Position numbers and translations under genes: made by a program. Positions 1-31,752 of a stretch of DNA of 31,752 nt are shown here, piece after piece. Origin of the DNA: Myxococcota bacterium (GTDB taxonomy: Bacteria > Myxococcota > Myxococcia > Myxococcales > Myxococcaceae); the NCBI GenBank assembly GCA_049322255.1, contig JBMORE010000035.1, positions 1 through 31,752 of the forward strand. The letters run 5' to 3'. Within the stretch, counting starts at the first letter, position 1. Each line of letters begins with the position of its first letter. The notes beneath the pieces were generated by a model. It had not been told where the DNA came from. It saw only the letters and a list, made by a program, of their open reading frames with translations, and ran no database searches.

Positions 1-86
1 GACATCACCTCGGAGCACCGCACTGCACGGAAACACCAACCGAAGAGCCGGATGCGGGAAAACCGCACGTCCGGTTCTGTAAGGAG

Positions 87-120
87 CCTCAGCCGTGCTA
101 CTCGCCGGCTGAGGTTTACT
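87..120 (+). terminator. Stem-loop: 9-bp stem CCTCAGCCG / CGGCTGAGG (87-95 and 106-114), 10-nt loop, then TTTACTT. Either the terminator of an upstream gene outside the window or a structure sequestering the GAGG ribosome-binding site of the next gene.
   Basis: Perfect 9-bp inverted repeat read directly from the sequence, followed by a T-rich tract. The GAGG at 111-114 sits 8 nt before the ATG at 123 and lies inside the 3' arm of the stem. Confidence 0.4.
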
Positions 121-122
121 TG

Positions 123-776
123 ATGTCGCACAAGCTCTCGTACCTTTTGGCGATGTTCCTGGGCACGGCCAGCTGGGCTGAGGAGAGCCCCGTTCCCTCT
201 GCGGCGGCCTTCGGTGGGGTGGTGGCCCCGGCGGTACTCCCACCCGGCTCTTCGTCGGTGTACGGCTTCGTGGGAGCGCAGGAAGTCGGCGGAGGTTTTC
301 GCCAGGGGCTGGGCGGGGTCGAGCTCGAGGTGCGCGCCGCGTTCAACTACCTGCTCCTCTCGCTGGGCGGGGACGTGGTGCTCAAATTCCCACCGACGCG
401 GGTAGGCCAGGTGGACTTGGCGCCCTACGGAGGCCTGGGCCTTTCCTGGGACAGCGGCTCGCGCTACTTCGACCGGGTGAACTTCTCCTACCTGGCCCTT
501 CGGCCGCGCGTGGGTGGGGTCGCGGTGATGGAGCTGGCGGAGACGGTGCGCGGCCTCGCCGTCGTCGATGTGCCCTGGAGCATCGCCATACGTCCCTGGG
601 GCGGGCACCATTTCTCCCCTCTGGCGGGCGGGGGCGCCGAGTTTCACCTGGGCAAAGACATGTCGGCGCTCATTCTGGGAATGCTGGGCCCCGACGTCCT
701 CAAGGAGCCGCTCGGAGTCACCCAGGTGCGCCTGGGCTACCAGCTCAAGCTGGCCCTGGGCTTTCGGCTCTTCTGA
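123..776 (+). CDS. Outer-membrane beta-barrel protein candidate.
   Basis: N-terminal signal peptide (MSHKLSYLLAMFLGTASWA|EE). Gly/aromatic-rich alternating sequence. Ends ...LALGFRLF with a terminal Phe, which is typical of outer-membrane beta-barrel proteins. The ORF-track start at 120 is TTG; the ATG at 123 is preferred. Confidence 0.55.
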   Translation: MSHKLSYLLAMFLGTASWAEESPVPSAAAFGGVVAPAVLPPGSSSVYGFVGAQEVGGGFRQGLGGVELEVRAAFNYLLLSLGGDVVLKFPPTRVGQVDLAPYGGLGLSWDSGSRYFDRVNFSYLALRPRVGGVAVMELAETVRGLAVVDVPWSIAIRPWGGHHFSPLAGGGAEFHLGKDMSALILGMLGPDVLKEPLGVTQVRLGYQLKLALGFRLF

Positions 777-779
777 CCT

Positions 780-2153
780 CTACGACATCCCGTAGCGGTC
801 GAGCTTCTTGAGCAGCCCCTGGCGCGAAAGGCCCAGCGCCTCGGCGGCGTGGGTGCGGTTGTTCTGGTGCTTGCGCAAGGCCTCTTCGATTTCTTTGCGC
901 TCCAAAAGCTCGATCTTCTGCACCAAGGTGGTGGCGCCGCTGACGGGTATCGACGGTCGCTCGGAACCGGTGAAGGAGAGGTCTTCGTCCTGAATCTCTC
1001 TCCGCCCTCCCGCGAGCACGGTGGCCCGCTGCATCTCGTGGCGCAGCTCGCGTAAGTTCCCCGGCCAACGGTGGGCCAAGAGCGCCGCCGCGGCGCCGTC
1101 GGAGAGCAGCTTCGCCCGCCCGTCGGCGCACAGGTGCGCGCACCCGTTCAAGAAGTGCTGGGCGAGCACGGGGATGTCGCCGGTTCGCTCGCGCAAGGGC
1201 GGCAGGCGCACCTCGGCGCCCTTGATGCGCCAGTAGAGGTCTTCGCGGAAGTTGCCAGCCTCTTGCGCCTTGATCAGGTCTTTGTTGGTCGCGGAGAGCA
1301 AGCGCACGTCGACGTGCACCGGACGATCGGCGCCCACGGGCAGCACCTCGCCCGCCTCGATCGCCCGCAAGACCTTCACTTGCAGCGCCGGCGTCATGTC
1401 GCCAATCTCATCGAGAAAGAGGGTGCCCCCGTCGGCCTCGACGAAGAGCCCCTTGTGATCCTTCACCGCGCCGGTGAAAGCGCCCTTCACGTGACCGAAG
1501 AGCGCGCTCTCCAAGAGTGTCTCGGGGAGCGCCCCACAATTGACGGCGACGAACGGCCCAGCGCGGCGGCGGCTCTTCTGGTGAATCGAGCGCGCCAAGA
1601 GCTCCTTGCCGGTGCCGTTTTCTCCAGTGACGAGCACCGGCAAATCGCTGCCGGCGATGCGCTCGGCCAGGGTGAGCGCCTGCAAGAACGCCGCGCTCTG
1701 CCCGACCATCGAGCCGTCGGGCTTGGCCTGCGACAGCGAGGTCTTGAGCGCCTCCAGCTCCTCTTCGAGCGCCACGCGGGCCATCGCCCGCTGCACCACT
1801 ACCAGCAAGACGTCGGGGTCCACCGGCTTGGTGAGAAAGTCGTAGGCGCCGCACTTCACTGCGCGCAGCATGTGCCGCTCGTCGCCGGCGCCGGAGCAGA
1901 CCACCACCTTGGTCCCCGGGCTCTGGGTGACCAGCTCCTCGAGCTGGGCCAACCCCGCCTCCACCGCGCCGTCGGGAGGCAGCATCAAGTCGAGCAGCAC
2001 CAGAGAAAAGCGCTTCTTCTCGAAGGCAGCGCCTGCCGAAGCCCGGTCGGCCGCTTCGACCACCTCGTACCCTGCCTCGCGCAACAGGCCTCCGTACACC
2101 TTGCGGAAGGCGGAGTCGTCGTCGACCAAGAGCAGCGGTTTGGAGGAGCTCAC
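780..2153 (-). CDS. Sigma-54-dependent response regulator, NtrC family (receiver domain, AAA+ sigma-54 activator domain, Fis-type HTH).
   Basis: Receiver motifs LLVDDD...LVLLDLMLP. Walker A GENGTGKE. GAFTGA sigma-54 contact motif (GHVKGAFTGA). C-terminal HTH ...RTHAAEALGLSRQGLLKKL. The start was moved to the GTG at 2153 (VSSSKPLLLVDDD) because an AAGGAG ribosome-binding site lies 7 nt upstream; the ORF track's 30-aa N-terminal extension is Arg/Cys-rich noise. Confidence 0.9.
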   Translation of the reverse strand: MSSSKPLLLVDDDSAFRKVYGGLLREAGYEVVEAADRASAGAAFEKKRFSLVLLDLMLPPDGAVEAGLAQLEELVTQSPGTKVVVCSGAGDERHMLRAVKCGAYDFLTKPVDPDVLLVVVQRAMARVALEEELEALKTSLSQAKPDGSMVGQSAAFLQALTLAERIAGSDLPVLVTGENGTGKELLARSIHQKSRRRAGPFVAVNCGALPETLLESALFGHVKGAFTGAVKDHKGLFVEADGGTLFLDEIGDMTPALQVKVLRAIEAGEVLPVGADRPVHVDVRLLSATNKDLIKAQEAGNFREDLYWRIKGAEVRLPPLRERTGDIPVLAQHFLNGCAHLCADGRAKLLSDGAAAALLAHRWPGNLRELRHEMQRATVLAGGRREIQDEDLSFTGSERPSIPVSGATTLVQKIELLERKEIEEALRKHQNNRTHAAEALGLSRQGLLKKLDRYGMS

Positions 2154-2169
2154 AGATCGACTCCTTACC

Positions 2170-3789
2170 TCATGCGCGGGCCACCGCGGCAGCGAGCACC
2201 GGTTGCACCCGCGGCAGGACCAGCTCGAACGCCGCGCCGCCAAGCTCCGAAGGCCCCGCCCGCAAAGTTCCGCCGTGGCGCTCGGCGATTCCCTTGGCGA
2301 TCGCCAGGCCCAGCCCGGTGCCGCGCGCGCGCCCGGTGACGAAGGGCTGGAAGAGCCGGGCAGCCAGCTCGGGGGGAATGCCCGGGCCGCTGTCTTCGAT
2401 GCACAGCCAAGCGCGCTCGTCCTTCACCGCGCCCCGCACCCGAATGCGCTTCACGTTCGCCTCCGCCACCGCGAGCAGCGCGTTCTCCAGGAGGATGACG
2501 AGCAGCTGGCCGAGCTGGCCTTGATCCGCTTCGACCAGGGCGCCCGGGGCGATGGCCAATTCGACGGACGTTCCTTCGGACGCGGCGGGCGGAAGCCCGG
2601 TCTTCGCGGTGGAGCTCGCCAGCTCCACGGTCACCGCCAGCTCCACCCAGCGCAGCTCCAAGGGGCGCGGGCGGCCGTAGCGCAAGAGGTCTTCCACGAA
2701 GTGGCCGGCGCGCTCGATCTGCTCCCGCATCGCGGCGCAAGTCGAAGGGTCGGCGCCGCCTCGCTCGAGGAGCTTTAGATGCGCCGACAAGACGCCCAGA
2801 GGGTTTCTCACCTCATGCGCCACCGCCGAGGCGAACGTGCCCAGCTCGGCGAGCCGGCTGGCCTGCTCGGCGCGGGCCTCCTGCGCGGCGAGCGCGTGCG
2901 CCAGCTCAGCGGAGTCGGCGCGGTCCTTGAGCAGGCGCTTGCCGATCCACCCCTGCAGCTCGCGACGCAACGGCTCGAACGCCAGCGCCGACAGCCCCAA
3001 GAGCACATACGCCCCCAAGCGGTACTCGGTGAGAAAGCGCTCGGTGGCCGCGCTCATCAAGGACATCACCCCGAAGAGAAAACCCGCGGAGAGGAACGCC
3101 GCCAGCGCCGAGTAGAGCAAGCTACGATCGAGCAGGCGCCGCTCGGCTGCGGGCTCGTGCGCGCGTACCACGTGGGCGAGCACCAGCAAGCCGCCGAGCA
3201 CCAGGTACATGCCATAAGGCAGCGGCAAGCCACCGGAAAGAAGGAGCGCGTTGGACAGGCCGCCCGCGTACCCCATCGCCCCGGCGAGCAGCAGGTTTCG
3301 CAAAAGCGCCTTCTCCTCCCCCCGCGCCCCCTTCCAACTCGAGGCGAGCTTGAACATGGGGAGGGTGGCAGCGGTGACCGCCAACGCCATCGCCGGCCAG
3401 AAGAGCGGGCCGCGCTCCATCGCCAAGGGCCCGTAGAGCACACCGGGCCGGAGCGCCCCGAGCACGGTGATCGCCAGCGCCACCACGTAGGCCAGCCACA
3501 CCAGCTCGTAGCGGCGCTGCCGGGTGAGGTCGTAGGCGGCGTGGAGGTAGCCTGCTGCGGTGAAGGCGCCGATCGCCGCCAGCCGCTCGCCCAGCCACGC
3601 GGCCTTGGGGAAGGAGATGAGGAAGAGCGCCCCGCTCCAGGTGGCCAGCGACAGGCAGTAGCTCGCCAGGCCGACGGCGTTTCTCCCCCGCAGCACCGCG
3701 GTGAAGAAGAGCAGCAGCGACACCGAGAGCACCGGCAAGAGGCTGTACGCATACAGCGCGCTCGTCACCCCATCGAGTGTAGCGCCCAT
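2170..3789 (-). CDS. Sensor histidine kinase with a polytopic (about 6-7 TM) N-terminal membrane domain, HisKA and HATPase_c domains.
   Basis: Hydrophobic helices fill the first ~300 aa. H-box FASAVAHEVRNPL. N/G boxes ...ENALLAV...DSGPGIPPE...GTGLGLAIAK. Its stop at 2170-2172 is 16 nt from the regulator's GTG. Confidence 0.85.
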   Translation of the reverse strand: MGATLDGVTSALYAYSLLPVLSVSLLLFFTAVLRGRNAVGLASYCLSLATWSGALFLISFPKAAWLGERLAAIGAFTAAGYLHAAYDLTRQRRYELVWLAYVVALAITVLGALRPGVLYGPLAMERGPLFWPAMALAVTAATLPMFKLASSWKGARGEEKALLRNLLLAGAMGYAGGLSNALLLSGGLPLPYGMYLVLGGLLVLAHVVRAHEPAAERRLLDRSLLYSALAAFLSAGFLFGVMSLMSAATERFLTEYRLGAYVLLGLSALAFEPLRRELQGWIGKRLLKDRADSAELAHALAAQEARAEQASRLAELGTFASAVAHEVRNPLGVLSAHLKLLERGGADPSTCAAMREQIERAGHFVEDLLRYGRPRPLELRWVELAVTVELASSTAKTGLPPAASEGTSVELAIAPGALVEADQGQLGQLLVILLENALLAVAEANVKRIRVRGAVKDERAWLCIEDSGPGIPPELAARLFQPFVTGRARGTGLGLAIAKGIAERHGGTLRAGPSELGGAAFELVLPRVQPVLAAAVARA

Positions 3790-3802
3790 CGAACCAAGTT
3801 CC

Positions 3803-4471
3803 CTACCCCGCGGCGAGTAGGCCCTCGGTGACGTCCTCGACGCTCTGTGCCACCTCTTTGACCAGCTGCACTACCTCGGCGTCGGGACGGCCAGCGAACT
3901 TCAAGAGGCGCAGCTGCGAGCTCATCTCTTCGATCTTGAGCAGCACCCGCTCGAGGTCGTCCGCGCCGCGACGGCGCATCTCCTTCAGTCGCTCGGTGTT
4001 CCGAAGCCTTGCGCGCACGCTCAAGACCCGCGGGTCGCCCTCGGCCACACCGCGGCGCAAGAGGTCGGCGAGCACGGCCTCGGCGGCGGCGCCGTCGAAC
4101 TCCGGAGAGCGCAAGAGCTCGTCCATCTCCTGCACCCGCCGCTCCATCGAGGCGAGCTGGCCGGCCACCGCGCGCACCCGCGTCACCTCGGGAACGAGCA
4201 CCTCCTCGGCGACGCCCTCGACCTTGCCCAGCGCGGCCAAGAGCTGTTCCTCGGCAGCGCGGATGCGGGGAGTGAGCCGACCGTTTTTCTCGGGCGAGGA
4301 GGACGCGGGCGCGCCACCGAGGAGCACCGGCGCGAACACCGGCCAAAAGAAGAGCGCGAGGAGGAAGACCGCCGCGCCATGCGCTCCCCGCCGCTCCTCG
4401 CGCAGCACCAGCGCCACCGCTACGCAAACGCCCAGCACTGCGTAGATGACCAAGGTCCCGGCGATGCCCAT
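3803..4471 (-). CDS. Membrane-anchored coiled-coil protein: two N-terminal TM helices followed by ~150 aa of predicted cytoplasmic coiled coil. Function unknown.
   Basis: Start ATG at 4471 with a GAAGGAGG ribosome-binding site 6 nt upstream. MGIAGTLVIYAVLGVCVAVALVL...VFLLALFFWPVFAPVLL, then heptad-like E/R/L-rich sequence. The ORF track's extension to 4930 has no ribosome-binding site and is a high-GC artefact. Confidence 0.6.
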   Translation of the reverse strand: MGIAGTLVIYAVLGVCVAVALVLREERRGAHGAAVFLLALFFWPVFAPVLLGGAPASSSPEKNGRLTPRIRAAEEQLLAALGKVEGVAEEVLVPEVTRVRAVAGQLASMERRVQEMDELLRSPEFDGAAAEAVLADLLRRGVAEGDPRVLSVRARLRNTERLKEMRRRGADDLERVLLKIEEMSSQLRLLKFAGRPDAEVVQLVKEVAQSVEDVTEGLLAAG

Positions 4472-4482
4472 GGCGGCCTCCT

Positions 4483-5394
4483 TCACAACACCGCGGAAAG
4501 GCCCTGCGACACCCGGTAGAGCATCACCGGAGCCACCACCGTGTACACCGCGCCCCAGGCGAGCACCATGCGTCGAAGGAAGTTGCCGCGCCGCCGGTGG
4601 GTGATGGGCAGGTGCTCCGCCAAGTCGCAGAAAGCGCGGTAGAGCGCGTGCACCCCGAAGAGCCCCACACCGAAGGGGAGGAAGAGGCCCACCTGCACCA
4701 CCGTCTCGGCGTCGCTGTACAGCCCCAGCACACAGGAGAGCACCCAGGCCACATAGAAGGGCAGCGCGCCGAGCAGGAGCACCGAGGTCGTCGCTTGCGC
4801 GCGCAGCGCTTGACCGGTCACCAGGCGAAACGACGCGTCGAGGCCGGACAGCTGCGTGTAGAAGTAGAAGCTGGGCAGGCACACACAGAGCGCGCCCAGG
4901 AAGGAAACCATCGAGGCGAGAGGCATCCACAACACCGGGTGGCCTCCGAAGAGCGAGACCTCGAGCACCTGCGCGGCGAAGCCGACCACCAGGCCGTGCA
5001 CCAACAGTCCGGCGAGCGAAAGCAAAAGCAACCGTTGCAGCGCGGAAGGCAGCTGGTGGTCATCGCATAGGAGCCGGTTGAGCCTTTTTCGCCCGCGCAA
5101 GATGAGGTCCATCATCAGGGGGCGCTCTCCGAGATCACGCTCCTCGGGCTCGCTCGGCACCACGGGGCGCAGCTGCGCAGAGTCGGAGCGCTTCTCGGTC
5201 GAGGCCACCCCGCTCGACGCCCCTGCTGCGGCTTTTGCGCAGGGCACAGAGGTCGCCGACGTCGGCGAATCCACGCACCGGGGAGCACTCGTCATCGACC
5301 CCAGACAGACCGGGCAGAACTCACGCTGCGCGGACATTTGGATGTGGCAGGAGGCGCACTCGACGTACAGCGAAGCAACCGACGTGGCCGACAT
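4483..5394 (-). CDS. Zinc-ribbon (CxxC...CxxC) plus polytopic membrane protein with a Yip1-like domain. Function unknown.
   Basis: Start ATG at 5394 with an AAGGAG ribosome-binding site. N-terminus MSATSVASLYVECASCHIQMSAQREFCPVCLGS has two CxxC pairs. It is followed by ~5 hydrophobic helices. The long N-terminal extension in the ORF track (to 6099) is noise. Confidence 0.6.
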   Translation of the reverse strand: MSATSVASLYVECASCHIQMSAQREFCPVCLGSMTSAPRCVDSPTSATSVPCAKAAAGASSGVASTEKRSDSAQLRPVVPSEPEERDLGERPLMMDLILRGRKRLNRLLCDDHQLPSALQRLLLLSLAGLLVHGLVVGFAAQVLEVSLFGGHPVLWMPLASMVSFLGALCVCLPSFYFYTQLSGLDASFRLVTGQALRAQATTSVLLLGALPFYVAWVLSCVLGLYSDAETVVQVGLFLPFGVGLFGVHALYRAFCDLAEHLPITHRRRGNFLRRMVLAWGAVYTVVAPVMLYRVSQGLSAVL

Positions 5395-5411
5395 GTCGTT
5401 CTCCTTCTTGG

Positions 5412-6023
5412 TCAGCGGGCAAAGTGAAACAGCTCGAGGAACACCATCAGCTCGGTGCCGATGACACCCACCAGGGCAATCCACACCAGAGGGAAGAAGC
5501 GGCCGCGCTCGGGCTCCAGCGCCTTCATCGTGCGCAAGAAGACGTCGACCATGCACACGCCCACCCCGGCGAAGGTGACCAGCTGCACCAGAAGCTGCAC
5601 TGCGGCGCTGGGTACCGCCACGTTGAAAAACCAGGTGATGGGAACGCCGGCGAGCATGGCCAGCGCCCCGAAGCTCACCGTGGCCAGCGCGGCGAGCAGC
5701 GTGGTCGAGGCGTCGAGCTTGGAGCCCAGCGCGCCGTTGATGATGTACAGCGCCGGCAGCGCCACCGTCCATGCGATTCCCGCGGCCAGCGGTGCCTTCC
5801 ACGCTCCCTCGAGCATCGTCCACACGCCGCCGGAGAGCCCCATGGAAAGCCCATAGGCGGCCAAGCCGGCGACGGCGTTGACGAGCAGCACCCCGAAGAC
5901 AATCGGTTTGGGCGCCACCGCGCCTTGGTGGCGATCTCTCCAGCGAACGGCGAACTCCTCGGGGCGCCGGAGCGCAACGCCCATCTCTCCAATTCCGGCA
6001 CGAATGTCTTGGGCCAACGTCAT
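5412..6023 (-). CDS. Yip1-like family polytopic membrane protein (5 TM).
   Basis: ATG at 6023 with a GAGGAGG ribosome-binding site. Five hydrophobic segments. Size and topology fit the bacterial Yip1-domain family (assignment from pattern, not from a search). Confidence 0.55.
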   Translation of the reverse strand: MTLAQDIRAGIGEMGVALRRPEEFAVRWRDRHQGAVAPKPIVFGVLLVNAVAGLAAYGLSMGLSGGVWTMLEGAWKAPLAAGIAWTVALPALYIINGALGSKLDASTTLLAALATVSFGALAMLAGVPITWFFNVAVPSAAVQLLVQLVTFAGVGVCMVDVFLRTMKALEPERGRFFPLVWIALVGVIGTELMVFLELFHFAR

Positions 6024-6060
6024 GGGTCCGCCTCCTCAGGGGTGAACGAGGCGAGGGCAA

Positions 6061-6076
6061 AGCAGGTGCCGTGCCG
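6061..6076 (-). promoter_or_regulatory. Candidate sigma-54 (-24/-12) promoter on the minus strand: cGGCACG-gcacc-TGCt.
   Basis: The reverse complement of 6061-6076 reads GGCACGGCACCTGCT. GG and GC fall at the consensus spacing of TGGCACG-N4-TTGC. This predicts a transcription start ~27 nt upstream of the ATG at 6023, with the GAGGAGG ribosome-binding site inside that leader. Confidence 0.45.
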
Positions 6077-6087
6077 CCGCCAGTGAC

Positions 6088-6144
6088 GCGAAACGACAAG
6101 GGCTCGCGCTCAAAGTGACAACGGCGTTCACACCGTCGTTTCGC
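6088..6144. promoter_or_regulatory. Inverted repeats upstream of the candidate sigma-54 promoter; possible activator/enhancer binding sites. Arms GCGAAACGAC (6088-6097) and GTCGTTTCGC (6135-6144), with an inner imperfect palindrome GTGACAACGgCGTTCACAC (6115-6133).
   Basis: Perfect 10-bp inverted arms read directly from the sequence. Located 12-70 bp upstream of the -24 element. Confidence 0.4.
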
Positions 6145-7041
6145 TCATCGACAGGTCGTGCGCATCAGCGGCGGAGCAGAGCCTTCACTCGCGGTGAGGT
6201 AGCCGCGCCCATCGTGGCGCCAGGCCACGGCCTCGCCCTGGAATTCCTCGGCGACAGGCATCGCTTTGAAACCGGCAGAGAAGATCGCCTCGAACGACTC
6301 TCCCGTGGGTAGCTCGAAGAGGTAGAGCCGGGTGTAGGTGCGCAAAAGAAGCCGCTCCCCGCAGGAATCTATGTCGCCGCCGGTGATGGGCGCATCGCTG
6401 GAGGTGGGCAGCGGCAACTGGGCAACCCGCTCGAGCGTGGCCACCGTCGATGCGTCGCGATCGCGCGGAAAGCGGAACACCTCGCTCCTCTCTCCGAAGC
6501 TCTTCTTGTCGACGACGTAGAGGTCTCCCGTGACGGGGTGAACGAGCAGCGTCTCGGCGTCGTGCTTCTCGCCTCCGGGGTACTCGAACGGCAGCCGCTC
6601 GAAGGGGACGTCCGCGCTCCCCATCAGCGCAGGCTCGGGCACTCGGTAGATGGCGTAGTCGGTACGCACTCGCGCGTTGTCTCCGAAATCTCCGAGGAAG
6701 ACGCAGGTGCCCGAAGAACAGGGACCGAGCGCCATGTCCTCCCAGTCGACTGCATTCGCGCCGGGGAGAATGAATTCACCCAGCGGCTCGCCGGTGTCGG
6801 AGAGCGCGAAGAAGCGCGCCGAATCACCCGAGTCGTTGTGCGCGTACCACACGCCCGGGTGCGCCCGACTCGCCGCCAGCCCGGAGAGCTCGGTCAACGC
6901 CGGCTGCCCTACCCGCCCCACCTCCACCGGCTGCGAAAACCGGGAACAACCGCAAGTGGCCTGCGCGTCTGCAGGTGTCTCCACCGGAGTCCGAACGCAG
7001 GCGGCCAGCATGATGGGCACCAGTGGAATCACGCGCTTCAC
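6145..7041 (-). CDS. Lipoprotein of unknown function (possibly a beta-propeller or phytase-like fold).
   Basis: GTG start at 7041. Signal peptide with lipobox: MKRVIPLVPIMLAAC. No recognisable catalytic motif. Confidence 0.6.
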   Translation of the reverse strand: MKRVIPLVPIMLAACVRTPVETPADAQATCGCSRFSQPVEVGRVGQPALTELSGLAASRAHPGVWYAHNDSGDSARFFALSDTGEPLGEFILPGANAVDWEDMALGPCSSGTCVFLGDFGDNARVRTDYAIYRVPEPALMGSADVPFERLPFEYPGGEKHDAETLLVHPVTGDLYVVDKKSFGERSEVFRFPRDRDASTVATLERVAQLPLPTSSDAPITGGDIDSCGERLLLRTYTRLYLFELPTGESFEAIFSAGFKAMPVAEEFQGEAVAWRHDGRGYLTASEGSAPPLMRTTCR

Positions 7042-7087
7042 ACGAAAGACTTTGTGCGTGCCAGGTCACCACCGCAAGTCGTGAGAG

Positions 7088-8506
7088 CTACCGAACCTTC
7101 TTCAGCTCGAGGACGAACTTCTCGGGGCCCAGAAAGCCCGTGATGCGCGGATCGGTCAGGATTTGGCCCCTGGAGTCGATGAAGGCGACCGTGGGAAGGC
7201 CTTGCACGCCGAAGCGCTGGAACAACGTCTCGATGGCATCGTCGCTGTTGGTCGCGTCGACTTTGATGCTCACAAAGCGCGAAGCCTCGGCGAGCACCTC
7301 GCGCGCCACGTAGGTGTCGCGGTCGAGCTCCTTACAGGCCTCGCACCACTCGGCGAAGAAGTCGATCATCACCGGCTTGCCCGAGCTCTTCGCGCGCTTC
7401 AGCTCGTCCTCGAACGGGCCGACCGAAGCGATGAGCGCGGTCTTCGGCGGGAACACCATGTCCCAGGCGACGCCGTGCTGCTCGGCGGGCTGAGCAAAAC
7501 CCAACTGCTCCGCCAGCGTGCCCACTGGAGGAGCATTCATCGCCGCGCCGCGGATCAGCAGTGCCGATGTCAACGCGAAGACGCCCGAGCCTTTGAGGAC
7601 GCGCTGACCGACCCCCTCTTTGAACGAACGGTGTATCGCTCCCAAAAGCACGCCGCCGAAGACCAAGAGCGAGGCCAGAAGAATTCCGCCCCAGCGACCC
7701 AAGAGGGCGGCGAGCTCAGCCATGCCCTCGCGCAGAGGAACGAAACCATCACGCAGATAGGAGGCTGCCAGCGCGACGAGGGCGATACCGAAGACGCTCT
7801 TGACCCACTCCATCCACACGCCACCCTTGGGGAGCCGGACGGTGAAGGCACCGATGAGGAAGAAGGGAACCCCGATGCCCAGGGCGTAGATGAACAGCAA
7901 CGCACCTCCAAGCAGCGCGTTCTGGCTCTTGGCGACGAAGGCAAGCACCCCGGCGAGGACCGGCCCCGTACAGGGCGCGGCGATGAAGCCCGAGACGCTG
8001 CCCATCAGCGCGGCGCCCACCAGACCTCCTCCGCCCACGGTATTGAGCTTGGTCGCCACTCCGCTGGGCAACGCCAGCTCGAATGCTCCGAACATCGAGC
8101 TTGCGAGGATGAGAAGAAACACCGCCAGCCCGGTCGCCACCCACGGACTCCCCAGCGCCGAGCCGAAGGCTTTCCCGGAGAGCGCCGCTGCCACCCCCAG
8201 CACGCTGAACACCAGCCCCATGCCGATGACGTAGGCGCTGGTGAGCACCACCGCTCGACCGCGGCTCTCCGCCCTCCGTGCGCCGAAAACGCTGACGGTG
8301 ATGGGAATGAGTGGGTACACGCACGGGGTGAGGGAGGTGAGCAGACCGCCGAGGAAGATGGCTCCGGCGGCGACGAGGAAGCGCCCGCTCTCCAAGAGTC
8401 CTGAGGCATCGATGCCCGCGTCGGCCCCGGTCGGCAACACGAAGGGCACCACGGCGAGCGCCGCCGCGAGGACCAACGCTGCCGCTGTCAACCCGCTCCG
8501 CGTCAT
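7088..8506 (-). CDS. dsbD: Thiol:disulfide interchange protein, DsbD/CcdA family, with a C-terminal thioredoxin domain.
   Basis: Transmembrane cysteines in the CcdA-type core (LTPCVYPLIP and AAPCTGPVL). C-terminal thioredoxin motif WCEAC (FFAEWCEACKEL). Confidence 0.85.
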   Translation of the reverse strand: MTRSGLTAAALVLAAALAVVPFVLPTGADAGIDASGLLESGRFLVAAGAIFLGGLLTSLTPCVYPLIPITVSVFGARRAESRGRAVVLTSAYVIGMGLVFSVLGVAAALSGKAFGSALGSPWVATGLAVFLLILASSMFGAFELALPSGVATKLNTVGGGGLVGAALMGSVSGFIAAPCTGPVLAGVLAFVAKSQNALLGGALLFIYALGIGVPFFLIGAFTVRLPKGGVWMEWVKSVFGIALVALAASYLRDGFVPLREGMAELAALLGRWGGILLASLLVFGGVLLGAIHRSFKEGVGQRVLKGSGVFALTSALLIRGAAMNAPPVGTLAEQLGFAQPAEQHGVAWDMVFPPKTALIASVGPFEDELKRAKSSGKPVMIDFFAEWCEACKELDRDTYVAREVLAEASRFVSIKVDATNSDDAIETLFQRFGVQGLPTVAFIDSRGQILTDPRITGFLGPEKFVLELKKVR

Positions 8507-8532
8507 CGAGCTCTCTGCCCCGAACTTTGCCC

Positions 8533-8553
8533 CTCACCCCTACCCTCTCCCAC
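8533..8553. other. Perfect hairpin CCCTCTCCC-aca-GGGAGAGGG between the flotillin stop and the dsbD start.
   Basis: 9-bp stem with a 3-nt loop. Followed on the + strand by CTTTAGATT. No U-tract on the minus strand. Confidence 0.35.
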
Positions 8554-8582
8554 AGGGAGAGGGCTTTAGATTAACCGCAGTT

Positions 8583-10130
8583 TCAGGCGGGCGCAGAACC
8601 GCTCGGTTTTCCGTTCGCCTTGGGCAGCTCCAGGCCCGCGGCGCGCGCCAGCCCCATCACCCCCTCCACCGCGGCGGCGATGTAACCGAACGGGTTGGCG
8701 CCGTCGACCGCGGTGACGTGCACCTCGCCCATCTTCTGCTGGAAGGCGGCCGCCAGCTCGGGGAGCTTCTGGGCGATCGCCAGCTGAATGACCTCGGCCG
8801 AGACGTCGTTCTCGATCTCGCGCATCGTCCGCGCCCGCGACAGCTCGAGCTGGTGGGCCAGCTGCGTCTTCTTCATCTCCAGCTCGGCCGTGCGCACCTC
8901 GACGTCCAACAGCGCGACCTCCGCTTCCGCCACCTTCACCTTCACCCGCACCACCGCCTCGGCCTGGCTTTCGGCGGCCAGCGCCATCTGGTGCCGTGCC
9001 GCCGATGTCTCGGCCTGAAGCTGCGCCTTTTCCACCTCCGCCTGCATGCGGGCACGCTCCATACCCTGCTCATGCGAAAGCCGCGCCTCGGCCATCCGCG
9101 CCTGCGCCGCCAGCTCGCTCAGCCGCGCGCGTTCCTCGGCCGCTTGGCGCTGTTCCTTCACCTCCAGCTCGGCGGCGAGCCTGGCCAGGGCGAGGTCGCG
9201 CTCGTTGCTCACCTCCCCTTGCTTGACCATGCGCTCCTGCGAAAGCCTCGCCTCGGCGATTCGCGCCTCCGAGGCGAGGTGCTCGAGGCGCGCCTGCTCC
9301 TCCGCCGCCAGGCGCTGCCGCTTCACCTCGGTGGCCGCCGCCACCCGCGACAGCTCGACCTGCCGTTCAGAGCCCGCCTCGTCCTGCTTGACCGCGCGCT
9401 CCTTGGCCAGCTCGGCCTCGCGGGCCATGCGTTCTTGATCTTGGCGGAAGCGCGCCTGCATGTTGGCGAACACCGCCTGCGACATCACCCGCACGTCCTG
9501 AATCTCGATGGTGTCGATCACCACCCCCCAGCCTTTGTGGGTGCGGTCCTCCGGGCGGCCGACGCCCGAGACCACGGGAGCGATTTCGCGCATCAGCTCA
9601 CTCGCAAGCCCCTCCTTGCGACGGGTGAGCACCTGCTCGACGCTCATGTTCGCCACCAGCCGCCGCGCGGCGCCGACGAACATCTCCACCAGCATCTGCT
9701 CGAGCTTCTCCGAGGCACGCTCGGGGAAGCTGAAGTTGAGCATGCGGTAGGCGATGAGCGGTTCGGCGATGCGGTACACCGCCAACCCCGTCACCTGCAC
9801 GCCTACCTTCTCCGCGGTGATTTGGTCGGCGGTGAAGTGCAGCCGCTGCACGGTGGTGGGGACGATGGCCACCGAGTCCCACGGCCACTTGAAGGTCGAC
9901 GCACCCTGGCCCGAGCTCACCACCGTGCCCCCCCTCATGCGGATGAGGAACTCGCTGGGCTTGGCGGAGATGAAGCCCCACGACTTGAGCTTCGCCGGGT
10001 CCTCCTCCGGCTTGCCCGCGCGCCAACCCTCCTGGTAGCGCAGCCGCTCCGAAGGCTGGCTGGAGCTCACCGTGAGGTGTGCGCTCGACGGCACACCGTT
10101 GGACTTCTGCTTCTCCGTATTGGGTCTCAT
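8583..10130 (-). CDS. Flotillin-like SPFH/band-7 protein with a long Ala/Glu/Arg-rich coiled coil.
   Basis: ATG at 10130 with an AAGGAGG ribosome-binding site. SPFH-like N-terminal half (...FIRMRGGTVVSSGQGASTFKWPWDSVAIVPTTVQRLHF...VYRIAEP...). The C-terminal half is an EA-rich coiled coil containing an internal ~55-aa duplication. Confidence 0.8.
   Translation of the reverse strand: MRPNTEKQKSNGVPSSAHLTVSSSQPSERLRYQEGWRAGKPEEDPAKLKSWGFISAKPSEFLIRMRGGTVVSSGQGASTFKWPWDSVAIVPTTVQRLHFTADQITAEKVGVQVTGLAVYRIAEPLIAYRMLNFSFPERASEKLEQMLVEMFVGAARRLVANMSVEQVLTRRKEGLASELMREIAPVVSGVGRPEDRTHKGWGVVIDTIEIQDVRVMSQAVFANMQARFRQDQERMAREAELAKERAVKQDEAGSERQVELSRVAAATEVKRQRLAAEEQARLEHLASEARIAEARLSQERMVKQGEVSNERDLALARLAAELEVKEQRQAAEERARLSELAAQARMAEARLSHEQGMERARMQAEVEKAQLQAETSAARHQMALAAESQAEAVVRVKVKVAEAEVALLDVEVRTAELEMKKTQLAHQLELSRARTMREIENDVSAEVIQLAIAQKLPELAAAFQQKMGEVHVTAVDGANPFGYIAAAVEGVMGLARAAGLELPKANGKPSGSAPA
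9050..9390 (-). repeat. Diverged in-frame tandem duplication (~165 bp x 2) inside the flotillin coiled-coil region.
   Basis: Protein repeats ERAVKQDEAGSERQVELSRVAAATEVKRQRLAAEEQARLEHLASEARIAEARLSQ and ERMVKQGEVSNERDLALARLAAELEVKEQRQAAEERARLSELAAQARMAEARLSH. The corresponding DNA is visibly similar. Confidence 0.5.
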
Positions 10131-10309
10131 GGCGCCTCCTTGGGGGTGTGACCATCGGCGCTGCAGGATGGCGACCACCCGCGCGCCCTCACCTTTCGGG
10201 CATTTCGACGCCGGCATGCCCCAAGATGGAGCAGACCGCGCCACCTTGGAGCAGGTGGGGAGCAGGTCGACTTGACGCGTAAAACCCCGCCGGGCATGAG
10301 CTAGAGGTC

Positions 10310-11467
10310 ATGGCTCGCGCGCCCATCTATCTCGACCACCACGCCACCACCCCGCTCGACTCACGCGCGCTGGAGGCGATGCTCCCCTACTTGAAAGAGC
10401 ACTTCGGCAACGCGGCGTCGAAGAGCCACGTATTCGGCTGGCGGGCAGAAGGCGCGGTGGAGGCGGCGCGCAAGCAGGTGGCCGAGCTCATCGGCGCCTC
10501 GGAGCAGGAGATTGTTTTCACCAGCGGCGCCACCGAGTCGAACAACCTGGCGATCAAGGGGGTGGTCGAGCTCCATCGCAACGAGAAAGACCATGTGGTC
10601 ACCGTGACCACCGAGCACAAGTCGGTGCTCGACCCTTGTGCGCACCTTCAGCGCTTCGGCACGAAGGTGACCTACGTGGGCGTGGAGCGCGATGGACGGG
10701 TTTCGCTCGATGCGCTCCGCGAGGCGATGACGGCGCGGACGGTGCTCGTCTCGGTGATGCTCGCCAACAACGAGATCGGCACGGTGCAGCCAGTGGCGGA
10801 GATCGGCGCGCTGTGCCGCGAGAGGAGTGTGCTCTTTCACACCGACGCGGCGCAGGGCGCGGGGAAGATTGCTTTCGACGTCGAAAAGGCCAACGCCGAC
10901 CTGGTCTCCCTCAGCGCCCACAAGCTGTACGGCCCCAAGGGAGTAGGAGCACTCTACGTGCGAAGAAAGCCGCGGGTGCACCTGGCCTCGCTCATCGACG
11001 GCGGCGGGCACGAGCGTGGCCTGCGCTCGGGTACCCTCAACGTCCCGGGTATCGTCGGCTTCGGCAAGGCGGCGCAGCTTTGCCAAAACGAACGGGAGAC
11101 CGATGCGGCGCGGGTGCTGGGCTTACGCGAACGGCTGCGAACGAAGCTCTTTTCCTGTCTCGACGGCCTCACCCTCAACGGCGCGCTGGAGCCGCGGCTG
11201 CCGGGGAACTTGAACGTGTCCTTCGCCGGCGTGGAGGGCGAGGCGCTGATGCTGGCGATGCGCGAGGTAGCGGTTTCCTCCGGCTCGGCATGCACCTCGG
11301 CCTCGCTCGAGCCCTCGTACGTCCTTCGGGCGTGCGGCATCGATGACGAGCTGGCGCGCGCGTCGATCCGCTTTGGCATCGGAAGGACGAACACCGAGGA
11401 GGAGATCGACTACGTTGGCCAGTTGGTGGTGGAAAAGGTGAGAATGCTCCGAGCGGTGCACGCATGA
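10310..11467 (+). CDS. iscS: Cysteine desulfurase (IscS/NifS family, PLP-dependent).
   Basis: SSGSACTS active-site cysteine loop. Lys in the [10 protein letters not shown] motif. Conserved HHATTP...TSGATESNN. Confidence 0.9.
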
Positions 11468-11805
11468 ACCAGACGCCTTCCAAAGGGTTCGAGGTGAGCG
11501 AGAGCGCGGTCGGCCGGCTGCGCGGCCTGCTTTCCGCCAAACCGGCGACCGCCGGCCTGCGCATCTTGGTGAAGGGCGGCGGGTGCTCGGGGCTGACCTA
11601 CCACATGGAGCTCGCCGACGAGCCCAAGCCCAAGGACAAGGTCTTCGAGCGCGACGGGGTGCGGGTGTTCATCGACGCGAAGAGCTTCCTCTACCTCGCG
11701 GGCACCACTCTCACCTGGGAAGAGAGCTTCATGTCTTCGGCGTTTCGATTGCACAACCCGAACGCGAAGACCTCCTGCGGCTGCGGCGAGAGCTTCTCGG
11801 TTTGA
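11464..11805 (+). CDS. iscA: Iron-sulfur cluster insertion protein, IscA/ErpA (HesB) family.
   Basis: C-terminal CGCGESF motif plus an internal GGGCSG. Its ATG overlaps the iscS TGA (ATGA). Confidence 0.85.
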
Positions 11806-11814
11806 TGCGTCTGC

Positions 11815-11844
11815 TTGACGCTCCCTCGGCGCGGCGCCTATACA
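11815..11844 (+). promoter_or_regulatory. Sigma-70-like promoter for the tRNA: TTGACG, 18-nt spacer, TATACA.
   Basis: TTGACG at 11815-11820 and TATACA at 11839-11844. The tRNA 5' end is at 11864. Confidence 0.5.
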
Positions 11845-11863
11845 CCCGCCCGCTTCACACACC

Positions 11864-11947
11864 GCCCAGGTGGTGGAATTGGTAGACACGCTAGATTCAG
11901 GGTCTAGTGGTGGCAACACCGTGGAGGTTCGAGTCCTCTCCTGGGCA
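11864..11947 (+). tRNA. tRNA-Leu (anticodon CAG), type II with a long variable arm.
   Basis: Acceptor stem GCCCAGG/CCTGGGC plus discriminator A. Anticodon stem CTAGA/TCTAG with loop TTCAGGG. T-arm GGTTCGAGTCC. No encoded CCA. Confidence 0.9.
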
Positions 11948-11950
11948 AGA

Positions 11951-11980
11951 GGGATCTGGCTCGCCAGGTCCCTTTTTTTT
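11951..11980 (+). terminator. Rho-independent terminator: GGGATCTGG-ctcg-CCAGGTCCC followed by T8.
   Basis: 9-bp stem (one G-U pair), 4-nt loop, eight consecutive T residues. Confidence 0.85.
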
Positions 11981-12055
11981 CGGCCCGCAGCGCCTCGGGC
12001 GTCGAGGGGGACATCTCCGGCGAAGTAGTGCTTCAGCGAAAAGTTGAAGGCTCGA

Positions 12056-13915
12056 CTACGGATAGCTCGCCAGGCACGCCTGGAGCTGGGAGGTCATCGT
12101 CCAGCTGCAGCTCCCATCAGACTGCTGCTCACAGGTGGCGGTCTTGTAGCACTCGTACTGTGGCAGCCACACGCAACTGGTGAACACTGGCCCACTTGCA
12201 CAGAGCTGGCGCGAGCAGCCGGTGGCGATGCAGGGGGCGGCAGATGTGGTGAAGGAAGAGTCCCCACTGGTAGCGAGGTTTGTGGAGCCGTCGGCGCTCA
12301 GCACTCGAAAGTGGTACGGGGTCGAAGCGGCCAGGCCGGTCAACTCGACGCTGTGGCTTGTGACCAGATTGGCGTCGAGCGGGGTGGCGTTGCCATACGC
12401 CGTCGTCAAGCCGTACTCCACTCGGGAGGTCGCCGGCTCATCGGTCGTCCAGGTGATGGTGGCCCGGTTGGAGATGATGGCGCCGGCGGCCACCTGGGTG
12501 ATGGTCGGCGCGACGACGTCCAACTGAGCGAGGGCCGCATCGACTTGTATACGGGGTTTCGTCAAACCATTGCGTGGGTCCAAGACCGGCTGGCCCGTGC
12601 TGGTCAGCGCGCCCAGAAGCTCGTCCACCGTCGCCGTGGGGTATTGACCTTTCAGCACGGCCCAGGCCCCCGCGACGTGCGGAGTCGCCATCGAGGTGCC
12701 GTTCCAATAGGCGAAACCTCCTCCGGGCACCGAGGACTGAATGGAGACGCCGGGGGCGAGCAGCGAGAGGAAGGACGCGCTGTTGGAGAAGCTCGCCACT
12801 CCGTCACTCTTGGATGTCGCCCCAACGCTGATCGCGCTGGAGATGCACGCGGGCCTGGGCATTCCATCGAGGTAGCCATGGTTGTGTGAGCAAACGACGG
12901 TGGGAATGCCTACGGCGCGCAGCGCGTCGATGGCGGTCTTGGTGGCGACGCTGACAGCGTCACAGGCCGCGGTAGTGGTGTACTTGGTGTCTTCTCCCAG
13001 GCTGACGTTCACCGCCGCAATCGAGTGGGTGCTGCGCAACTGATAGACGTAGTCGAGCCCTCTGATCAGGTCGGAGGTCCCGTAGCCCACGCAGGGGGTG
13101 GTGCTGGCGCCGCAAAAGACTGGATCGTCTATGCGGCTGAAGACCTGAATGGCAACGAGCTCGGCGTCCTTGGCGATTCCCGAAAATCCACTCCCTCGGC
13201 CCGCGGCAATTCCTGCCACGTGTGTACCGTGGTCACAGCCATAAATGGAGCTGGGACAGTTGACCCCGGCGCCCGGCCCCAGCTGCTCATCGAGCCCGTT
13301 GGGGCAAACGGTGCTGGAAAGCGCGGTCGTCGACGAGTAGCAAGCTTCCGCCACCACTTTTCCCGAAAGAAACGGGTGCGTACCGTCGATTCCCGTGTCG
13401 AGGATGGCGATGGCTCGACCCGCGCCCGTGCTCCCCAAGCTCCACGCCGCGGTGGTGCCGACGAGCGGCCCGCTCTCGGCCAGCGCTGGCCTACCGAAGA
13501 GGTCTTCTTGAACGTTCACCACGTCGGGGTCGTTGGCGAGGTGAACAATCTCAGCAGGGTTCGCCTCGATCGCCAGTAGGGGGAAGAAGCCGAACCGCTT
13601 GACCGAAGCCGGGAAAGACGAATTCAGCGTCCTGAGCAAGCGATCTTGAGCCGCGCCGATCTCCTCGGGAGACTCTGCCTTCAGGAGCAAAATCATCCGT
13701 GCCGAACCGCGCTTTTGCGCCACCTCGAAGAGTGAGGAGAAGCGCCTGTCGAGGCCTTGCGCGGGGGCCACACCCTCGGGTGGCGATCCCGCGGGTGCCA
13801 CGGTCTCGGGCGCCACGGCGAGTGGCCTCATCGGTTCGCAGGCGGCCAGCGCTCCGCAGGTACCCGCCACCAACCAATAGACGACGCGGTCCAAGGTCGA
13901 GCTCTTCTTTCCCAT
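12056..13915 (-). CDS. Secreted subtilisin-like serine protease (S8 family). Lipoprotein with an I9 propeptide, a fibronectin-III-like domain and a Cys-rich C-terminal module.
   Basis: Catalytic triad motifs DTGID, HGTHVAG, GTSMATPHVAG. Lipobox GALAAC. The ATG at 13915 is preferred over the TTG at 13921. The C-terminal ~55 aa contains 8 Cys. Confidence 0.85.
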   Translation of the reverse strand: MGKKSSTLDRVVYWLVAGTCGALAACEPMRPLAVAPETVAPAGSPPEGVAPAQGLDRRFSSLFEVAQKRGSARMILLLKAESPEEIGAAQDRLLRTLNSSFPASVKRFGFFPLLAIEANPAEIVHLANDPDVVNVQEDLFGRPALAESGPLVGTTAAWSLGSTGAGRAIAILDTGIDGTHPFLSGKVVAEACYSSTTALSSTVCPNGLDEQLGPGAGVNCPSSIYGCDHGTHVAGIAAGRGSGFSGIAKDAELVAIQVFSRIDDPVFCGASTTPCVGYGTSDLIRGLDYVYQLRSTHSIAAVNVSLGEDTKYTTTAACDAVSVATKTAIDALRAVGIPTVVCSHNHGYLDGMPRPACISSAISVGATSKSDGVASFSNSASFLSLLAPGVSIQSSVPGGGFAYWNGTSMATPHVAGAWAVLKGQYPTATVDELLGALTSTGQPVLDPRNGLTKPRIQVDAALAQLDVVAPTITQVAAGAIISNRATITWTTDEPATSRVEYGLTTAYGNATPLDANLVTSHSVELTGLAASTPYHFRVLSADGSTNLATSGDSSFTTSAAPCIATGCSRQLCASGPVFTSCVWLPQYECYKTATCEQQSDGSCSWTMTSQLQACLASYP

Positions 13916-13939
13916 ACGCAACTTCTACCACGCGTAGAC

Positions 13940-16900
13940 CTAGCCCCGAGACTGACGTCCGCGGCGACGCCATGCGACAAAACACAGCACCCACCAGGAC
14001 ACCCCCAAGAGGTGGACTCCCCCCTCACAGCCGCAACCTACTCGGTAGTGCGTCGGGTCGCCGGGGACAGTTTCCTCCGCGGGGAGCTGGGCGCACGCGC
14101 CTTTGACGCAGAGGGCCCCGGCGGCACACGCCGCCCCGCACTGGCCGCAGTGGTTGGAGTCGCTGCCCAAGTCCACGCACGCGTTGGCGCAGGTGGTCAT
14201 GCCCGCAGGGCACAAGACGCGAAAGTCGGTCTCGGCCTCGCTGTTGCCTCCAAAGGGCACCCAGCGGCCGAACCCCGTTCTGACCGGATAGATGACTCGC
14301 GCGCGCCAGTGCTTCGCACCTGGAGAGAGGTTCGCGATCAAGACGCGGGCAACCGCTCCGGCGGTGAACGCAAGGGATTGAACCGTCCCTCGCCCATCGA
14401 AAGGAACCCCGACGTTCTTCACCTCGACCTCGAGCCGAAGCATCCCGCCCAGAGGACTTTCCTGGCCGACTCGCCCCATGAGGGTCACGTCGGGGCCCGC
14501 GGAGGCTCCCAGACCGATGCGCGTGACTCCATCGTCGCGAAGCTGCGCGAGCCCTCGCGCCGCGCCTGGAGCGCCGTCCCCACCGAAAAAGACATACGCC
14601 CGGCCCTCGGCGTTGGAGGACCCGTCCCAGCCCGGCGCGCCCACCAGGAGGTCACCGAACCCATCTGCGTTGACGTCTCCCGCGCTCGCCACCGCCGCAC
14701 CGAAGTTTGCTCCCTGCTGATCGACCGGATCGAACCGAGCTCCGGCGAGAGGGCCAGCGCTGCCCGCATAGGCGTATATCGCCCCTTCCCCCGCCACCGA
14801 GCCGCTCCCCCGGGGCGCACCGATGGCGACGTCGGCGAAGCCGTCGCCGTTGAAGTCGACCCCGCCCGCCACGGCGGCACCGAACCCCGCATCGACCTCG
14901 GGCGCTGGATGGGGCAGCGACGTCGCCAGGGTGACTCCGGCGTCTCCTCCCCAATAGAGGTATGCCCCGCCTTCGTTGAGCTCGGTCCCATCGAACGCCC
15001 GCGCTCCGATGAGCAGGTCGCCGCGGCCATCACCGTTGACGTCACCCGCGGCGGCGACGGCTCTGCCGAATTCAGCCCCCGCTTGATCTGTCGGATCGAC
15101 GGGGGTCCCAACAAGCTCTAGCCCTCCGGCGTTCCCGAGGAAAATGTAAGCACGCCCTTCGTCCGGTTGGGCGCCGTCCCACCTGAACGCCCCGAGCAGC
15201 GCATCGGCCAGCCCGTCTCCGTTGACGTCTCCAGCGCCGGCGAGAGGAAACGAGAACCACGCACCGGCCTGATCGGTGGGGTCGAGCACCCAAGCGGGAG
15301 TCGTTGCCAGCCCAGTGGGGCCTCCCAGGAACAAGTACCCGCGCCCCTCCTCGAAGGCTTCTCCGCTCCACTCGTCCGCGGAGACCAAGACGTCGGCGAA
15401 ACCATCGCCATTCACGTCGCCCGCGCCGGCGACCGAATCGCCAAAGAAGGACCCTGCCTGATCCGTCGGATCGAGCACCCACGCCGGCATGAGCGAAAGC
15501 CCGGTGGCGGTCGGGCCGCCCCAATAGACGTAGGCTCGCCCTTCGTTCGCCGCCTGGTTGTCGGCCCGATAAGCGCCGATCACCACATCGCCATACCCGT
15601 CTCCATTCACGTCACCGGCGGCCGAGAGCGAATTTCCGAGCTCGGCAGAACTTTCGTCGGTCGGGTCTGCCGTCCACGCCGGGCTGGTGGCGAGCCCTGT
15701 GGCGCCACCCAGAAAAAGGTAGACGCGCCCCTCGTCGCTGGCTTGGCCGTTCCAGTCCTTCGCCCCGATGAGGACGTCGCCAAAGCCATCGCCGTTGACA
15801 TCGCCCGCGCTGGCCACTGCTGCGCCGAACGCCGCTCCTGCCTGATTGGTGGGGGCAACCGTCCAGAAATTCGTGGGGGTGAGGCCCTCGGCGAACCCCA
15901 AGTAGACATACGCTCTGCCTTCGTCTGGCTGGGACCCATTCCATTCACTGGCCCCGACGACGACGTCGCCAAACCCGTCTCCGTTGACGTCCCCCGCACC
16001 GGCGACCGACACCCCGAACCAGGCATCGACCTGGTCCGCGGGGTCGGCTGTCCAAGTCAAGGCGCTTCGCAACCCGCTGGCGCTCCCAAGGTAGAGGTGA
16101 GCGCGCCCTTCGCTGGCGAACACCGCGCTGTCCCACGAGGGAGCGCCCACGAGCACGTCGGAGTAGCCGTCACCGTTGACGTCGCCGACGCCTGCCACGG
16201 ACGAGCCGTACCGGGCGCTGAACTGGTCGGTCGGGTCGTCGAACCACACCGGGCTGTTCGAAAGCCCCGCTTGGCTCCCCAGGAAAAGATAGGCCCGGCC
16301 TTCATTGCCGAAGCTGCCCGGCCCGTCCCAGCCCGCAGCGCCCACCAAAACGTCCGCATAGCCGTCTGCGTTGACGTCGCCCGCGCCAGCCACCGAATAG
16401 CCAAAGAGCGCGAAGGCCTGGTCGGAGGAGTCAGCCGTCCACGCTGCCGCCAAGCTCAAGCCCGACATTCCGCCCTGGAACAAATAGACACGCCCTTCGT
16501 TGGTTCGGGCTGTGGCCAGGTCGTCCCACAAGTAGGCACCCACCACCACGTCTCCGAAGCCGTCACCGTTGATGTCGCCGGCGCCGCTCACCGACGCCCC
16601 AAACCACGCATCGGGCTGCGGGTCGGGAGCGGTCAGCTCTCGCGAAGGTGAGCTGGCGAGACCTCCCGGTCCGCCGAGGTAGACATAGACCTTGCCTTGA
16701 TTGGTCAACGCCCCCGGTCCACTCCAACCTGACGCCCCCACGACGACGTCGGCGTACTCGTCGCCGTTGAGGTCGCCGGCACCCGAGACGGAAAACCCGA
16801 AGAACGCGCCCTGGAGGTCGGTGGGGTCGGCCACCCAGCTCGGCGCGGCTTCCAACCCGGCCGCGCTGCCCAAAAACAAGTACGCCCGGCCTTCGTCAGC

Positions 16901-17278
16901 GGCTTCGCCATCGAACCCGTCGGAGCCGACCAGAACGTCGGCAAAGCCGTCACCGTTCACGTCTCCCACACCTGCGACCGCCCAGCCAAACCGGGAGCCC
17001 GTCTGGTCCGTCGGGTCTGCCGTCCACGCAGGAACGGTCGCCAACCCGGTGGCGCCTCCGAGAAAAAGGTACGCACGCCCTTCGTCGGTGCGCCCGGCAC
17101 CCGAATCGTCCCAAGAGGGAGCGCCGACCACCAGGTCAGCGTAGCCATCGCCGTTGACATCGCCCGCGCTGGCGGAGCTACCGAAGTTCGCGGTGCTCTG
17201 GTCGGTCGGGTCGGCCGTCCATGACTCAGTTGCCCTGAGCCCCGCAAGGCTGGGAGAGCCGCTCCAGGTCAGCGCCAA
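13940..17278 (-). CDS. Very large FG-GAP (integrin-alpha-like) repeat protein with a Cys-rich module and a MYXO-CTERM-type C-terminal sorting tail.
   Basis: About 15 tandem ~60-aa repeats (...FG.SVAGAGDVNGDGYADVLVGA...EGRAYLFLG...). The C-terminus GCGCEGGVHLLGVSWWVLCFVAWRRRGRQSRG has the GC-motif, a TM helix and an Arg cluster characteristic of MYXO-CTERM. The start is uncertain (see findings). Confidence 0.8.
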   Translation of the reverse strand: MALTWSGSPSLAGLRATESWTADPTDQSTANFGSSASAGDVNGDGYADLVVGAPSWDDSGAGRTDEGRAYLFLGGATGLATVPAWTADPTDQTGSRFGWAVAGVGDVNGDGFADVLVGSDGFDGEAADEGRAYLFLGSAAGLEAAPSWVADPTDLQGAFFGFSVSGAGDLNGDEYADVVVGASGWSGPGALTNQGKVYVYLGGPGGLASSPSRELTAPDPQPDAWFGASVSGAGDINGDGFGDVVVGAYLWDDLATARTNEGRVYLFQGGMSGLSLAAAWTADSSDQAFALFGYSVAGAGDVNADGYADVLVGAAGWDGPGSFGNEGRAYLFLGSQAGLSNSPVWFDDPTDQFSARYGSSVAGVGDVNGDGYSDVLVGAPSWDSAVFASEGRAHLYLGSASGLRSALTWTADPADQVDAWFGVSVAGAGDVNGDGFGDVVVGASEWNGSQPDEGRAYVYLGFAEGLTPTNFWTVAPTNQAGAAFGAAVASAGDVNGDGFGDVLIGAKDWNGQASDEGRVYLFLGGATGLATSPAWTADPTDESSAELGNSLSAAGDVNGDGYGDVVIGAYRADNQAANEGRAYVYWGGPTATGLSLMPAWVLDPTDQAGSFFGDSVAGAGDVNGDGFADVLVSADEWSGEAFEEGRGYLFLGGPTGLATTPAWVLDPTDQAGAWFSFPLAGAGDVNGDGLADALLGAFRWDGAQPDEGRAYIFLGNAGGLELVGTPVDPTDQAGAEFGRAVAAAGDVNGDGRGDLLIGARAFDGTELNEGGAYLYWGGDAGVTLATSLPHPAPEVDAGFGAAVAGGVDFNGDGFADVAIGAPRGSGSVAGEGAIYAYAGSAGPLAGARFDPVDQQGANFGAAVASAGDVNADGFGDLLVGAPGWDGSSNAEGRAYVFFGGDGAPGAARGLAQLRDDGVTRIGLGASAGPDVTLMGRVGQESPLGGMLRLEVEVKNVGVPFDGRGTVQSLAFTAGAVARVLIANLSPGAKHWRARVIYPVRTGFGRWVPFGGNSEAETDFRVLCPAGMTTCANACVDLGSDSNHCGQCGAACAAGALCVKGACAQLPAEETVPGDPTHYRVGCGCEGGVHLLGVSWWVLCFVAWRRRGRQSRG
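14300..17100 (-). repeat. Intragenic tandem repeats (~180 bp units) encoding the FG-GAP blades.
   Basis: A recurring GDVNGDG(Y/F)(A/G)DV motif about every 60 aa in the translated protein. Confidence 0.6.
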
Positions 17279-17316
17279 GAGCGCGGCCAGCGCCCAGCGG
17301 TGTCGCCCCGACCTAC

Positions 17317-17400
17317 TCAGAAGGCCCGCCCCTGACCGCCGTCGACAGGAAGGGTGGGGCCGGTGACGAGCGCCCGTTGGGATTCGAGCTCGAGATTCAT
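17317..17400 (-). pseudogene. Relic 3' fragment of a short-chain dehydrogenase/reductase (SDR) gene.
   Basis: The minus-strand translation of 17400..17317 is MNLELESQRALVTGPTLPVDGGQGRAF*. ..(V/I)TG.TL.VDGG.. is the signature C-terminal motif of the SDR family. An in-frame TAG lies 8 codons upstream, so only the tail of the gene survives. Confidence 0.45.
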
Positions 17401-17456
17401 CTGGGCAGTGGTGACGGCACTCTAGCAGCCGGCTCGACCCATGGCAGAATGCCCGC

Positions 17457-18140
17457 GTGCCGGCCCTTCGAGAGCAACGCGCCTACGCGCGCGTGGCCTT
17501 TCCCTGCCAGGTCGTGCTCTGGGTCGGCAACGTCAGCCACGACGTCGTGGCCCGAGACTTGAGCCGGGGGGGCGCCTTCCTCTACTGCCCGCTCCACGCA
17601 GCAGAGCTGGGGGAGCGCGTCGTCGCTCGGCTTCACGACCCCTGCTCGGGTACCGCCTTCGGGCTACCAGGGAAAGTGGTGCGCGTCGACACCGAAGCCG
17701 GTCCGCACAACGGCGGGCAGCACGGGCTGGCCATACAATGGCTCACCCAGCTGATGAGCGAAGAAGACGTCTCCCAGCTGGACAGGCTGCTGGAGTGTCT
17801 GTTGGCCCAGGAGGGCGGCGCGCGGCGTGCCCATGCGCGACTGTCGGTGCGCCTGGCCGTCGTCTATCGAACCGACGCGGAGACGAGCGCGGTCTTGCGG
17901 GACATCAGCCGCGGAGGCTGTTCCATCGAGGTGGATTCCGCGCTGCCCAAAGACACCCGGGTCGAGGTCCGGGTGACGGCGCCGCCCGCGCTGGGCGTGA
18001 CCCTCACCGGAAGGATACGGTACTGCCGCGCTTTGAATGACGGGAGGTGGCAAGCCGGGGTGAAGCTCGACGAGCTGCCCCTCCAGGTCCAACAAACCAT
18101 CGCCACACTTTTGAAAAAGCTCGTGGGGACTCCTGGTTGA
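17457..18140 (+). CDS. Tandem PilZ-domain protein (predicted c-di-GMP receptor).
   Basis: Two copies of the PilZ signature: RxxxR followed by DxSxGG (REQRAYAR ... DLSRGGAF; RRAHARL ... DISRGGCSI). GTG start. No other domains. Confidence 0.8.
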   Translation: MPALREQRAYARVAFPCQVVLWVGNVSHDVVARDLSRGGAFLYCPLHAAELGERVVARLHDPCSGTAFGLPGKVVRVDTEAGPHNGGQHGLAIQWLTQLMSEEDVSQLDRLLECLLAQEGGARRAHARLSVRLAVVYRTDAETSAVLRDISRGGCSIEVDSALPKDTRVEVRVTAPPALGVTLTGRIRYCRALNDGRWQAGVKLDELPLQVQQTIATLLKKLVGTPG

Positions 18141-18171
18141 GGAGGACGTTTTCCTTTTTCCCCGGCCCGCG

Positions 18172-20091
18172 GTGTCAATGTTCCTGATGACGTCCTCCCT
18201 CCTTCGAACCGCTCTTTGCATCGCTCTGGTGCTGCCCGCCACCGCCGCCGCGCAGCCTGTTCTTTTGGAGCTCACCTTCGATGACGGCCCGGACGGCTCG
18301 GGCCCAGCGGAGGGACGCGCCGACCTCAACAACCTCGAGGGGAGATCGCCGCTGAGCGCGGTGCTGCGCGGGGCGGCGCACCGGAGCAGAATCGACGAGG
18401 GTCGCTACGGGCGAGCGGCTGTCTTCGGGGGTGGCGCGGACCACATCGAGCTGGTCAGCTCCGCTCCCCTCTCGGCGCCCTACTTGAACCTACTGATGTG
18501 GCTGCGGCCGGACGCGGCGGAAGGACATCTCTTGGGCCAGGCAGGCAGCTGGAGCATCGGTCTGTCCGCGGGGGAGCTGGTGTTCAACGTCGTCGGTGGG
18601 GACGCGGGGGTGACGATGATTCCTTTCGGGGTGTCTGTCCCGATGGATGGAGCGTTCCATCACCTCGAGGTGCAAATCGACCCTGCCGGCCAGCAAGCCT
18701 CGGCGCTGCTCGGCTTCAACCCTCAAGACCGACGCACGGTCGCCCTCGCGTCACTGCCTCCCCAGTCGACACAACCGCTTCGAATCGGCGTCGACTATCG
18801 CGGACGCATCGATGAGCTCCTCCTGTCGAGGCAGCCCGCCGCGCCGGCTGAAACCGCGTTCAATCGCGACCCGCAAGCGTGCGCCTCCGGGGTGGTCTGC
18901 CGCGAGGACGTCATCCAGCTCCTTCCGGTCCCCGTCGACGCCACCTCGGGGCGCTATACCTGGCCAGTCCCCGTGCGCCTCAAGACCGGATACGACCCGG
19001 CCCAGTGCACACCGTCCACCCCGTGCCCGCTCCTCGTCACCATCAGCGGCGGTTTTACCTGCGCCGACGACTACGACGGGCCGGGCGCTTTTGGCACCTT
19101 CGCACGCGCAGGAGCGGTGGTGGTCACCATCGACCCCTATTGCGAGGCAGATGGTTTTTACGCCCCCATCTGGGAGCCGGCGCAGTACATCGCCGTGAAG
19201 AACTGGGTGCTCGCGTCGAGCCCTTTGCGCGATCGAATCACTCCCGGTGACTACTTCGCGTCGGGCTGCAGTCACGGAGCCGGCACCACGCTCGCCTGGG
19301 CGCTCAAGGAAACAGACCACCCCGCGAGGACTTTCTCGCGGAGCCCGAGCGTGGAGGTTCACTGCGCCTACCACGGCGTCGAGATGTGCACTGAGTACAA
19401 GACCGCCATTGACCAAGTCATCGCTTCGTACCTTGGCCAGAGCACGGTCGCTCCTCATGACGACTCGAACCCGGCGGTTCAGACGTTTTGGGGGTTGAAC
19501 GCCATCGACTACCCGTCTCTGGTAAACACCCGCGAGGTGGCAATCTCCTGGGGTGCAGACCTCACGCCCAGCACTCCCATCTGCAGCGCCAACGGAACGG
19601 CGCAGTGCTTCGAAGAAGGCGCGGGAACTGCGCCGGGAGCGCGCGCCTTTCGTGACCGCTGGCGCTCGCTCGAAGACCCCAACCGACCGACCGGCTATTT
19701 CGTCGAAGACCACGAGAGCGACTGCCGTCATTGCGCATCCCCCAACGGGCAGGTCTTCGCTTGTGGCGCATGCTTTCTCCTCCGCGGCCGTGCGGGAATG
19801 CAGTCGGCCTGTCCAAGCTGCCTCCAGCTGAGCGAGGGCGCGGCGTCCACCTGCGTTGATCCGTTCGTCCAAGACGCGGGGACGGCAGATGCGGGGCACG
19901 ACGACGCAGGAATTGCCGACGCCGGCACTTCTGCCGCGGCAGATGCCGACGCAGGAGTGCCCGACGAGGACACCCCCCGGCCCGGTTGTGGTTGCCAAGC
20001 ATCGGGAGCCGCATCGGCGGGGACGCTGGCGTTCTTGCTCCTGACGCTCCTTGCGATGGCCGTCGCGTTGCGCACCCAAAATCGCCTCTGA
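18172..20091 (+). CDS. Secreted protein with a possible N-terminal lectin/LamG-like domain, a Cys-rich region and a MYXO-CTERM-type C-terminal sorting tail.
   Basis: Signal peptide MSMFLMTSSLLRTALCIALVLPATAAA|QP. The C-terminus PGCGCQASGAASAGTLAFLLLTLLAMAVALRTQNRL has GCGC, a TM helix and a basic end. The low-complexity D/A-rich linker before the tail is typical of such proteins. Confidence 0.7.
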   Translation: MSMFLMTSSLLRTALCIALVLPATAAAQPVLLELTFDDGPDGSGPAEGRADLNNLEGRSPLSAVLRGAAHRSRIDEGRYGRAAVFGGGADHIELVSSAPLSAPYLNLLMWLRPDAAEGHLLGQAGSWSIGLSAGELVFNVVGGDAGVTMIPFGVSVPMDGAFHHLEVQIDPAGQQASALLGFNPQDRRTVALASLPPQSTQPLRIGVDYRGRIDELLLSRQPAAPAETAFNRDPQACASGVVCREDVIQLLPVPVDATSGRYTWPVPVRLKTGYDPAQCTPSTPCPLLVTISGGFTCADDYDGPGAFGTFARAGAVVVTIDPYCEADGFYAPIWEPAQYIAVKNWVLASSPLRDRITPGDYFASGCSHGAGTTLAWALKETDHPARTFSRSPSVEVHCAYHGVEMCTEYKTAIDQVIASYLGQSTVAPHDDSNPAVQTFWGLNAIDYPSLVNTREVAISWGADLTPSTPICSANGTAQCFEEGAGTAPGARAFRDRWRSLEDPNRPTGYFVEDHESDCRHCASPNGQVFACGACFLLRGRAGMQSACPSCLQLSEGAASTCVDPFVQDAGTADAGHDDAGIADAGTSAAADADAGVPDEDTPRPGCGCQASGAASAGTLAFLLLTLLAMAVALRTQNRL

Positions 20092-20117
20092 CGACAGGGT
20101 GAGGCGCTCCCTCAGGG

Positions 20118-20600
20118 TTGGACTCGCGGCGTCGCTCGCCCTGCACGGCATCGCTTGGCGTGGTTGTACCTTTTCGAGCTGCCCGCTTCGCCGCCGCCGG
20201 CGCCTCCCGAAGCCCGCCGTTGACGGTGGAAATCGTCTCAGCGCTGGGTACCGGCCGGAGCGGGCTTCTTCGACGAACCCACCGGCGAAGTGCTGGTGGT
20301 GAACCTGACCGACCCGAAATTCTCCTGCACGGTGAAGCTTTTGCGCGTGTACTGAAAGTCCCCCACTGGGAGGGCTGCCCCCTTCGTTGGGGCAGCAATG
20401 AGCTTCACTTTGTCTTGCCCGAGGCATACCAGCCCCAGAACCGGCGCCAGCGGTTCCTGGGCGAGCTGCCGCATCAGTGGGCCGAGATCTATGGGCACTG
20501 CACCTGCGGCGCCTGGGTGGAACGTTGGATCCAGTTCACCGATGGGCTCGCCGTCGAAGTACGTCTGGAGTCGCCGCGCGAACCTGGCAAAGAGGGGTGA
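20118..20600 (+). CDS. Questionable small ORF (160 aa). Only the C-terminal half looks protein-like. It competes with an antisense GTG-initiated 86-aa ORF at 20238..20498.
   Basis: The N-terminal half is an Arg-rich, noise-like translation and the plausible half contains no in-frame ATG. Third-codon-position GC content is about 75% in both competing frames. Confidence 0.2.
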   Translation: MDSRRRSPCTASLGVVVPFRAARFAAAGASRSPPLTVEIVSALGTGRSGLLRRTHRRSAGGEPDRPEILLHGEAFARVLKVPHWEGCPLRWGSNELHFVLPEAYQPQNRRQRFLGELPHQWAEIYGHCTCGAWVERWIQFTDGLAVEVRLESPREPGKEG

Positions 20601-20603
20601 GCT

Positions 20604-23600
20604 TCAATCTGCGCGGAAGAGCTCTTCCACGTCCGCCTCCGAGAGCGTCTTGCCCAGGTCGCTGTCTGCACCGAGCACGCCCTTGGCCAGCTCGCGCTTG
20701 CGCTGCTGCAGAGCGAGAATCTTCTCTTCCACCGTGCCCTTGGTGATGAGCTTGTAGCTGATCACCGCCTTGGTCTGTCCGATGCGGTGGGTGCGGTCGG
20801 TGGCCTGGTCCTCCACCGCCGGGTTCCACCAGGGGTCGTAGTGAATGACGTAGTCCGCCGCGGTGAGGTTCAAGCCGGTGCCTCCGGCTTTCAGGCTGAT
20901 GAAGAACACCGGCGGGCCCGAGGGGTCGTTGAACGCGTCGACCCGCGCCATGCGGTCTTTGGTGCGGCCGTCCAGATAGAGGTAGCCGACCTTCGCCTCG
21001 TCCGCCTGCGTCTTGAGCAGCTCGAGCATCTCGGTGAACTGGCTGAACACCAGGGCGCGGTGCCCTTCGCCCACCAGCTCGTTCACCAGCGCGCCGAAGC
21101 GCTCCAGCTTCGCCGACGGCGGCAAGAGCGTGCCCGGGGGCAACTTGAGCAGCCGGGGGTCGCAGCACACCTGGCGCAGCCGCATCAGCGCGGCGAGGAT
21201 GGACACCCGCGACCGCCCGAAGCCCACTTTGTCGATCGACTCGTAGACCTTGCGGCGGCTCTCCTCCAGCACCTCGCGGTAGAGCGCCGCCTGGCCGCCG
21301 TCCATCTCGCACCAGGCCACCGTCTCGGTCTTGGGAGGCAGGTCTTTTGCCACCTCGGTCTTGAGCCGCCGCAAGACGAACGGGTGAATGCGCCTTCGCA
21401 GCCGCTCGCGCACCGCCAGGTCGCCCACCACCTGAATGGGCTGCTCGTAGCGATCGTGGAAGGTGTCTGCCCCGCCCAAGAAGCCGGGCATCAAGAAGTC
21501 GAAGATGCTCCACAGCTCGGAGAGCCGGTTTTCCAGCGGGGTGCCGGTGAGCGCCAGCCGCTGCTCGCACGGTATCGCCTTGCACGCCTGCGCGGTGGCC
21601 GAGTCGGCGTTCTTGATGTTCTGCGCCTCGTCGAGCACCACGTAGCGAAAACCCACCTGGGAGAGCTCCTGCACGTCGCGCCGCACCAACGCGTAGGAGG
21701 TGAGCACCAGGTCGGCGTCCTTGAGCTGGTCGCTGCGCTCGCGCCGGCCTTGCCCGTGCCACACCACCGCGCGCAGCTTTGGGGTGAAGCGCTCGACCTC
21801 GCGTTCCCAGTTGACCAGCACCGAGGTGGGCGCCACCACCAGCGACGCTTTCTGCCCCTCCTCGTTCTTCACTTTCTGCAAAAGCGCCAGCGCCTGCACC
21901 GTCTTCCCCAGCCCCATGTCGTCGGCGAGGATGCCGGAGAGCCCGTGGCGGTGAAGGAACCACAGCCAGGCCAGCCCGGCCTCCTGGTAGTGGCGCAAGG
22001 TGGCAGTCAAGTGAGCCGGCGGCTTCACCGAAGGAATGCCGTCAATCTCCCGTAAGGCAGCGATGGCCTTTCTCGCCTTGGCCTCGATCTCCGCCTCTCC
22101 CAAGGAGGCGAGCAAATCGAGCGCGGGCGCCTGGTAGAGCGGCAGCCGGGTGTGCTTCACCCCGGCGAGCGCCCCCGCCTCCTCGAGCAGATCGGCCGCG
22201 CGGCGGATTTCGTCCACGTCGGCCTCGGCGAAGCTGCCGTCCTCGAGCGGCACGTAGCGGCGCCCCGAGTCGAGCCACATGCGCACCGCCCCCAAGTCGA
22301 CCGATTGGTCATCGGAGACGAAGTCGGCGTCGAGCGAAAACCAATTCACCCCGCTCATTCCCACCCGGATACGCGGCTTCATTCTCGGTCGAACGCGCAC
22401 GGTGGGGCTCTTGACGCCGAAGAGCTCCCACTCGGGCGGCAGCTCCTTTCGGCCCTTCGTCCAAAAGTCGATCGCCGCGTCGCCGACGACCTCGTATACC
22501 TGCCCGGTGGCATCGTGGCGGAACCCCAGCTCCAAGAGCCGTTTGGCGGCCGCGCGCTCCAGCTCTTGCTGCCGGCGGTAGAGCTTCTTGCCTCCCTCGC
22601 CTGCTCCCGTGGCGTACCCCAGCGGACCTGTGCCTGGAGACACCGGCACCGTCGAGTGACCGTAGCGCGCAGCGAGCACCGCCTTGATGCGTTCGGCTCC
22701 ACCTTCCAGCGTCAGCAAAAAACACGGGGCCACGTCCTCCTCGACGTCGAGCCCGTCGGCCTTCAAGGACATCTGAAAGCGCGGCAGGTGCGCGGCGAAG
22801 AAGGTGAGCACCCGGTCGACCTGCGAGGCGGGAAAGGACATCGAAGGCTCGAGCACCCATTTGCGCGCCAGCCGGGGAGGCAGCTCCGGCTCGACCCGGA
22901 ACAGCGTCTGTCCGTGAATGACCCAGGTGCGGCGGCCCGCCAAGAGCAACGCGTCTTTGAGCCCCACCGAAAGGCCTTCGGGCAAGAGCAGGTCGATGTG
23001 GGCCTGGGCGCCGTCGGGTCGGGACTGGAGGTGGACCTGCGGCCGCGCCGGCTCTGTGGAGAATCGAAGCGGAGTGCCACGGTAAACGACACGCCGGTGC
23101 CGGAGCAGCTCGACCAGCTCGGCCAAATCGTCGTCGGAGAGCACGATGCGCCCATCGAACCGGCTTTCGTAGCGGGCGAGCTCGAGAAACAGCCGCTCGT
23201 CGGCCAGCGCGATGCGCGCGCCCGAAGAGAGGAGCCGCTTGACGTGCACCGGCCCCTTGGCCTGCGCATCGGAGCGACGCACGTCCAGCACCCAGTGACG
23301 CGCGCCTCCCCCGGGGCGCACCGCGGTGAGGCGGTAGAAGAACTCGAGGTCGGGCAAGGACGACAACCCCAGCCAGCTCTCCAGCTTGGCCAGCGCGGGC
23401 AACGCCACCGCCTCGGAGGCTGGGCCACCTCCGTCCGCCTGCCGCACCCGGGCGAGATAAACCAGGGCGGTCGCCACCACGTGCTTGCAGTGGGGGCCGT
23501 ACTTGTTCCAGGCCTCGCACGTGCACCGCGACCGCACGGTTCCGTCCCCGGGCGGCGCCAGCTCGACCTCGTAGCGCTCGCCCGTCGAGCCGGTCACCTG

Positions 23601-23810
23601 AGCGGTGACCCTGCCGGCGTCTTTCGACACCAGCGCCACCCGCCGCCCTTCGGCGTAGTCTCGCCCCTTCTTGAAGGTGACGGGAGCCACCTCGGCCTTG
23701 AGGGCACGAAACCACTGGCCTTGGTCGACGGGCGTCGTTTCTGTCGAAGAAGTAGCCACAGATGAGGAAAACGCCCCGCGGCGGCGGGGGAATCCGCACC
23801 CATAGCACAA
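20604..23810 (-). CDS. SNF2-family helicase with an N-terminal SWIM zinc finger (RapA/YwqA-like).
   Basis: SWIM motif CTCEAWNKYGPHCKHV. SNF2_N motifs ILADDMGLGKT and DEAQNIKN. Helicase_C motifs (..GGTGLNLTAADYVIHYDPWWNP..). The ATG at 23810 has a GAGG 8 nt upstream, and only 3 nt separate it from the upstream gene's stop. Confidence 0.85.
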   Translation of the reverse strand: MCYGCGFPRRRGAFSSSVATSSTETTPVDQGQWFRALKAEVAPVTFKKGRDYAEGRRVALVSKDAGRVTAQVTGSTGERYEVELAPPGDGTVRSRCTCEAWNKYGPHCKHVVATALVYLARVRQADGGGPASEAVALPALAKLESWLGLSSLPDLEFFYRLTAVRPGGGARHWVLDVRRSDAQAKGPVHVKRLLSSGARIALADERLFLELARYESRFDGRIVLSDDDLAELVELLRHRRVVYRGTPLRFSTEPARPQVHLQSRPDGAQAHIDLLLPEGLSVGLKDALLLAGRRTWVIHGQTLFRVEPELPPRLARKWVLEPSMSFPASQVDRVLTFFAAHLPRFQMSLKADGLDVEEDVAPCFLLTLEGGAERIKAVLAARYGHSTVPVSPGTGPLGYATGAGEGGKKLYRRQQELERAAAKRLLELGFRHDATGQVYEVVGDAAIDFWTKGRKELPPEWELFGVKSPTVRVRPRMKPRIRVGMSGVNWFSLDADFVSDDQSVDLGAVRMWLDSGRRYVPLEDGSFAEADVDEIRRAADLLEEAGALAGVKHTRLPLYQAPALDLLASLGEAEIEAKARKAIAALREIDGIPSVKPPAHLTATLRHYQEAGLAWLWFLHRHGLSGILADDMGLGKTVQALALLQKVKNEEGQKASLVVAPTSVLVNWEREVERFTPKLRAVVWHGQGRRERSDQLKDADLVLTSYALVRRDVQELSQVGFRYVVLDEAQNIKNADSATAQACKAIPCEQRLALTGTPLENRLSELWSIFDFLMPGFLGGADTFHDRYEQPIQVVGDLAVRERLRRRIHPFVLRRLKTEVAKDLPPKTETVAWCEMDGGQAALYREVLEESRRKVYESIDKVGFGRSRVSILAALMRLRQVCCDPRLLKLPPGTLLPPSAKLERFGALVNELVGEGHRALVFSQFTEMLELLKTQADEAKVGYLYLDGRTKDRMARVDAFNDPSGPPVFFISLKAGGTGLNLTAADYVIHYDPWWNPAVEDQATDRTHRIGQTKAVISYKLITKGTVEEKILALQQRKRELAKGVLGADSDLGKTLSEADVEELFRAD

Positions 23811-23813
23811 CCC

Positions 23814-24803
23814 TCATCCCAGCGCGCGTTCGAAGGCGCGGCGCAGGAAAACCGGCAGCACCCGCCGGCGCCAGGCCGGGTCGACGTTGATGTTGGTCAG
23901 CGGGTGGCACTGCTTGTAGGCAAGTTGCCCCAGCTCGGCGATGACGGCGTCACCGAGCACCCGCCCACGAAATGCTTCGAGGCGCTTGAAAAGGTGAGGT
24001 CGCGCTCCCAGCGCCGAAACCGCCACCCGCACCCATTCGATGACCCCGCTCTCGTCGAGCTGGGCCGCCACCGCCACGCACAGCGCGGGGTAGTCGATGG
24101 CCGCCCGAATGCGCAGCTTCTCGTAGCCCATCACCACCCTCGCCGCGGGCAGCGGCACGCGCGCCTCCACCACCAGCTCGTCCGGCCGCATCGCGAGATT
24201 CACGATGCCGTCGGGAACGTAAAGCTCGGAAACGGGCACCTCCCGCACGCCATTGGCCCCCGCCAGCCGCACCGTGGCGCCGAGGGTCATCAGCACCGGC
24301 GCGGTGTCATTGGAGGCGGCGGCGACGCACTTTTGCCCGCCCTTCACCACGTGACAGACGGTGCCGTCCTTCTTGAGGCAGAAACCCAGCGCTTTGCGCC
24401 AGAAGTAGGTCTGGTTGTAGTAGACGCACCGGGTGTCGAGGCAGAGATTGCCACCCAGGGTGCCCATCTCGCGCAGCTGGGGCCCGGCGATGGCTTTCGC
24501 CGCACGTGCCAGGCTGGGGAGCTTGGCCCGCACCGTCTCGTTCCGGCCTAGGTCGGCGATGGTGAGCATCGCTCCCAGCCGTAAGGCGCCTCCCTCTTCT
24601 TTCACATAGGAAAGATCGCGAATGCCTTTCAGCCCCACCACGTGCGGAGGGGTGAAGAGCCGATGCTTCATGTTGGGGACGAGGTCGGTGCCGCCGGCGA
24701 GGACCTTCACCTGCCCTTGGTGCTGGACGAGCAAGCGCACGGCCTCGTCCACCGAGGTGGGAGCGTGGTACTGGAACGGCGGCAGGGTGAGCATCGGCGG
24801 CAA
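23814..24803 (-). CDS. FAD-binding subunit of a molybdenum hydroxylase of the xanthine dehydrogenase/CO dehydrogenase family (CoxM/XdhB-like).
   Basis: FAD-binding pattern ...VLAGGTDLVPNMK...GTLGGNLC.... The CO-dehydrogenase-flavoprotein C-terminal region is present. Length 329 aa. Confidence 0.8.
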   Translation of the reverse strand: MPPMLTLPPFQYHAPTSVDEAVRLLVQHQGQVKVLAGGTDLVPNMKHRLFTPPHVVGLKGIRDLSYVKEEGGALRLGAMLTIADLGRNETVRAKLPSLARAAKAIAGPQLREMGTLGGNLCLDTRCVYYNQTYFWRKALGFCLKKDGTVCHVVKGGQKCVAAASNDTAPVLMTLGATVRLAGANGVREVPVSELYVPDGIVNLAMRPDELVVEARVPLPAARVVMGYEKLRIRAAIDYPALCVAVAAQLDESGVIEWVRVAVSALGARPHLFKRLEAFRGRVLGDAVIAELGQLAYKQCHPLTNINVDPAWRRRVLPVFLRRAFERALG

Positions 24804-24914
24804 GCACTATCGACCCCGCCGCCGCGGGTCAACGGCAGCGCTCGCCAGGCCAGGGTAGTTCCAAGATTTGGCAAAACGGTCCGCACCAGCGGCCGACCGT
24901 ACGAGGCCTCGACT

Positions 24915-25541
24915 GTGTCCCGCTTCTCGGCGTTTCTCGAGCGACAGAACAAGGTGGCGATCGCCAGCGCCGCCACCCTCGTGCACGGGCTGCTCTACCT
25001 CTTGCCCAACCACCTGCGCCTGGTGTCCGCCTCCGAGCTCCCCCTCACCACGCTCGATCGCTGGATTCCGTTCGTGCCCCAGACGGCGTGGATCTACTGG
25101 AGCGACTACTTCCTCATCTTCGTCGCCTTCAGCCTTTGCCGCTCGCCCGGCTCCACCGCCCGCTTCGTGTACGCGCTGTTCACCGTCATCGCCATCGGCA
25201 CCGGGGTGCACTGGCTGTGGCCCGTCGAGTTTCCGCGTCACCTCTACCCGCTCCCCCTCACGGTGGATGCGCTCACCGCGCCAGCGCTGTCCCTCTTCCG
25301 CCAGCTGGATTCGCCGGGAAGCTGCGTGCCCAGCCTTCACGTCGCGGCGTCGTTCATCGCCGCCTTCGCCGCCAGGAGCGAGAACGCCCGCGCGGGTCTG
25401 GCGCTCACGGCGTGGGCCGCGCTCATCGCCCTCTCCACCCTCACCCTCAAGCAGCACTACGTCATCGACGTGGTGACCGGGGTGGCGCTGGCGGCGGTGG
25501 TGCGCTGGGGGTTCTACCGCCCGCGTCAGGGCACTCGGTAG
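24915..25541 (+). CDS. PAP2-superfamily (acid phosphatase / lipid phosphatase-like) integral membrane protein.
   Basis: GTG at 24915 with a GAGG 7 nt upstream. PAP2 signature pieces PSLH and KQHYVIDVVTG. About 6 hydrophobic helices. The ORF-track extension back to 24642 is noise. Confidence 0.6.
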   Translation: MSRFSAFLERQNKVAIASAATLVHGLLYLLPNHLRLVSASELPLTTLDRWIPFVPQTAWIYWSDYFLIFVAFSLCRSPGSTARFVYALFTVIAIGTGVHWLWPVEFPRHLYPLPLTVDALTAPALSLFRQLDSPGSCVPSLHVAASFIAAFAARSENARAGLALTAWAALIALSTLTLKQHYVIDVVTGVALAAVVRWGFYRPRQGTR

Positions 25542-27421
25542 GTCAGGTCGACCTGCGGGCGCGTGGGCGGACTGGGGTTCCCCTCGATGGGATCGAAGCG
25601 CGCCCAACGATCGACGCTCGGAGGCGTGGTGCCTTCGGCCCCCATCCTGAGCCGCATGCCCACCCGCCCTTTCCCCTGAGCCACCGCCGAGCTGAGCCAG
25701 GCGGAGACGTCGGCGGAGCGCTCACCGGCAGCATCGCTGCTGCTGACCAGCACTGCTGAACAAGTCGAGCAGAAGGTCGCGGCGTTGTAGTCGGTGGCGT
25801 CGAGGATTCCGTAGTCGACCCCCTCAACGTACACGTTGCCGTAGGCCGCGTGGGTGCCGGAGTTGCAGTTGTCCAGGTAGATCCGCAACGTCGCAGTCAG
25901 CGAGGTCGCCATCAACGCGTTGGCGGGAAGATCGACGGCGAAGAAGCCACGCAGCGGCAGGGCTGTGGGGAGGGTGCCCTTGATCCAACCCACCGACGTC
26001 CAGCTGTTCGTCTGAAACAAGCCGTCCCCACGCACGTAGCCGTCCTCTGAGAAGGGAATGACGACGCTGTACAGCCCCCGCACCTTGAACTGGTAGGTGG
26101 CGGTCGCCGCGAGGGTGTTGCCCGCCAGGTCGCGCGCCGCCGTCGACACTTGCCACTGCACCACTTGGTTGTTCGGCCACGCCGTGGGAGTGAAGGTGAG
26201 CACGGTGCCCGGGGTGTCCCAGGAGAAGGAGCCCGCGTTACCCGGCGCACCGGGCGACGTCACTTGCAGCGCCGCCTGAGTAGCGGCCTTGTCCATCGGC
26301 TCGGAGAACGTCACGGTGATGGCCTGGTTCGGCTCGCGGTTGTTGGTGCTGTTGGCAGGCGTCACCGAGATGATGGTCGGAGAAGCGGTGTCTTTGGTGG
26401 TGAAGGACCAGCTGAAGGGCTGCGCCAGCGCGTTACCCGAGACGTCCTCCGCTCCCGTGCCGACCGACAGCGTATAGGTCGTGCTCCCGGCGAACGGTGT
26501 GGCGTGCTGGCAGGAGAGGGTCGAGCCGCTGCCGTCGAAGGCCAGGGTGCAGCCACCGCTCACCGGGGGAGTGATGGTGAACGCCGCGCGGGTCTTCAGC
26601 GGCTCCATTCCCTCGGAGAAAGAAATCGACGGCGCCAAGGCTGGGTCGACGTCCTGCGCTCCATTCAACGGAATGGTCGCCACCACCGTGGGGGCAGTGG
26701 TGTCGGGAGTGCTGGCGGTGGTGAAGGTGACGCTCGTCTGCCCCGCAAGGCCGTTCCCTGCGAGGTCGGCGCCGGCGATGGTGAGCACGTAGGTGGTGAG
26801 GGGCTGAAACGGCGAGGGCGGCGCGCTGAACGATACGGTCGTCTTTTCGGTCGACCAGGAGGGCGCGCCGAAATCGAAGGTGGGTGCCGCGCTGACCGAG
26901 ACCGTGGCGGTGTCCATCGGCTCGGAGAAGGTGATCGACAGCCGGGCTCCGATGGGAATCATCGTCGCCGCATTGGCGGGCGTGGTGGCGGAAATGACCG
27001 GCGGCACCACGTCGACCACCGCCTCGGTGGTGAAGCGCACCTCCACCGTGTCCATCTCCACACCCTGTGCCGAGCGTCCGCTGATGGTCAACACGTACTG
27101 CCGGCTGTTCTCCAGCGGATCGGCCAGCGCCAGGGCAAGCTGGGTGTCCTCCTCCGACCAAGCCGCGGTCGCTCGCGGCACCTGCGGGTTGAAGGTCAGC
27201 TGCACCGAGGCGGTTTCCATCGGCAGGGAGAAGACGACCTCCACGGCCGTTCGGGTGGAGACGTTCACCGCCCCCGGCACGGGCACGGTCGAGACCACCG
27301 TGGGAGGCGCCAGCGCTCCAGCACAACCGCGGCGCTCGAGGCACTCCTGCTTCGCTCGATCGAAGTCCAGACAGGCGCTGGCACAGACGACGGCGGCGAG
27401 CCCCAATCCAAAATGACGCAT
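25526..27421 (-). CDS. Lipoprotein with about four bacterial Ig-like (SbsA/Big_5-type) domains and a ~200-aa C-terminal domain of unknown function.
   Basis: ATG at 27421 overlaps the upstream gene's stop (TGATG). Lipobox MRHFGLGLAAVVCASAC. A repeated ~90-aa unit (...TVVATIPLNGAQDV...FSEPMD...A....V) recurs four times. Confidence 0.65.
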   Translation of the reverse strand: MRHFGLGLAAVVCASACLDFDRAKQECLERRGCAGALAPPTVVSTVPVPGAVNVSTRTAVEVVFSLPMETASVQLTFNPQVPRATAAWSEEDTQLALALADPLENSRQYVLTISGRSAQGVEMDTVEVRFTTEAVVDVVPPVISATTPANAATMIPIGARLSITFSEPMDTATVSVSAAPTFDFGAPSWSTEKTTVSFSAPPSPFQPLTTYVLTIAGADLAGNGLAGQTSVTFTTASTPDTTAPTVVATIPLNGAQDVDPALAPSISFSEGMEPLKTRAAFTITPPVSGGCTLAFDGSGSTLSCQHATPFAGSTTYTLSVGTGAEDVSGNALAQPFSWSFTTKDTASPTIISVTPANSTNNREPNQAITVTFSEPMDKAATQAALQVTSPGAPGNAGSFSWDTPGTVLTFTPTAWPNNQVVQWQVSTAARDLAGNTLAATATYQFKVRGLYSVVIPFSEDGYVRGDGLFQTNSWTSVGWIKGTLPTALPLRGFFAVDLPANALMATSLTATLRIYLDNCNSGTHAAYGNVYVEGVDYGILDATDYNAATFCSTCSAVLVSSSDAAGERSADVSAWLSSAVAQGKGRVGMRLRMGAEGTTPPSVDRWARFDPIEGNPSPPTRPQVDLTYRVP

Positions 27422-28248
27422 CACCAAACCCCCACGAAGCCGAGGCCCGCACCGGCTGGAGACCACGCGACGCCCGAGGTCACCTCTTCATCTCCCCCGA
27501 ACCACCACAGGGCCCCGGCGGCCAAAAGGCAGGCGGCGCCCACCCCTACCCCGGCCCAACCCACCGTCTGCTGCGTCTTACCCGAAGCCACCAACTGCTC
27601 GCTCTGGGCCGGAGTCAACGCGCGGTCGGGCGTCGCCGACGTCAGCTTGCCGTAGCTGCCTTGGGCCATCGAAAGCCCGGCGCCCCCGGTGACCAGACCC
27701 GCCATGCCCACACCGAAGGGCACCCAGCTCAGCCGCTTGGTGGTGCCCCAGCGGGTGGTGACGCGGGCGGTGTCGGGAATCAACGCTCGCCCGAGCTTTT
27801 GCGAAAGTTGGGCGGCGAGCTGGACCGCCACGTCACGAAAGCTGCGCACGAGGCCGTCTTCGCTGGGGCTGGTGGCGCTCGCGGCGGCCAGCGGCTTGCC
27901 GGTACCCGCCTCGAGCACCCGCACCTCCAGCCGGTAGCTTTCGCTGGTCTTGGCGACCTGGCCCACCATCAACCCCTGCACGCCAAGGTCTCCGGTCACC
28001 TGGGCGCGGCAGACCTCGTCGGGACAGCCCAAAAGCTGCTGCTGACGCTCGAAGCCCAAAAGCGCGGCGAGGTCTTCGCTGGTGACCACCCGCACCCCCT
28101 GGTAGTTCAGCTGCTGGGCGAGGGTGCCGGTGTAGAAGCCGGTCAGCTTGGGCTCGAGGTTCACCATCGAGAGCCCGGGGGCCGCGATCCGAATGGGCTC
28201 GGCGGCGGCAAGCAGCGCGGCCACACAGCCAACAGCAATCGAGATCAT
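27421..28248 (-). CDS. Secreted or periplasmic protein with a C-terminal TM anchor; function unknown. Its N-terminal domain shows loose resemblance to the CsgG/LpoB/TolB-N-type alpha/beta fold.
   Basis: Signal peptide MISIAVGCVAALLAAA|EP. Hydrophobic helix TVGWAGVGVGAACLLAAGALWWF near the C-terminus. No catalytic motifs. Confidence 0.5.
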   Translation of the reverse strand: MISIAVGCVAALLAAAEPIRIAAPGLSMVNLEPKLTGFYTGTLAQQLNYQGVRVVTSEDLAALLGFERQQQLLGCPDEVCRAQVTGDLGVQGLMVGQVAKTSESYRLEVRVLEAGTGKPLAAASATSPSEDGLVRSFRDVAVQLAAQLSQKLGRALIPDTARVTTRWGTTKRLSWVPFGVGMAGLVTGGAGLSMAQGSYGKLTSATPDRALTPAQSEQLVASGKTQQTVGWAGVGVGAACLLAAGALWWFGGDEEVTSGVAWSPAGAGLGFVGVW

Positions 28249-28255
28249 GGCGAGC

Positions 28256-28858
28256 TCAGAGCACCTCGAACACGATTTTCTGCGTTCCGGTCTTGGCTGA
28301 GTCGAAGAAGCCGCGGACTGTTATTGAGCCTCGCTCTGCTCGCGTGAGTGCCGAGGAGAGCCGATAATAGATCTTCTCCATCGACGTGCCCTTCGTGGCG
28401 TCGAGCTTCACGTGTCGTTTGCCATAGGAGAAGTCGATGGTGCCGTCCTTCTCGGCTGCCTTGCCCTTGAAGGTCACCGTGAGATCGCGCGAGATGTGGT
28501 CACCAAAGTCAGCGTCTTTGCGGAGCTTGGGTGGGGACAGTGCCACGCTCACGCCAGGAATGGTACGACGCACCGACAGCTTCGCGGTCGCCAGCTCAAG
28601 CGAGGATTGAATCCACCGCTTGGGCTGAGCTTTGACGGTCATGCCGTCCTCCGCATCGTACGGATTCGGAATGAACTCGTCCTCGTTCTTGAACTTGCTT
28701 CCGGGCAATGCGGCGAGCTTCTTGAGCGCCCTGATTTCCTTAGGGGAGTACTTGGTGTCCTTCTCGATGACCTCGAGAATCTCACGGGCGTCGTCGGGGC
28801 GAATCCTCCCACCGGCGATCTTGGACGCGACCAACTTATTCAAAGGACTGACGGGCAT
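28256..28858 (-). CDS. Hypothetical cytoplasmic Lys-rich protein (200 aa) in a compositionally atypical (~57% GC) gene.
   Basis: ATG at 28858 with a strong GAGGAGGGA ribosome-binding site. No signal peptide or TM helix. Contains AT-rich codons (AAA, AAT, ATT, TATTAT) that are rare in the rest of the window. Overlaps the last 7 codons of coxL. Confidence 0.55.
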   Translation of the reverse strand: MPVSPLNKLVASKIAGGRIRPDDAREILEVIEKDTKYSPKEIRALKKLAALPGSKFKNEDEFIPNPYDAEDGMTVKAQPKRWIQSSLELATAKLSVRRTIPGVSVALSPPKLRKDADFGDHISRDLTVTFKGKAAEKDGTIDFSYGKRHVKLDATKGTSMEKIYYRLSSALTRAERGSITVRGFFDSAKTGTQKIVFEVL

Positions 28859-31175
28859 GCGGGCCTCCCTCCTCGAGCCGGCGCACCATACCAGAGCGCT
28901 CCTGCGCGCGAAGCAGTTCGAGCACCTTGGCCGGGTGGAAAGGCAGCTCGGTGAGCCGCACCCCGACGGCGTCATAGATGGCATTGGCGATGGCGGGGAT
29001 GACCGGGTGCAGCGGGCCCTCGCCGGCCTCCTTTGCGCCGTGGGGACCATGGGGGTCCACCGACTCGACGATGAAGGCCTCGATGTCCGGGGTGTCGAGC
29101 GAGGTGGGAATGCGGTAGTCGAGCAGCGAGGGCCCCTGGTGCAAGCCGCTGGGGTGGTAGGTCATCTCCTCCATCGCCGCCTCGGCCCAGCCCATATACA
29201 CCGAGCCTTCGATCTGCCCCTCGACCAAGGTGGGGTTGAGCGCGCGGCCGCAGTCGTGCGCCGCCCACACCTTCTCCACCCGCCACATGCCGGTCTGGCG
29301 ATCGACCTCCACCTCCACCACGTGGGCGGTGAAGCTGTAGGCGGGAGAGGCGCCGATGGTGCCGCCACGGTAGTCGGCTCCCAGCTTCTGCGTGCGGTAG
29401 GAGCCGGTGGCGCCCAGGGTGCCGAACTTCGCCTCCGCCAGCTGCACCGCTTCACGGAAGGAGAGCTTTTGCCCCTCGGGGCCGAAGAGCGTTCCCAAGC
29501 GCCCGTCGACCGCGGAGGGCCCCACGCCCCACTTCTCGGCGACCGCGGCCGACAACTGCGCCCACAGCTTCTGCCCCGCCTCCACGCACGCCAGCCCGAC
29601 CATGAAGGTGCCGCGGCTGGAGTAGGCCCCGAGGTCCACCGGGGTCAAGTCGGTGTCGGAGACCACCACGTGGCAGTCGCGCGGATCGCACCCGAGCTCC
29701 TCGGCGATGAGAAACGCCGGCAGCGAGTTGGTGCCCTGGCCGATGTCCGAAGCGCCGGAGAAGATGGTCACCTTCCCGCTGCGGTCGAGCTTCACCTGAA
29801 TGCCCGACTGGGGCATCTCGTTGGGGTAGATGGGGTAGGCGGTACCGGAGATGTACATCGAACCGGCGACGCCCAACCCCCGGCCCGGCGGCAGCTTGCC
29901 CTTGCGCGTTTTCCACCCGCTCGCTTCCTCCACCTTCTCCAGCGCCTTCAAAAACCCGTTGGAGGTGATGGTCTGCCCGTTGATGGTTTTCACCTGTTCG
30001 CCGATGAAGTTCCGCTTGCGCACTTCGATGGGGTCGAGGCCGAGCTTCTCCGCCGCCACGTCCAGCGCGACCTCGAAGGCAAAGCGCGGTTGCACGCTGC
30101 CGTGGCCACGCTTGGGGCCGCAGGGGGGCTTGTTGGTGAACACCCGGGTGGCATCGAAGCGGTAGCTGCCGAAGCGGTAGGGGCCGGTGAGCAGCTGCCC
30201 CGAGTAGTACGCGGTGACCAGCCCGAAGGAGGAGTACGCCCCGCCGTCGATGAGAATCTTCGAGTCCACCGCGTCGATCTGCCCGTCCTTCGACAGCCCG
30301 ACCCGGAAGCGCATCTTCATCGGGTGGCGGCCGCGGTGGGCGTAGAACACCTCCTCGCGGGTGTAGAGGCACTTCACCGGTCGGCCGGTCTTCATCGCCA
30401 GCTTGGCGACGATGAACTCCAGCGCGAAGGGGTCGGACTTGCCGCCGAAGGCGCCACCGAGGAAGGGCTGAATGACGCGAATGCGCGCCGGGTCGAGCCC
30501 GAGCACCCTGGAGAGCTCGCGGTGTACGTAGTGGGGAATCTGAGTCGAGCTCCATACGGTGAGGTTTCCCTCGGCGTCGTACTGGGCCAGCGCGCAGTGC
30601 GGCTCGATGGGGGTATGTGTCGAGCCGGCATAGAAAAAAGTCTCGTCGGCCACCGCGGCGGCGCCACCGAGCGCCTGATCCACCGGGCCGAACTCGAGCC
30701 GCACGTGCTTGGAGACATTGCCCTGCTTGGCGTCCTCGTGGATTTTCACCTGGTCCTCGGCCAACGTCGCTTCCGGCTCGACCAGCGCCGGGAGCACCTC
30801 CCACTCGACGTCGATGAGCTCGAGGGCCTCCTCGGCAGCGAGCTCGTCGACGGCGGCGACCGCGGCCACCTCGTCACCGATGAAGCGGGCCTTCTCCGTC
30901 GCCAGCGCCTGCTCGTCGGGCGTCCAGGGAATAACTCCGTAGCGCGCAGGCAGCTCCTTGCCCTCGAGCACCGCCACCACCCCGGGGTGCGACAGGCAGC
31001 GTGAAAAGTCGATGCGCCGGATGTACGCGTGGGCATGGGGGCTGCGGAGAATTTTGCAGTGCAGCATCCGCGGCAGCGCAAGGTCGTCGGTGTACTGCGC
31101 CTGCCCGGTGGCCTTCTTGAGCCCGTCGAGCTTGCGCAGCCGCCGGCCGAGAACCGCGTAGGCCTTTTCGCTCAC
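28836..31175 (-). CDS. Molybdopterin-binding large subunit of a xanthine dehydrogenase / CO dehydrogenase family enzyme (CoxL/XdhA-like; not the form-I CO dehydrogenase signature).
   Basis: The N-terminus VSEKAYAVLGRRLRKLDGLKKATGQAQYTDD is typical of the family. GGAFGGK motif. The GTG start overlaps the coxS stop (GTGA). No VAYRCSFR motif. Ends in TAA. Confidence 0.85.
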   Translation of the reverse strand: MSEKAYAVLGRRLRKLDGLKKATGQAQYTDDLALPRMLHCKILRSPHAHAYIRRIDFSRCLSHPGVVAVLEGKELPARYGVIPWTPDEQALATEKARFIGDEVAAVAAVDELAAEEALELIDVEWEVLPALVEPEATLAEDQVKIHEDAKQGNVSKHVRLEFGPVDQALGGAAAVADETFFYAGSTHTPIEPHCALAQYDAEGNLTVWSSTQIPHYVHRELSRVLGLDPARIRVIQPFLGGAFGGKSDPFALEFIVAKLAMKTGRPVKCLYTREEVFYAHRGRHPMKMRFRVGLSKDGQIDAVDSKILIDGGAYSSFGLVTAYYSGQLLTGPYRFGSYRFDATRVFTNKPPCGPKRGHGSVQPRFAFEVALDVAAEKLGLDPIEVRKRNFIGEQVKTINGQTITSNGFLKALEKVEEASGWKTRKGKLPPGRGLGVAGSMYISGTAYPIYPNEMPQSGIQVKLDRSGKVTIFSGASDIGQGTNSLPAFLIAEELGCDPRDCHVVVSDTDLTPVDLGAYSSRGTFMVGLACVEAGQKLWAQLSAAVAEKWGVGPSAVDGRLGTLFGPEGQKLSFREAVQLAEAKFGTLGATGSYRTQKLGADYRGGTIGASPAYSFTAHVVEVEVDRQTGMWRVEKVWAAHDCGRALNPTLVEGQIEGSVYMGWAEAAMEEMTYHPSGLHQGPSLLDYRIPTSLDTPDIEAFIVESVDPHGPHGAKEAGEGPLHPVIPAIANAIYDAVGVRLTELPFHPAKVLELLRAQERSGMVRRLEEGGPHARQSFE

Positions 31176-31696
31176 GAAGCGCGCTCCGTGGTGGGCCGCT
31201 CGTCGCGCTCTTCCACCGTGCGCTGGCCCGAGGCGACCTCTACCGCGTCGAGAATCTGCTTGTAGCCGGTGCAACGGCACAGGTTGCCCGAGAGCGCTTC
31301 TTGGATTTCCTCGCGCGCCGGCTTGGGGTTTTTCTCCAAGAGCGCCGCCGCCGAGAGCATCATCCCCGGCTGGCAAAAGCCGCACTGGAGCGCGCCGCAG
31401 ACATCGAAGGCGTCTTGCACTGGGTGCACCTTCGCCCCCTGGGCCAGACCCTCGATGGTGGTGATGCGCCGGCCCACATGCTCCACCGCCAGGCACAAGC
31501 AGGAAAGCACCGGTCGCCCGTCGATCAGCACCGTGCAGGCGCCGCAGTCGCCCTTGTCGCAGCCCTGCTTGGAGCCGGTGAGGCCCAAGGTGTAGCGCAA
31601 GGTCTCAAGCAGGGTGGCGCGCGGCTCGACCGCCACCTGGTGGCGATCGCCGTTCACCTCCAAGGAGATGAGCACCTTGTCCGGGCGGCCGAGCAC
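31172..31696 (-). CDS. [2Fe-2S]-binding small subunit of the molybdenum hydroxylase (CoxS/XdhC-like).
   Basis: Plant-type ferredoxin cysteines CDKGDCGAC...C, and the second cluster motif CGFCQPG...CRCTGY. GTG start at 31696. Confidence 0.85.
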   Translation of the reverse strand: MLGRPDKVLISLEVNGDRHQVAVEPRATLLETLRYTLGLTGSKQGCDKGDCGACTVLIDGRPVLSCLCLAVEHVGRRITTIEGLAQGAKVHPVQDAFDVCGALQCGFCQPGMMLSAAALLEKNPKPAREEIQEALSGNLCRCTGYKQILDAVEVASGQRTVEERDERPTTERAS

Positions 31697-31752
31697 GCGT
31701 CACGGATATCCCCAGGCCCCACGGGTGGTCAATCGCAGCCGCCTACTGGCCC

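Follow-up and report, generated by a model that had tools for sequence, protein, structure and literature searches.

The DNA analyzed here, a 31,752-nucleotide stretch referred to as the window, contains a five-gene operon in which genes for three membrane proteins (A, B, and C) precede those for a histidine kinase (D) and an NtrC-type activator (E). We propose, with a probability of roughly 60%, that it is a self-contained, positively autoregulated σ54 two-component operon with A-B-C as its membrane payload, forming a membrane-stress module with a logic like that of the Psp and Lia systems. The regulatory architecture in this proposal is highly probable, and the membrane-stress (Psp-allied) function of the operon is put forward tentatively. 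To our knowledge, σ54 two-component operons are common in Myxococcota, and few have a known signal or output.

Organization of the operon

All five genes lie on the minus strand. Gene A (positions 5412–6023, 203 amino acids) was called from its open reading frame and ribosome-binding site, genes B (4483–5394, 303 amino acids) and C (3803–4471, 222 amino acids) from their open reading frames, the kinase gene D (2170–3789, 539 amino acids) with Pfam HisKA and HATPase_c matches, and the activator gene E (780–2153, 457 amino acids, GTG start) with Pfam and NCBIfam. The A-B, B-C, C-D, and D-E spacers are 17, 11, 13, and 16 nucleotides, respectively, and an independent gene call made on a second assembly of this DNA yields identical product lengths (203, 303, 222, 539, and 457 amino acids). 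The two sources of gene calls agree with the original prediction of five minus-strand genes 11–17 nucleotides apart; the five-gene operon is real, and from its spacing and gene order we infer that A-B-C-D-E are co-transcribed. A strong ribosome-binding site had been claimed for every gene. Such sites precede A (GAGGAGG), B (AAGGAG), C (AAGGAGG), and E (AAGGAG), but the Shine-Dalgarno sequence of D is weak (GGGAA).

Membrane proteins A, B, and C

Protein A is predicted to have a basic cytoplasmic N-terminal region and five membrane helices (AlphaFold model, pLDDT 87; hydropathy and charge distribution). The same topology, five helices with a cytoplasmic N terminus, is read for B from hydropathy and charge distribution, and its membrane domain is preceded by a CxxC-x12-CxxC ribbon and a disordered linker. 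A profile comparison matches A to B over 88 columns (E = 2.9e-5), with LRxxxxL and LP(A/S)(L/F)Y...LDAS motifs common to both, and on these sequence grounds A and B are distant paralogs. Because two paralogs are encoded side by side, a heteromer like that of the eukaryotic Yip1-Yif1 pair is suggested, and A and B probably form one.

Both proteins had been described as Yip1-like, a likeness that proved weak. The Yip1 family (PF04893) resembles A and B in having five membrane helices after a cytoplasmic N-terminal region, and 4 of 27 A orthologs match it (best E = 3.2e-6); however, neither A nor B from the window reaches a Pfam threshold, with no match at E ≤ 0.1. None of 30 B homologs matches Pfam Yip1, and the tie of B to this family runs solely through its profile match to A. 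A total of 420 homologs of A were found, and a search for a relative with a solved structure found none. We know of no bacterial Yip1-domain protein with an established mechanism, and the Yip1 name carries no functional information here. The zinc ribbon predicted in B is present as four cysteines, but it is confined to the closest relatives (7 of 30 aligned B homologs). The further proposal that the ribbon relays a signal to the kinase is not supported, as the ribbon is absent from most B homologs.

Protein C is modeled as an N-terminal two-helix membrane hairpin, which carries a conserved WP motif, and a helical bundle of ∼170 amino acids that comes after it (AlphaFold model, pLDDT 80.5). It has no match in Pfam or the PDB and none to a specific fold. 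Its family is discrete, with 701 cluster representatives that are nearly all 210–260 amino acids long, and by sequence C appears to belong to none of the known families. A reading of C as a hidden PspA/ESCRT-III homolog was rejected, with a profile comparison probability of 0.5%.

Scans of A, B, and C with Pfam, NCBIfam, and PADLOC returned no family at useful thresholds, and profile searches with these three proteins and with the membrane part of D found nothing among all PDB sequences; none of A, B, and C matches a family whose function is known. Searching the first three proteins had been suggested as a check, and its outcome was thus a weak Yip1 link for A and B and no match for C.

The kinase and the activator

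Protein D has a polytopic membrane domain of ∼290 amino acids with 8–9 hydrophobic segments, fused directly to HisKA (E = 4.6e-9) and HATPase_c (E = 7.9e-21) domains, as seen by Pfam and hydropathy, and its H-box reads SAVAHEVRNP. Pfam detected no HAMP or PAS domain in D. Across 17 orthologs, the membrane domain has a mean column identity of 68% and many invariant residues, an unusual conservation that would fit specific intramembrane sensing. No known relative of this sensor domain was found by Pfam, a PDB profile search, or profile comparison with A, and the idea that it is related to A was discarded (probability 0.4%). The best named NCBIfam matches of D are AtoS and ZraS, both below the equivalog cut-offs.

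Protein E contains Response_reg (E = 6.8e-22), Sigma54_activat (E = 1.1e-65), and HTH_8 (E = 5e-12) domains in Pfam, with a Walker A motif (GENGTGKE), a Walker B motif (LFLDE), GAFTGA at residue 224, and the acidic pocket and aspartate of the receiver. By this domain content E is classified as an NtrC-type response-regulator enhancer-binding protein (REC, AAA+ with GAFTGA, and HTH_8), and it carries all the elements required for activity. The presence of a polytopic histidine kinase and an NtrC-type σ54 activator in the gene set was accordingly confirmed by Pfam domains, hydropathy, and motifs. When E was compared with the named NtrC-family equivalogs PrsR, AtoC, NtrC, ZraR, and GlrR at curated NCBIfam cut-offs, its best named matches were PrsR, AtoC, NtrC, and ZraR, and it fell below the cut-off of every named equivalog (402 versus 502.6 bits for PrsR, 360.8 versus 714 for AtoC, and 353.8 versus 558.6 for NtrC).

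Promoter and candidate activator site

A predicted −24/−12 promoter of the σ54 type, cGGCACGgcacCTGCt, was located on the minus strand at positions 6061–6076 by pattern match and reading of the sequence, with its GG at 6074–6075 and its GC at 6062–6063. The minus-strand sequence at 6061–6076, GGCACGgcacCTGCt, has GG-N10-GC spacing and fits a TGGCAC-N5-TTGC-like context. A scan for σ54 motifs had been proposed as a check, and in the window by itself it stays at background level: the strict −24/−12 pattern has at least one match in 25 of 100 shuffles, which is not above chance, and a looser pattern gives 4 matches versus 5.5 expected from shuffles. The comparison between loci gave a different result: among related loci outside Planctomycetota, 23 of 23 have a −24/−12 motif ahead of gene A, versus 0.27 expected by chance (motif score of at least 17.4 of 20.6, within 90 nucleotides upstream of A, background of one per ∼7.7 kb). 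In these loci the motif lies 28–60 nucleotides before the start of A in the register (T/C)GGCACG-N4-nTGCT, and the same scoring also finds RtcB/RtcR-linked sites, a positive control. The motif is accepted as real because it is conserved across loci, not because of the window statistics, and it is this conservation that bears out the original prediction that the operon has its own σ54 promoter. An alternative −24/−12 register 5 nucleotides downstream was dropped because the orthologs keep the first register only. A simple scan of positions 1–7300 for σ70 promoters and terminators showed nothing relevant.

Inverted repeats had also been described upstream of the promoter. A search of the intergenic region for inverted repeats with a 6-nucleotide exact seed found none, but one imperfect, conserved palindrome, TGTGAACGCCGTTGTCA, is present on the minus strand at positions 6116–6132, and it surfaced only through comparison between loci. 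Six of its 8 pairs are complementary (halves TGTCNACG-N-CGTNGACA), and its center lies 48 nucleotides upstream of the 16-nucleotide promoter motif, at about −74 from the inferred transcription start. The palindrome scores 15 of 16 against TGT[CG][AC]ACG-N-CGT[GT][CG]ACA and is the sole site in the window with a score of at least 14; no further copies at this threshold, which could have marked additional regulon members, were found elsewhere in the window. Across Myxococcota and Bradymonadales loci totaling 280 kb, 21 sites score at least 14, and 19 of them are within 260 nucleotides upstream of gene A. Many of the palindromes have their center at −48 to −50, and in some loci another copy is found 22–23 nucleotides further upstream.

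The recognition helix of E, LGLSRQGLLKKL, is invariant wherever the palindrome occurs; in Blastocatellia, the activators have a different recognition helix and the loci lack the palindrome. Because the palindrome is conserved and co-occurs with this invariant helix, we infer that E binds it. The palindrome at 6116–6132 is therefore the likely upstream activator site.

Distribution of the A-B-C trio

Loci with the A-B-C trio number 38 and come from Myxococcota, Bradymonadales, Blastocatellia, and Planctomycetota, and the trio is the core conserved across four phyla. Conservation of gene order had been named as a check of the module. The trio recurs in all 38 loci, but its kinase and activator partners vary by lineage. 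Myxococcota have the trio with D, with or without E, and D directly follows C in nearly all Myxococcota and Bradymonadales loci. Two loci labeled Byssovorax have the trio without an adjacent kinase and keep both the promoter and the palindrome. In Blastocatellia, a near-consensus σ54 motif is followed by the trio, SDR epimerase genes, a gene for an unrelated HAMP kinase, and one for an NtrC-type activator, the NAD-dependent epimerase/dehydratase genes being inserted between C and the kinase gene. Planctomycetota have the trio with neither kinase nor activator, and a PspA/IM30 gene is attached to it in 11 of 13 loci, in three arrangements. The window and the 25 non-planctomycete loci showed no pspA gene, so the Psp link rests on one phylum. 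A genome scan turned up no orthologous locus in Myxococcus, Corallococcus, or Stigmatella; carriers that are both named and in culture belong to Hyalangium, such as H. versicolor H56D21 and H. gracile, and to Citreicoccus, such as C. inhibens M34.

These partnerships run against the view of A-B-C as mere accessories of kinase D, since the trio occurs with a HAMP kinase (Blastocatellia), without a kinase (the Byssovorax-labeled loci), and with PspA (Planctomycetota). Because its partners differ in this way, the trio looks like conserved cargo placed under different regulators, although feedback from the trio to the kinase may still occur.

Discussion

In the proposed mechanism, D would detect an intramembrane perturbation, perhaps by way of contact with A-B-C, a role suggested by its lack of an extracytoplasmic, PAS, or HAMP module. 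Its domain content and adjacency to E suggest that D would phosphorylate the E receiver, and phosphorylated E would then bind the palindrome at about −74. Through its GAFTGA-containing AAA+ domain, E is predicted to open the σ54 holoenzyme at the GG-N10-GC motif. If the resulting transcript spans all five genes, the response would be self-amplifying. Since the promoter precedes the kinase and activator genes themselves, positive autoregulation, as originally predicted, is the natural reading of the operon in the window. E is not adjacent in several Myxococcaceae loci, however, so its autoregulation is not universal.

A different account, in which the −24/−12 motif arose by chance and read-through from the upstream lipoprotein-like and dsbD genes accounts for transcription of the five genes, is very improbable. 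A comparable motif does occur by chance in 25% of shuffled windows, the upstream genes are all on the same strand, and the 121-nucleotide gap has no terminator-like hairpin, but the motif keeps its register and position in 23 of 23 related loci despite differing upstream genes. In some of these loci the upstream neighbor is a divergent EamA-type gene, and no counterpart of the lipoprotein-like gene was detected in other loci. Since no terminator-like site separates the operon from these upstream genes, some read-through is possible alongside the predicted promoter. A more serious alternative, which follows the original interpretation and which we nevertheless consider unlikely, holds that A-B-C are co-sensors of kinase D, picking up the signal and passing it on to the kinase, and that they have no effector role. 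Intramembrane-sensing kinases often need partner membrane proteins, such as LiaF with LiaS and BceAB with BceS; D has no recognizable sensor module, its membrane domain is as highly conserved as expected for a protein-protein interface, and D directly follows C in nearly all Myxococcota and Bradymonadales loci. Against this, the trio occurs without D in Planctomycetota, is partnered by the unrelated HAMP kinase in Blastocatellia, and is by itself downstream of this promoter and palindrome in the two Byssovorax-labeled loci; the zinc ribbon, moreover, is not conserved. A co-sensing role is also compatible with the preferred reading, because effectors can feed back on a sensor. It is improbable that the trio is a transporter or export accessory with no membrane-stress role and that its substrate is what the two-component system responds to. 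In favor of this view, some bacterial transport systems come with a Yip1-domain protein, as YknXYZ does with YknW in Bacillus subtilis, and the epimerase/dehydratase genes that separate C from the kinase gene in Blastocatellia might reflect a pathway for envelope glycans or lipids.

In our preferred reading, that of a membrane-stress module, A-B-C most likely act in membrane maintenance or stress, alongside or parallel to PspA/IM30. A more specific and more doubtful extension is that A-B-C are an unrecognized multi-phylum membrane module that cooperates with PspA/IM30, serving it as a receptor or anchor in the membrane or repairing membranes in parallel with it. If this is true, A-B-C would join PspBC and LiaI/LiaF as a third type of membrane partner in Psp systems, wired to σ54 activators and different kinases in Myxococcota and Acidobacteriota and fused into pspA clusters in Planctomycetota. 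Should the Psp link hold, it would add to the known Psp partners and, for the first time, place Yip1-like proteins of bacteria in a physiological setting. The PspA link in Planctomycetota provides a concrete functional hypothesis for three uncharacterized membrane protein families, and the operon offers a testable regulatory model in which the promoter and the candidate activator site are defined and the kinase and regulator are dedicated to the system. Experiments are feasible because the locus is present in strains of Hyalangium and Citreicoccus that have been cultured. No account of this gene set came up in literature searches on Yip1 with σ54 or PspA, in agreement with the original prediction that it is undescribed; in a broad Psp survey, the Yip1 clan is named only for the unrelated HAAS domain.

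Several known systems resemble parts of the operon. The E. coli Psp system (pspF, pspABCDE) likewise has a σ54 promoter and an NtrC-family AAA+ activator with a Fis-type HTH at upstream repeats (PspF domains as described in PMC11237479). The Psp output consists of small inner-membrane proteins that act on membrane integrity, a function that A-B-C may share, and in Planctomycetota the trio is physically linked to a PspA/IM30 gene. The operon in the window differs in lacking PspA, PspB, and PspC; A, B, and C have no PspB/PspC matches and are unrelated to them in sequence. PspF has no receiver domain and is held in check by PspA, whereas E has a receiver domain and a partner histidine kinase.

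Like liaIH-liaGFSR of B. subtilis, the operon combines membrane proteins, an intramembrane-sensing kinase without an extracytoplasmic domain, and a regulator in one autoregulated unit, here a predicted one. The liaIH-liaGFSR operon is strongly autoregulated, and its small membrane protein LiaI anchors the PspA homolog LiaH. However, LiaR is a NarL-type regulator that acts at a σA promoter rather than a σ54 activator, and the operon in the window has no PspA homolog and no homology to LiaI or LiaF. The enterobacterial zraSR/zraP and Myxococcus xanthus nla28S-nla28 systems are σ54 two-component operons activated by their own regulators through upstream repeats, and they share with the present operon the genes for a HisKA kinase and an NtrC-type regulator behind a σ54 promoter. 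What sets the operon described here apart from them is the sensor of D, a novel polytopic module, and the A-B-C cargo, which those systems do not carry.

Results

Five minus-strand genes of the 31.7-kb contig (G+C ∼68%, from a Myxococcota metagenome-assembled genome), termed A to E in transcription order, had been proposed to form an operon, and this was correctly observed. Gene A (5412-6023, 203 aa, named ACOZIN_04825 by its source), gene B (4483-5394, 303 aa), gene C (3803-4471, 222 aa), and gene D (2170-3789, 539 aa), each with an ATG start, and gene E (780-2153, 457 aa, GTG start) are separated by 17, 11, 13, and 16 nt, respectively, and their product lengths are identical in gene calls made independently on another assembly of this DNA. 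The strong ribosome-binding site ascribed to every gene is present before A, B, C, and E, but the Shine-Dalgarno sequence of D is weak. A convergent plus-strand gene (120-776) marks the end of the operon. At its other end, a gap of 121 nt separates A from a lipoprotein-like gene (6145-7041), beyond which lies dsbD (7088-8506); read-through from these genes may be an additional source of operon transcripts. Many Myxococcaceae loci also have dsbD at 2-4 kb upstream of A. In the window, dsbD is closely preceded by a gene co-directional with the operon (8583-10244, minus); in its 553-aa product, an SPFH/Band 7 (flotillin-like) domain leads into a long coiled coil of repetitive, Glu/Ala/Arg-rich sequence. 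Elsewhere in the window, a 1112-aa ORF (13940-17278, minus) contains ∼13 tandem repeats of ∼189 nt (63 aa) each at 14622-17190, which are 60-80% alike at the DNA level; their translated motif may be of the FG-GAP/VCBS type.

The first three gene products were said to have no assigned function, and searches of Pfam, NCBIfam, PADLOC, and PDB indeed returned no relatives of A, B, or C by sequence. The predicted model of A contains two N-terminal helices and five membrane helices (pLDDT 87), with basic regions at the N terminus and in the TM4-TM5 loop. B has the same five-helix layout, and a profile-to-profile comparison matched it to A through shared motifs (E 2.9e-5, probability 74%), so that, as judged from these profiles, A and B are distant paralogues. 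Their reported Yip1 likeness is thin: 4 of 27 A orthologues match Pfam Yip1 and one B homologue is named 'Yip1 domain-containing' by its source, but the window's own A and B have no Pfam match. In the predicted model of C (pLDDT 80.5), a helical bundle follows a membrane hairpin that bears an invariant WP motif, and the membrane topology of C is ambiguous. The C family is uniform, its 701 cluster representatives carrying no extra domains. No specific fold match was found for A or C, the two proteins modelled, and profile comparison ruled out C as a PspA homologue.

The HisKA and HATPase_c domains of kinase D are preceded by ∼290 residues with 8-9 hydrophobic segments; domain scans and hydropathy revealed no HAMP, PAS, or periplasmic domain. 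Across 17 orthologues, this membrane domain has a mean column identity of 68%, and within its helices many Pro, Trp, His, and Asn residues are invariant; the domain matched nothing among known families or solved structures. E has all the domains of an NtrC-type response regulator, namely a receiver, an AAA+ domain (Walker A, Walker B, and GAFTGA), and HTH_8, and it scored under the cut-off of every named equivalog in an equivalog model scan.

The original prediction also included a dedicated sigma-54 promoter. The sequence cGGCACGgcacCTGCt at 6061-6076 (minus) has the GG-N10-GC geometry, but alone it is unremarkable in this GC-rich window, as a match was present in one quarter of shuffles. Therefore, we compared 38 loci encoding relatives of A (one genome per species, designated L0xx), scoring 300 nt of sequence upstream of A per locus. 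All 23 non-planctomycete loci with upstream sequence (19 Myxococcota or Myxococcota-type, 1 Bradymonadales, and 3 Blastocatellia) have a motif that shares this register and scores highly, 28-60 nt before the A start codon, compared with a chance expectation of 0.27 (background rate, one match per ∼7.7 kb). This conservation strongly supports a dedicated sigma-54 promoter for the operon. As a positive control, the top-scoring sites in two loci (L006 15609 and L007 13878, TGGCACG-N4-CTGCT) adjoin RtcB/RtcR-like genes, the known sigma-54-dependent RNA-repair operon. From the GC at 6062-6063, transcription would start near 6050, predicting a leader of ∼27 nt with the ribosome-binding site within it. 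A second, overlapping -24/-12-like register 5 nt downstream, CGGCACctgctTTGCc (6056-6071, minus), is unconserved in orthologous loci and was rejected.

Alignment of the promoters on this motif revealed a palindrome, TGTC(A/C)ACG-N-CGT(T/G)GACA. In many loci, its centre lies 48-50 nt before the motif; in some, another copy is positioned two helical turns (22-23 nt) upstream of the first. Across loci of Myxococcota and Bradymonadales totalling 280 kb, 21 sites reached a score of 14 or more out of 16, of which 19 fall within 260 nt upstream of A, and TGTGAACGCCGTTGTCA at 6116-6132 is the sole such site in the window. Every E orthologue examined has the same recognition helix in its HTH, LGLSRQGLLKKL; the Blastocatellia activators differ in this helix, and the promoters at their loci are without the TGTC(A/C)ACG-type palindrome. 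Based on the conservation of the site, the invariant helix, and the lack of both in Blastocatellia, we infer that E binds the candidate palindrome.

The conserved unit is A-B-C, in that order, found in 37 of the 38 loci; in the exception (L024), B was not detectable and C only partial. The full A-B-C-D-E arrangement occurs in the window, several Myxococcota and Polyangia MAGs, a Bradymonadales MAG, and a JGI metagenome contig. In Hyalangium, Citreicoccus, and related Myxococcaceae, A-B-C-D is followed by unrelated genes (ECF sigma, glyoxalase, and RtcB), with the promoter and palindrome kept. Two Byssovorax-labelled loci have A-B-C alone, with promoter and palindrome confirmed in L014 (L012 is without upstream sequence). 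In Blastocatellia (Acidobacteriota), a near-consensus sigma-54 motif precedes A-B-C, epimerase/dehydratase genes, a HAMP kinase unrelated to D, and an NtrC-type activator. The epimerase/dehydratases are NAD-dependent SDR enzymes, encoded by one or two genes per locus (L019, 10179-11120; L021, 10066-12040); as these genes lie between C and the HAMP kinase and seem to share their operon, they hint that a step modifying envelope sugars or lipids is co-regulated with the trio. The contig L026 (CAMBFS010000068.1) bears a Klebsiella pneumoniae MAG label but is probably mis-binned, as its locus is of the Myxococcota type and has both the sigma-54 motif and the palindrome; an extra gene between B and C of this locus encodes a ∼330-aa membrane protein.

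In Planctomycetota, A-B-C occurs without D or E and is accompanied in 11 of 13 loci by a PspA/IM30 gene (PF04012, E 1e-22 to 1e-40). This gene has three arrangements: between B and C (∼9450-10150 in L025 and L027-L033), after C, or divergent from A, the remaining copies being at 10263-10934 in L037, 6020-6694 (minus) in L035, and 7300-7845 (minus) in L038. No convincing sigma-54 motif was found upstream of A in the Planctomycetota loci, and no PspA gene in the window or the 25 loci from other phyla. In L035 (Gemmataceae), the gene after C (9213-10196) encodes an FHA and STAS domain protein, and in L033 a Ser/Thr protein kinase gene is convergent to C; with such neighbours, phosphoserine/threonine-based control may replace the two-component system in this phylum.

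Discussion

The activities assigned to all parts of this operon are deduced from sequence, and conservation strongly supports the regulatory half of the original prediction. Given a conserved promoter motif, a candidate activator site, and an encoded kinase and activator that presumably act at both, the operon should be positively autoregulated, amplifying its own expression. The functional half has to be revised. A-B-C is found with a kinase other than D, without an adjacent kinase, or with PspA, so that the trio is better regarded as an output of differing regulators than as an accessory peculiar to kinase D. The zinc ribbon of B cannot be essential, as this CxxC-x12-CxxC element is limited to the nearest B relatives and most homologues start later. 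The occurrence of the trio with sigma-54 activators in two phyla and with PspA in a third suggests that it functions in membrane maintenance or stress, the Psp link coming from gene neighbourhood in one phylum, Planctomycetota. The cargo of this predicted autoregulated sigma-54 two-component operon is an undescribed, widely conserved membrane trio.

Proteobacterial phage-shock systems are characterised by these two features, a sigma-54 activator and PspA. In the searched text of a broad published Psp survey, the A-B-C arrangement is not among the Psp partners, the Yip1 clan is mentioned only for the unrelated HAAS domain, and there is no mention of Planctomycetes or Myxococcota. The operon logic recalls both pspF-pspABC and liaIH-liaGFSR, and the trio may feed back onto D, which would fit these precedents.

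Follow-up and report, generated by a model that had tools for sequence, protein, structure and literature searches.

The closest described relatives of the locus analysed here are the 4-hydroxybenzoyl-CoA reductases (4-HBCR) HcrCAB of Thauera aromatica (PDB 1RM6/1SB3) and HbaBCD of Rhodopseudomonas palustris, which give the best structural and HMM matches for its large subunit and its FAD subunit. The hcrCAB genes are arranged in the order gamma-alpha-beta, and 4-HBCR dehydroxylates 4-hydroxybenzoyl-CoA reductively with reduced ferredoxin. The aerobic CO dehydrogenases CoxSML/CutSML have the same three-subunit architecture of molybdenum, iron-sulfur and FAD subunits and the same Pfam domains as the proteins described below. 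The periplasmic aldehyde oxidoreductase PaoABC of E. coli (PDB 5G5G) also belongs to the xanthine oxidase family, and its subunit PaoB binds a [4Fe-4S] cluster. A further member of the family is the urolithin C dehydroxylase of Enterocloster, whose reaction removes a phenolic hydroxyl and which has been presented alongside 4-HBCR as a phenol dehydroxylase (PMC12771579).

The window, a stretch of 31,752 nucleotides from a Myxococcota bacterium (GCA_049322255.1, JBMORE010000035.1:1-31752), is the single 31.7-kb contig through which this metagenome-assembled genome was analysed. It encodes on the minus strand the 174-residue small subunit S with two [2Fe-2S] clusters (31172-31696) and the 779-residue molybdopterin-binding large subunit L (28836-31175), which has a GTG start; the stop codon of S and the start of L overlap in the tetranucleotide GTGA. 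Three further minus-strand genes follow: A (28256-28858), a 200-residue Lys-rich protein whose ATG lies 23 nt inside the tail of L behind a GGAGG sequence; B (27421-28248), a 275-residue envelope protein separated from A by 7 nt; and C (25526-27421), a protein of 631 residues, probably a lipoprotein and built with four Ig-like domains (Big_5), whose ATG overlaps the stop codon of B by 1 nt in TGATG. The next gene, on the plus strand, encodes a PAP2-superfamily membrane phosphatase of 208 residues (24915-25541); it is convergent with C, which it overlaps by 16 nt, and diverges from the gene for the FAD subunit M across a 120-nt spacer. M (23814-24794, minus strand; 326 residues, with a [4Fe-4S] insert) starts 4,041 nt past the L stop codon and is followed on the same strand by a SWIM-SNF2 helicase gene (20604-23759), which serves as a synteny anchor. 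An earlier note on this DNA had described the GTGA coupling, the 7-nt gap, the TGATG overlap, the opposing PAP2 gene and the displacement of M by about 4 kb, and our reading of the layout agrees with it throughout.

S, L and M together have the domain content of a three-subunit xanthine oxidase/molybdenum hydroxylase family enzyme, with Pfam matches above the gathering cut-offs for Fer2 and Fer2_2 in S, Ald_Xan_dh_C (the a/b-hammerhead domain) and MoCoBD_1/2 in L, and FAD_binding_5 and CO_deh_flav_C in M; these matches, like those to four Big_5 domains and PAP2, confirm the domain content read earlier from the sequence. S carries the Cys residues expected for two [2Fe-2S] clusters. No twin-arginine (Tat) or Sec signal was found on S, whose sequence opens directly with the ferredoxin fold, so the enzyme is cytoplasmic. 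The best model for L is TIGR03194 (4-HBCR alpha; 855.5 bits, cut-off 994.55), and its best structural match is 1rm6_A at 647 bits, the next structure scoring 291. For M it is TIGR03195 (4-HBCR beta; 310.6 bits, cut-off 404.55), while the top NCBIfam models for S, those for the glyceraldehyde dehydrogenase and 4-HBCR gamma subunits, were both under cut-off (180 bits against 257.8 for the latter, TIGR03193). M aligns with 1rm6_B over its full length, insert included, and the insert residues Cys126, Cys142, Cys150 and Cys159 (329-residue numbering) align with HcrB Cys122, Cys138, Cys146 and Cys155, with the same 16/8/9 spacing. All four are invariant throughout an alignment of 17 sequences, the window M among them, and a four-Cys [4Fe-4S] insert of this kind is typical of the 4-HBCR clade. 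The region of L equivalent to the CO dehydrogenase active-site loop reads PPCGPKRGHG, as in HcrA. These features place the enzyme in a 4-HBCR-like clade, not among CO dehydrogenases.

More specific assignments were rejected. An equivalog of HcrCAB/HbaBCD is not indicated, as all three subunits fall below the NCBIfam equivalog cut-offs. Of the CO dehydrogenase active-site motifs, L has neither form I (AYXCSFR) nor form II (AYRGAGR), and it scores 302 bits on TIGR02416 (cut-off 991) and 362 on NF040766 (cut-off 950); the cox label attached to the cluster in the earlier note is not tenable. Scores are likewise too low for xanthine dehydrogenase (XdhABC/PucCDE; XdhA 534 against 780, XdhB 156 against 310, XdhC 178 against 217) and for PaoABC (PaoA 162 against 322, PaoC 272 against 1180), whose Tat leader is missing from S. 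Labelling the locus either cox or 4-hydroxybenzoyl-CoA reductase would be an over-call.

In close relatives, the genes are found in gamma-alpha-beta (S-L-M) order. L and M are adjacent in all 28 informative loci (less than 300 nt between the tblastn matches, and 2-134 nt at the junctions read), none of which contains a homologue of A, B, C or the PAP2 gene. It follows that contiguous S-L-M is the ancestral order, that the split is derived in this lineage and that M is the cognate partner of S and L; the proposed insertion into an operon is thereby upheld, and the interrupted order does not represent an ancestral state. The same SNF2 helicase gene lies downstream in the close-relative loci with enough downstream sequence (20/34), at a variable distance from M of 0.4-6.4 kb (at least 375 nt); the 54-nt spacer in the window is unusually short. 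The earlier expectation that canonical clusters keep the three genes together fails across the wider clade, where M is apart from L in 56 of 102 informative distant loci; in 21 distant-relative loci, no L gene lies upstream of M for at least 3 kb. Gene order in this clade is a poor guide to subunit partnership. Among the scanned open reading frames (ORFs) of the window, which leave a stretch at about 3.9-5.4 kb unannotated, there is no homologue of xdhC, coxDEFG or mocA. The absence of maturation genes had been remarked on before as a departure from canonical clusters; it is no peculiarity of this locus, since coxDEFG/xdhC-type genes are also absent beside S-L-M in relatives with intact operons. 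The neighbours of S-L-M in three close relatives are genes for NAD kinase, RarA and the SNF2 helicase.

Our preferred reading, which we hold to be quite probable, is that a three-subunit 4-HBCR-like operon was split by a lineage-specific insertion of about 4 kb, that M was displaced but stayed intact, and that the enzyme keeps all three subunits. The product would be a single molybdo-flavo-iron-sulfur enzyme, with L holding the molybdopterin, S two [2Fe-2S] clusters and M the FAD and a [4Fe-4S] cluster. Unrelated DNA now lies between L and M, carrying the orphan-like gene A of lower GC content, the B-C pair and the opposite-strand PAP2 gene, and the last 20 or so codons of L would now read into it. 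No transposase gene, target-site duplication or tRNA gene was found at the insertion borders. As the M-SNF2 spacer is 54 nt here and at least 375 nt in close relatives, more than one event must have been involved, either an insertion and a deletion or inversions. A, B and C are probably co-transcribed with S and L, because they are packed tightly behind them. M would be cut off from the S-L transcript by the intervening PAP2 gene on the opposite strand, and is probably transcribed alone from its own promoter up to a hairpin with a T-tract. The three-subunit enzyme presumably still assembles, and electrons would pass from an external carrier via the [4Fe-4S] cluster, the FAD and the two [2Fe-2S] clusters to the molybdenum, if the direction is as we suppose.

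The inserted genes themselves bear on whether they were recruited as partners of the enzyme, for example as an envelope anchor or coupling device, making S-L-A-B-C a novel system. The very tight packing (the start of A within L behind GGAGG, the 7-nt gap and the 1-nt overlap) and the lack of any predicted terminator from S to C would fit such a role. Their distribution speaks against it. A has no signal peptide, and its GC content is 0.58, with a GC3 of 0.77 compared with 0.85-0.93 in its neighbours. Only 13 homologues were found among 1.84 billion representatives; homologues occur alone, in other contexts, apart from molybdenum hydroxylases and from B-C. The structure of A is predicted with a pLDDT of 89.6 and gave no informative fold match, and the protein is best described as a member of a rare family with no assigned function. 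B carries a signal-like segment at its N terminus and two hydrophobic segments at its C terminus, together with a weak DUF3280-like domain. Its homologues at 50-60% identity are always trailed by a homologue of C, and such pairs occur without A and without the PAP2 gene in three unrelated contexts (beside OmpA/PilZ genes, multihaem cytochromes, or MJ0711-like and DTW genes), never beside a molybdenum hydroxylase. In addition, no related S-L-M locus, out of about 160, contains A, B or C; none of the three proteins has a CxxCH haem-binding motif or a match to a redox-cofactor Pfam family, A being devoid of Cys altogether; and B and C are envelope proteins, whereas the enzyme is cytoplasmic. We therefore consider recruitment very unlikely. 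The inserted genes are separate units unrelated to the enzyme, with the PAP2 gene standing alone. Of the three-gene envelope module suggested earlier, a self-contained B-C envelope pair that recurs elsewhere stands, but A is not part of it.

Physical, and probably transcriptional, uncoupling from S and L raises the alternative that M has ceased to be, or never was, their partner, and that it is decaying or serves another enzyme while a flavoprotein encoded elsewhere serves S-L. The unlinked M genes of the distant relatives lend this some plausibility. However, M retains the ancestral SNF2 helicase neighbour and, like L, matches the 4-HBCR clade. Its ORF is intact and includes the four cluster Cys residues, and all residues invariant in the family are kept in the same 17-sequence alignment. 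Nor is its divergence raised relative to that of L: where L is 79-82% identical to close relatives (MAFFT), M is 67-73% identical, compared with 64-69% for M in pairs of relatives at equal L identity. A loss of partnership is accordingly very unlikely. M, as the syntenic orthologue, is best regarded as the cognate partner of S and L under normal constraint, and the different FAD partner that the earlier note had entertained is not called for, although a second copy of M or of S-L may lie beyond this one contig. It seems scarcely probable, too, that the insertion was non-neutral in either of two ways, A-B-C forming an envelope-linked unit with S-L, or M having become an invertible on/off cassette.

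The sequences around M suggest how the displaced gene may be expressed. Before S lies a promoter-like site (31707-31732, minus strand) consisting of TTGACC, 16-17 nt, and GATATC, 7-8 nt from the GTG start. In 11 of 13 close relatives inspected, the same position before S holds a similar site, with a TTGACC- or TTCAAC-type -35 and a TATATT-like -10 element. A comparable site precedes M (24804-24832, minus strand), where TTGACC is followed after 16-17 nt by ATAGTG/TAGTGC, a weak -10 element 9-10 nt from the ATG. Neither gene has a Shine-Dalgarno sequence before it, so the S transcript probably has little or no leader. The pattern TTGACC-N16-18-ATA occurs at only these two sites in the window, with 0.05 expected and two or more found in none of 100 shuffles, statistics that are optimistic because the pattern was defined after both sites had been viewed. 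M thus probably has its own sigma-70-type promoter like that before S. On the other side, 25 nt past the M stop codon, there is a terminator-like hairpin, CCCCGCCGCCGCGGGG (23765-23789, minus strand), with a T-rich tail behind it; it is absent after M in relatives.

M is also flanked by a perfect 15-nt inverted repeat, CCCGCGGCGGCGGGG, with one copy 20 nt ahead of the start codon and the other 25 nt past the stop codon. The upstream copy (24814-24828) lies within the spacer of the promoter-like site and the downstream copy is part of the hairpin. Such perfect repeats, absent from relatives, might let M flip and so provide on/off control of the FAD subunit. We regard this as highly improbable, since the window ORFs scanned with Pfam include no recombinase gene, both assemblies show a single orientation, GC-rich, triplet-like hairpins such as this repeat form readily in DNA of 68% GC (1.8 matches are expected with up to two mismatches), and a terminator stem explains the downstream copy well enough. 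An assembly chimera, in which S-L, foreign DNA and M-SNF2 were wrongly strung together, as the metagenomic source and the lower GC content of A than of its neighbours might suggest, is scarcely credible, because a separately assembled 9,543-bp Logan contig (SRR32167792) matches window positions 19732-29274 at 99.98% identity with the same gene order over both junctions, the junctions fall between intact genes with the outer synteny of S-L and M-SNF2 preserved, and the GC3 of B, C and the PAP2 gene is typical of the host; the interrupted arrangement is not an assembly artefact.

The split operon thus represents ordinary operon erosion, not a new system, and carries little weight as a discovery. 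Its value is that of a clean, datable case, in which a conserved S-L-M operon was divided by unrelated genes and the displaced M stayed constrained and seems to have acquired a promoter resembling the operon's own. The locus also draws attention to a large uncharacterised 4-HBCR-like clade in metagenome-assembled genomes of soil Myxococcota, Gemmatimonadota, Planctomycetota and Acidobacteriota, whose members keep the [4Fe-4S] flavoprotein and whose loci, where examined, have no aromatic-catabolism neighbours.

Compared with the known systems, the enzyme is set apart from CoxSML/CutSML by the insert, which CoxM lacks and at which the alignment of M with CutM breaks exactly, by the absence of the AYXCSFR/AYRGAGR loops from L, and by the lack of coxDEFG among the scanned ORFs. 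The FAD subunit of PaoABC aligns with M unbroken across the insert, but the match as a whole is much weaker (PaoC 272/1180, PaoA 162/322), and the present enzyme is cytoplasmic, its S subunit having no Tat signal. The urolithin C dehydroxylase, likened here by description and not by sequence, belongs to a gut anaerobe of the Firmicutes and has another gene context. From HcrCAB/HbaBCD, the enzyme differs in its scores below the equivalog cut-offs (855 against 995, 311 against 405 and 180 against 258), in its hosts, soil Myxococcota and similar lineages that are probably aerobes, and in its surroundings: no gene for a 4-hydroxybenzoate-CoA ligase or other CoA ligase, a benzoyl-CoA reductase or a ferredoxin was found in the scanned window ORFs or within 10 kb in three close relatives. 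What it shares with HcrCAB and HbaBCD is the subunit set and, with HcrCAB, the insert of about 40 residues in M with its four aligned Cys residues, encoded here by a beta subunit gene displaced by 4 kb.

The genes for the small [2Fe-2S] subunit (S) and the large Mo-pterin subunit (L) of the molybdoenzyme lie on the minus strand at 31172-31696 (174 aa) and 28836-31175 (779 aa), respectively, with the GTG start of L and the stop of S overlapping as GTGA. The gene for the FAD subunit (M; 23814-24794, minus strand, 326 aa) starts 4,041 nt past the L stop and is followed, after a 54-nt spacer, by a SWIM-SNF2 helicase gene (SNF2; 20604 to about 23759, minus strand). Four genes occupy the interval between L and M. 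Gene A (28256-28858, minus strand), encoding a Lys-rich protein, has its ATG 23 nt within the L tail, with GGAGG in front; B (27421-28248, minus strand), for an envelope protein, starts after a 7-nt gap; C (25526-27421, minus strand), for a probable lipoprotein, overlaps the B stop with its ATG (TGATG); and the membrane phosphatase gene PAP2 (24915-25541, plus strand) is convergent with C, with a 16-nt overlap. The window is one whole contig (31,752 bp) from a metagenome-assembled genome of Myxococcota. Over window 19732-29274, a Logan contig assembled separately from run SRR32167792 agrees with it at 99.98% and has its genes in identical order. This shows that the layout is real and no chimera, and the arrangement described in the earlier note stands with its coordinates confirmed; its domain guesses agree with the Pfam domains. 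Elsewhere in the window, the plus strand at 10283-11805, 12 kb away from the genes of the molybdoenzyme, encodes a cysteine desulfurase-like aminotransferase of class V and, after it, an Fe-S biogenesis protein of the IscA type. Another protein, of 1,180 aa (13940-17482, minus strand), combines 13 FG-GAP repeats with a Cys-rich, Stig1-like C-terminus; its gene is next to those for a subtilase (12056-13924) and for a PilZ protein (17415-18140).

Relatives were gathered by look-up of encoding contigs, by a genome scan and by a metagenome scan, and the eight window proteins were placed in their loci by tblastn. Among the matches listed, the genome scan gave relatives of at most 58% identity; the close relatives come from the encoding-contig look-ups and the metagenome scan. 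This close set comprises 34 loci with M at 64% identity or more, some of them one contig held in two collections. In each of the 28 close loci with enough upstream sequence, L immediately precedes M: the two tblastn matches are separated by less than 300 nt, and by 2-134 nt at the junctions that were read. A, B, C and PAP2 have no tblastn homologue in any close-relative locus. In 20 of these loci M is followed by the same SNF2 helicase, at a variable distance of 0.4-6.4 kb. All three close-relative contigs with flanking genes listed (five loci) have S, L and M adjacent; the 5' neighbour of S is an NAD kinase gene in two and a glyoxalase-family gene in the third. The contiguity of these loci and their lack of the inserted genes show the split to be a derived state, so far found only in the window lineage. 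Comparison with orthologous Myxococcota loci, proposed in the earlier note as a check, thus bears out its idea of an insertion into the operon, the interrupted order not being shared by close relatives. The same note had treated the missing maturation genes as an oddity of the locus, which they are not: xdhC and cox accessory genes were likewise not found near S-L-M in the three contigs, and their absence is normal for the clade. Two individual relatives have short tandem repeats in their spacers: one (L100) carries two copies of a ~30-nt unit, CGCTCGCCTCGAGCGGAGCGAAGCGAAGTC, between L and M, and the other (L085) has hexamer runs (GTCGCC, GTCAAC, GTAGAC) right after the M stop.

Past '...LPFHPGKVL.LLREK', relatives differ in both the sequence and the length of the L tail, so the breakpoint at the L end of the inserted block can be placed only after about codon 757. 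A repeat search of 23.5-29.2 kb found no direct repeats or target-site duplication flanking the insertion, only an inverted repeat around M, and no transposase was found at the insertion. This perfect 15-nt repeat (CCCGCGGCGGCGGGG / CCCCGCCGCCGCGGG; 23775-23789 and 24814-24828) has its copies 25 nt past the M stop and 20 nt ahead of the M start. Both form short GC hairpins, the one in the 54-nt spacer 3' of M being followed by a T-tract, and the repeat is absent after M in relatives; it may be a by-product of the terminator hairpin or the trace of an inversion. The block could first have entered the M-SNF2 spacer and later moved across to the other side of M; a history of insertion plus deletion would fit equally well. 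More speculatively, M and a block formerly between M and SNF2 would have been inverted together and M then re-inverted between the inverted repeats, which would yield the present order. The M-SNF2 interval is itself a hot spot of change in gene content in close relatives (L081-L085, L092-L117), measuring 0.4-6.4 kb there versus 54 nt in the window, and holds, depending on the relative, carbamoyltransferase, methyltransferase, GDSL lipase, SlyX or hypothetical proteins.

The earlier note had also suggested that A, B and C form one envelope module. This holds for B and C. Each B homologue (50-60% identity) has a C homologue (33-37%) immediately 3', and the pair (window 25526-28248, minus strand; relatives' loci L086 10001-12831, L087 9601-12485 and L088 10001-12795) occurs in otherwise unrelated neighbourhoods, with OmpA/PilZ/ABC transporter genes, with multihaem cytochromes or with MJ0711-like and DTW genes. 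B (about 275 aa) has a signal-like N-terminus and two C-terminal hydrophobic segments, C is a Big_5 lipoprotein of about 630-680 aa, and the two, with B stop and C start overlapping, are a conserved pair that occurs in several Myxococcota. Given its recurrence in three unrelated contexts, B-C is an envelope gene pair that stands by itself, unconnected with molybdoenzymes. The module does not extend to A, whose two located homologues lie in unrelated contexts. The protein family of A is very rare and has no Pfam model: a word-indexed search gave no matches and an exhaustive search 13 among 1.84 billion cluster representatives. Its GC3 is 0.77, versus 0.85-0.93 in its neighbours, and its predicted structure, though confident (pLDDT 89.6), has no informative match in the PDB. 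PAP2, encoded on the other strand, is a gene apart from these. No CxxCH haem-binding motif occurs in A, B or C, none of the three matches a redox-cofactor Pfam family, and A has no Cys. A defence-system reading was rejected, PADLOC being blank for A, B, C and PAP2 and the helicase matching generic SNF2 models only.

In the window, the largest gap from S through C is 7 nt and no terminator was predicted between these genes, so that S-L-A-B-C is probably a single transcript. Weak -10 elements and off-consensus spacing kept a standard promoter scan from reporting any site close to S or M; promoter-like sites emerged from comparison with relatives. Of the 13 close relatives printed, 11 (including L092, L095, L097, L098, L110, L116 and L085) have similar sites before S, which consist of TTGACC (or TTCAAC), ~16 nt, a TATATT-like element, ~7 nt and the GTG and lack a Shine-Dalgarno sequence. 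This sigma-70-like pattern is found in the window too, at 31707-31732. Since the -10 element is only ~7 nt from the GTG and a Shine-Dalgarno sequence is absent, the sequences suggest that the S operon mRNA is leaderless, or nearly so, in this Myxococcota group. A very similar site precedes M (24804-24832, 9-10 nt from the ATG), within the 120-nt M-PAP2 spacer. TTGACC-N16-18-ATA occurs in the whole window only before S and before M (0.05 expected; two or more in 0 of 100 shuffles), which counts as suggestive, the pattern having been defined after the sites were seen.

Separation of the flavoprotein gene is not peculiar to the window. Among the matches listed, a distant set with M at 44-58% identity, hosted mainly by Gemmatimonadota and Longimicrobiales and also by Planctomycetota, Eisenbacteria and Acidobacteriota, has L and M contiguous in 46 loci, 0.3-2 kb apart in 29 and over 2 kb apart in six, with no L within at least 3 kb of M in 21. 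Gaps of 0.3-2 kb mostly measure about 1 kb, as in many Gemmatimonadota and Longimicrobiales loci (L003, L004, L011, L012, L014, L021, L075, L132, L150 and about 20 more); all nine that were translated hold the same ~330-aa gene, which in the single case scanned (L012) matches AmiA-like PF07313. In this enzyme clade, then, the flavoprotein gene often lies apart from S-L, which makes the window split less surprising. The split is an ordinary lineage-specific gene-order change. In other loci a class I/II aminotransferase gene immediately precedes M, and M genes of the 4-HBCR (4-hydroxybenzoyl-CoA reductase) beta type also occur with no S or L within 10 kb on either side (L008, L028, L030, L033, L125, L158, L162, L165 and others).

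The suggestion that S-L might work with a different FAD partner is not supported. M keeps its ancestral 3' neighbour, belongs to the same 4-HBCR-like clade as L and shows normal divergence, and on these three grounds it is taken to be still the partner of S-L. Between window and relatives M is 67-73% identical where L is 79-82%; pairs of relatives with L at 80-82% have M at 64-69%, so this comparison gives no sign of relaxed constraint on M.

The enzyme is no CO dehydrogenase, and the 'cox' label has to be given up. The 4-HBCR alpha model gives L 855.5 bits, against 534 for XdhA and 302 for CoxL; both active-site loops of CO dehydrogenase are absent from L, and its best solved structure is 1rm6_A, a 4-HBCR chain (647 bits; next match 291). 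For M the 4-HBCR beta model comes first with 310.6 bits (next model 162). S, L and M each score under the equivalog cut-offs, and among the scanned window ORFs and the three close-relative contigs no gene of aromatic catabolism was found near S-L-M, so '4-HBCR-like, substrate unknown' is the apt label. The alignment of M with 1rm6_B, the 4-HBCR beta subunit HcrB, covers its full length, including a ~40-residue insert absent from other flavoprotein subunits; the four cysteines of the insert, invariant in 17 relatives, align with HcrB Cys122/138/146/155 at the same 16/8/9 spacing. In 4-HBCR, electrons are described as entering from ferredoxin at the extra cluster and flowing towards Mo (Unciuleac et al. 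2004, as relayed in PMC2997495); by analogy, the enzyme here would pass electrons in the same direction, towards Mo.

Follow-up and report, generated by a model that had tools for sequence, protein, structure and literature searches.

Within the window (the whole stretch of 31,752 nucleotides of Myxococcota DNA analyzed here), a small gene of low GC content overlaps the end of a gene for a molybdenum hydroxylase subunit. Is this gene a foreign insertion, and does its product have anything to do with the enzyme beside which it is encoded? A preliminary description, made from the DNA letters, had proposed a comparatively recent horizontal insertion of this one gene, and had suggested that the insertion might have remodeled the C terminus of the upstream gene product. 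We have examined these proposals by comparing the locus with its orthologues, by separating amino acid composition from codon usage, and by characterizing the protein family to which the product belongs.

The gene and its overlap with the large-subunit gene

The gene, referred to here as the target, is on the minus strand at 28256..28858. It has an ATG at 28856-28858, a TGA stop at 28256-28258, and a translation of 200 aa, just as it was first described. The NCBI record of the protein is a MAG hypothetical protein from Myxococcota bacterium (locus tag ACOZIN_04910), on a 31,752-nt contig that makes up the entire window. The longest open reading frame in the target frame opens further upstream, at 29050. 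We rejected that start because all of the homologues begin at the Met of 28858 and share the N terminus MP(V/I)S.L.KLV. On this comparison, the target start is 28858. A Shine-Dalgarno sequence, GAGGAGGGAGG (28864-28874, minus strand), lies 5 nt 5' of the ATG, within the L-E-E-G-G codons of the upstream gene. Of the 20 gene starts examined in the window, only this one has a perfect AGGAGG, which agrees with the earlier statement that it is the strongest ribosome-binding site in the region. GC content by codon position has a coding-type pattern (GC3 0.766 > GC1 0.547 > GC2 0.433). Homology and structure prediction both indicate that the open reading frame is a genuine protein-coding gene. The idea that it is spurious or noncoding draws on nothing but the lack of annotation, and it is extremely improbable in view of the full-length homologues of 41-51% identity, their shared start, a confident AlphaFold2 model, and the coding GC pattern.

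The upstream gene (28836..31175, minus strand; referred to here as L) had been labeled coxL. Its Pfam domains (Ald_Xan_dh_C, MoCoBD_1, and MoCoBD_2) are those of the molybdopterin-binding large subunit of an XDH-family hydroxylase. Next to it is S (31172..31696, minus strand; Fer2_2 and Fer2), encoding a [2Fe-2S] small subunit, which adjoins L in all orthologous loci. An FAD-binding medium subunit is encoded by M (23814..24794, minus strand; FAD_binding_5 and CO_deh_flav_C). All of these defining domains were above the Pfam cut-offs, and the three genes together encode an S-L-M hydroxylase of the XDH family. The label coxL was rejected because the models for the CO dehydrogenase large subunit scored far below their cut-offs (TIGR02416, 301.7 bits versus 991.15; NF040766, 360.7 bits versus 950). 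The best NCBIfam match of L was TIGR03194, the 4-hydroxybenzoyl-CoA reductase alpha subunit, and the order of the 2Fe-2S, Moco, and FAD subunits is the same in HcrCAB, the 4-hydroxybenzoyl-CoA reductase. However, L matched TIGR03194 end to end with a score of 854.8 bits (855 when rounded), which is below the cut-off of 994.55. Therefore, 4-hydroxybenzoyl-CoA reductase alpha is best regarded as the closest family to L, below the level of an equivalog.

The preliminary description had the target overlapping the last 7 codons of an upstream gene that ends in TAA, and this could be read directly from the DNA. The overlap (28836-28858, minus strand) is 23 nt long, and in it the last 7 codons of L and its TAA fall within the first 8 codons of the target. 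The L frame reads ...CAT GCC CGT CAG TCC TTT GAA TAA, and the target frame reads ATG CCC GTC AGT CCT TTG AAT AAG. The L stop codon (28836-28838) spans the target codons AAT-AAG, which encode N7 and K8, and K8 belongs to the conserved N-terminal motif of the target family. This TAA is the only one among the 20 stop codons in the window, and TAA also ends 2 of 18 L orthologues.

We aligned the C termini of those 18 orthologues. Beyond the conserved ...LPFHP.K.L..L(R/K), their tails are 4-38 residues long with no conservation, and the NCBIfam profile stops 24 residues short of the C terminus of L in the window. Therefore, the suggestion of a remodeled C terminus was correct in one respect, because the tail and stop codon of L are read from the 5' end of the target, but the tail is a part of the protein that is not conserved anyway. 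The L tail has been remodeled within a stretch that can vary freely, and no functional consequence is implied.

Comparative synteny of the L-M junction

A scan for the large subunit, with one genome per species, produced 80 orthologous loci, which were searched by tblastn with the proteins of the window. The 14 closest loci are in Myxococcaceae, Archangiaceae, and Myxococcales MAGs, and their L proteins are 80-84% identical to that of the window. S, L, and M were contiguous in all 14, with M opening 3-92 nt past L. In the window, this gap is 4041 nt. The displaced M is the expected gene by sequence, 62-73% identical to the M genes directly 3' of L in the relatives. Adjacency of L and M also extends to Planctomycetota and many Gemmatimonadota, covering more than 40 distant loci, and most of the distant loci likewise have a gap of 3-92 nt. 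Downstream of M in the window is an SNF2 helicase gene (20604..23810, minus strand; assigned by Pfam), which provided a synteny anchor. It was found downstream of M in nine close loci with tblastn identities of 58-67% (L008, L009, L012, L016-L019, and L023 are among them). Eight of these nine belong to the 14 closest loci, and the other is L012, in which S is off the contig.

The target had no tblastn match in any of the 80 orthologous loci, and neither did the two genes that follow it. It was absent from all 14 close loci. Matches to the fourth gene between L and M, which encodes a PAP2-family protein, did appear in orthologous loci when a longer open reading frame was used, but we rejected them as antisense shadows of M. 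Because the target is missing from every orthologous locus and S-L-M is otherwise contiguous, the most parsimonious reading of these sequences is that contiguous S-L-M is ancestral and that the DNA between L and M is a derived insertion in the lineage of the window. Therefore, an insertion is supported, as had been proposed, although by synteny and not by composition. Two parts of the original proposal fared less well. The insertion was called recent, but the L proteins of the closest genomes compared share only 80-84% identity with that of the window, and the closest homologue of the target shares 51%, distances too great to show recency. Also, the inserted unit is not a single gene but ~4.0 kb with four genes. 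As a separate observation, the same L-M junction holds unrelated inserts in other lineages.

The four-gene block occupies 24795..28835 and is absent from all orthologous loci. Following the target, and opening 7 nt past its stop codon, is a gene for a DUF2380-like exported or membrane protein (27421..28248, minus strand). Its Pfam match to DUF3280/DUF2380 (E = 3e-4) is below the cut-off, its nearest relatives are 39% identical, and its codon usage is typical of the host (z = 0.2). The next gene (25526..27421, minus strand) encodes an Ig-like surface protein with four Big_5 domains and a CopC-like domain, assigned by Pfam. Its start, taken from the 631-aa NCBI call, overlaps the stop of the DUF2380-like gene by 1 nt. 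The protein (P0021, 631 aa) has a best other homologue of 40% identity, and codon usage is again host typical. The last gene (24915..25541, plus strand, with a presumed start codon) encodes a PAP2-family membrane phosphatase (PAP2_3, E = 2.8e-13). It is convergent with the Big_5 gene and divergent from M, and its GC3 is 0.93. Thus, the target is accompanied by three genes with host-typical codon usage and GC content (z = 0.2 to +3.0).

We also looked for signs of how the block might have moved. It contains no integrase, transposase, or other mobility domain. Direct or inverted repeats, promoters, and terminators around it were not found above chance, and there is no tRNA gene beside it (the only one is 17 kb away). 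A search for a native site of the block by way of its other genes found homologues of at most 40% identity for the Big_5 protein and at most 39% for the DUF2380-like protein, with no co-occurrence with the target. The block resembles the small genomic islets or accessory-gene insertions found in conserved operons in being confined to one lineage, in sitting at an intergenic junction, in its partly atypical composition, and in its cargo of fast-evolving envelope proteins. However, it differs from them in having no integrase or transposase, flanking repeats, or adjacent tRNA gene, and in that three of its four genes are compositionally native.

A rare protein family

The target protein has a pI of 9.7, is free of Cys, and is predicted to be soluble. 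Its lysines are evenly spread. We found no signal peptide, transmembrane helix, or known domain in it, in line with what had been said of it before. When the protein was used alone as query in a word-indexed search, only the protein itself was returned. An exhaustive search with phmmer, covering 1.84 billion cluster representatives, was more productive and identified 13 proteins. The best full-length match had 46% identity. A profile search then added a homologue of 51% identity and a set of proteins of 217-222 aa. The target is no more than 51% identical to any family member. The members are colinear over their full length and share the same start Met.

An alignment and a neighbor-joining tree divided the family into two main clades, which we refer to by length. 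The 200-aa clade contains the window protein, P0015/P0003, P0002, and P0004, which are 39-49% identical to the window protein. The 219-aa clade, to which the 217-222-aa proteins belong, contains P0012, P0016, P0017, P0019, and P0020. Their identity is 71-83% to P0019 and 24-28% to the window protein. An extra beta-hairpin insert (residues ~59-77) sets apart the 200-aa clade, which lacks a C-terminal extension present in the other clade. Motifs common to the family are LP.S.F, VPG..V.L, and DGT..F.YG....V.VK.G. Four columns are invariant (G139, F143, G146, and G157), and seven are nearly so (L45, V96, P101, V105, G119, L126, and Y145). There was no conserved polar or catalytic-type residue in the family alignment.

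The unusual composition of the target protein is shared by its relatives. Most family members are Lys rich, with 8.6-13% Lys across ten loci, and Cys is missing from almost all of them. The pI is 8.6-9.7 in 14 of 16, and no member that we examined has a signal peptide. Searches of 16 members against Pfam, NCBIfam, PADLOC, and PHROGs yielded no credible match, with hits that were scattered, inconsistent, and at most ~20 bits. The best profile match of the target itself was to Big_3 (E = 0.049, 14 bits), which is not significant. Matches to tail sheath phrog_165, connector phrog_17327, Cas4/Csa1, PDC-S48, and PRK00647 were treated as noise. Two PHROG matches that we inspected covered 44-56 residues at ~19 bits and were to different families in different members. 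No homologues were found in plasmids and phages by tblastn or in IMG/VR by a pattern scan, and a profile search of PDB sequences found nothing below E = 0.7. Therefore, this appears from the searches to be a rare unnamed family, with all members so far coming from Myxococcota-type genomes and metagenomes.

Given an alignment of 16 sequences, AlphaFold2 produced a confident model with a pLDDT of 90 and a pTM of 0.80, whereas a single-sequence run reached a pLDDT of only 50. In the model, three helices at the N terminus lead into a mixed alpha+beta domain. Foldseek found nothing below E = 0.2 in the PDB and nothing below E = 0.05 in BFVD. We considered nucleoid-associated or histone-like proteins, which are likewise small, basic, and Lys rich. 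However, the target has no match to such families in Pfam or NCBIfam, its fold is mixed alpha+beta with no PDB neighbor, and its lysines are not in tails or repeats. More generally, no Pfam or NCBIfam domain was found that might explain why the protein is Lys rich.

Composition, origin, and possible function

The target has a GC content of ~58.2-58.5%, compared with 67.8% in the upstream gene, 69.4% in the downstream gene, and 67.3% in the contig. The dip that had been described is real, but it had been overstated as ~57% GC and ~13 points under the neighbors. The values are 58% and 9.6 or 11.2 points. The lowest-GC 600-nt interval of the contig is 28201-28800 (0.593), and the second lowest is at 0.622. 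The earlier description of the product as Lys rich was accurate. Lys accounts for 23 of 200 residues (~11.5%), compared with 2.9% pooled over the other genes of the window. Ile is also enriched (6.5% versus 2.7%), and there is less Ala, Gly, Leu, and Val than in those genes.

To separate amino acid composition from codon choice, we fixed the amino acids of the target and applied the pooled synonymous codon usage of the other 19 genes in the window. This predicted a GC content of 61.1%. The observed value was 58.5%, and that of the other genes is ~67.5%. Therefore, ~70% of the GC deficit comes from amino acid composition and ~30% from lower GC3. The target GC3 was ~0.77 versus 0.840 expected (z = -2.8), with a log-likelihood z of -3.1. 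However, three genes of the window outside the block match or exceed this GC3 deficit. They encode an S8 subtilase (12056-13921; GC3 0.79, z -4.4), an FG-GAP protein (13940-17278; GC3 0.775, z -7.0), and a protein without an assigned product (18172-20091; GC3 0.777, z -5.1). Because of these three genes, the GC3 deficit of the target is not proof of a foreign origin. So a scan along the contig does single out the target as the GC minimum, but its codon usage has equals nearby. The codons said to be rare elsewhere were a mixed case. AAA is used for Lys as often in the target (4/23, 17%) as in the other genes (46/263, 17%). The target does favor AAT (2/3), TAT (3/5), and ATT (5/12), but the counts are tiny (Fisher p = 0.05-0.15).

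We extended the composition analysis to the rest of the family. In eight of nine other loci, the family gene is 2-5 GC points below its surroundings. P0009 in locus L094 is 11.4 points below, with a GC3 of 0.70 versus 0.78-0.85. The GC3 of family genes otherwise equals or exceeds that of the measured neighbors, apart from locus L090, which is nearly neutral. Among ten members, only the window gene and the one in L094 have a GC3 well below that of their neighbors. This suggests that low GC content by way of amino acids is a trait common to the whole family. It also means that composition, which had first pointed to an insertion, is a weak sign of one, because ~70% of the deficit is an amino acid composition found family-wide.

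Other family loci bear on where the target might have come from. The genes of P0002 and P0004, its closest full-length homologues, have a GC content of 57-58% and a GC3 of 0.77, nearly identical to the window gene, and are on contigs of ~60% GC. Members of the 219-aa clade have a conserved neighborhood in three long contigs with a GC content of 69-72%. One of these contigs is from GCA_044223505.1, a relative that has both an intact S-L-M locus (L016) and, elsewhere, a family copy of the 219-aa clade (P0019). The P0019 neighborhood is unrelated to the window locus and is partly common to loci L001 and L004. Our reading is that the target came from another Myxococcota lineage, probably one of lower GC content, or else is an old relocated paralogue, and that it arrived within the block or beside it. 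Its GC3 is compatible with incomplete amelioration. The block as a whole may have been relocated within the genome, or built up through several events, instead of being one foreign import, because its other three genes are compositionally native.

Could the target instead be native and vertically inherited, its low GC content simply that of a Lys-rich protein, with relatives having lost the gene? The share of the deficit due to amino acids is in keeping with this, as are the low GC of family genes everywhere, the native codon usage of the other three block genes, and the low GC3 of three other genes in the window. However, L and M are contiguous in the 14 close relatives and in outgroup phyla, so this history would need many independent and precise deletions. 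Also, the copy in the relative that has one falls in the 219-aa clade and is found at another locus, and the GC3 of 0.77 here departs from a family in which it is mostly equal to or above that of the neighbors. We consider vertical inheritance improbable. An assembly chimera is a considerably weaker candidate. The contig is metagenome assembled, and there is an abrupt GC step near 28.86 kb. Even so, each flank (S-L before the block, M-SNF2 beyond it) keeps its place in the conserved synteny, and a chimeric segment would have to enter and exit at exactly one intergenic junction. The L frame, ribosome-binding site, and target start form an evolved-looking overlap, and all but one of the four block genes share the codon usage of the contig itself. 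It is very unlikely that the block is an artifact of this kind.

Therefore, the explanation that we favor for the locus, and regard as probable, is a genuine gene of a rare family at the L-proximal edge of a ~4.0-kb block inserted between L and M. In this history, the four-gene block would have entered the L-M junction of the S-L-M operon in the lineage of the window. The insertion would have replaced the original stop of L, which now runs 7 codons into the target and stops at the TAA within its Asn-Lys codons, leaving the strong Shine-Dalgarno sequence of the target within the nonconserved L tail. The spacing and orientation of the genes suggest that translation of the target is probably coupled to that of L, and that the target is probably cotranscribed with the two exported-protein genes downstream. 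M probably needs its own promoter, because the PAP2 gene is on the opposite strand between the Big_5 gene and M.

What the protein might do is a separate question. We infer, with low confidence, that it is a soluble, noncatalytic alpha+beta binding or adaptor protein that functions apart from the molybdenum enzyme. This reading draws on the invariant positions in the sequences, which are only Gly, Phe, Pro, and hydrophobic residues, and on the protein being basic, Cys free, and without a signal peptide or transmembrane helix. In nine other family contexts, there were no XDH-family genes (0/9) and no recurrent gene partner. A broader proposal, which we put forward only tentatively, is that this is an undescribed family restricted to Myxococcota, whose fold is without a solved relative, that moves between genomes of differing GC content and may have a role in the envelope, with peptidases, or in binding anionic ligands.

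One specific version of such a role is that of an inhibitor, chaperone, or immunity-like partner, for example, acting on secreted peptidases or envelope proteins. In four of the nine other contexts, a peptidase gene is next to the family gene or near it (an S37 gene immediately upstream in L001, an S9 gene immediately downstream in L091, and trypsin-like genes in the vicinity in L002 and L004), and here two exported-protein genes follow the target. However, the peptidase families differ, and there is no peptidase in the block. Because secreted peptidases abound in Myxococcota genomes, such adjacency is likely to arise by chance. The target has no signal peptide, and the contexts share no conserved partner gene. 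This makes such a partnership unlikely. Less likely again is a part for the protein in the molybdenum hydroxylase itself, whether as an additional subunit or in an accessory or maturation role. Like the XdhC, CoxF, and CoxI accessory genes, the target comes directly after a large-subunit gene with which it is apparently coexpressed. It is inside the S-L...M cluster, overlaps L by 23 nt, and has its strong ribosome-binding site in the L tail. In contrast to those accessory genes, it has no XdhC/CoxI, Pfam, or NCBIfam match, the orthologous operons do without it, and none of its nine relatives is near an XDH-family gene.

The locus provides a lesson in reading composition. A 9-point GC dip looked foreign, but ~70% of it is a Lys-rich, Ala- and Gly-poor composition common to the family, and the real support for insertion came from comparative synteny. 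There is no sign of a new kind of system here. Instead, a conserved molybdenum hydroxylase operon has apparently been split by ~4 kb of lineage-specific genes for envelope proteins, and the tail and stop codon of its large subunit are now supplied by an inserted gene. That gene belongs to a very small unnamed family with a confidently predicted fold and no match in the PDB or BFVD, which makes the family a reasonable target for structural genomics.

Insertions between L and M

The junction between L and M, the genes for the molybdopterin-binding and FAD-binding subunits, seems to be a site in the S-L-M operon that tolerates insertion. In a Myxococcales metagenome-assembled genome (L021:11203-14509), L and M are separated by a 3.3-kb insert with two genes, one for an acyltransferase and an unknown one on the opposite strand. 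The L-M gap is 1.0 to 1.2 kb in many Gemmatimonadota loci (gaps are similar in about 20 Gemmatimonadota/Longimicrobiales loci). The one gap of this set examined for content, L058:12467-13483, contains an AmiA-like amidase gene. Gaps at two further orthologous loci reach 4.9 kb (L069) and 8.5 kb (L046). The inserts of these other lineages are unrelated to the four-gene block in the window.

The L product itself is hypervariable beyond the ...LPFHP.K.L..LR motif. Among 18 orthologues (3' ends of L in L008 to L025, compared with window 28836-28905), the tail is 4 to 38 residues long and is not conserved. In several orthologues, the L stop codon abuts or overlaps the M start.

On the other side of the block, the divergent M and PAP2 genes are separated by a 120-nt spacer (window 24795-24914), in which a new M promoter would need to sit. 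A minus-strand TTGACC-N15-GATAGT element is present in this spacer, directly upstream of M, although it was not called by the consensus scan.

Other stretches of the window

Positions 11864-17278 include the second-lowest GC of the contig and may form a further accessory region next to a tRNA gene. After the tRNA-Leu(CAG) gene (11864-11947) come genes for an S8 subtilase (12056-13921) and for a 1112-aa FG-GAP repeat protein (13940-17278). GC3 of these two genes is 0.78 to 0.79, which is lower than expected for the same amino acids under the pooled synonymous usage of window genes (z = -4.4 and -7.0, respectively).

GC1/GC3 values are 0.83/0.72 for the long minus-strand ORF at 3803-4930 and 0.73/0.71 for that at 4483-6099. 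Unlike in the window's real genes, GC1 equals or exceeds GC3, so the true gene calls in 3803-6099 probably differ (e.g., 5412-6023 or plus-strand ORFs).

Family members in other genomes

Genes for secreted-type serine peptidases adjoin or lie near relatives of the 200-aa Lys-rich protein in four of nine contexts (L001:5502-7931, L002:3111-4853, L004:1635-6843, and L091:6804-9341). These belong to different families (S37/S28, trypsin-like, and S9), and so their proximity may be a coincidence, the genomes being rich in peptidases.

The gene for another family member, P0009 (L094:6001-6615; GCA_040960215.1, JBFOMQ010000128.1), is a second case of strongly atypical composition within the host genome. 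It has 54.3% GC, against 65.7% in its surroundings, and a GC3 of 0.70, compared with 0.78 to 0.85 for eight neighbouring genes. Movement of the family between genomes is hinted at by this contrast.
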